Positions 1 through 35,278 of a DNA stretch of 35,278 bases are shown piece by piece. This DNA comes from a virus (taxonomy: Duplodnaviria; Caudoviricetes), in the IMG/VR virus record IMGVR_UViG_3300020519_000013, positions 1-35,278 of that record, one strand, 5' to 3'. The position numbers and the translations under genes were made by a program. The notes below the pieces were generated by a model, which saw only the letters and a program-made list of their open reading frames with translations, did no database searches and was not told the DNA's origin. Numbering within the stretch: position 1 is the first letter of the stretch; each line of letters begins with the position of its first letter.

Positions 1-2559
1 TAAAACTAAAACTGAAGAAAAATGAGTTACTGGATAATCATCGTTTGCAGGTATACTGCTATATGAATATCTTCCTTGAGAAGAAGAAACATTACCATTT
101 TTTACTATAAATACAGATCTAGATGTGCCAGAAGTTCCACCACTTGCCCATCCTATATAGCCATCAACAGTGATAACAATTGTATCTCCAGAAGTGTTTG
201 TAAATCTATCAGTTCCATTGAAAGTTAAACCAATCGATCCTTGAGTATTTGCAGTATCTGATGTAGACCAAGTTACTTTTGTATTTGAAGAAGATGATAT
301 GCTTTGAGTTGAATTGTTATAATAAGCTAAAGTAGAAGAAATAACTGGATCACCGCTGGTTCCACTTGTTCCAGAAGTTCCATTTTGAGGCTCAATTATA
401 ACACCACGAAATGTTAAAACATTTGCGGAAGTCGTTGTTAATGCAAAATAGACAGGTTTAGAAACTTCACCAAAATTACTTGGCTCTGTTGTTGTTGCTG
501 CACCTGCTGTAGTCGCCGATAAGAAATAAACTTGCCCCGGCGTCAATCCACTCAACCCTTCAATCAATCCATCATATACCAATTTAAAAGTATTTGAATT
601 AACAATGGTTCTTACTACTCCTTGAACTTCAGCGTGTTCGGCACTATCAGCTTGTGCTTTATACCATGTAGTTCCATCGAATCTAACAATATCACCGACA
701 ACGAACCCATGACTTGCTTGAGTAAATTCATCAATTAACGCAGTTCCATTGCCAGTATCTATTTGTTTTTTAACAATATTATTCTCAATTACTAACTTAT
801 ATAAATTTTCAGAAGTCGTGGTTGTTGGAAGTTCTGTAAATACTAAATTATTAGAACCGCTATAATATAAAGTTCCTGTAGTTAATGTATCTGAATCTGA
901 AAATTTTGGTATATAATTATTAAGCCCCGAACCATCAATAACCTTTTTACCACTTAATGGAGATAAATTAACAATATTGTTTATATAATCAGAAGATATA
1001 CAAACAGGATCAGAAAACTCCGAAACAGTTTCGTCAGAATTTATAGCTCTTACTTTTACAAAATAATCAGAATCTTCTGTAATTGGAAAAACAAAAGATG
1101 GATTATATAAACTATGAACAAAATCAGCAAATCCAGTAATTCTTCTTGCTAAACAAATACCAGTAAGACTAGAATTTAGATCTAAAAATCCTGAATTATA
1201 ATTTAAAGATGTATTTGTATATCTTGAGTCTGAATAAAAACCAGTATATACATTTCCGCTATATTGACCTCCTGAAGGCAAGAACTGAAAACTATTGCCT
1301 CCAGTATATCTATAATTTAAAAAAATTTCAGAACTTTCCAAATAACCGGAAGGTATTCTTATTTCTGAAATATATTTTAAATCATTGTAACCACTTGAAT
1401 ACAAACCTGTAGGATACGATCCAAAATTATCTACATAAATTGTATGATCTACCCACTGAATACCAGAAGATCCATAATTTTTAAAAACATTTCCTGTTAT
1501 AGAGTACGCGCCCGTTCCTGTTCCACCAGCAATAGAATTTATATTTTCAACAAAGAAATTTTGTACATAATAATCATATTTAGTATTATTTTTTCCGCTT
1601 TGCTCAATAAAAACATGAAATGAACTATCTTGAGACGATTGAATAGCGTCCCAAGACACAAAAGCTTGTAAGTTTAAATCTTTATCGCTATTATTAAAAT
1701 CATAAAAAGCGTAACCAGTTAGATTAGTGATTTTTAATGGAAACGAGTTAGAATCATAAGATAATGGTTTTATTCCCGAAGAAACTACAGCTTCTCCACT
1801 ATTTAAATAATTATAAGGAACAACATGAACAAAATATGGAACTCGCAATGAATTATCAGTAGAAACATTTTGTTGATCTAATGTATTTAAATCAGGTATT
1901 TCAATGTTTGAAATATTAGGATAAAAATAACTTTGATTATATAAAAATTGACCGCTAGCAAAATCAAAATAACTTCCTGTAGTTACATATATATCAACAT
2001 AGTTAATTGCATCAAAATTAGAATAATCTAACGTTAAATTTACATTATTATTAATAGATATATCTGTAATAGAAACATCTACATTACTAAAATCCACTAA
2101 AGCAACACCAGTGCTTTTCAAACCTTTATTATCTGTCGAAACTATATCAATAAAAAAACTATTTAAAGCGCTTATATTTTCTAAACCAGTTATGTTCTCA
2201 AAACTATTATATAAATCTTCTACAGATATATTATATGAAGTAGAAGAGAAAGAATTCGGGCCATTAAACAAAAAATTTCTATTTTTATCGTAAAAAGCAA
2301 CAGAAAAACCAGAAAACCCTTCTTCAATTACCTGATTAGACAAAATATTTTTAGTTATTGGTCTGATAACTTCCCAAGATAAATTAATCTCATTTTCCCT
2401 TAAAACTCCGCTGACAAATGAAATTGATTGATCAAGACCAAATATTGAAGCTGACTGACTATAATCAGCAACAGACAAAGAACTAGTAAAATTAAATTTT
2501 ACATTACTAACAATAAAAGGATCAGCATAAGATACAGAACTATTTGTTAATAAAGGCAT
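1..2559 (-). CDS. Tail fibre / tip-associated protein (FN3-like, fibre module, C1q/TNF-like region); partial, runs off left edge (>=853 aa)
   Basis: Absent from the ORF track. ATG at 2559 (MPLLTNSSVSYADPF...), in frame with segments translated by hand down to base 1 (...SSIPANDDYPVTHFSSVLVL). Contains FN3-like 'YFVKVRAINSDETVSEFSDP', the phage fibre-type motif 'HGFVVGDIVRFDGTTWYKAQADSAEHAEVQGVV...GLTPGQVYFLS' and a GTSGTSGTSG linker. Directly follows the gpJ-like gene and is preceded by GTGTAA. Confidence 0.75.
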   Translation of the reverse strand, partial: MPLLTNSSVSYADPFIVSNVKFNFTSSLSVADYSQSASIFGLDQSISFVSGVLRENEINLSWEVIRPITKNILSNQVIEEGFSGFSVAFYDKNRNFLFNGPNSFSSTSYNISVEDLYNSFENITGLENISALNSFFIDIVSTDNKGLKSTGVALVDFSNVDVSITDISINNNVNLTLDYSNFDAINYVDIYVTTGSYFDFASGQFLYNQSYFYPNISNIEIPDLNTLDQQNVSTDNSLRVPYFVHVVPYNYLNSGEAVVSSGIKPLSYDSNSFPLKITNLTGYAFYDFNNSDKDLNLQAFVSWDAIQSSQDSSFHVFIEQSGKNNTKYDYYVQNFFVENINSIAGGTGTGAYSITGNVFKNYGSSGIQWVDHTIYVDNFGSYPTGLYSSGYNDLKYISEIRIPSGYLESSEIFLNYRYTGGNSFQFLPSGGQYSGNVYTGFYSDSRYTNTSLNYNSGFLDLNSSLTGICLARRITGFADFVHSLYNPSFVFPITEDSDYFVKVRAINSDETVSEFSDPVCISSDYINNIVNLSPLSGKKVIDGSGLNNYIPKFSDSDTLTTGTLYYSGSNNLVFTELPTTTTSENLYKLVIENNIVKKQIDTGNGTALIDEFTQASHGFVVGDIVRFDGTTWYKAQADSAEHAEVQGVVRTIVNSNTFKLVYDGLIEGLSGLTPGQVYFLSATTAGAATTTEPSNFGEVSKPVYFALTTTSANVLTFRGVIIEPQNGTSGTSGTSGDPVISSTLAYYNNSTQSISSSSNTKVTWSTSDTANTQGSIGLTFNGTDRFTNTSGDTIVITVDGYIGWASGGTSGTSRSVFIVKNGNVSSSQGRYSYSSIPANDDYPVTHFSSVLVL

Positions 2560-2567
2560 AAATTATT

Positions 2568-2573
2568 TTACAC
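2568..2573 (-). promoter_or_regulatory. Putative late promoter motif GTGTAA
   Basis: cGTGTAAaataatttATG, 8 nt upstream of ATG 2559. Confidence 0.6.
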
Positions 2574-5500
2574 GTTTATCATTTTATAATTTCTGTCAAA
2601 AGCATAAAAATCAATATCTGTTTTAGCTGTATAAGAACCAATTGATGTTTCTCCAAGAAACACTTTAACAACAAATGCATCTTCTTTCAGTATATTAAAT
2701 TTCATTGTTTTACCGTTTCTATTAATTACACACATTAATCCAAAAGTATCGTAATTCTGTCTATTATTCAAAATCGCAAATAAAAATTTGAAATCTATGT
2801 AAACTTCATCATAAATAGAGTTATTAAACTGATCGTTTAAAACTTCTTTTTCAATTGTAAAACTGTAATCATATTGAGTATTTACAGCCTGAGCAAAACT
2901 AATTGCTCTTGTCTGGCCACTACCATTATTAATCGCTAAACTTACTTCAGTATTTGTGAACAACTGACTGATAAAATTATCTGTAGAAAAAACAATTTGC
3001 TTTTGTTTATCCTGTTGATTATTAACATATTCATTATTTTCAACAATATTAAATTTTTCTTCATCATATTTCATAGCTGTTATAGCGTATTCATTAGAAG
3101 AAACTTCATTTATATTTATTATTCTATATAAATCATGACTTGAGTAATCTTCTTCTAAATAGACTACAAAATTAGCATCTGATCTTAATGCAGCGTATTG
3201 ACCATATTCGTAATCTGGAAATTTTGAAAAACTAAGATTAGAAACTTTACTAAAGTTTTCATATAAAGCAACGACCCCATATAAAGGTTTACCTTTAGTT
3301 CTAGGAATAGAAATACAAACAACAATATCATTTTTAAGAAAATTAACCTCTTTTCCATCATAAGTTATTTTCAAAACATCATTTGATGTTATTGTATCAT
3401 ATGGAGAAGCTAAAGCTGGCTGAACAACACCGTCTAAAATAACAGACAATGAAGCCGTAGTGCCATTTCCTACAATATAAAAACCATAATCAATATCATT
3501 CTGATTAACTGATATGTTATTAATTTCAGATATTCCTACTACAAGGCGATCATTTATAGCAAAAGGACTTTGAAAAATTATTTGACAATTATCTATATAA
3601 CTTTTATTTGTGTAAGCCTTTTTATCCCATCCGTCAGGATTTGAAGCAGACGAAGACATCAAAGTTTTTCCATCATCTGCCGAAGATATCTTTTGAACAA
3701 TATTCCAGTTCATATAAGCAAAAGGCAATATCTTTAGCTTTAAATTTTTGTTATCAACTTCATAAACAGAAAACATCAATTCTATAGGATTATTATTTAT
3801 TAAAGAAAATATTCTTATTAATTTACCCAAACAGTCTTCAGAAACCTCTCTATCTATATATATAGATTTATTAACAACATCTAGTCTTGTCAATTTTCCA
3901 TATATAACCGATGATGTTTTTAATGAATCCGATATGCGAATAATATTTCCGATTTGTAAAATAGACGCTTCAAATCCTGATATAAAATTTACTATTTCTG
4001 ATTCTAGTTTACCAGTCGCTAAATACCATTTACCTATTCTTTGAGCTTCATACTTAGAAGTAACTCCAAAACCTAAAATTTCTTTTTCTACAAGACCTAT
4101 TTGTCTTATTAATTGAGTGTCTTCGACACATATAATTTTATCTTTAAAATTATCATTTTTATCAGAATATTTAACCTTTGCAACACTAAATAAATTATTT
4201 AAATCTCCAGATGAATATGTAAACAAACCATCCTTAATGTTTGAATTCGTAAATATATAAACACTATTTTGCTTAACATCGCTTGTTAAATTAAGCATTC
4301 CATTTTTAAAATAAAACATCCCTCTAAAAATAGATGCTAAATCAGTTAAAGCTTTTAAACCCTCATTTTCACTATTTAAAATTAAATTACAAGAAAAACG
4401 AGGTTCTAGAAAATCTTGATAATCACTATGTTTTGCAACACAATATCCACTTTTAACATTTAAAGATTTTTCAAAAATACGTTTGGACGTGTGATTAATA
4501 GATATCGGCAATGCATCCGAATTATTTGGATTTATACCTGAAGCCGCATTTATAAAAAATGATGCTATTATGTTTTTAATTATATTTTCGACATTAAATG
4601 TTGGAGTATTAGCGATTATTTTCTGTAAAGTTGAAAACAAAACCCCACTAACATCTGATTCTAAAATTTTTCTTGGTCCAAAATCATTACATAAAAATAA
4701 AGTAGCAATATTAGACGAAACTCTAGCTGTTAAAATAACTTTTTTAAAATTTTCATTAATATACTCGCCTGAAGTATTCTTTAAATCATAAATATATAAA
4801 GTATATCCTATTGGATATTTTTCTTGTAGTTGAGCTTCTGTCAATCCTGTAGAAAAAGTTATTGTATTAAATCCAGAATCTCCATAGCTCAAAGAATTTT
4901 CAAAATAAAAATAATCAGGATCATATTTTGTACCAGCATTTGTTTTAACCAGTTCATCACAATATTTAGATATTGATAATAACTGCCATTTATTCAAATC
5001 AGTTTCGTTTAATTTACCTTTCGCCATTCCATAGCGACTATTAATGCAAAGATCATAAAAAATCCATGCTGGATTATTAGTCCATTTTAAAGTTCTGCTA
5101 AAATTACCTGACCAATCTCCATCATATTCCCTTGCTTCACCATCATAGTTTTCTGGAACTTTTATTTTCAAAAGTTTGCAGTCATATGTCCTAGTAGGTA
5201 TATTATTAAAATGTTTTGAACTTACAACGCTTCTACATAAAGCGGAATATGGATAAGAAAATGGATAATCTATTTTTTCTACAACCGAATCAACATAAAC
5301 GTTTCTATTTTGATTGCTAGTATAAGTTATTTTTTCAGATAAACTATAAACATTTACAACAATTTCTGGAAATAAATTAATTTTTTTATCTATCTCCTCG
5401 AAAACTATTTCAAAAGGTAAAACAATTGCTCCTCCTTTAGCAACAAAAGAACCTTGCACATAAAGATAAAAATTTTCTTTTTGCGTTAAATTAGAAACGT

Positions 5501-6134
5501 TTACAATAAGACGCAGATCAGAACATAAAACAGATCCATTTTCTGAAAAATTGTATAAACTTTCAACACCAATATTTAAATTTAAAGAAGTTGCATATTT
5601 ATTTTTTACATAATGCGAAAACGGACGAGAATAGTTTTTAAAAGCTATATATGTCTTTTGATTCGTGTTAGCGTTTTTATCTGTAAAAAAATCATAACTT
5701 ATATTCGGGCAAGCTTTTACAGGAACCGAAGATAATTTAAAATTATTTCTAGATGCCAAAAGAATCGCGCCCAATGAAATATCATAAAGTTTAATTTTAT
5801 AATCATAAATAGCTGTGCTTGTAGATATAGAATTTTTAGATTGATCGCCAGTAGTAAAAGAGATTTTAGAACCAGAAAAATTATATAAATCTGTATTTTT
5901 TTCTCTTATTGGCACATCATTGTAATAAATACCATAACTTAATGTTTGAACATCAGAAGAGTTAGTGTTAATATAATTTACTGTTTGACCATTTGAATCA
6001 ACCAAACCCTCAATTGGTCCTTCTGACACTAAATCTAAAACATCATAAAAAGATTCAGTTTCTAAATTTTGATTTGCATTAGTAAAAGATAAATCAAAAG
6101 CAGCTTGTATTGAAGGCGAAGGTATTATTTTCAT
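2568..6134 (-). CDS. Lambda gpJ-like tail tip / host specificity (central fibre hub) protein
   Basis: gpJ-family motifs 'DLVSEGPIEGL', 'YPYSA', 'KIKVPENYD', 'WTNNPAWIFYDL..NSRYG', 'YCDELV', 'EPRFSCN', 'FTYS' and 'YAITAMKYDEEKF'; position after L-K-I-like genes. Confidence 0.9.
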   Translation of the reverse strand: MKIIPSPSIQAAFDLSFTNANQNLETESFYDVLDLVSEGPIEGLVDSNGQTVNYINTNSSDVQTLSYGIYYNDVPIREKNTDLYNFSGSKISFTTGDQSKNSISTSTAIYDYKIKLYDISLGAILLASRNNFKLSSVPVKACPNISYDFFTDKNANTNQKTYIAFKNYSRPFSHYVKNKYATSLNLNIGVESLYNFSENGSVLCSDLRLIVNVSNLTQKENFYLYVQGSFVAKGGAIVLPFEIVFEEIDKKINLFPEIVVNVYSLSEKITYTSNQNRNVYVDSVVEKIDYPFSYPYSALCRSVVSSKHFNNIPTRTYDCKLLKIKVPENYDGEAREYDGDWSGNFSRTLKWTNNPAWIFYDLCINSRYGMAKGKLNETDLNKWQLLSISKYCDELVKTNAGTKYDPDYFYFENSLSYGDSGFNTITFSTGLTEAQLQEKYPIGYTLYIYDLKNTSGEYINENFKKVILTARVSSNIATLFLCNDFGPRKILESDVSGVLFSTLQKIIANTPTFNVENIIKNIIASFFINAASGINPNNSDALPISINHTSKRIFEKSLNVKSGYCVAKHSDYQDFLEPRFSCNLILNSENEGLKALTDLASIFRGMFYFKNGMLNLTSDVKQNSVYIFTNSNIKDGLFTYSSGDLNNLFSVAKVKYSDKNDNFKDKIICVEDTQLIRQIGLVEKEILGFGVTSKYEAQRIGKWYLATGKLESEIVNFISGFEASILQIGNIIRISDSLKTSSVIYGKLTRLDVVNKSIYIDREVSEDCLGKLIRIFSLINNNPIELMFSVYEVDNKNLKLKILPFAYMNWNIVQKISSADDGKTLMSSSASNPDGWDKKAYTNKSYIDNCQIIFQSPFAINDRLVVGISEINNISVNQNDIDYGFYIVGNGTTASLSVILDGVVQPALASPYDTITSNDVLKITYDGKEVNFLKNDIVVCISIPRTKGKPLYGVVALYENFSKVSNLSFSKFPDYEYGQYAALRSDANFVVYLEEDYSSHDLYRIININEVSSNEYAITAMKYDEEKFNIVENNEYVNNQQDKQKQIVFSTDNFISQLFTNTEVSLAINNGSGQTRAISFAQAVNTQYDYSFTIEKEVLNDQFNNSIYDEVYIDFKFLFAILNNRQNYDTFGLMCVINRNGKTMKFNILKEDAFVVKVFLGETSIGSYTAKTDIDFYAFDRNYKMINV

Positions 6135-6141
6135 AAATATA

Positions 6142-6696
6142 TTAATTTTCTCCTACAATAACATAATCTTTATAATACTCTAATAATTGAGAATTTAAAC
6201 TTGAAGCCGTATAGATTGAAAACGATATATTATTAGATATAACAATAGATCCAACTTTACATCTTCCATATCCTATTGGAACCGCAACATTTCTCATCGT
6301 AACGTTTTCGTAATTACTAAATAATCTAGAAGTTGTTTTGACATCTGTAGGAGATTTTGGTGTTAATAATTTTGTTATTAACATTTGAATTCCAGTACCA
6401 ATTAACATTAAAGCTATACCAATAGCTAATTCAGCGGAACCAAATATAAAAGGAACAACCTCAACTTTAGAATTTTTCTTTAAAATTGGAGAATTCAAAT
6501 ATTCTGGAGGCATAATTTTATCATCTACATAAATAATAAAATAACTTAAATATTCATTAAAAGTTCCTAAAGTTGATATTAATTTACTACTATTTGCCTC
6601 TATAGCTTCAAAAACTTCTAATACAGAAGAAACATTTAAGTTCCATTCTGTTTTTATGAAATCCTCAAAAACACCATGTAATTTAACATTAACCAT
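6142..6696 (-). CDS. Lambda gpI-like tail assembly protein (ubiquitin-like N-terminus)
   Basis: 'VKLHG', 'VEVVPFIFG', a hydrophobic segment, then 'VPIGYGRCKVGSIVIS' typical of gpI; lies between the K-like and J-like genes. Confidence 0.85.
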   Translation of the reverse strand: MVNVKLHGVFEDFIKTEWNLNVSSVLEVFEAIEANSSKLISTLGTFNEYLSYFIIYVDDKIMPPEYLNSPILKKNSKVEVVPFIFGSAELAIGIALMLIGTGIQMLITKLLTPKSPTDVKTTSRLFSNYENVTMRNVAVPIGYGRCKVGSIVISNNISFSIYTASSLNSQLLEYYKDYVIVGEN

Positions 6697-6700
6697 AGAC

Positions 6701-7033
6701 TTATTTACACTTTATTTCTTTAAATTCATCGGTATCTAATATATATAACAACATATTCATACCATGATATTTTTGATAATGAATATCTACATTAGAAAAA
6801 GACGCTTCAGATCTATGATTATGAAATAAATATTTTATTTTATATTTTTGTTTTATATTAAGATAATCTCTAGGAGAAACAACGAAATAATTTATAGAAT
6901 CAGGGTGTTTATTATCTACTGGTACAAAAGACAATTTCCCAGAATCTTCTACAATAAAACCACAGTTTTCAATTGAAGGGTTTTTATTGCAATATGACTT
7001 AATTTGATCTAGCAACTCAGGATTTATTATCAT
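6701..7033 (-). CDS. gpK-like JAB/MPN (JAMM) domain tail assembly protein, without NlpC/P60 domain
   Basis: 'ENCGFI' and 'HNH...S..D' JAMM-like motif. Likely true start is ATG 7033 (MIINPELL); the track start at 7102 overlaps gpL by 86 nt. Confidence 0.8.
   Translation of the reverse strand: MIINPELLDQIKSYCNKNPSIENCGFIVEDSGKLSFVPVDNKHPDSINYFVVSPRDYLNIKQKYKIKYLFHNHRSEASFSNVDIHYQKYHGMNMLLYILDTDEFKEIKCK
6705..6710 (-). promoter_or_regulatory. Putative late promoter motif GTGTAA
   Basis: aGTGTAAataagtctATG, 8 nt upstream of ATG 6696. Confidence 0.6.
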
Positions 7034-8084
7034 ATTGAAATGTCGATGGAAATGCACCAAAAGGTAAAGCTTTATTTGATACTGCATTACTATCTTTAGC
7101 AATATAATCTTGAAATCTTAATAAACAGCCTCTTAAAGTTTTAGAGCATTGATCCTGTTTCCATACATCTGTATTCATATCTGGTTGTTTATTAATAATA
7201 TCATTTTCAATACAAACATAAAAGTTTTTAGATTTGTTTGATAGATTGACGGTTGAAGCATTAGTTCCATTCGTTAACACATTGGGCAAATAATCTAAAT
7301 AAACAAAATCACCAGAATTATAAATCGCAGTTGGAGACCATTGACCACTATATCTCAATGTAGATAAATTATATGAATTATTCGCTAGATTAGTTTTATA
7401 ACTAGATAAAAATGTTTTATCATTTTCATCTGCTATAGGAATACCGACATCATAAGAATTTAAGGATAGAAAATAATTTTTACTCGGTAATGCATTAGGT
7501 GAATATTGAGATATAATTACAACTGGACCTTCATAATCTGAAGTATTTCCATAATTACACCCATAACATCTATAACACCAAGAACAAGTATCGTTTGTTA
7601 TTTTTCTTGCTGGTATGTTTAAATTTTGCAAATCAATTTTTGTTGCTAATTCAATTTCAACATGTTCTTTGTTTTCCAATTTTTTTAAATTTACAATAAA
7701 TTCATCAAAAGCTATATGAGTTTTAAAATTAGAAATACCGAATGGATTTATACCATTTTCAAAATTTTCAGAATCTAAATCTTTAGCCAAAATCTTTTTT
7801 CTATTAAAAGCGTTTCCAATTAAATCAGATCTATCTTTCAAAATATATGAAATATAATTATTTATATTTGCAATTTTTATTGTTGGTTTAGATTGTTTTC
7901 CATTTGAAGAAGATTCTATATTAGACAATTCACATGGTATAAAAATATAAGTTTGACCCTGAAAAATTATATCGCGTGAAAAATTCTTTGAACCATGAAA
8001 TCTTAGATAACCCTCCGTAGCTTCTAACTGTAGTTCAAAAAGGTCTAAAACGACATAATTATCTAATTTGAAAAAAGTATTCAT
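7017..8084 (-). CDS. Lambda gpL-like minor tail (tip) protein with Cys cluster
   Basis: 'LDLFEL', 'FQGQTYIFIP', 'KPTIKIAN', 'IPARKI', Cys motifs 'CSWCYRCYGC' and 'CSKTLRGC..RF', and 'LPFGAFP'. The conserved Cys residues of lambda gpL bind an Fe-S cluster. Confidence 0.9.
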   Translation of the reverse strand: MNTFFKLDNYVVLDLFELQLEATEGYLRFHGSKNFSRDIIFQGQTYIFIPCELSNIESSSNGKQSKPTIKIANINNYISYILKDRSDLIGNAFNRKKILAKDLDSENFENGINPFGISNFKTHIAFDEFIVNLKKLENKEHVEIELATKIDLQNLNIPARKITNDTCSWCYRCYGCNYGNTSDYEGPVVIISQYSPNALPSKNYFLSLNSYDVGIPIADENDKTFLSSYKTNLANNSYNLSTLRYSGQWSPTAIYNSGDFVYLDYLPNVLTNGTNASTVNLSNKSKNFYVCIENDIINKQPDMNTDVWKQDQCSKTLRGCLLRFQDYIAKDSNAVSNKALPFGAFPSTFQYDNKS

Positions 8085-8088
8085 AAAG

Positions 8089-10839
8089 TTAAGATTTACC
8101 AGCTAAATTAAAAATATTCGGTAATTTATAAACATATGCATTAGATTTAAGATCTAATTCTGTGACCAAGCTTCCCGCAAATAAATTTAAATAAGAGTTA
8201 GTTAAATAATTATTAACTTGCTGTCTTTCTGAAGCAGTTATAGTCCTACTATAAAATAAAATATCAAAATAATTAATATAAAAAGATGATGAATTGATCA
8301 ACTTGAATGTAGTTGAATTTAAATTCGTTATTAAATTAGCAGTTGAAGACAATATGTTGCTAGGACCACCTAACGAATTTGTTGTTTTTAATAAAATGCC
8401 GTTAACATAAATATAATAAGTATCTGAATATCTAGAAATATTTATTATAAAAGGCCTAAAACTTCCACTTCCACTTAAAGGTTTCGATATTTTTTGAATA
8501 TCTTTTGTAGCTATTCCTGTAAAAGCAAAATTTGTCATCGAAGATTCGTCTTTTTGATTGACCAATGGCAATAATTTAAAATCAAATATTAGATCATCTT
8601 TTGATGTATAAGTTGTCTGATTTTCTGTAAGCCTAAAAACTGAAATTTGATTTTTGACTGTATTAGTTGCGGAACTAGTTAAAGTCCAGTCAAATAATTT
8701 TGCAACAGTATTTGTTCCTTGATTCAAAGTTATACTATCGAAAGCGCAAACAAAAAACACATCAAAATTTTTGCAATTTTTATTAATTGAACTTGAAAAA
8801 TCAATGTGAATATCTTTATTTTGTTTTAATCTTAAAGCCTTATATGATAAACTTTCAAAATTAGAAACATAATCGCCAGCATTAGTACTAGATAAAGTAT
8901 ATAAACTTGGACTAGCTGATGTTCCCCCTGTCCAATTTGTTGCGCTATTAAGTCCATTATTTGCAAATCTAAAAATATAATCAGTTGGTATAAATGAAGA
9001 ATTAGCGATAAATAATTTTACATAACTTTCCGATAATGATTCGACAAGGTATCCCGGCTGACGATTTTCAGTTAAATTATTTATTGGTAAAAATTCATAA
9101 CGATAATTACTAATTTGATCTCCATAAAAATCAACGCCCAAACTAGGTGGTGCGCTATTTATAACAGTAGAAAATAAATATTCATTTGTTTCTTTATTTA
9201 AATCTGCTTTTCTATTTAAAAAAATGCTTTTATTGAATCCTACTTCTCCCCAGTAAGGAAAAGCAGAAGACACAGTGCTTGATTTAATAGATCCACCAAA
9301 ATTATTTCTATAATAAACGTTCCAATTTATATATAAATTATTGTTAGATAAATTTCCATTTACTGGAAAATACATTGGATACATAGAATTATCTTGTGTA
9401 TCTGATGATTGAAATCCTAAAAATTGAAAAGATGAAGCCCCATTACCTCCTACAATATGAATACCAGCTTTAGTACCTCCACCTCCAGAATAAATTCTAG
9501 AACCAACTTGCGAATGGATTTTATATTTTATATCTTTTCTTATTCCTTGAATTTGATTGTTGCTTTGTAATTTCAATGAAATAGCTGGTCCCCCATTTGA
9601 AGTATCATATATTTCTTTTTGATTCGTGTTATTATAAGCTTGAGTTGTATTATTTTGCTGTGTAGTTATATCTTGCGTAAAATTATAATATTCCCAAGTA
9701 AAATTTCCTTGCGCTTTATTAGTTTGTATATTATTATTAAATTTAACTTTACCACCTTTCCCATGTTGACCCGCTATAACCGTACTAGTAGGAACATATA
9801 TATTAACAACAGTATCATTATTCGGCAGCAAAGTGGTAGAACCAGTAAAATTTAAATAAACACCATCTAATTTAATGGCTGGCAAAGCAGTATTATCAGA
9901 TCTAAAAATAGAATTTTCTGGTAAATATATATTTATACCAGAATAAAAAGACATATCTGCACTGCTGCCAACCAAACTTAATATTTTTGAATCTAAATCA
10001 TACATTGATGTATATTGATTAGCTTCTATATATACATTTAGTGGTTGTTTTTCTATTTTTATTGCAACAGGAGTCCCAGAATATCCAACAGCTATTTCTG
10101 ATGGTAAACCATCGGTTTTAGAATTTACTCCAGAAGCGTATACGCTAACGCCTGTATTATTAACAGTACATGTATATAATCTTGCATAATAAGGTGTATC
10201 TAATGCTAATGAAGACAAATCATTTTTCGTTATTGACGTGAAAATATCTTCATCATTAAAACCATAATAACTAGCATACTTAGGATTTAAATTTGTATTT
10301 GATGAGATATTTATTTCTTTTGTATATAACAATGGATCAAAATCTGAATCGCTAGACAATTGCAAATTATATCCAGTAATAAAATAATTATGTAAATTAT
10401 CTCCAGTTATTCCAGTTGGATGTTTCCAATAAAAATTAAATTTTGGACCATCATTAGCGGAAAAACTTCCAACCACCCTAAATGATCTTGGGTTTCCGCC
10501 TGTTATATTGATGATACTACGACCAGTAGCTTTAATTGTTATAACTCCGCTTGGATCAAGTGAATTATCTTCAACCGATACAGAGTTTATAGTTATATCA
10601 GAAATTTCATCTTGCGCCAAACCTTCTATTGTAGGTTTATAAAAGATATCAAATACGCCAGAATTGCTTGGATATAAACTAACTGAAGAACTAGATAAAG
10701 AAAAATTGGTAGAATTAGTGACCGCAAAAGAATAAAGAACTTCAGAATTACCATCATTTATAACAGTAACTGGAAAATGAATTCCAAAACCAGTTAAACA
10801 ATTTCCCACGTTAACTCCTGTAATATTTGTATATGTCAT
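8089..10839 (-). CDS. Virion structural / fibre-like protein (Ig/FN3-like N-terminus, Gly-rich middle, LamG-like C-terminus)
   Basis: Beta-rich S/T/N composition; 'YYARLY' FN3-like strand, 'IAGQHGKGG'/'YSGGGG' Gly-rich motifs, C-terminal 'IYVNG...DILFYSRTITASERQQVNNYL' LamG-like ending; inside the tail operon. Confidence 0.55.
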   Translation of the reverse strand: MTYTNITGVNVGNCLTGFGIHFPVTVINDGNSEVLYSFAVTNSTNFSLSSSSVSLYPSNSGVFDIFYKPTIEGLAQDEISDITINSVSVEDNSLDPSGVITIKATGRSIINITGGNPRSFRVVGSFSANDGPKFNFYWKHPTGITGDNLHNYFITGYNLQLSSDSDFDPLLYTKEINISSNTNLNPKYASYYGFNDEDIFTSITKNDLSSLALDTPYYARLYTCTVNNTGVSVYASGVNSKTDGLPSEIAVGYSGTPVAIKIEKQPLNVYIEANQYTSMYDLDSKILSLVGSSADMSFYSGINIYLPENSIFRSDNTALPAIKLDGVYLNFTGSTTLLPNNDTVVNIYVPTSTVIAGQHGKGGKVKFNNNIQTNKAQGNFTWEYYNFTQDITTQQNNTTQAYNNTNQKEIYDTSNGGPAISLKLQSNNQIQGIRKDIKYKIHSQVGSRIYSGGGGTKAGIHIVGGNGASSFQFLGFQSSDTQDNSMYPMYFPVNGNLSNNNLYINWNVYYRNNFGGSIKSSTVSSAFPYWGEVGFNKSIFLNRKADLNKETNEYLFSTVINSAPPSLGVDFYGDQISNYRYEFLPINNLTENRQPGYLVESLSESYVKLFIANSSFIPTDYIFRFANNGLNSATNWTGGTSASPSLYTLSSTNAGDYVSNFESLSYKALRLKQNKDIHIDFSSSINKNCKNFDVFFVCAFDSITLNQGTNTVAKLFDWTLTSSATNTVKNQISVFRLTENQTTYTSKDDLIFDFKLLPLVNQKDESSMTNFAFTGIATKDIQKISKPLSGSGSFRPFIINISRYSDTYYIYVNGILLKTTNSLGGPSNILSSTANLITNLNSTTFKLINSSSFYINYFDILFYSRTITASERQQVNNYLTNSYLNLFAGSLVTELDLKSNAYVYKLPNIFNLAGKS

Positions 10840-12836
10840 AACGATAGTAAAGTATTGAAATATATATCAGAAGCGGTTTTTCCCTTAAACTCTAAAAATT
10901 TAACAGATATATCGTGATTGTCTTTGAATTTATATGTGTGATTCCACTCTGGACAATAAACAGTTATATTTTTATTATAAGGTTCTGGTAGAATAAATTC
11001 AAACAATTTAAAACCACAATGAGCATCTAAAAATTTTAAAATAGCAATAGCTTCTTTATCAGAACGCCCATTAAAAGTTAAAGAAAGATCTAAAATATTT
11101 TTATTTATACCATCTTGTTCAAAAGTAACGGACGTTAACTCATATTCATTTTTTAAAAATCTGGGCTTTATAGGTATAGAAAAATCAAGATCTGGTTTAA
11201 AATAAAAATCTCTTGTAAATAAACTATTTGATCCTGTTGGGCTTTGTTCCGAAGTTACTAAAGTTGGATTTTGTCCCGTGAACCAATAATAACCACCTTC
11301 TAATGATGAGCTTTTATAATAAACAACATCATTATAATTGTAAACTTTAGCGAAATCGAAAAATCTTATAACTTCTTCATTTGTAACTAAATATCCTTTA
11401 TAATCTAAGCTTGAATCGTAGGCTGTCGTACAATTTATTGTTATATTATTAATATTTGAATCAACGCATTTTTGATCTAAGTTTTCGAAATAAATTTTTG
11501 CATTATCCTTGTAAGGATAAAATAAATCCATCTCGACATTTTCATAAGAAGATGTTAGCGTTAATGGCTGATATTCAAAACTGTTTTGAAAAAAACCGAT
11601 TAAAGAATTTGCCTGTTTGTCCGTCAATCCATTATAACTCAAAGTAAAATTAGTAATAATATTATTAATATTTGGTATAACATTTGTATAATAACCGTCT
11701 CCATAATTTGCTTTTATAGCTTTTGTTGAAAAACTGGCAGAGCAACCATATGTTTTATTAAAAATAAAATCGATATCTTTTGTAAGATTTAAAGCGCCAG
11801 TTAAATTTATCGGACTGTATTGATAAGACGAAGCTGTAAAATCATCTTTAGCTATATATAAATTATCAGAATTTAAAAAATGTTTTTTAAATAAATATTT
11901 TTCTAAACCAGTTATTTGTTCGTTTGTTGGTAGCGCACTGTATCCGAGTATTTCATTTATTGAAATATTGCTAGCATCATAATTATAAACAGCACCAGCA
12001 GGGACAACTCCATGAAAATTACCAGCGGTTCCTATTCTTAAGCTAGCGCAACCACTTGCAAAATTTGTAGTTGTTATATTTAAAATTTCTTGACCATTGT
12101 TTCTTAATATTAAATTATTAGTGGTGTTATCTTTAACTATGGAAATTATATTTTTATTCAATAAATCTGCTGAAGAAAAAGCTGAATTTAAAGATGAAGC
12201 TGTCGGATATAAATTTGCTGGATTACTATCCATAACAAATTCTTGAGATTTAGCTAAAACATTAGAGTTGATAATATTATCAGAATTATTTCCATAAACA
12301 CCTAAATAACCAGTAGATGCAGTTGAAATATTTTTTTCATCTGTATTTATTATCGTTGCGTAATTAGCATAATAACCTTGAGGAGTAGTTAAATTACCTG
12401 ATCTTAAACTATCAAATTCATAAACAATAAACCAACATCTATCTCCAGTTAAAAAACCAGAAAAATTTGGAGAAGTAGGATGAGTATATAATTGATTAAG
12501 AGTTCCTATATCAGCATTAGCTTCAAAAACTACAGCGTTTTTATCTTGACTGTATTTCGGTCTAGTATTATCAGACGTATCAAAATTATATAAATTTTCA
12601 GCAGAATGACCTGGAGCAGAATTATACCAAGCAGAGATCTTTCCAGAACTATCAAATTCTAAATTATTTAAATTATCTAAATTAAACCATGCAAATAGAC
12701 CTGACAAATCTTTTGGATAAATTGCATTACCAGTATAATACTGAAAATCAACCAAATCATATTGATCGTATGAAGCTCCAGCATAAAAATTTTTAATCCC
12801 AGTAACTGAAAATTGCGTATCTAAAAATTTACTCAT
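10836..12836 (-). CDS. gpM-like minor tail (distal tail) protein, duplicated gpM domain with LamG-like insertion
   Basis: Two gpM-like units: 'NYGDGYY...NINN...LSYNGLTDKQANSLIGFF' and 'EQDGINKN...LTFNGRSDKEAIAILKFLDAHCG..FEFILPEPY...CPEW'. Lectin-like insert from 'LSGLFAWF' to 'EILGYSALPTNEQITGLEKYL'. Confidence 0.75.
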   Translation of the reverse strand: MSKFLDTQFSVTGIKNFYAGASYDQYDLVDFQYYTGNAIYPKDLSGLFAWFNLDNLNNLEFDSSGKISAWYNSAPGHSAENLYNFDTSDNTRPKYSQDKNAVVFEANADIGTLNQLYTHPTSPNFSGFLTGDRCWFIVYEFDSLRSGNLTTPQGYYANYATIINTDEKNISTASTGYLGVYGNNSDNIINSNVLAKSQEFVMDSNPANLYPTASSLNSAFSSADLLNKNIISIVKDNTTNNLILRNNGQEILNITTTNFASGCASLRIGTAGNFHGVVPAGAVYNYDASNISINEILGYSALPTNEQITGLEKYLFKKHFLNSDNLYIAKDDFTASSYQYSPINLTGALNLTKDIDFIFNKTYGCSASFSTKAIKANYGDGYYTNVIPNINNIITNFTLSYNGLTDKQANSLIGFFQNSFEYQPLTLTSSYENVEMDLFYPYKDNAKIYFENLDQKCVDSNINNITINCTTAYDSSLDYKGYLVTNEEVIRFFDFAKVYNYNDVVYYKSSSLEGGYYWFTGQNPTLVTSEQSPTGSNSLFTRDFYFKPDLDFSIPIKPRFLKNEYELTSVTFEQDGINKNILDLSLTFNGRSDKEAIAILKFLDAHCGFKLFEFILPEPYNKNITVYCPEWNHTYKFKDNHDISVKFLEFKGKTASDIYFNTLLSL

Positions 12837-13639
12837 AATGTATTTCTAAGTGGTGCTAAACGTTGTGTTATCGCTAAAGAACTTTGTAATAAACCATCTG
12901 TTGTTACATTGAAAGAACGAGATTCGATAACTCCAGAAATATTAAAAGTTTTCAAAAGATTAGAACTATAATCTTTTAAATATAATTCGCAATTAGTTGT
13001 CGTTCCTTGTATTTCTAAAACGTTTGATTTTTTTGGAAAATTGCCCTCAACAGAAATTGATTTCATTTTATTAGTTTTAGCAACTCTAAAAGGTGTTATC
13101 TGATCATTTGCAAAAAAAGGAATTCTATCCACAGATTCTGAATAATTAAAATTAAATATTTCTGAAAAACCAAAAACTTTATTTGTATCAATCAAATATG
13201 TATTATTAGCGTGTGATATTTCTGATAAGCTAGGATTTCTATTTGAATAAAATGGTCGCATATCAGTTGTACTATTCGTCGAATTTAATTTCCCATACCA
13301 GTCAAAGTTAGCTTTTAAAAGAATTGGTGAAAAATTTGATACATTAAAAGATATAGATTTTAAATAACAATCTGTTATTTTAACACCAGCAAAAATGCAT
13401 TCAATTGAAGACTCTAAATTTGAAGTTGGTTCTAGAAATGAAGGCAAAGATCCAGTTAAATAAAAATCTGTATCCAAAGATCCAACGATAGTATTTTCTG
13501 GCGCATATCTTAATAAAGATCCATCCGATAAAAGAATTGGCGAAATATTAGTATTCAATGAAAGCTGCACAGATTTCGAATAAAAAATATCATTATTAAT
13601 TCGAAAATCTATATTTTCATATTTTATATATTTACTCAT
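12833..13639 (-). CDS. Putative tail-tube-fold minor tail protein
   Basis: Alternating beta-strand pattern resembling the 304-aa and 445-aa proteins ('CYLKSISFNV', 'FNFNYSESVDRIP'); start/stop coupled within the tail operon. Confidence 0.5.
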   Translation of the reverse strand: MSKYIKYENIDFRINNDIFYSKSVQLSLNTNISPILLSDGSLLRYAPENTIVGSLDTDFYLTGSLPSFLEPTSNLESSIECIFAGVKITDCYLKSISFNVSNFSPILLKANFDWYGKLNSTNSTTDMRPFYSNRNPSLSEISHANNTYLIDTNKVFGFSEIFNFNYSESVDRIPFFANDQITPFRVAKTNKMKSISVEGNFPKKSNVLEIQGTTTNCELYLKDYSSNLLKTFNISGVIESRSFNVTTDGLLQSSLAITQRLAPLRNTL

Positions 13640-15435
13640 TAAGTTATAGTATATGCAATTGTTGAAACTACTGTAAAATCAACTGCTGTGCTTTTACCGC
13701 CAGTTGGTTCACATAATCTAAATTGTAAAAGTTGACCTGAATTAAAACTGGTTGATCCACTTATATTTGCTTTAGTTTTTGAATATATAACATTTGGATT
13801 TATAGTGTCAAAATAGCTTGCACCAATTATACCACTAGTAGGATAAGCTATAGGATCACTTGGTGGACTTACATAAAAACCCGTAACAAATTCACTTGGA
13901 ACCGCAGGATTATAAGTTGGAGTAATTACCGATATCTCAAATCTATATGAGCTTGATAATGCATCAGTATCCGAAGTAAAAATAGAAACTTTTTCTACAG
14001 AACCTGCATATGGAGTTATTGTAAAAGGAGCATGTAAATAATTATTTCCGCTTGGAATTATATCAGAATTAGGATTAATTGCGCTAAAATAAACATCAAA
14101 ACCAGTTACTCTAGTTTGATATGTTTGAATAAATTTCCCTTTACAATAACTATCACTACTAGTATAACTTCCATCAATATCTAAACTACCTGCTGGACTT
14201 AATTTTGCAACTACATCAGGAGAGATTCCACCATAACCATTTTTTACAAAAACAAAATAATCATTTAATGATGTAAATGTAGTATCATTATATAGATTAC
14301 CAATAGACCATTTTTGAGTATCAGGAGTGGCATCATATCTTGAAAATGTAACTAAACTATTTCTTGGTCCAGTATCGCCACCGCCAAAAGCTTTGTTACA
14401 AGCAATAACTACTTGACAATACCCTTGCGTATCCGTATTTTGAAATGAAGCTGGTGTACTATCAGTAGGATCTGTAGTTCTAACATCTAATTTATAAGTA
14501 GGCCCTGTAGTACCTAAACCAAGAAATCCGCTACCTGCAATAGAATATACTAAATTCTTTTCACTCAACGAACTTTCTGATCCAAAATATATTTTATTAG
14601 ACTGCATTCCATAATATGAAGTTGCAGTACTATTTTTATAACTTGCGTAAGACTGAGCGTTACTAGATTGAAATCTAGCTAATTGACCTATGCCACTGAG
14701 ATGCAATAAATATGCTGGAATATTATGTCCTATTCCAATTTTTGGCGCACTAACATTATTATCAACATATATTGCATTATATCCTATATTTACATCAGCA
14801 ATATTATTATAATTTAATAACAAAGGTTCATCGACAGCATTTGTTTTTATTTCTCCATTATAAGAATCAAAAATTAAAGCATTTCCAGAATTTTGAAATT
14901 CGACTAATTCTCCGCTAACTAAAAATTTTCTATTTAACGCTCCCGTATTATTTGTAATTGCAAAATTTCCACTTTGATCAATAACGAACAAATTTGAAAA
15001 GCTAGATCCACCATTAGTTGAAGATTCTAAATATAACTTAGTATCATTAGGTTTTTTGCTAAATTCATAATAAACATTTGGATCTGTTAAAGAAAAAGCT
15101 ATCTTTCTACCAGAATCTAATGTAGTTAATCTAATTTGTCCAGATCCATTTGTTGAAGTTAAATTGTCGTAAACATCAAAAGAAACGACTGGAGATCTTT
15201 GATTTATACCTACAAATCCATATCCGCCACTTATTGATAAACCATAATTTTCAGTATTTTCAAAGATAGTGAATCCTTCGGATGTTTGTGCGTAAAAACC
15301 TGTAAAAGCTTTTGAAATTTCTTCAGCGGTTATCTTATTATTATTGGTGGATGTCGAATCTGATATAAAAAATATATCACTTGAAACAACGTTTGATCCT
15401 AGTTTTGCTGGAAATGAAGCTAATGGTGTACTCAT
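13639..15435 (-). CDS. Putative tail fibre/spike protein
   Basis: Repeated 'VGINQRSP..SFDV', 'IGIGHNIP..LLHL' and 'LGLGTTGP..KLDV' motifs typical of trimeric beta-rich fibres; no S74 chaperone domain seen. Confidence 0.6.
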   Translation of the reverse strand: MSTPLASFPAKLGSNVVSSDIFFISDSTSTNNNKITAEEISKAFTGFYAQTSEGFTIFENTENYGLSISGGYGFVGINQRSPVVSFDVYDNLTSTNGSGQIRLTTLDSGRKIAFSLTDPNVYYEFSKKPNDTKLYLESSTNGGSSFSNLFVIDQSGNFAITNNTGALNRKFLVSGELVEFQNSGNALIFDSYNGEIKTNAVDEPLLLNYNNIADVNIGYNAIYVDNNVSAPKIGIGHNIPAYLLHLSGIGQLARFQSSNAQSYASYKNSTATSYYGMQSNKIYFGSESSLSEKNLVYSIAGSGFLGLGTTGPTYKLDVRTTDPTDSTPASFQNTDTQGYCQVVIACNKAFGGGDTGPRNSLVTFSRYDATPDTQKWSIGNLYNDTTFTSLNDYFVFVKNGYGGISPDVVAKLSPAGSLDIDGSYTSSDSYCKGKFIQTYQTRVTGFDVYFSAINPNSDIIPSGNNYLHAPFTITPYAGSVEKVSIFTSDTDALSSSYRFEISVITPTYNPAVPSEFVTGFYVSPPSDPIAYPTSGIIGASYFDTINPNVIYSKTKANISGSTSFNSGQLLQFRLCEPTGGKSTAVDFTVVSTIAYTIT

Positions 15436-15436
15436 A

Positions 15437-16351
15437 TTAACTATTTAGATAACCTTTATAACTTAAATTTACACTTAAAACATCGTCTGCTGATGTATTA
15501 AATTGCTGTGATACGAGTTTAACATTAGAAAAACTTTGATTAAAAATTGTAACCCCATTGTTTGCATTGAATCCTTCTATATCACTGGTTACTAAAGAAG
15601 TGTTCTGGAAAACTTTTCCTTTTATAACTATATTAAAATTTGTATCTGTATCATTAGTTAATATATTATATAATGATCTGCTTTGATAATCGTCTACTTC
15701 TAATGTGAAATTAGCATCAATTTCTATTGGAACATTTAATAATACTTCGCTTGGAATATAATTTGGAATCGGTGTCGTTGGTCCCGTTGGTCCAGAAAAA
15801 GAAACTCCACTTTGGTTCAAAGTATATACTGGTTGTTTTTGACAATTTATAGAATAATCAAAACTAGTTATCCTATTTGAAGAAGATCCGCTACAAGTCA
15901 ACACGATATCTTTAACTTGTGGCACGAATAACTCTGGTGGCTTGAAATTACCTGACGCATCTAAGCTTGGACCTAAGTCTCCATAAACTATTATATCCGC
16001 TGTTGTTGAAGGCACTTCACCAACCGAACACGATAAAGAAAAAGCATTTAAATAACCAGATAAAAAACCTAATTTTTTACCATTATAGTTTATACTTCCT
16101 TTAAAAGATTTAGCAGTTTTATTGGCATTTTCTCCAGTAAAAGGTAAAAAAGGATCATTATATAATAAATATTTAGCAATAGAAAAATTAGCAACCGGCA
16201 CTTCAGCAATTACTTGTTTATTGTATCCAACACCTATTGTTTTAATAGGTTCATAATTTATATTATAACTTCCATTAATAGATGTTATTCCAGAAATGGT
16301 TGTATTATTCAAATAAAATATATTTTCGTAATTAAGTAATGCGCTTTTCAT
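15437..16351 (-). CDS. Tail-tube-like minor tail protein (paralogue of the 445-aa tube protein)
   Basis: 'SGYLNAFSLSCSVGEVPSTTADI' aligns by eye with tube 'NGFISEYSFEASVGAIPTASVTV', and 'VPIEIDANFTLEVDDYQSRSLYNIL' with 'VPINMDVSISAIVSELQDKNLFDSL'; immediately downstream of the TMP. Confidence 0.6.
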   Translation of the reverse strand: MKSALLNYENIFYLNNTTISGITSINGSYNINYEPIKTIGVGYNKQVIAEVPVANFSIAKYLLYNDPFLPFTGENANKTAKSFKGSINYNGKKLGFLSGYLNAFSLSCSVGEVPSTTADIIVYGDLGPSLDASGNFKPPELFVPQVKDIVLTCSGSSSNRITSFDYSINCQKQPVYTLNQSGVSFSGPTGPTTPIPNYIPSEVLLNVPIEIDANFTLEVDDYQSRSLYNILTNDTDTNFNIVIKGKVFQNTSLVTSDIEGFNANNGVTIFNQSFSNVKLVSQQFNTSADDVLSVNLSYKGYLNS

Positions 16352-16352
16352 T

Positions 16353-19300
16353 TTAATTTCTTATTCCTGCTAGCGAACCACCAAATTGCTTTTCTTTTCT
16401 TATAACCTCAGTAACTACAGCATACATTTTAGCATTTAAGTTTTTAGAAAGCTCAACATCTTGTTGTTGATAACTTGTAGTATTTGCGCCCATTTTTATA
16501 GTTCCGTCTCTTTGAACCGTTGTATTAAAATTAAACGAATTATTAGCATTCGTATTATTATTGACTGTAGAGCTGTTATTTCCAGCTGCCATTATAGAAG
16601 AACCGCCGCCTTGCATACCAGTTCCATATTTTTTAACTATTGTTGAATCATATAATCCACCTTCCATATAACCAGGAATCGTATCAGACAAACGAGAACC
16701 AATCAAACCGCCAGTTTGTCTTCTAAAGGGCTTAGAAACAGTAGATCCAAATCTTTGATACCAAGTTGGACCAACTGATGGACCAGAAAACAAAGCTTTA
16801 AATCCTGTTTGAGGAACTCCCCCAGTATAAACTCCAGTTGGACTTAGTAAACCTTTATCCATCAATCCTCTAATCGAACCCGATTCAGCCTGAGTTAATG
16901 GTGCGCTAGTTTGTAATTTAGCTGACAAATTTTGAGCTTTTGTAGCTTGTGCATTTGATCTTACATTTGAAACTCCTGCTCCTATAGCTATAGTCGCAGC
17001 AGCAGCAACTAATTGACCAATCATTGCTGCTCTTTGTTGCCTTTGTGCAAATCTTCGTTTTCTATCTTCTTCCATTTTCTGCTTTTGAGCATCTGATAAT
17101 TCTTTATATAAAGGACTATTATCTAGTCCTTCACTAGTCATATATTTTTCCATATTGGCAACAGTGTCTTGATCAGATCTAGAAGATGCTAAATCAAAAC
17201 CAAATGAACCTCCAGAAGCGAAACGAGGGGCAGCGCTAAAATTAAGAGTATCTAAAGCAGCAGGACCGCCCATTGCCATGACAGCATTTCTATTTAATAC
17301 ATATTCACCATTCTCAAGCAATGCTGGATATTTATCTCCAGAACCAGTTCCAGAAATATACATTCCAGATTGTGCGCGTATCGCACCGCCTTTTTGTGCT
17401 GTAAATAAATTTTCAAAACCAAAACCGCCAAGAATCTTTCGCGTACCTGCTTGCATTAATGTCGTACTTATGGAATCTAAGAAATTCGCAGCAATACCCA
17501 ACAAAGCGTCACTAAGATTATTTGACTCCTTTATAGCAGCTTTTATTCCATTAACCATACCATCGGCAAACATACCTGGAAGATCTCTTCCAAGTTTTGC
17601 CACCATTAAATCACCTTCATCATTTAAAGATGACAATCCAGCTCGTAATTGCAAGTTAAAGCTTCTAGCTTCTTGCAATCTTTTTATTTCAAGAGAATAT
17701 ACAAAATTAGCTGTTTTTTCATCTTCTTCGTTTTTCTTCTTCGATATAGCGGCAACGCTTTTTGCTTTTTCTATGTCTCTCAACGCTTGTTCGTTGTCTG
17801 CATTTAGAAAATTATTTTTATTTTTAATAAAATTTTCCAAAGCTTGAGCGCGGCTTTCAAAAGGTATAGTTGTGTCTTCTAAATTTTTACTTAAATTTTG
17901 CAAATTCAATAATGGCTCACCTGCATTTGTAGTTTTATTTAATCCTGCGGCGATGCTTACTAAATTTACATCTGATCTGATATTCTCTCTACGAAACGAT
18001 TCTTGTCTATTAAATCTTTCTGATTCAAAACGCTGTCTCGCAGCCTCAAAAGGCTTACCAAAAATTTCTGTTCGCTTGATAGCTTCCTCTCTTCCAATTT
18101 TACTTCTTTCATATATACCTTCAACATCAATTTGCTTTAAATCCATCATGTTATTGAATTTGATAAAAGCTGCTTCGATATTTTTTCTTATACGCGTAAA
18201 ATCTAGAACACCAACACCCAAACCATCTGCTAATTTTTTTGAATTTTCTCTAAGTTTCGATAATCCATCCACAAATTTTGAAAAATTTGTCAAAATATAT
18301 TGACCTTTAAATTCTCCTGTTTCTGAAAATTTTCTAAAAATCGCGCTTAATTGAGAAGCTTCTTCAAGAAGATCGTTTCTATTACTTTCTACATACGACA
18401 TCATGTACTCTATTTCTTTGTCTCTTTCTCTCGCGCTAGGTTGAGATGCTATTCTTTTTGCAAAATTTTGGATCACCTCGTCGCCTTTAAATTTTTCAAA
18501 AAAATCTATAGATTTAGCACCACCAGCATTCATATATTCACCAATAATTTTTTCCATATCAAACTGTCTAATCGTTCTTGTTCCCATTTCTGATTGAACT
18601 CGTCCTTTCAATTCTTTTCCTTTTGCAAGTAAAGAAGCGATAGCTTTACCCGTTTCACCATTAGCTCCTCCAAGAGCTTCGGTCATTACACCCGCACTTG
18701 CTAAAAACATGTTTAATTTTCCTAATGTTGCTTTAGTATTAATTTTTTGTATAGCGTTGTTAAATTCACTATCTAACACCCTTTGATTCATTTGTTTATC
18801 GTACAAAGCGTTATGTGCTGCCGCTTTTTCATGTGGATCTCGAAATGGATTTAAATTTTTTATACCTTCCAACATTACTTCTGCTTCCAAAGCTATTTTA
18901 CGCGTTATATGCATAAATATAAGCGCTATTTTATCTATTCCAGAAGTAAGATAATCAAAAAAACCTGTAAAACCTTTATTTAAATATTCTATTGTTTTTG
19001 AGAATGGAATGTCTTTTAATACACTTGTCATCAATGTTTTAATTCCATCTCCCAAGAAAACAAAAGCCGCTGAAACGTCTTCTGTAAAATTTAAAATTGT
19101 TTCAGATAAACTTTGAATTATTCTATCCATCATTGAAACTTCTTTACTTCCTGTAGAAAGTTTTTCAGCAGCGGATAAAGCGCTTACTTGAGAATCTGCT
19201 TTTCTATTTATCTCTAATATTGCATTTTCTAAACTTTTTAAATCAACTGGACTACCATCAGTTGGAATCAAATTTTTAAGATTTGATGTCGTTATTCCAT

Positions 19301-22300
19301 ATAAACTTCTCGCAAGATCAGCTCTTGCTAAATCAATCTCCTTACTGTCGCCGCCAGATTGAGAGATTGAAATCAAATTTTCTACACTAGTCTTATAAGC
19401 TTTTATTAAATCAGTTTGTTTATTAGCTGTATCTGAAATTTTTTCTTTCAATTCTCCAATTGTTAATTTAGCTGCTTTTGTTGCTTCTGAAAATGCTATT
19501 AAACCTCCAACAGCAGCACCTATTGCCGTACCCCAACCAGGTAGAATCATAGTTCCTATAGCAGCTCCAGTAGAAACTGATGTGACTCCGGTATTAGCTA
19601 AATTTTGTGTCATTCTTTCTTTTTCAGTTAACTCGTATCGTTTTTTATCTCCGTATGCCGCTTGAGATGCAATTGCTGAACCTAAGATTGGAGCAATCAT
19701 CATGGTTAATGGACTAGATCTAAAACCGAACGAGCTTCCTTTTGAAGTAGAACTATTATTTTTTTTATTATTTGATTGGATTGTATTGGTCGATGCTCTT
19801 TGAGCAGCAATATTTTTTCTAATCGAATCTCCAAGAGCTTTATTTGTTTCCGTAACAATATCTATTACTCCCGTGCTATTACTCAAACTCTTAGCTTCTA
19901 GTCTAATCGAAGTTTTTAACGCTTTCATTTGAGAAGCTGTTAAAGTAGTATCGGTTTCTAATTTATGAAGAGCAGTATTTAATTTATTAAATTGCGAAGT
20001 TTCAGCTTGCGTTAATGCGCCTAAACCACCAACTCCAAAAGCAGCATTGGGATCAACTCTTCCAAAGTTAGGAATGTATCCTCCACTCATCAATCCAGCA
20101 GCTTTTTGTCCTCTCATCGAATCGCTCAATGCATTACCTAAACCACCGTGATCAGCAATTGCGGAACTAAATGTTGGTTGACTGCTGTTTCTAATATGAG
20201 GGAAAGGCTTTGTATCAAAAATAGCTTTATTGCCGCTCATGCTTTCTTCTAAGCCCATTACTGCTTGTTTATAAGCAAAATTAGGAAGAAATGCTTTGGC
20301 GAAACCAGCGAAGCCGCCTTTTCTTTCAGAATTTATAAATTCATTTAATACCTTTGGATTGTTTAGCTTTGATAAATCTGTTTTTGGATTTGATAAAAAT
20401 CTTAATTCACCAGAACTTAAATTACGACCGATAGAAGATTCAATATCTTTTATCAACTTCATTAAGTCGCCAGAATAATGAACTTGATTTTTAGTCAAAG
20501 TGTCTACATCTATAAAATCAGCAAAATTAGGAACAAAACCTTTAGCAAATGAACTCCATTTCAAAGGTCCATAATTTTGTTCATTCCATTTTATCCATCC
20601 CTCGGCACCTCCAAAAACTTTTAATTCTTCTGGGCTTATTCCTCCAGGTATCTTATAAAATTGGTTTCCTTTTATAAATTTACTATAATATCCTTTTTCT
20701 AAAATAGCTTGTATACCAGATGATAATTGAACACTACCAAGATTTTTTAATTTATCCTTAATTTCTTGAGTATTCTTTGAACGCATCATGGAATCAACAT
20801 CTTCAACAGGAGAAAAAGCTGATTCAGGAACACCTCTAGATATAAAATTTTTCTTTAATTCTGGTGAAATAGCTTTATTGGTTTGCAATAATAATTTTCC
20901 ATTATGATAAGCATATTTAATTGCTCCAGCAGTAGGACCATCTATAGAATCCCAAGCTTCAGAATGGTATAAATCATTATAAATTCTACCATCTTTGAAA
21001 GCATAACCTTTATAAATATCAGTTCCATAAGCAAAATTAGGAACAAAACCTGACGCTGAATTCAAAATCATTTTCTTACTTGCAGCATTATATGTCCAAC
21101 GCCCCATCTTATCGTACATGGCTTTATTATTTTTATAATCGCCATAGAAAATTCCTTGTTCTTTGTATTTTTTCAATTTCTCCATTTCGCCAAGATTTTG
21201 AAGATTAGAAACACCAGCCAAATCAGATCTTAAAGCTGCATAATTAACTGCTCCTACTCCTTCTCCTCTTTTACGATAATCAGATAATTTAACCTGAGTA
21301 CCTATGTAACTATTTTTAATTAACCAATCTTCATAAGATTTTCTTAACAAACCTGTTCTTGATTTAATTTCTTTTTTGTCTACAAACTTACCAGATTCAG
21401 CGTAATTTTTAAGAAAATCCCAAGCAGATTTTGTTTCTGGATTACTAGACCAAAAAACACCTAAAACTTTAGAAAGTCTATCATAATTAACTTTCTTCAT
21501 TTTACCAGAAACTTTACCAGTATAAACAGCATCAGGATTTGGAACATATCTTGAATTTCCAAAGTTTTCACTCATTCCCCTTCCAAGCCCTAATGAAGTA
21601 GTTCTACCCGCGCTAGATAAATTTAAAGCTGCTGACTTAGCAGAACGTTGAGCAGCTTCATTAACATCACCTACTAATCTGGGATTTACTGAAGAAGCGT
21701 CAGGTATAAATACATTATTTCCTAATATGGACATAACCATATTATTCCAAGCTTCTTCTAACATATAACCATACAATCTCTCACCGGGTTTTCTGGCATT
21801 AGTGCCACTTAATCCAGTTCCTTCTTTGGGAAATATATCTCCAGGACCAGTTTTTGTTCTATAAAAATTAGCATTAACTTTTTTTCCATTAAAATTAGGA
21901 ATAAAACCACTTGCAGCAGCCATTGCTAAAAACGCAGGATTTTTTACATAACTATTTAATAAACTATTTGTTTCTGCGGACAATCCTTTTACAAGATCAG
22001 GGCTATTTTTGGCCATTTGAGAATAACTCGTACCAGCTAAAGGACCAAAAAGTTTTTTACCTAATTCTGAAGGTATTTGATTTTCATGACCTACTTCATT
22101 AAAAGCAATAATTAATTCTTTTAATTTTGCGGCTGCTGCGGGATTAGATTTGGATAGTGTTTCGTATTTTCTTGTTAATTCGCCAGTAATACTTCCTGGT
22201 AAATTCTTTTTTGGATAGCCTTTATATTCTATGCCTATACCAAATTCTTTTAACCCAGCATCTAACGCCGCTTGTTTTTGATTTGTTCCTGGTTGTAATA

Positions 22301-25148
22301 CATAGCCTCTTATCAAATCGTTTTTTACATTTGGTTGAGAAACTAATTGCATTGCTTTGAATGCAAAATCCTCATATAATGGAGCAAATATATTACTGTC
22401 TCCTCTCTCATCTGCTCCTTCAGCAGTGCTTTTGAAATTGATTTGTCTAAAAGTTTCTGTATCACTTGCTTTAGATATTCCCAAAGCAGGTTGAATAGCA
22501 TCAAAAGCAGGATTACCAAATTTTTTAAACCAAGGAATTCTTATTGCACTTGTAGGAGGAGCAAAATTAGGAATAAAACCTTTATTATAAGTCTGATATA
22601 AAGCATATCTACCTATATCAATATCATCATAACCATCATCATTAAATTGAGTTTGTTTTTGTTGGACTGCTGTTTCAATTGCTTTTTGTAATATTTTCCA
22701 ATTTCCTCCTGTACCTCCCGATTTAGATTCGACACCTGTAAATAAACTTGCGCCTTGTTGATTTATTGGTAATATATCAGATCTAGAATACTGTGAAGTA
22801 GAAAGTTGGAAATTATTTCCAAGTTTTTTAGCGACAAGAGATTCATATAAAGCGCCTCTAAAATTCCAATAATCACCATTATTCTTTTTCTTGAATTTAT
22901 CAAGCATTTGTGACTTGATATCTTTTTCTTGTAAACCAGCATAAAAACCAGATTGTTTTAATTTATCAAAAGCTCTATCATAAGAATCTTTAACTATTGG
23001 AGGAATTGGCGCATTATTTAGATAATCATTAAAATATATTCTTGATTTTTTATCTAAACGATCTTTACTAGTATATCTAATTCTTTGGACAGTTCCAGAT
23101 ACAGAATCATAAATGTTATTTACTTTACGATTTTTATCTAAACCCCCATCTGCTAAATTTTTATTTTCAAAATAAGCAGGATAACTAAAATCTTGAATAG
23201 TTTGTTTATCTAAATTTAATAAATCATTTTTAAATCCAAAATTTTTGTAAGCAAAATTAGGTATAAATCCACTATACATATATGGATCAACACCTGTTCT
23301 ACTTATGGCTTTTTGTCTATGTGCGCGACCAGCTTTTGAATTCGCAGGAGGATTAATAAAAGGTTGAGCAAAACCAGGAATATATTTAACATCTTCCGCA
23401 GTATTCATCACTCCACCAACAGGAGAAGATACAACTCTACCGGGAGCATAACCACCAGCTTGTGCGCCAACGACTTCAGCCATTTTTGTAGCTTTTGGAA
23501 TATAACCTCCTGAACGAGTAACCTGTAAACCGCGAGAACCAGCAACTTTAACTCCTTGACCTGATAATTGAGCTGCAAGTTGTTTTGCTAAAGCTGCTTG
23601 TTTCTGATATTCAGCAGTTTGCGCTCTGGCTGTTTGTAATAATAATTGAGCTTGGGCAGCTTGATTACCCGTCAAACCATCTAGAGCTTGCGCTACAGTT
23701 CCTTGCTGTGCCATGATTTGCAAAATAGATGCTTCAATATTTTTTCTATTTTGCGTTTCAGTTGTTATGCCAGCAATCTGAGGTAAAGCTTCACTAAGAT
23801 AAGTAAAAGAATTTTGTATTAATTTAAAAAGAGTAAAGAAAGCCGCAATAGCACCGGGACCAGCTATAACATTACGAATGCCTTTTAATAAACCATTTGC
23901 AAAAGTAGAACCAACTCCTTCTCCTTCGAGAACTTCATTTATACTTTCAATAAAAGATTTTAATTGCTCAGTACCATATTTAGCCAATGGTTCAAATGTT
24001 ACTTTGCCAATATTATTAGCTAATTGTTGAGTTGAAGTTGCAGTTTGCTTTAATAAAGCGTCAAGAGTTTGATTTAATTTTGCAGTTGCTACTTCAGCTT
24101 CATTTGTTGCTGATGCTCCTCTTTGTAAAGCTCCAGCATATGTACTTTGCGATTTATTTAAATCATTAACAATAGCTTTTAAGATATTAACTTGATAAAC
24201 ACCCGCAACTTGTTCTGATAACTGCGCTCTTTGAGCGTCAGCTAAACCTTTATAAGCTCCAGCAAAATTTTGTAATATTTGAACAGCAGGTAAAATATTA
24301 CCTTGAATATCTCTGACCGCAATATCAAAAGCTTCTAATTGATCCAAAGTATCAGTACGTTGTAAGCGAGTAAAAATTGTTTTTAATGCGTTACCAATTA
24401 CAGCGCCACCTCTTGCTGTGCTTTGTTGAGCTGAAGTAACCAACGCATTCAATTGATCAAGACTAACACCTGCTTCTTGCGCCGCTTGTCCTGTACGAGA
24501 CAACGCTTCCGCCAAATCCCCTGCACCTACAGCATAATCTTGTTCTACAGCAACTAGCTTATTTAAAATTTGAGTCGTAGAGATTCCAGTTGCAGCAAAT
24601 CCGTTTACGGTAGATGTCAATGCATCAACAGCATTTGCAGTGCTAATTCCCGCCAATCTTGTTAATGTCAACGCGTCTTTTGTTCTTTGAAGAGTTTCTT
24701 CAGCCTTTAAACCTTGACGAGAAAATTCAAGAGCAGCTTTAGAAGCATCGTCAAATGAAGAAGCTGTTAATTTAGTTACATTAAATAAATCTGTACTAAA
24801 TTTTTGTAACTGACTTGTAGTCAATCCAAATACGCGATTAATATCTGCAAGATTTTTTTCAACTTCAATTGTTACATTAGCTAATTCCTTGAAACTGCGA
24901 ATTACACCTCCAAGAACAGCAGTAGAAGCGCCGAATGCAATAACGCGAGCATTAGAAGCAGCGAGCGCAGCTTCGAAGTCTTTAACATCGCCCGTAATTC
25001 TTCCTAGTGGCTGAGAAAAAGCTCGTTGATTAATGCTTAGATTAATTTGATTATTCTGAGCGAATCTTTGATTATACGCTTGAACACCAGCTTGAATAGA
25101 AGCGGTTAATGCTGCTTGATTGGCTGCGACATTAATTTGAACTGCCAT
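16353..25148 (-). CDS. Tail tape measure protein (TP901-type core) with internal cassette array
   Basis: 2931 aa. Ala/Gln-rich N-terminus with 'EFSRQG', 'LAEALSRTG', 'GGAVIGNALKTIFTRL'; hydrophobic 'PGWGTAIGAAVGG'; lambda gpH-like C-terminal 'GDKYPALLENGEYVLNRNAV' and 'FASGG'. Sits between the chaperones and the tip genes. Confidence 0.93.
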   Translation of the reverse strand: MAVQINVAANQAALTASIQAGVQAYNQRFAQNNQINLSINQRAFSQPLGRITGDVKDFEAALAASNARVIAFGASTAVLGGVIRSFKELANVTIEVEKNLADINRVFGLTTSQLQKFSTDLFNVTKLTASSFDDASKAALEFSRQGLKAEETLQRTKDALTLTRLAGISTANAVDALTSTVNGFAATGISTTQILNKLVAVEQDYAVGAGDLAEALSRTGQAAQEAGVSLDQLNALVTSAQQSTARGGAVIGNALKTIFTRLQRTDTLDQLEAFDIAVRDIQGNILPAVQILQNFAGAYKGLADAQRAQLSEQVAGVYQVNILKAIVNDLNKSQSTYAGALQRGASATNEAEVATAKLNQTLDALLKQTATSTQQLANNIGKVTFEPLAKYGTEQLKSFIESINEVLEGEGVGSTFANGLLKGIRNVIAGPGAIAAFFTLFKLIQNSFTYLSEALPQIAGITTETQNRKNIEASILQIMAQQGTVAQALDGLTGNQAAQAQLLLQTARAQTAEYQKQAALAKQLAAQLSGQGVKVAGSRGLQVTRSGGYIPKATKMAEVVGAQAGGYAPGRVVSSPVGGVMNTAEDVKYIPGFAQPFINPPANSKAGRAHRQKAISRTGVDPYMYSGFIPNFAYKNFGFKNDLLNLDKQTIQDFSYPAYFENKNLADGGLDKNRKVNNIYDSVSGTVQRIRYTSKDRLDKKSRIYFNDYLNNAPIPPIVKDSYDRAFDKLKQSGFYAGLQEKDIKSQMLDKFKKKNNGDYWNFRGALYESLVAKKLGNNFQLSTSQYSRSDILPINQQGASLFTGVESKSGGTGGNWKILQKAIETAVQQKQTQFNDDGYDDIDIGRYALYQTYNKGFIPNFAPPTSAIRIPWFKKFGNPAFDAIQPALGISKASDTETFRQINFKSTAEGADERGDSNIFAPLYEDFAFKAMQLVSQPNVKNDLIRGYVLQPGTNQKQAALDAGLKEFGIGIEYKGYPKKNLPGSITGELTRKYETLSKSNPAAAAKLKELIIAFNEVGHENQIPSELGKKLFGPLAGTSYSQMAKNSPDLVKGLSAETNSLLNSYVKNPAFLAMAAASGFIPNFNGKKVNANFYRTKTGPGDIFPKEGTGLSGTNARKPGERLYGYMLEEAWNNMVMSILGNNVFIPDASSVNPRLVGDVNEAAQRSAKSAALNLSSAGRTTSLGLGRGMSENFGNSRYVPNPDAVYTGKVSGKMKKVNYDRLSKVLGVFWSSNPETKSAWDFLKNYAESGKFVDKKEIKSRTGLLRKSYEDWLIKNSYIGTQVKLSDYRKRGEGVGAVNYAALRSDLAGVSNLQNLGEMEKLKKYKEQGIFYGDYKNNKAMYDKMGRWTYNAASKKMILNSASGFVPNFAYGTDIYKGYAFKDGRIYNDLYHSEAWDSIDGPTAGAIKYAYHNGKLLLQTNKAISPELKKNFISRGVPESAFSPVEDVDSMMRSKNTQEIKDKLKNLGSVQLSSGIQAILEKGYYSKFIKGNQFYKIPGGISPEELKVFGGAEGWIKWNEQNYGPLKWSSFAKGFVPNFADFIDVDTLTKNQVHYSGDLMKLIKDIESSIGRNLSSGELRFLSNPKTDLSKLNNPKVLNEFINSERKGGFAGFAKAFLPNFAYKQAVMGLEESMSGNKAIFDTKPFPHIRNSSQPTFSSAIADHGGLGNALSDSMRGQKAAGLMSGGYIPNFGRVDPNAAFGVGGLGALTQAETSQFNKLNTALHKLETDTTLTASQMKALKTSIRLEAKSLSNSTGVIDIVTETNKALGDSIRKNIAAQRASTNTIQSNNKKNNSSTSKGSSFGFRSSPLTMMIAPILGSAIASQAAYGDKKRYELTEKERMTQNLANTGVTSVSTGAAIGTMILPGWGTAIGAAVGGLIAFSEATKAAKLTIGELKEKISDTANKQTDLIKAYKTSVENLISISQSGGDSKEIDLARADLARSLYGITTSNLKNLIPTDGSPVDLKSLENAILEINRKADSQVSALSAAEKLSTGSKEVSMMDRIIQSLSETILNFTEDVSAAFVFLGDGIKTLMTSVLKDIPFSKTIEYLNKGFTGFFDYLTSGIDKIALIFMHITRKIALEAEVMLEGIKNLNPFRDPHEKAAAHNALYDKQMNQRVLDSEFNNAIQKINTKATLGKLNMFLASAGVMTEALGGANGETGKAIASLLAKGKELKGRVQSEMGTRTIRQFDMEKIIGEYMNAGGAKSIDFFEKFKGDEVIQNFAKRIASQPSARERDKEIEYMMSYVESNRNDLLEEASQLSAIFRKFSETGEFKGQYILTNFSKFVDGLSKLRENSKKLADGLGVGVLDFTRIRKNIEAAFIKFNNMMDLKQIDVEGIYERSKIGREEAIKRTEIFGKPFEAARQRFESERFNRQESFRRENIRSDVNLVSIAAGLNKTTNAGEPLLNLQNLSKNLEDTTIPFESRAQALENFIKNKNNFLNADNEQALRDIEKAKSVAAISKKKNEEDEKTANFVYSLEIKRLQEARSFNLQLRAGLSSLNDEGDLMVAKLGRDLPGMFADGMVNGIKAAIKESNNLSDALLGIAANFLDSISTTLMQAGTRKILGGFGFENLFTAQKGGAIRAQSGMYISGTGSGDKYPALLENGEYVLNRNAVMAMGGPAALDTLNFSAAPRFASGGSFGFDLASSRSDQDTVANMEKYMTSEGLDNSPLYKELSDAQKQKMEEDRKRRFAQRQQRAAMIGQLVAAAATIAIGAGVSNVRSNAQATKAQNLSAKLQTSAPLTQAESGSIRGLMDKGLLSPTGVYTGGVPQTGFKALFSGPSVGPTWYQRFGSTVSKPFRRQTGGLIGSRLSDTIPGYMEGGLYDSTIVKKYGTGMQGGGSSIMAAGNNSSTVNNNTNANNSFNFNTTVQRDGTIKMGANTTSYQQQDVELSKNLNAKMYAVVTEVIRKEKQFGGSLAGIRN
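20062..23270 (-). repeat. Seven dispersed ~20-bp direct repeats encoding G(F/Y)(I/V)PNF-type motifs within the TMP
   Basis: Plus-strand copies: 23251 gcaaaattaggtataaatcc, 22561 gcaaaattaggaataaaacc, 21889 ttaaaattaggaataaaacc, 21031 gcaaaattaggaacaaaacc, 20521 gcaaaattaggaacaaaacc, 20275 gcaaaattaggaagaaatgc, 20062 ccaaagttaggaatgtatcc. Spacings 690, 672, 858, 510, 246 and 213 bp. Confidence 0.92.
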
Positions 25149-25157
25149 ATTTCTTAT

Positions 25158-25163
25158 TTACAC
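25158..25163 (-). promoter_or_regulatory. Putative late promoter motif GTGTAA
   Basis: cGTGTAAataagaaatATG, 9 nt upstream of the TMP start. Confidence 0.65.
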
Positions 25164-25176
25164 GTTAAATTATAGA

Positions 25177-26172
25177 TTATCCGAATATTTTCATCATATC
25201 ATCCATACTTAATGAACCACCTTTCTTCTTAGCTTCGTCAGCCAAAGAAAGAGTTTTTTGACCTTTAGCCTTTAAACCTATATACTCAAGATCTTCAGAT
25301 GTTGCGCCAACAATAGAAGTTGCTTGATTTTCTTTATTGTTTTTATTTTCTATAGCTTTTTTAGCGTTTTCATTCGCATTAACATAATCAATAATCTTGT
25401 CAGGATCATTTTTAATTTCTTGAGGCATTTTATCGTTCTGCTGAAATACATTCTTAAAAAATCTAGCATAAATAAGTAATTTTACTTGATTATAAGTAAG
25501 TTCACATACTGATTTACCAAAGAATTCAGTAGGATTTTCTGCAAAAGGCATGTATAAATTAAAAAAATCTTGTAAAACTAAATATTGAATCGTGTTGTCA
25601 TTTATATTTTTATATACTTCTGAATATTGTTTTATGATGCAAGTTAGAGTTTCTGAGTCAATATTATCAAATTGATCTTCTTCAAAAGCGACCATACTTA
25701 GTTTTTTATCTTTATATAAACACTTAAGAATATAAAAATCGTTAACTCTTTCTTCAGCATAACTTTCGGCAGTTCTATTAAAAAAGGCTGCTTTAGTATT
25801 TTTTAAATCGTATAATCTTTTTTGTGCCGATTCGATATCTGCATTTATTCTTAATATTTCTGATTTTAAATATAATGTTTTTTTTTGCTTTTGAAAGTTT
25901 TCTATTAAATTTTCTTCTTGTTTAATTAAAGATTCCTGCCGATTTGTCCACTGTTTTTCTTCGATCAAGCGTTTCAAAGTTTCATCGTTTGTAGGAACCC
26001 CTCTGCTTTTAGCCTCTTCAAAATAATAATCGTAGATCTGATCAATATCGACCTGATCTTCTAAAGACAAGTGCTTTAAATAAAAAAGATTCTCTAAAAC
26101 TTTAATTTCAGAGAATCCATTTTTAATATCCCTAAAAGCTTTCTTATATTTACTCTGTTGGGACTGTTCCAT
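25177..26172 (-). CDS. Putative tail assembly chaperone (gpT-position protein)
   Basis: Charged helical protein directly upstream of the TMP; own ATG with GGAG upstream. Function inferred from position only. Confidence 0.5.
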   Translation of the reverse strand: MEQSQQSKYKKAFRDIKNGFSEIKVLENLFYLKHLSLEDQVDIDQIYDYYFEEAKSRGVPTNDETLKRLIEEKQWTNRQESLIKQEENLIENFQKQKKTLYLKSEILRINADIESAQKRLYDLKNTKAAFFNRTAESYAEERVNDFYILKCLYKDKKLSMVAFEEDQFDNIDSETLTCIIKQYSEVYKNINDNTIQYLVLQDFFNLYMPFAENPTEFFGKSVCELTYNQVKLLIYARFFKNVFQQNDKMPQEIKNDPDKIIDYVNANENAKKAIENKNNKENQATSIVGATSEDLEYIGLKAKGQKTLSLADEAKKKGGSLSMDDMMKIFG

Positions 26173-26929
26173 CTATTTCTCCAATGATTCTATCGAACTC
26201 TTCTTTTTCAGTATTGCTAGTAAAAAACCAATAACTAATGATACTTGCTAACTTACTATAACATTTTTCATAAATCTCATTCTTATTTTCTTCGTAATCA
26301 AACATGGCCGCTTCTTTAGCTTCGAAAGTTTTACCTGGAAATAGCCATTCGAACTCTGCATTTTTCTTACTATTATCCTTAAATTGAGTAAGATTAAGTA
26401 CATACCATAGAATAGCTCTGTTCTGAGCTTTGATATCAGCAGTATGATTAAACAAAGTCATATAACTAGTTTCTTTTTCAATAAGCGTTTTGCGTCTTTG
26501 TAAAATTTCAGAAGTAACAGATTCGATCTTCTTTTTATAGTCTTCATCACGCTCTGATTCTGGCTTCAAATTAAGAATCGTAAGTCTGCTTTGTAGATCC
26601 CCAATTTCTCCAGCGGCAGAAACCATTACCTTAGCATCAGCATCGCTAATCAAACCACCAGTATCGCTGTACTTATTTAGTAACATTGCTTTTGTCAAAA
26701 TACCATTTCTGATGCATCTGCTCATTTCAATACTGAATTCCATGTCGGCTTCTTGCATTTGTTTTCGATTTGGCTGCAAAATATTTATTTCTACTGGAAT
26801 CTGTTTCTTTACCTTTTCTTTATAAGTGCGAGTAACTGATTCACCTTGTTCATTTGTCACCGTTTCAGTCTTGTCTTCTTCGACCTCGGCATTTTTAAAA
26901 ATATTGAAACTATATAGAGACTTTGACAT
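26150..26929 (-). CDS. Putative tail assembly chaperone (gpG-position protein)
   Basis: Charged helical protein, first gene of the minus-strand tail operon. Function inferred from position only. Confidence 0.5.
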   Translation of the reverse strand: MSKSLYSFNIFKNAEVEEDKTETVTNEQGESVTRTYKEKVKKQIPVEINILQPNRKQMQEADMEFSIEMSRCIRNGILTKAMLLNKYSDTGGLISDADAKVMVSAAGEIGDLQSRLTILNLKPESERDEDYKKKIESVTSEILQRRKTLIEKETSYMTLFNHTADIKAQNRAILWYVLNLTQFKDNSKKNAEFEWLFPGKTFEAKEAAMFDYEENKNEIYEKCYSKLASIISYWFFTSNTEKEEFDRIIGEIDGTVPTE

Positions 26930-26933
26930 AATT

Positions 26934-26942
26934 TATTTATAC
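26934..26942 (-). promoter_or_regulatory. Putative late promoter variant GTATAAATA (contains T4 late consensus TATAAATA)
   Basis: aGTATAAATAaattATG upstream of ATG 26929; AT-rich context lowers specificity. Confidence 0.45.
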
Positions 26943-26970
26943 TAATATATATTCTATAGTTTTTCAACCA

Positions 26971-26976
26971 GTGTAA
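26971..26976 (+). promoter_or_regulatory. Putative late promoter motif GTGTAA
   Basis: aGTGTAAaagtaaatATG, 8 nt upstream of ATG 26985. Confidence 0.65.
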
Positions 26977-26984
26977 AAGTAAAT

Positions 26985-27440
26985 ATGGCTACAAATCTTA
27001 TCTCTGCTTCTGAAAGAACTGCGCTCAACGCAGTTATTGATGATATTCATGAGACATTTGCTCGCGAAATCACTGTTTTTAAAGAAGCTTCTCAAATCGT
27101 AATCATTACTGATCCTAACTTTAACCCTTTATATAATACTGCTGGTCAAACCACTTCATATGTAAATACACCTGTTTACAAGACATTTAAAGTTAGAATT
27201 CAATATAATGATGATATTGGTAAAAAATATTGGAGCGAATCAGGATTAGCTTCTCAGATTAAATTAGAAGCGGTTGTTGGCTCTGTTAGAATTAAAATAA
27301 GAGCAGAAGATTACGATTATATAAAAGATGGTCGCCGTTTTGATGTAGACGGTAAAAGATATGTTTTAAATTCTACTTTTAGACCACATGGTTTATTCGA
27401 TAATCAATATTATACGCTATACCTCAAGCCCGATCCATAA
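26985..27440 (+). CDS. Putative head closure / head-tail joining protein
   Basis: 151 aa, beta-rich with 'RFDVDGKRYVL' reminiscent of SPP1 gp16/lambda FII-type stoppers; first gene of the neck-tube block; preceded by GTGTAA. Confidence 0.5.
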   Translation: MATNLISASERTALNAVIDDIHETFAREITVFKEASQIVIITDPNFNPLYNTAGQTTSYVNTPVYKTFKVRIQYNDDIGKKYWSESGLASQIKLEAVVGSVRIKIRAEDYDYIKDGRRFDVDGKRYVLNSTFRPHGLFDNQYYTLYLKPDP

Positions 27441-27443
27441 GAT

Positions 27444-28034
27444 ATGAATCCCGAATGGATAAAAATGTTTCAAGATTTGCAAGCTGATAGAGAATATCAA
27501 AGAGAAATAAATAAAATAATTGATCAAGAATTTAATAAAATAAAAAATGAATTCATCAACGAATTCATGAATAATCCTATTACGCAAGAGATTCAAGGCG
27601 GAATAGCTGCCACTAATATTTCAGGAACTCTTGGTGGTATAACGAATTTATACTCTTTCATAGGATTTGACGAAGGCACTGATCCAATCAAACCTATTGA
27701 AGAATTATTAAAAAAATCAGATTATAGAATCATATTTAATAATAAATCTATAGATGCAACAGTTATTTTTGACGTACCAACCGCCGCACAAATATTTGAA
27801 ATAACACCTATGCCTTGGGCAATTGGAAGAAGCTGGGCCAGAGGAATAGAAACAGGTATTTCTGGACTTGGTTATTATCTGAAAAAAACTAAAAACAGTC
27901 GCTCTGGATTAGGCGTACAATCAACAACACAACAAATAAGACCTGGAGCGGTATTCAAAAATTCTAAATATATATCAGATTTAATAAATAGATTCAATAA
28001 AGAATTAAAGCAATTAAATAAACTAAACATATGA
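27444..28034 (+). CDS. Putative neck / tail completion protein
   Basis: Position between the head-closure-like and terminator-like genes; 'WARGIETG' with a basic C-terminus. Confidence 0.4.
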   Translation: MNPEWIKMFQDLQADREYQREINKIIDQEFNKIKNEFINEFMNNPITQEIQGGIAATNISGTLGGITNLYSFIGFDEGTDPIKPIEELLKKSDYRIIFNNKSIDATVIFDVPTAAQIFEITPMPWAIGRSWARGIETGISGLGYYLKKTKNSRSGLGVQSTTQQIRPGAVFKNSKYISDLINRFNKELKQLNKLNI

Positions 28035-28891
28035 AACCCACGTTTTCACACAATGTAGTAAATAGTTTCTTTTTATGGTTTGATAATTTTTTAATGACCA
28101 AAGGAGATGCTTATAAAACATACACAACAAAATTATACAGCAATCCTGATTTCAGATTAGGTAATGGCAAAGTCGCTTACAGCTCTCCATATAAACAATG
28201 GGTATACGATAAAAGCATAACTGGAGCCACTATCCCTAGTGGATTCACGATTGATGGAACATTCAGACTAACTGGAACAAGCGGAATGGCAATTGATTTC
28301 GATAATGGACGCATTATATTTAATAGCGGAGTTTCCACTAATTTAAATATATCTGGTACATATTCTGTAAAAGAAGTTAATAGTTATGTAACTGATCAAC
28401 CTGAAGATAATTTAATTATTGAAGGTAAATATATAAATAATAGCAGATTTACTGTAATTGAAACCGGCATAATTCCATATAATCCTGTAACACCTTGTAT
28501 ATTCGCTTCTTTAGAAACCGCTCATAATACAGCTTTTGCATTTGGAGGTGAAGATGAAACTAAATGCATAATTAAAGTAGTAGCATTTTGTGAAAATCTA
28601 TATCAATTAGATGGCGTATTAAGTATTTTTGGCGATTCTTATAATGAGATTTTCAGTCTTATTCCAATGACTGCACACCCTCTTGGTGAATTTAATGAAT
28701 TGAAAACTGGCGTATATCCTACTGGATATAATTATAATTCTGTAAGCAGCGCTTATAATTCAGAAACTCTTTTTATATCTCACGTTGAAACTTCAAAAAT
28801 AAGAGACAGCGTTTTAAAAGAATTAAATCCCATATTACACATAGGATTTTTAGATTTTGAAGTAAAAGCCTATCGATATCCTAGATTATAA
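28031..28891 (+). CDS. Putative tail terminator / completion protein
   Basis: Immediately upstream of the major tube gene; 'PCIF...FAFGG' and terminal 'FLDFEV' strand pattern; ATGA overlap with the previous gene. Confidence 0.45.
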   Translation: MKPTFSHNVVNSFFLWFDNFLMTKGDAYKTYTTKLYSNPDFRLGNGKVAYSSPYKQWVYDKSITGATIPSGFTIDGTFRLTGTSGMAIDFDNGRIIFNSGVSTNLNISGTYSVKEVNSYVTDQPEDNLIIEGKYINNSRFTVIETGIIPYNPVTPCIFASLETAHNTAFAFGGEDETKCIIKVVAFCENLYQLDGVLSIFGDSYNEIFSLIPMTAHPLGEFNELKTGVYPTGYNYNSVSSAYNSETLFISHVETSKIRDSVLKELNPILHIGFLDFEVKAYRYPRL

Positions 28892-28959
28892 TTTCACAAA
28901 CAATACCAATCACTGTAAAAAATATTAACATTTTAACAATAACTAACAAATAAAAACAT

Positions 28960-30297
28960 ATGGCAAGAAATCGTGTAATTTACCAAAGTCAAGCTTTATT
29001 TATCGCTCCTAGCGCAACTGGAGTTCAAGTTAGCGGCGTAACTGCTGCCGGTACAGCAACAAGCGCATCTCCTTTCTCCCCAGTTAGCACGGGTTCACTA
29101 GCATCCGGTATTTCTCTTTTGAAAAAAATGGATCGCATTCAAAATTGTAATTTCAATTTTACAATTAATAGACAAGATATCAATGAATTCGGTAAACTAG
29201 CTCGTATCGATTCTATTGTAATGGAAGCACCAACAGTTGGACTTGATTTCAGTTATTATGTAACTGATGGATATAATGAAAGACTAATGGGCTTTAATAT
29301 TAGTGGTGCTATTGATAGCAATATAATCAATGGCGCTCAAGCAATTTCTGGACTACTAGCCGATCTACAAGGAAATAATTATTATATCTTAACTGTAGAC
29401 GAAGGCGAAGACGTAGTTGGCGGAACTTTAGCACCCTCATCAACAATAGTTGGAATAGGAAATGGATTTATTAGCGAATATAGTTTCGAAGCTAGTGTTG
29501 GAGCTATCCCAACAGCTTCTGTAACAGTTGAAGCTTTCAATATTAAATCTGATGCAAGTGAAGTTCCAGTTTCTCTAGCTTCTGCTGGCGCTCCATTAGG
29601 AAGCGTAGTAGGAGCTAATATAGTAACAATAACTGGAAATAGTCCTGCCATCGATCTTTTCGCTCAACCAGCAACTAAGTTAACTACTGTTGGTACTGCT
29701 TATAAATTAGATTATAGCAGAGATTTCACTGGAGCAATTGGAAGTGATGAAGGAGTTAATTTTACTGGATTTACAACTGGCGTTAGCACAGTTAGCGCTT
29801 TGAGACCAGGAGACATCGTTCTTTCACTTGGAACAAGCCGTGGTATGACAAAACTTTCTGATGCTCATATTCAATCATTTAGTTTCACACTTCCTCTAAG
29901 CAGAACAATTCTACAAAGACTTGGAAATACATTCGGTTTCGCAAGAGTTGTAGATGTTCCTATTAACATGGATGTTAGCATTAGCGCTATAGTTTCAGAA
30001 TTGCAAGATAAGAATCTATTTGATTCGCTAGTTAGCCAAACCAATGATCTATCTATTGTTCTAAAAGACAGCAATAGCGTTAATAAAATCAGATATGAAA
30101 TTAAGAGCGCTATATTACAATCAGAAACATATTCTGAAAATCTTGGTGATAATCAAACAGTTGATCTAACATATTCAGTCCAAATCGGTGGTGCAAATGA
30201 TACAACTGCTGGTTTGTTTATGTCTGGTAGTTATCAAAATTATCTTGACTCAATCACTTCAGGCTTCTTCAAACTTGGAACTGGTAAACTAGGTTAA
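28960..30297 (+). CDS. Probable major tail tube protein
   Basis: 445 aa, S/T/G/A-rich beta protein with two internally similar halves ('RIQNCNFNFTINRQDINEFG' vs 'HIQSFSFTLPLSRTILQRLG'); followed by a strong terminator. Confidence 0.7.
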   Translation: MARNRVIYQSQALFIAPSATGVQVSGVTAAGTATSASPFSPVSTGSLASGISLLKKMDRIQNCNFNFTINRQDINEFGKLARIDSIVMEAPTVGLDFSYYVTDGYNERLMGFNISGAIDSNIINGAQAISGLLADLQGNNYYILTVDEGEDVVGGTLAPSSTIVGIGNGFISEYSFEASVGAIPTASVTVEAFNIKSDASEVPVSLASAGAPLGSVVGANIVTITGNSPAIDLFAQPATKLTTVGTAYKLDYSRDFTGAIGSDEGVNFTGFTTGVSTVSALRPGDIVLSLGTSRGMTKLSDAHIQSFSFTLPLSRTILQRLGNTFGFARVVDVPINMDVSISAIVSELQDKNLFDSLVSQTNDLSIVLKDSNSVNKIRYEIKSAILQSETYSENLGDNQTVDLTYSVQIGGANDTTAGLFMSGSYQNYLDSITSGFFKLGTGKLG

Positions 30298-30310
30298 TAT
30301 AAAATAAAAC

Positions 30311-30346
30311 AAAAAACCCCAGTCGAAAGACTGGGGTTCTTTTTTT
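30311..30346. terminator. Bidirectional intrinsic terminator
   Basis: AACCCCAGTC-GAAA-GACTGGGGTT perfect 10-bp stem (30315-30338), A-run before and T-run after, between convergent genes. Confidence 0.92.
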
Positions 30347-30351
30347 ATCTA

Positions 30352-30864
30352 TTAAGGATTTCCATATCCATAAGGATAATAAAAATATCCTGAGCCAGTA
30401 AATATTGGCGAACCGTCTTCGCCAGCAACTTGTATAGGTGCTGCGCGATAAATATTATAAGAAGTAACTAATCTTTCCATTTCTTCTCTAGCGTCATTAG
30501 CTAATCCACGATATGTTTTAGCTAGTTCATTTTTATTTGTACGAGTGATCATCGTATCTCCTTCGCGCAAAGTTACGAAATCAACGCTTGAATCAACTCC
30601 GCGCAAAACCTGACGAGTCTTTTTTGTATAAAACTCATAAAGATACATTTGCTTATATATAGCTCTTTCTTCTTGTTGAAAAGTTCCAGTTGGAATGAAG
30701 TTGCCACTCTCTACAGCATATTGACTATATATTTTTGTATTCAACATACCAACGTTGTTGGCGAGCCAACCTGAAATATAATAAAATTGAGCATATCCAC
30801 TGTCATACTCAAATTCGTTTCCATATATTTCATCAGCTAAATCATGTACACTATAAGCTACCAT
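30352..30864 (-). CDS. Putative head-tail adaptor (connector) protein
   Basis: 170 aa, helical with 'TLREGDTMITR' hairpin and a following helix, reminiscent of SPP1 gp15/HK97 gp6-type adaptors; preceded by GTGTAA. Confidence 0.45.
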   Translation of the reverse strand: MVAYSVHDLADEIYGNEFEYDSGYAQFYYISGWLANNVGMLNTKIYSQYAVESGNFIPTGTFQQEERAIYKQMYLYEFYTKKTRQVLRGVDSSVDFVTLREGDTMITRTNKNELAKTYRGLANDAREEMERLVTSYNIYRAAPIQVAGEDGSPIFTGSGYFYYPYGYGNP

Positions 30865-30873
30865 ATATATTAC

Positions 30874-30879
30874 TTACAC
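30874..30879 (-). promoter_or_regulatory. Putative late promoter motif GTGTAA
   Basis: aGTGTAAgtaatatatATG, 9 nt upstream of ATG 30864. Confidence 0.6.
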
Positions 30880-31329
30880 TTTTTTATTCATCTTATGAAC
30901 TATTTCGTTGTAGATCATTTTAGAATAATAGTTGCTATTCTTGCTTTTGGCTTCGACATCAAACTTTTTCGGCGGTTCGAATACCTTGTTCGTATCTTCA
31001 TATCTTGATTCATCAATAGTATTCATGAAAATTATATAATTAGGATTAAACTGATCTCTAGTTTTCTGTAACGGACATACGAAATCGCAAATAATTATTT
31101 CATTATATTGGCCGTACATATCAGCCAAATCTTTCATTCTTTTAGCTTGGCGTTCGCGACCAGCTTCGCTGAAGTCCCAGTCATTGAATTGCTCACGAAC
31201 TTTGTCTGCATTTAACCAATGGCACTTATAATTACTACTTAAAAGATAAAACAAATCTGCTGCTAATGTGGTTTTACCAGATCCCGGTAAACCCATGATT
31301 AATATCTTTAAAAACGAACCAATCGGCAT
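30874..31329 (-). CDS. cysC: Adenylylsulfate (APS) kinase-like P-loop kinase
   Basis: 'ILIMGLPGSGKTT' Walker A, 'LNADKVR', 'DFSEAGRERQAKR', 'DFVCP' and 'FEPP' match the short phage-type CysC pattern. Confidence 0.8.
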   Translation of the reverse strand: MPIGSFLKILIMGLPGSGKTTLAADLFYLLSSNYKCHWLNADKVREQFNDWDFSEAGRERQAKRMKDLADMYGQYNEIIICDFVCPLQKTRDQFNPNYIIFMNTIDESRYEDTNKVFEPPKKFDVEAKSKNSNYYSKMIYNEIVHKMNKKV

Positions 31330-31339
31330 AATATATGGT

Positions 31340-32164
31340 ATGGTTGAAAAGATATTTTTTCAATGTTCATTACCCCGCAGCGGTTCAACATTGTTGCAGA
31401 ATTTACTAGCGCAAAATCCTGATTTTTACGCCACACCAACAAGTGGGTTGATCGAAATCTTTCTTAATGCCAGAAATATATATTCTACAAATATAGAATT
31501 CAAGGCTCAAGATATAAATGTTGTTGAACCAGCGTTCAAAGCTCTTTGCAAAGAAGGCATGTTCGCATACTTCAACGCCATCACCGATAAGAAATATGTT
31601 ATTGATAAGAGCAGAGGTTGGAGTGTGACTTATGACTTTTTAAACTGGTATTATCCAGAACCAAAGGTTATTGTTATGGTTCGCGATCTGCGAGCAGTAG
31701 TCGCAAGCATGGAAAAAAAGTGGCGACAACACCAAAACATAGATGCTGGTCTTCAGAACTGGAACGAACTTCGCAACACAACTGTAGATAAGCGAATCGA
31801 TTACTTTTTGTTACAAGCGCCGCCACTTGCAGTGAGTATGGATGTATTATACGACACAATCATGCGTAAGTTAAGTAAAAAGTGTTTATTTATTAAGTTT
31901 GAAAACTTTACAGCTAATCCTCAAAGAGAAATGCAGCGAGTTTATGAATATCTTGAATTGCCATTTTATCAACATGACTTTAATAATGTTGAACAAAAAA
32001 CTTTTGAAGATGATCGTATGCACATTCCTTTTGGCGATCATACAATCCAAAAAGTTATCAAGCCCGTTCCAAATGATTACATTGATGTGCTAGGCAAGCA
32101 GAACTGCGATAATATTTACAATAGATTTTCTTGGTTCTACAAAGCTTTTAGCTACGATTATTAA
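31340..32164 (+). CDS. PAPS-dependent sulfotransferase family protein
   Basis: 5'-PSB loop 'LPRSGSTLL', 'DKSRGW', 3'-PB 'MVRDLRAVVASM', 'FENFTANP'. Likely start is ATG 31340 (MVEKIFF); the track start at 31268 overlaps cysC. Confidence 0.85.
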   Translation: MVEKIFFQCSLPRSGSTLLQNLLAQNPDFYATPTSGLIEIFLNARNIYSTNIEFKAQDINVVEPAFKALCKEGMFAYFNAITDKKYVIDKSRGWSVTYDFLNWYYPEPKVIVMVRDLRAVVASMEKKWRQHQNIDAGLQNWNELRNTTVDKRIDYFLLQAPPLAVSMDVLYDTIMRKLSKKCLFIKFENFTANPQREMQRVYEYLELPFYQHDFNNVEQKTFEDDRMHIPFGDHTIQKVIKPVPNDYIDVLGKQNCDNIYNRFSWFYKAFSYDY

Positions 32165-32184
32165 TTTCTATAGATACAAAAATA

Positions 32185-32190
32185 GTGTAA
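32185..32190 (+). promoter_or_regulatory. Putative late promoter motif GTGTAA
   Basis: aGTGTAAaaatatatacaaaatATG, 15 nt upstream of ATG 32206. Confidence 0.55.
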
Positions 32191-32205
32191 AAATATATAC
32201 AAAAT

Positions 32206-32487
32206 ATGAGCGATCCAGTATTCCCAATTATTAATCTACCAAATGCAGTAGAAATCCAACAAGCTGCCAATAGCAGCCAAATCGAAATCCTCCAAACGAC
32301 TGATGACCCAGTTGGCAAGACCGTAAAGAGCTTGGTAAAAATATCTACCAATCCTTATGCTCACAATTGGTATACCGTTTGGTCTGGCGACACTTATGAT
32401 CAGGCTGGTCAATGGACAGATGCTGAACTATCTGCCGCCGTTGTCGCTTTAGTGATGGCAGAATATCCTCCAGCTTTGACGCGATAA
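32206..32487 (+). CDS. Small hypothetical protein, probably late/virion-associated
   Basis: 93-aa acidic ORF ('WSGDTYDQAGQWTD'); preceded by GTGTAA and followed by a hairpin. Confidence 0.65.
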   Translation: MSDPVFPIINLPNAVEIQQAANSSQIEILQTTDDPVGKTVKSLVKISTNPYAHNWYTVWSGDTYDQAGQWTDAELSAAVVALVMAEYPPALTR

Positions 32488-32522
32488 TAGCTGTAGAAAA
32501 TAATACTAAAGTAACATAAAAT

Positions 32523-32554
32523 ACCTCAAGGACATATTGTTCTTGAGGTTTTTT
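32523..32554 (+). terminator. Intrinsic terminator-like hairpin
   Basis: ACCTCAAGGACA-TAT-TGTTCTTGAGGT stem (one G-U pair) followed by a T-run. Confidence 0.7.
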
Positions 32555-33319
32555 ATGGCTGATAAAAAGAAAGTTTTAATCGCAACTCCATCATACGACG
32601 GCAAACTTGATGTTTATTACATCGACTCACTTCTAAACACTCTATCTTTAGCAGAAAAAAATAATGTAGAAGTATATCCATTATTTATTTGTTATGACTC
32701 TCTTATTCAACGCGCCCGAAATGATTTATTTAAACTAGCTTACAGCAACGATATTGATGTGTTGTTTTTTATTGATGGTGATGTCGGCTGGAATCCATTA
32801 GACTTTTATAAGCTAGTGAATAGCGAAAAAGATTTGATTGGCGGCAGCTATAGAAAGAAGAGCGACAACGAAGAACTTTATGTAGTAAAAGCTCTCGACA
32901 AAGATAACAGCAAACTGAATCTAAGCATTGACAAAGATGGTCTTTTGGAAGTTGCTGGATTGGGTTGCGGCTTCATGAAGATTTCCCGCAAGGCTATGGA
33001 AGTTCTTTGGGAAATCTCAAAGCCTTACACATCTGAAAAGGGCGACACACGCATGGTGTTCGAAGTTGTGTGCGAAGATGGCGATCTTATCAGCGAAGAC
33101 ATTTATATGTGCAAAAAGTGGCGCAATCTTGGAAACAGCGTTTACCTTGACACAAAGATTACCTGCTCGCACACGGGTACGAAGACATTTGTCGGTGACG
33201 TAGGTAAATGGATTAATTCTTTCAAGAAACAAGAAACTTTCAATCCACAACCAGTAACAGACATTTCTAGATATTTTGCAAAGAGTGATCCAGATGACGA
33301 TTTTAAAGTTCTTGTATGA
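32555..33319 (+). CDS. GT-A fold (GT2-like) glycosyltransferase
   Basis: 'VLIATPSY', 'SLIQRARN', DxD motif 'FFIDGDV', 'GCGFMKISR', 'SEDIYMC', 'CSHTG'. Start ATG 32555 preferred over TTG 32537, which lies inside the hairpin. Confidence 0.8.
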   Translation: MADKKKVLIATPSYDGKLDVYYIDSLLNTLSLAEKNNVEVYPLFICYDSLIQRARNDLFKLAYSNDIDVLFFIDGDVGWNPLDFYKLVNSEKDLIGGSYRKKSDNEELYVVKALDKDNSKLNLSIDKDGLLEVAGLGCGFMKISRKAMEVLWEISKPYTSEKGDTRMVFEVVCEDGDLISEDIYMCKKWRNLGNSVYLDTKITCSHTGTKTFVGDVGKWINSFKKQETFNPQPVTDISRYFAKSDPDDDFKVLV

Positions 33320-34281
33320 ACGAAATTTTCGCAGATTTAATTTTGTTTGACAGTATCGGGATGTCTTATACTGGCAACACCATGCACGAAAAAGGCATGG
33401 GCGGCAGCGAATTTCAAGCCATTCTTCTTCTTGAAGAGTTGGCGAAAGAAGGATATAAAGTTATCTGCTTCAATAACTGCGAAAAAGAAATATATATAAA
33501 TAACGTATTGTATTTACCAAATGTTTTAGTAAATAAATACAAGGTAAAATGTAAAAATTTAATAATTCATAGATACAGCGACATTCCAAAGATCGCCCAC
33601 AAAAAAGCTTTCATGTGGGCAACTGATCTTAATGGCGTTCATAATCTAAAATTCTATAAATTATTTGAGGAAAAGAAGTTATCTTTAATTACTCTCAGCA
33701 AATTTCAAGACAATTTATTTCCTGATCATTGGAACAAACATATTATTTATTTTATGATTCCTGATTGGGTGTACGATTATCCAATTCCTCAAAATAAGAA
33801 AAATTATATATATGCCAGTAGTTTAATGAAAGGATATCCACATACTTTGCAGATGTGGAAATATTTAAAAGACGAAAAAATACTATCTGGCACCGATGTT
33901 TTAAATGTATGTTTGCCGGGATATGATAATCCAAAAAATGATATTACCGATGTAAATTATAATGTCAATTATATTGGTACGTTGAATTTTAAAGAAGTTG
34001 TTGAACTTATGGCAAAATGCAAAGGCATGTTTTATGTAAATATGATGCCCGAAACTTTTGGTATAAGTGTTGTATTGGCTGATATTCTTAAAACGACACC
34101 ATTTATTTATGGACTCAATTGTCTAGGATCGTTGCCAGAATTAATAAATAATAACAGCTTGACCTCTGACATGCATACATACATAAACTACTTCAAGAAT
34201 TACGCTCCAAATCAACAAAACCCAAGAAACTTTCGCCCACAAATGGTAATAAAATGGTGGAAGAAGATTTTAGAGCTTTAA
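33316..34281 (+). CDS. GT-B fold (GT4-like) glycosyltransferase
   Basis: 'GMGGSE', 'YASSLMKG', 'PETFGISVVLA'; ATGA overlap with the upstream glycosyltransferase. Confidence 0.78.
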   Translation: MNEIFADLILFDSIGMSYTGNTMHEKGMGGSEFQAILLLEELAKEGYKVICFNNCEKEIYINNVLYLPNVLVNKYKVKCKNLIIHRYSDIPKIAHKKAFMWATDLNGVHNLKFYKLFEEKKLSLITLSKFQDNLFPDHWNKHIIYFMIPDWVYDYPIPQNKKNYIYASSLMKGYPHTLQMWKYLKDEKILSGTDVLNVCLPGYDNPKNDITDVNYNVNYIGTLNFKEVVELMAKCKGMFYVNMMPETFGISVVLADILKTTPFIYGLNCLGSLPELINNNSLTSDMHTYINYFKNYAPNQQNPRNFRPQMVIKWWKKILEL

Positions 34282-34907
34282 GGTTTGATAAATAATAAAC
34301 TTTCAGCGATTAGTTCATTATTTTCATTTACTACTGATTCTATTATAGACACAAGATCAAAATTTAGACTAATCATTTTATCAATAATCTGTTGCTTCGT
34401 ACAGCCACCTTCATTATAATTAGTTATAGACACTTCTGCGATAACTACTTTGGCATTTGAGAAAGTTCGCAATCCACCGTTGATGATATCTAATTCACTA
34501 CCTTGAGTATCAATTTTTATTAGATCGAAAACATCATTAACGCAATCATCTAGTTTATAAATCGGCAACTCTTCGACTATCAAGTTTTCTTCATTGTAAG
34601 TTGAAGAATTTTCTTTGTATATAGAATTGCCTGAACAAATGGGACTCCATTTTGTTTTATAGAATTTAGTTGTACCGTTGATTTTACCAAGCAATTTTAT
34701 TTGATAATCATAAAGTTGTTTTTGGTATAACTTTTCGCACTCAGCATTTCCTTCGAATAATAATATGTTTGCCACAGGCCAGATTTGGCGCATAATGTCT
34801 GCCGTTTGACAGACGCTTGCACCAATATCTAATATTTTTTTTGGATAAAATCCATTCTGCCGCAACATTAAGCAAGTTTCTACATAATAGTCATAAGAAT
34901 AACCCAT
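34278..34907 (-). CDS. FkbM-family SAM-dependent methyltransferase
   Basis: 'ILDIGASVCQ', 'FEGN', 'KLDD', 'LIKIDTQGSELDII.GG', 'IAEVS'. Confidence 0.85.
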   Translation of the reverse strand: MGYSYDYYVETCLMLRQNGFYPKKILDIGASVCQTADIMRQIWPVANILLFEGNAECEKLYQKQLYDYQIKLLGKINGTTKFYKTKWSPICSGNSIYKENSSTYNEENLIVEELPIYKLDDCVNDVFDLIKIDTQGSELDIINGGLRTFSNAKVVIAEVSITNYNEGGCTKQQIIDKMISLNFDLVSIIESVVNENNELIAESLLFIKP

Positions 34908-34927
34908 GACTATTATATAAAAAAAGC

Positions 34928-35278
34928 TTAACCATTAAAGCTTGGCATTGGGGGAAATGGCGGTAAAGAAATGTTAGGAGCAGAAGTTGGAATCGTAGGC
35001 CAAACAGCTTGAGTGATATCGGGGATATCAAGCACACTTCTTAACTGTTGTCTAAAAGTTTTAAAATCATTTTTAGCAACATCAGAGATTGGCGCATCAC
35101 TTAATTGCGTAAAATCAGTTAAAAGAAGATACTGATCTCTTGTCATTCTTATACTAGATTTGATTCTATTGATTCTTATTTCTTCTTCTGATGGTGTAAC
35201 GTCAACTACAGTATAATTTTCTTGGCATGTTTTATTTTGTGTGTTTAGCGTCCATGATGTTTCTATTTTTTGATGAAT
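34928..35278 (-). CDS. Phage tail fibre assembly chaperone-like protein; partial, starts beyond right edge
   Basis: 'RDQYLLLTDFTQLSDAP...FRQQLR...WP' motif of phage tail assembly chaperones. The frame stays open from 35146 to the window end (IHQKIETSWTLN...), so the 72-aa track ORF is probably N-truncated. Confidence 0.75.
   Translation of the reverse strand: MHQKIETSWTLNTQNKTCQENYTVVDVTPSEEEIRINRIKSSIRMTRDQYLLLTDFTQLSDAPISDVAKNDFKTFRQQLRSVLDIPDITQAVWPTIPTSAPNISLPPFPPMPSFNG

Follow-up and report, generated by a model that had tools for sequence, protein, structure and literature searches.

The tape measure protein (TMP) of the window, the whole 35,278-nt stretch of uncultured lake phage DNA analysed here, is interrupted by an array of cassettes fenced by copies of a GFIPNF motif, and related phages exchange and reorder these cassettes at the 21 nt encoding the motif. 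TMPs have until now been regarded as measuring and channel-forming proteins that bear no more than one fixed enzyme, and our literature search found no description of such a TMP cassette array. In this lineage the TMP is a fast-evolving conflict locus, in which dozens of domain families, most without a database match, occupy ordered slots and wild lake populations swap modules at a single peptide. We propose that the array is a polyvalent cargo bay, carried in the tail, injected and then set free by cleavage at the motif, a reading that we judge evenly poised between right and wrong. If the cassettes are injected, such arrays represent a catalogue of candidate pre-early effectors (counter-defence, host takeover, phage–phage competition) that can be found by a six-letter motif. 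A near-invariant site that recurs along the array also opens the long-standing question of which agent cleaves TMPs to direct test, and natural variants in length provide a test of tail length measurement when a third of the ruler consists of enzymes.

A tape measure protein interrupted by a motif-fenced array

The longest gene of the tail module encodes a protein that matches PhageMin_Tail PF10145 (E 1.8e-25, 90.4 bits against a cut-off of 33.2), indicating a TP901-type core domain, and TIGR01760 tape measure (E 2.7e-32, 112 bits against a cut-off of 28.8). On these profile matches the protein is a siphophage TMP, with a predicted role in tail length and ejection on infection. The lambda-type tip genes M, L, K, I and J lie downstream. 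The two genes directly upstream of the TMP gave no family match in profile searches and are likely tail assembly chaperones, as judged by position only. The short gpK-like protein contains an HxH-x7-S-x2-D pattern, which we take to be JAB-type, and is the sole peptidase candidate seen within the window.

Seven G[FY][IV]PNF motifs, spaced 230, 224, 286, 170, 82 and 71 aa apart, and a degenerate copy, GGYIPK, 80 aa before the first of them interrupt the TMP exactly as the initial annotation had described (Table 1). From the composition of the protein, about 0.0008 motif matches would be expected in the TMP by chance; the DNA form of the motif has 4 matches in the window and 0 in 100 shuffles. 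Units of the array are rich in Lys, Tyr, Asp and Gly, with Lys at 9–11% in the five inner units compared to 4.4% in aa 1–545, in agreement with the Lys/Tyr/Asp richness already remarked upon. The layout in the lineage is coil, bookend A, a variable nuclease slot, a fixed core nuclease, a variable slot with 0–4 further domains, bookend B and coil. Across homologues the array spans 388 to 1,122 aa and the stretch C-terminal to it 1,061–1,584 aa, and among 108 TMPs hydrophobic segments occur before the array in 83, behind it in 92 and inside it in one.

Table 1. Features of the TMP and its tail module in the window.
Feature	TMP residues (aa)	Position (nt)	Strand	Basis
Tape measure protein, one ORF of 2931 aa, no Cys		16353..25148	-	ORF list, profile matches
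Two conserved genes directly upstream of the TMP		25177..26929	-	
N-terminal TMP coil, conserved; hydrophobic segment at aa 426-444	1-545	23514..25148	-	
Bookend A, opens with GGYIPK (aa 548); conserved; invariant E and N-x-x-E	548-626	23271..23507	-	
Motif 1, GFIPNFA	starts 627	23250..23270	-	
c12, variable slot-1 cassette, predicted PD-(D/E)xK nuclease; E769, D791, E807, K809	634-856	22581..23249	-	
Motif 2	starts 857	22560..22580	-	
c2, core cassette, restriction-endonuclease-fold nuclease by model; E926, D963, E974, K976	864-1080	21909..22559	-	
Motif 3, GFIPNFN	starts 1081	21888..21908	-	
c8, variable cassette, very basic (net +17); motif-fenced in distant TMPs too	1088-1366	21051..21887	-	
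Motif 4, one end of the 756-nt indel in lake populations	starts 1367	21030..21050	-	
c14, variable cassette; free-standing homologues in other phage contigs	1374-1536	20541..21029	-	
Motif 5	starts 1537	20520..20540	-	
c11, variable small cassette	1544-1618	20295..20519	-	
Motif 6, AFLPNFA, other end of the 756-nt indel	starts 1619	20274..20294	-	
Bookend B, conserved; dN about 0 at dS 0.2-0.5	1626-1689	20082..20273	-	
Motif 7, GYIPNFG	starts 1690	20061..20081	-	
Hydrophobic Gly-rich segments after the array	1814-1886	19491..19709	-	
Common TMP C-terminal Gly-rich module, ending PRFASGG	2584-2650	17199..17399	-	matches several PHROG TMP families
Lambda-type tail-tip genes: gpI-like ubiquitin-fold protein and short gpK-like protein		6142..7102	-	

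Cassettes are exchanged at the motif

Across 120 homologues the flanks are fixed and the array is variable, with 37 unit clusters in 67 architectures. Pairs whose N-terminal 626 aa are at least 98% identical have the same architecture in only 26 of 124 cases, and the slot-1 family is placed nearly at random on the backbone tree (43 changes, compared to 47.0 with shuffled labels and a minimum of 10). DNA blocks of at least 92% identity terminate at the motif, with 233 of 258 ends lying within −15 to +36 nt of its start (11% expected), and four cassette pairs were found in both orders. The same exchange is seen in nature: four lake metagenomes contain an in-frame TMP variant that lacks two cassettes and is joined through the 21-nt motif, the 756-nt in-frame joint with its 21 shared letters being present in 4/4 lake runs. 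Given that both exchange-block ends and lake-run joints fall at the motif, an assembly artefact was rejected for the motif and the junctions. The whole array is tiled by lake metagenome contigs (run X6) that overlap at motifs; since no single lake piece spans the array, it is the assembly of the window itself that supports the exact cassette combination on one molecule. Around the TMP, the same tail gene lies directly downstream in 47/47 loci and the same gene directly upstream in 34/35, and a survey of the TMP neighbourhood in 49 loci revealed neither orphan cassettes nor an adjacent immunity gene.

The polymorphic payload array envisaged in the initial annotation is borne out by this turnover, which falls exactly at the repeat; in place of collinear segments without cassette turnover, turnover is seen across the 120 homologues. 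Splitting the homologues at the motif showed that cassette identity and number vary between conserved flanks, as had been anticipated. Not all six units are cargo, however. In the window, c12, c8, c14 and c11 are variable, whereas unit 2 (c2) is fixed and the bookends are conserved: c2 is at the same position in 101 of the 102 arrays that end with the 71-aa unit, and that last unit is itself found in 102/120 homologues. The 80-aa first and 71-aa last units are conserved bookends.

The motif is constrained as a peptide

Constraint on the motif acts at the protein level, because its G, P, N and F residues are nearly invariant while the codons for them vary. The motif is present at every unit boundary, even around 59-aa units; decayed forms occur at some boundaries (VNIPNF, GNIPNF, GFIPNL), and in most close relatives the first copy is GGYIP without NF. 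A purely DNA-level anchor was considered in view of the CCT bias of the motif Pro codons (144/180 compared to a 46% background), and was rejected; the same bias occurs in nearby conserved prolines, and variation in the motif Gly, Ile and Ala codons counts against it. Intein junctions begin with Cys or Ser and end with Asn followed by Cys, Ser or Thr. Intein or Hint processing was rejected here, insofar as the TMP has no Cys, the motif Asn precedes Phe, and Pfam gave no Hint match.

Enzyme content and selection

The core cassette c2 is predicted to be a PD-(D/E)xK nuclease with a restriction-endonuclease fold. Its model (pLDDT 78, pTM 0.78) has the element order helix-strand-strand-strand-helix-strand, and PD-(D/E)xK nucleases make up nearly all of its 50 closest structural neighbours (Z 3.2–4.5, best NucC at 4.5), a match of low absolute strength (best Foldseek E 0.029, Z under 5). 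E63, D100 and K113 of the cassette are three of the four invariant columns in 29/29 core sequences, down to 20% identity. No free-standing homologue of this core nuclease was found among 7,997 candidates scored. For c12, the E, D, E and K residues are invariant in 8/8 family members, Atlas gave Tox-REase-7 as a lead at 0.83, and dN/dS is about 0.3. The nuclease-type residue pattern common to c12 and c2 qualifies the earlier description of the units as largely unrelated. Bookend A, c12 and c2 modelled jointly gave a pLDDT of 46 and no fold match. Catalytic residue calls throughout denote alignment-invariant residues only, and a looser E..D..ExK pattern test was uninformative because 35–75% of shuffled units from nuclease-type families also match.

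Among the remaining cassettes, c8 had no match in Atlas. The free-standing form of c14, a small protein, carries an N-terminal leader common to 7/28 ORFs of its locus; kinship of c14 with c9 or c27 was unsupported in a comparison of 19 chosen family pairs. Searches of Pfam, PADLOC, PHROGs and NCBIfam returned nothing credible for the five window cassettes, PDB sequence searches returned nothing, and 55 of 63 further units were without a Pfam match at E 0.005. The enzyme-type domains that had been proposed do appear across the family: in addition to nuclease folds, which dominate slot 1, relatives contain SNase (E 1.4e-8 and 2e-9), GNAT (E 6.7e-8), cytidylyltransferase (E 1.3e-4) and GHKL (E 3.8e-5) domains, and many of their cassettes are of GNAT, GHKL, transferase or kinase type. 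A conserved HExxH is absent across the 120 close TMP homologues, and HExxH units occur only as occasional cargo in distant TMPs.

Estimates of dN/dS range from 0.14 to 0.52 over all five window cassettes, showing purifying selection on all units. These values, the invariant catalytic-type residues, the equal-length swaps of unrelated domains and the strict slot order leave it scarcely credible that the units are inert spacers that only tune tail length, even though the range of array lengths would correspond to about 50–150 nm of tail. At about 0.13 nm per residue (T5: 160 nm for about 1,220 aa), the whole TMP would correspond to a tail of about 385 nm, the TMP minus its array to about 245 nm, and the natural 252-aa indel to about 33 nm. 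The cargo is also free of Cys, with 0/6,974 residues compared to 57.6 expected (one sequence per family; expectation from other genes of the same phages, mostly tail genes) and 0/21,947 in 81 further units. Both this Cys-free cargo and the leader on free-standing c14 fit virion delivery; the whole TMP is without Cys, and lack of Cys alone does not show that the cargo reaches the cytoplasm.

The patchwork of cassettes could alternatively have been produced by selfish in-frame homing elements, the nucleases of which cut alleles lacking them during coinfection, with the motif as landing site and the other domains hitch-hiking. The mostly nuclease-type and nearly random slot 1, the exchange ends at a conserved site and the coexistence of variants in one lake would all be expected of such elements. 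We consider this improbable, given that the core nuclease is fixed and not patchy, that so many cassettes are of other enzyme types, that the junctions have no splicing residues (no Cys), and that neither a free-standing core homologue nor an orphan cassette was found in the searches above; loss of Cys implies selection tied to the virion route.

Proposed delivery and release of the array

In the proposed cargo bay, the array would be made as part of the TMP, kept unfolded by the tail chaperones and then held in a 3–4 nm tube (tail lumen and TMP copy number as treated in PMC12617516); the unfolded state would also shield a producing cell without immunity genes. On infection, the array would cross the envelope between the two bracketing hydrophobic segments and refold in the cytoplasm. 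Some protein, most likely a protease or a bookend that processes itself, would recognise the motif, whose role as a crossover site would be a by-product. The nucleases may then attack host or competing-phage nucleic acid before phage gene expression, and GNAT, ART, kinase and similar modules may alter host proteins or defence signals, an arms race that would drive the rapid turnover of cassettes. TMPs are ejected and cleaved in T5 and lambda, according to the sections of PMC10038345 and PMC12617516 concerned with them. For cutting to operate here, seven cuts in an internal part of the ruler would have to spare both length control and channel formation.

No protease was identified, either in the HExxH scan of the 120 TMPs or through a family or structure match for bookends A and B in Pfam, PADLOC, PHROGs, NCBIfam and PDB sequence searches. 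It is conceivable, if rather unlikely, that the bookends themselves form an unknown autoprotease, such that the enzymes are threaded unfolded, injected and freed at GFIPNF, where the cut might fall between the invariant Asn and Phe, and that phages use the same 21 bases to swap cargo slot by slot. Were this so, a large family of freshwater siphophages would use the TMP as a reloadable magazine, which would be a new way to deliver pre-early effectors and would provide a portable tag with which proteins could be loaded into non-contractile tails. When bookends A and B were predicted as a complex, in view of the idea of a loop-out, the score was 0.02 against a mark of 0.32; the controls did not fold, and the score weighs neither way. 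A helix Glu and N-x-x-E/Q suggested by eye that bookends A and B, the C-terminal Gly-rich module and an alternative bookend seen in distant TMPs might be homologous, but hhalign and iterated HMM searches gave no significant match among them.

The array might instead be injected uncut and remain tethered, within full-length TMP, where the ejection channel opens into the cell. The motif would then act as a docking or registration site for bookends, chaperones or the tail tube, and as a safe landing site for new domains. We hold this to be a serious but doubtful alternative. Virions of P23-45 contain the RNA polymerase as part of full-size gp96, as reported in the relevant part of PMC10770324; moreover, hydrophobic segments bracket the array, no protease was found, motif decay is tolerated at some boundaries, and the turnover, enzyme content and Cys loss fit a tether equally well. 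Yet a tether would not require a near-invariant heptapeptide at each junction between domains, whereas the motif stands at every boundary, and tethered nucleases would sit in the path of the entering phage DNA.

A further reading has the array serve the producing cell as a polyprotein that is excised while the tail assembles and acts late (e.g. in degrading host DNA) or is packed elsewhere in the virion, so that tail length follows the remaining 1,860 aa. Three to six folded domains of 20–30 kDa cannot fit a 3–4 nm lumen, and cleavage of the TMP during assembly is described for T5 and lambda in parts of PMC10038345 and PMC12617516. Against this, late cytoplasmic enzymes need not lose Cys, excision would split the ruler mid-way, and fusing late enzymes to a ruler of low copy number would serve no purpose; we regard it as very improbable.

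Relation to known systems

A close parallel to a cargo bay lies in the polyvalent proteins of Iyer et al. 2017 (PMC5512222), which, as presented there in part, combine many unrelated enzymatic domains (ART, kinase, GNAT, metallopeptidase and methylase among those named) in one polypeptide proposed to be injected and processed, with recombinational cassette variation suggested at one locus. The array resembles them in drawing variable architectures from a shared domain pool (67 in 120) and in joining unrelated activities, the latter at the level of the family, whereas in the window protein only the nuclease class is assigned. The SNase, GNAT, GHKL and nucleotidyltransferase domains of relatives belong to the range of activities found in polyvalent proteins. 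Polyvalent proteins as described in that source are packaged in the capsid or delivered by T4SS, and the words "tape measure" are absent from its main text; in the array, which would work in a similar way by another route, the tail TMP is the carrier, one peptide sets off all the domains, the slots are ordered and PD-(D/E)xK nucleases dominate. In the same account, processing is by a zincin metallopeptidase, for which the close homologues have no conserved HExxH counterpart.

Thermus phage P23-45 gp96, a TMP fused to a virion RNA polymerase that acts on pre-early genes, demonstrates that a large folded enzyme can ride in a TMP, as proposed here; in the description of gp96 in PMC10770324, unlike the array, it is one fixed N-terminal enzyme, uncut in the virion, with no repeats and no turnover. 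For T5 pb2 and lambda gpH, the passages on TMP processing in PMC10038345, PMC10713586 and PMC12617516 report cutting in the tail by a catalyst given as unknown. The piece freed by the T5 cut is C-terminal and enzymatic; its ejection has been proposed, and it may have to refold. Both differ from the array as far as those passages go, with one cut near the C-terminus, a cell-wall enzyme, and no internal array or polymorphism.

T4 internal proteins, in the portion of PMC3012670 devoted to them, form a diverse, fast-changing set of injected counter-defence proteins with a short conserved capsid targeting sequence, to which the leader of free-standing c14 is alike; they are separate genes packed in the head, whereas the array is one polypeptide in the tail. 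MuF and other polymorphic toxins likewise place variable toxin-like domains on a virion protein and include restriction-fold toxins (cf. the Tox-REase-7 lead), as outlined in sections of PMC5576092. In those sections a single toxin sits at the C-terminus, is accompanied by an immunity gene and belongs to the head modules of temperate phages, in contrast to the several internal domains of the array, with neither immunity gene nor orphan cassettes. The large aquatic phages of PMC12619734 were considered and are unrelated to the array.

No isolate was found, and the 50,697 GenBank phage records contained no relative. One TMP homologue is filed under Verrucomicrobia, and one homologous locus sits in a Flavobacterium bin.

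A motif-fenced array in a tape measure protein

The region flagged in the initial annotation falls within a single ORF whose product, by profile matches, is a TP901-type tape measure protein (TMP); the gene heads a lambda-type tail module with M-, L-, K-, I- and J-like genes. On re-checking, the seven G[FY][IV]PNF-type motifs and all six spacings reported there matched exactly, compared with 0.0008 motif matches expected by chance in the TMP, and the fenced array is real. The IMG/VR record is a 35-kb virus fragment with a completeness rating of 25%, which would imply a complete genome of ~140 kb. Twenty-three of the 24 listed runs containing all or part of the stretch are freshwater or lake metagenomes (the other is aquatic), and no relative was found among 50,697 GenBank phage records.

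A search with TMP aa 430-700 returned 186 proteins, the best 120 of which were split at the motif into 441 units, giving 37 single-linkage clusters (a few being fused units with a decayed inner motif) and 67 architectures. In 100 near-complete homologues, motif 1 lies at aa 601-631 (sd 4) whereas array length ranges from 388 to 1,122 aa, as anticipated by the proposal that cassettes vary while the flank stays. The 71-aa last unit (bookend B) is present in 102 of the best 120 homologues with dN near 0; the 80-aa unit preceding motif 1 (bookend A) is conserved likewise, and in distant relatives is flanked at either end by a full motif. A core unit, c2 or a relative, occurs in 101 of the 102 arrays ending in bookend B, in which 29 other families keep to one side of the core, 13 always before and 16 always after. 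The cassette array originally described therefore stands for four variable cassettes, but one unit (c2) is a fixed core and the 80-aa and 71-aa end units are conserved bookends.

Some very long TMPs hold more than one motif-fenced array. The giant TMPs of five loci (L061, L069, L077, L083 and L119) have at least two separate arrays apiece, and a bookend-type unit lies close to every array; in L119, a stretch of 2,600 aa accommodates seven units. The homologue P0117 has bookend A and one motif without cargo, followed by a low-complexity region with decayed PNF-like words, and its array has possibly been emptied. The post-array part (aa 1690-2931 here; 1,061-1,584 aa across homologues) varies independently of array length (Spearman 0.10), and several different C-terminal ends occur behind the array. 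Among the four genes between the TMP and gpL-like genes, only the 666-aa gene matches Phage_min_tail, and the 304-aa gene ranges from 38 to 100% identity among relatives, a much wider spread than in the gene upstream of the TMP (63-100%). The sulfotransferase-containing group adjoining the tail module possibly modifies virion or surface glycans.

Locations of the array, neighbouring genes and loci elsewhere
Feature	Location	Strand	Content
TMP gene	window 16353-25148	-	2931 aa
Array, motif-split units	within TMP	-	A - c12 - c2 - c8 - c14 - c11 - B
Genes between TMP and gpL-like gene	window 10836-16351		Four consecutive genes (304, 598, 268, 666 aa); lambda has one, gpM
gpI-like and gpK-like genes	window 6142-7102		Ubiquitin-fold gpI-like gene adjoining 133-aa gpK-like gene
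Genes adjoining tail module	window 30874-34907		Adenylylsulfate-kinase-like, sulfotransferase, glycosyltransferase-like, FkbM methyltransferase
TMP of another contig	L050:6378-17021		3,547 aa; three similar GNAT-like units in array, two clearly duplicated
Leader-tagged set	L203:427-9339		Also in L204-L206
ORF among leader-tagged genes	L203:1135-1398		87 aa; presumably ubiquitin-fold-like, from its sequence pattern

Cassette turnover and exchange at the motif

The suggested turnover of cassettes is evident among close relatives: only 26 of 124 pairs with N-terminal parts at least 98% identical share an architecture, and the nearest neighbour (98.7%) has another domain in slot 1, the position before the core, and lacks c14 and c11. 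Mapped onto a quick maximum-likelihood tree built from 69 backbones, the label for slot 1 requires 43 changes (shuffled mean 47.0, minimum 10), which reflects lack of linkage rather than an event count because the backbone itself may recombine. High-identity DNA blocks ending inside the array (49 genes) do so between 15 nt before and 36 nt after a motif start in 233 of 258 cases, against a chance expectation of 11%. Two contigs share c2 and c8 with the window, being 99.5% identical to it between motifs 2 and 4, and four cassette pairs are seen in both orders. In all four lake runs examined (of 24 listed), whose pieces each span less than the whole array, a joint skipping 756 nt removes exactly c14 and c11, with 21 letters fitting either side; its shorter side extends for 193 letters in one run but for just 24-27 in each of the remaining three. 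Contigs L015 and L033 contain the same junction.

Despite varying codons, the motif residues G, P, N and F are 98-100% conserved over 563 copies; judged from these alignments, the motif is constrained at the peptide level, and it must be read by a protein. Selfish homing, weighed as a reading of the exchange at the motif, appears improbable. An intein identity was rejected.

Predicted enzymes in the array

Among 29 core sequences, with identities falling as low as 20%, the only invariant columns are E63, G85, D100 and K113; E63, D100 and K113 correspond to TMP E926, D963 and K976, accompanied by E974. The c2 model (pLDDT 78, pTM 0.78) has the element order helix-three strands-helix-strand. Foldseek placed R2 retrotransposon proteins at the top (E 0.029), followed by several viral and bacterial endonucleases, and PD-(D/E)xK nucleases, going by chain titles, made up nearly the whole top 50 of a wide structure search, with every Z below 5. 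The neighbours include NucC (Z 4.5, 118 residues at 3.7 Å), Card1, Hjc and CdiA-CT. The slot-1 cassette c12, also a predicted nuclease, retains E, D and ExK in 8 of 8 members and gives a weak Atlas lead, Tox-REase-7 (0.83).

Other slots in relatives hold SNase and GNAT domains. Scanning about two thirds of a viral contig collection with a 20-nt form of the motif yielded at least 145 loci. The first 80, which partly overlap, were fetched with flanks: 79 fall within ORFs of 1,287 aa or longer that contain at least two motifs, and a TMP or bookend marker is present in 75. Units of the scanned loci include Pfam matches to GHKL ATPase, cytidylyltransferase and DUF7178 (8 of 63 units match at E 0.005, of which 4 pass the curated cut-off); further units, among those listed, are presumably kinases, P-loop proteins, ART, HAD, HExxH peptidase and methyltransferase types. 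The pI exceeds 9 in 81% of 339 cargo units. That the units are inert spacers is barely credible beside the purifying selection on all five window cassettes (dN/dS 0.14-0.52 in more diverged comparisons; c14, one pair).

Delivery and release

One member per family gives 0 cysteines in 6,974 residues, compared with the 57.6 that 239 other ORFs from these loci would predict, only 6 of those ORFs being cysteine-free; there are 3 in 71,939 residues over all units, and a further 81 units (21,947 residues) have none. Such loss across enzymes of many origins would fit a chain stored unfolded outside the cell and crossing the periplasm. Hydrophobic segments occur before the array in 83 of 108 cases, behind it in 92 and inside it in 1. 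Most likely, the array would be synthesised with the ruler and kept unfolded, ejected, and refolded in the host, where the nucleases and modifying enzymes would act before phage expression. Removal of the array at assembly, against which the cysteine pattern also speaks, seems very improbable.

As the motif is kept at every boundary, cutting is the simplest reading. TMP cutting by an unknown catalyst occurs in lambda and T5, according to PMC12617516, PMC10038345 and PMC10713586. The best 120 of 186 homologues have no conserved HExxH, and no family match was found for bookends A and B. The only protease candidate seen is the short gpK-like gene, whose pattern we take to be JAB-type; it consists of this part alone and lacks the second lambda gpK domain. 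Some virus coat proteins cleave themselves at an Asn-Phe bond close to a Glu, and in each bookend an invariant Glu lies 7-12 residues behind the motif Pro; by analogy, bookend self-cleavage at the motif Asn-Phe may be taken as a lead only. We give injection followed by release an even chance. Injection of cargo that stays tethered and uncut, for which P23-45 gp96 provides an uncut precedent (PMC10770324, in part), is a less probable but serious contender; since both readings entail injection, injection as such is quite probable.

Relation to known systems

The array TMP would work like a polyvalent protein, as portrayed in parts of PMC5512222 and PMC7824862, but without the capsid or T4SS route and the built-in zincin described in the former. 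A polymorphic toxin system (PMC5576092, in part) was rejected, as neither an immunity gene nor an orphan cassette was found beside the TMP. No description of a peptide-fenced TMP array was found in the literature searched, motif strings included, which comprised main texts only and few subscription papers.

Free-standing homologues of c14 (206-524 aa) match it at 31-39% identity, and the form described next would fit delivery with the virion. The 206-aa homologue in L203 starts with a leader, M-x-x-K-D-Q-I-L-L-E-x-x-Y, common to 7 of 28 ORFs of this locus that are otherwise unrelated in sequence. This set resembles the T4 internal proteins, a varied group of defence proteins that are injected and have a capsid targeting sequence in common (PMC3012670); by that analogy, the leader is likely a head-targeting signal, and the proteins bearing it would be candidates for injection by another large phage.
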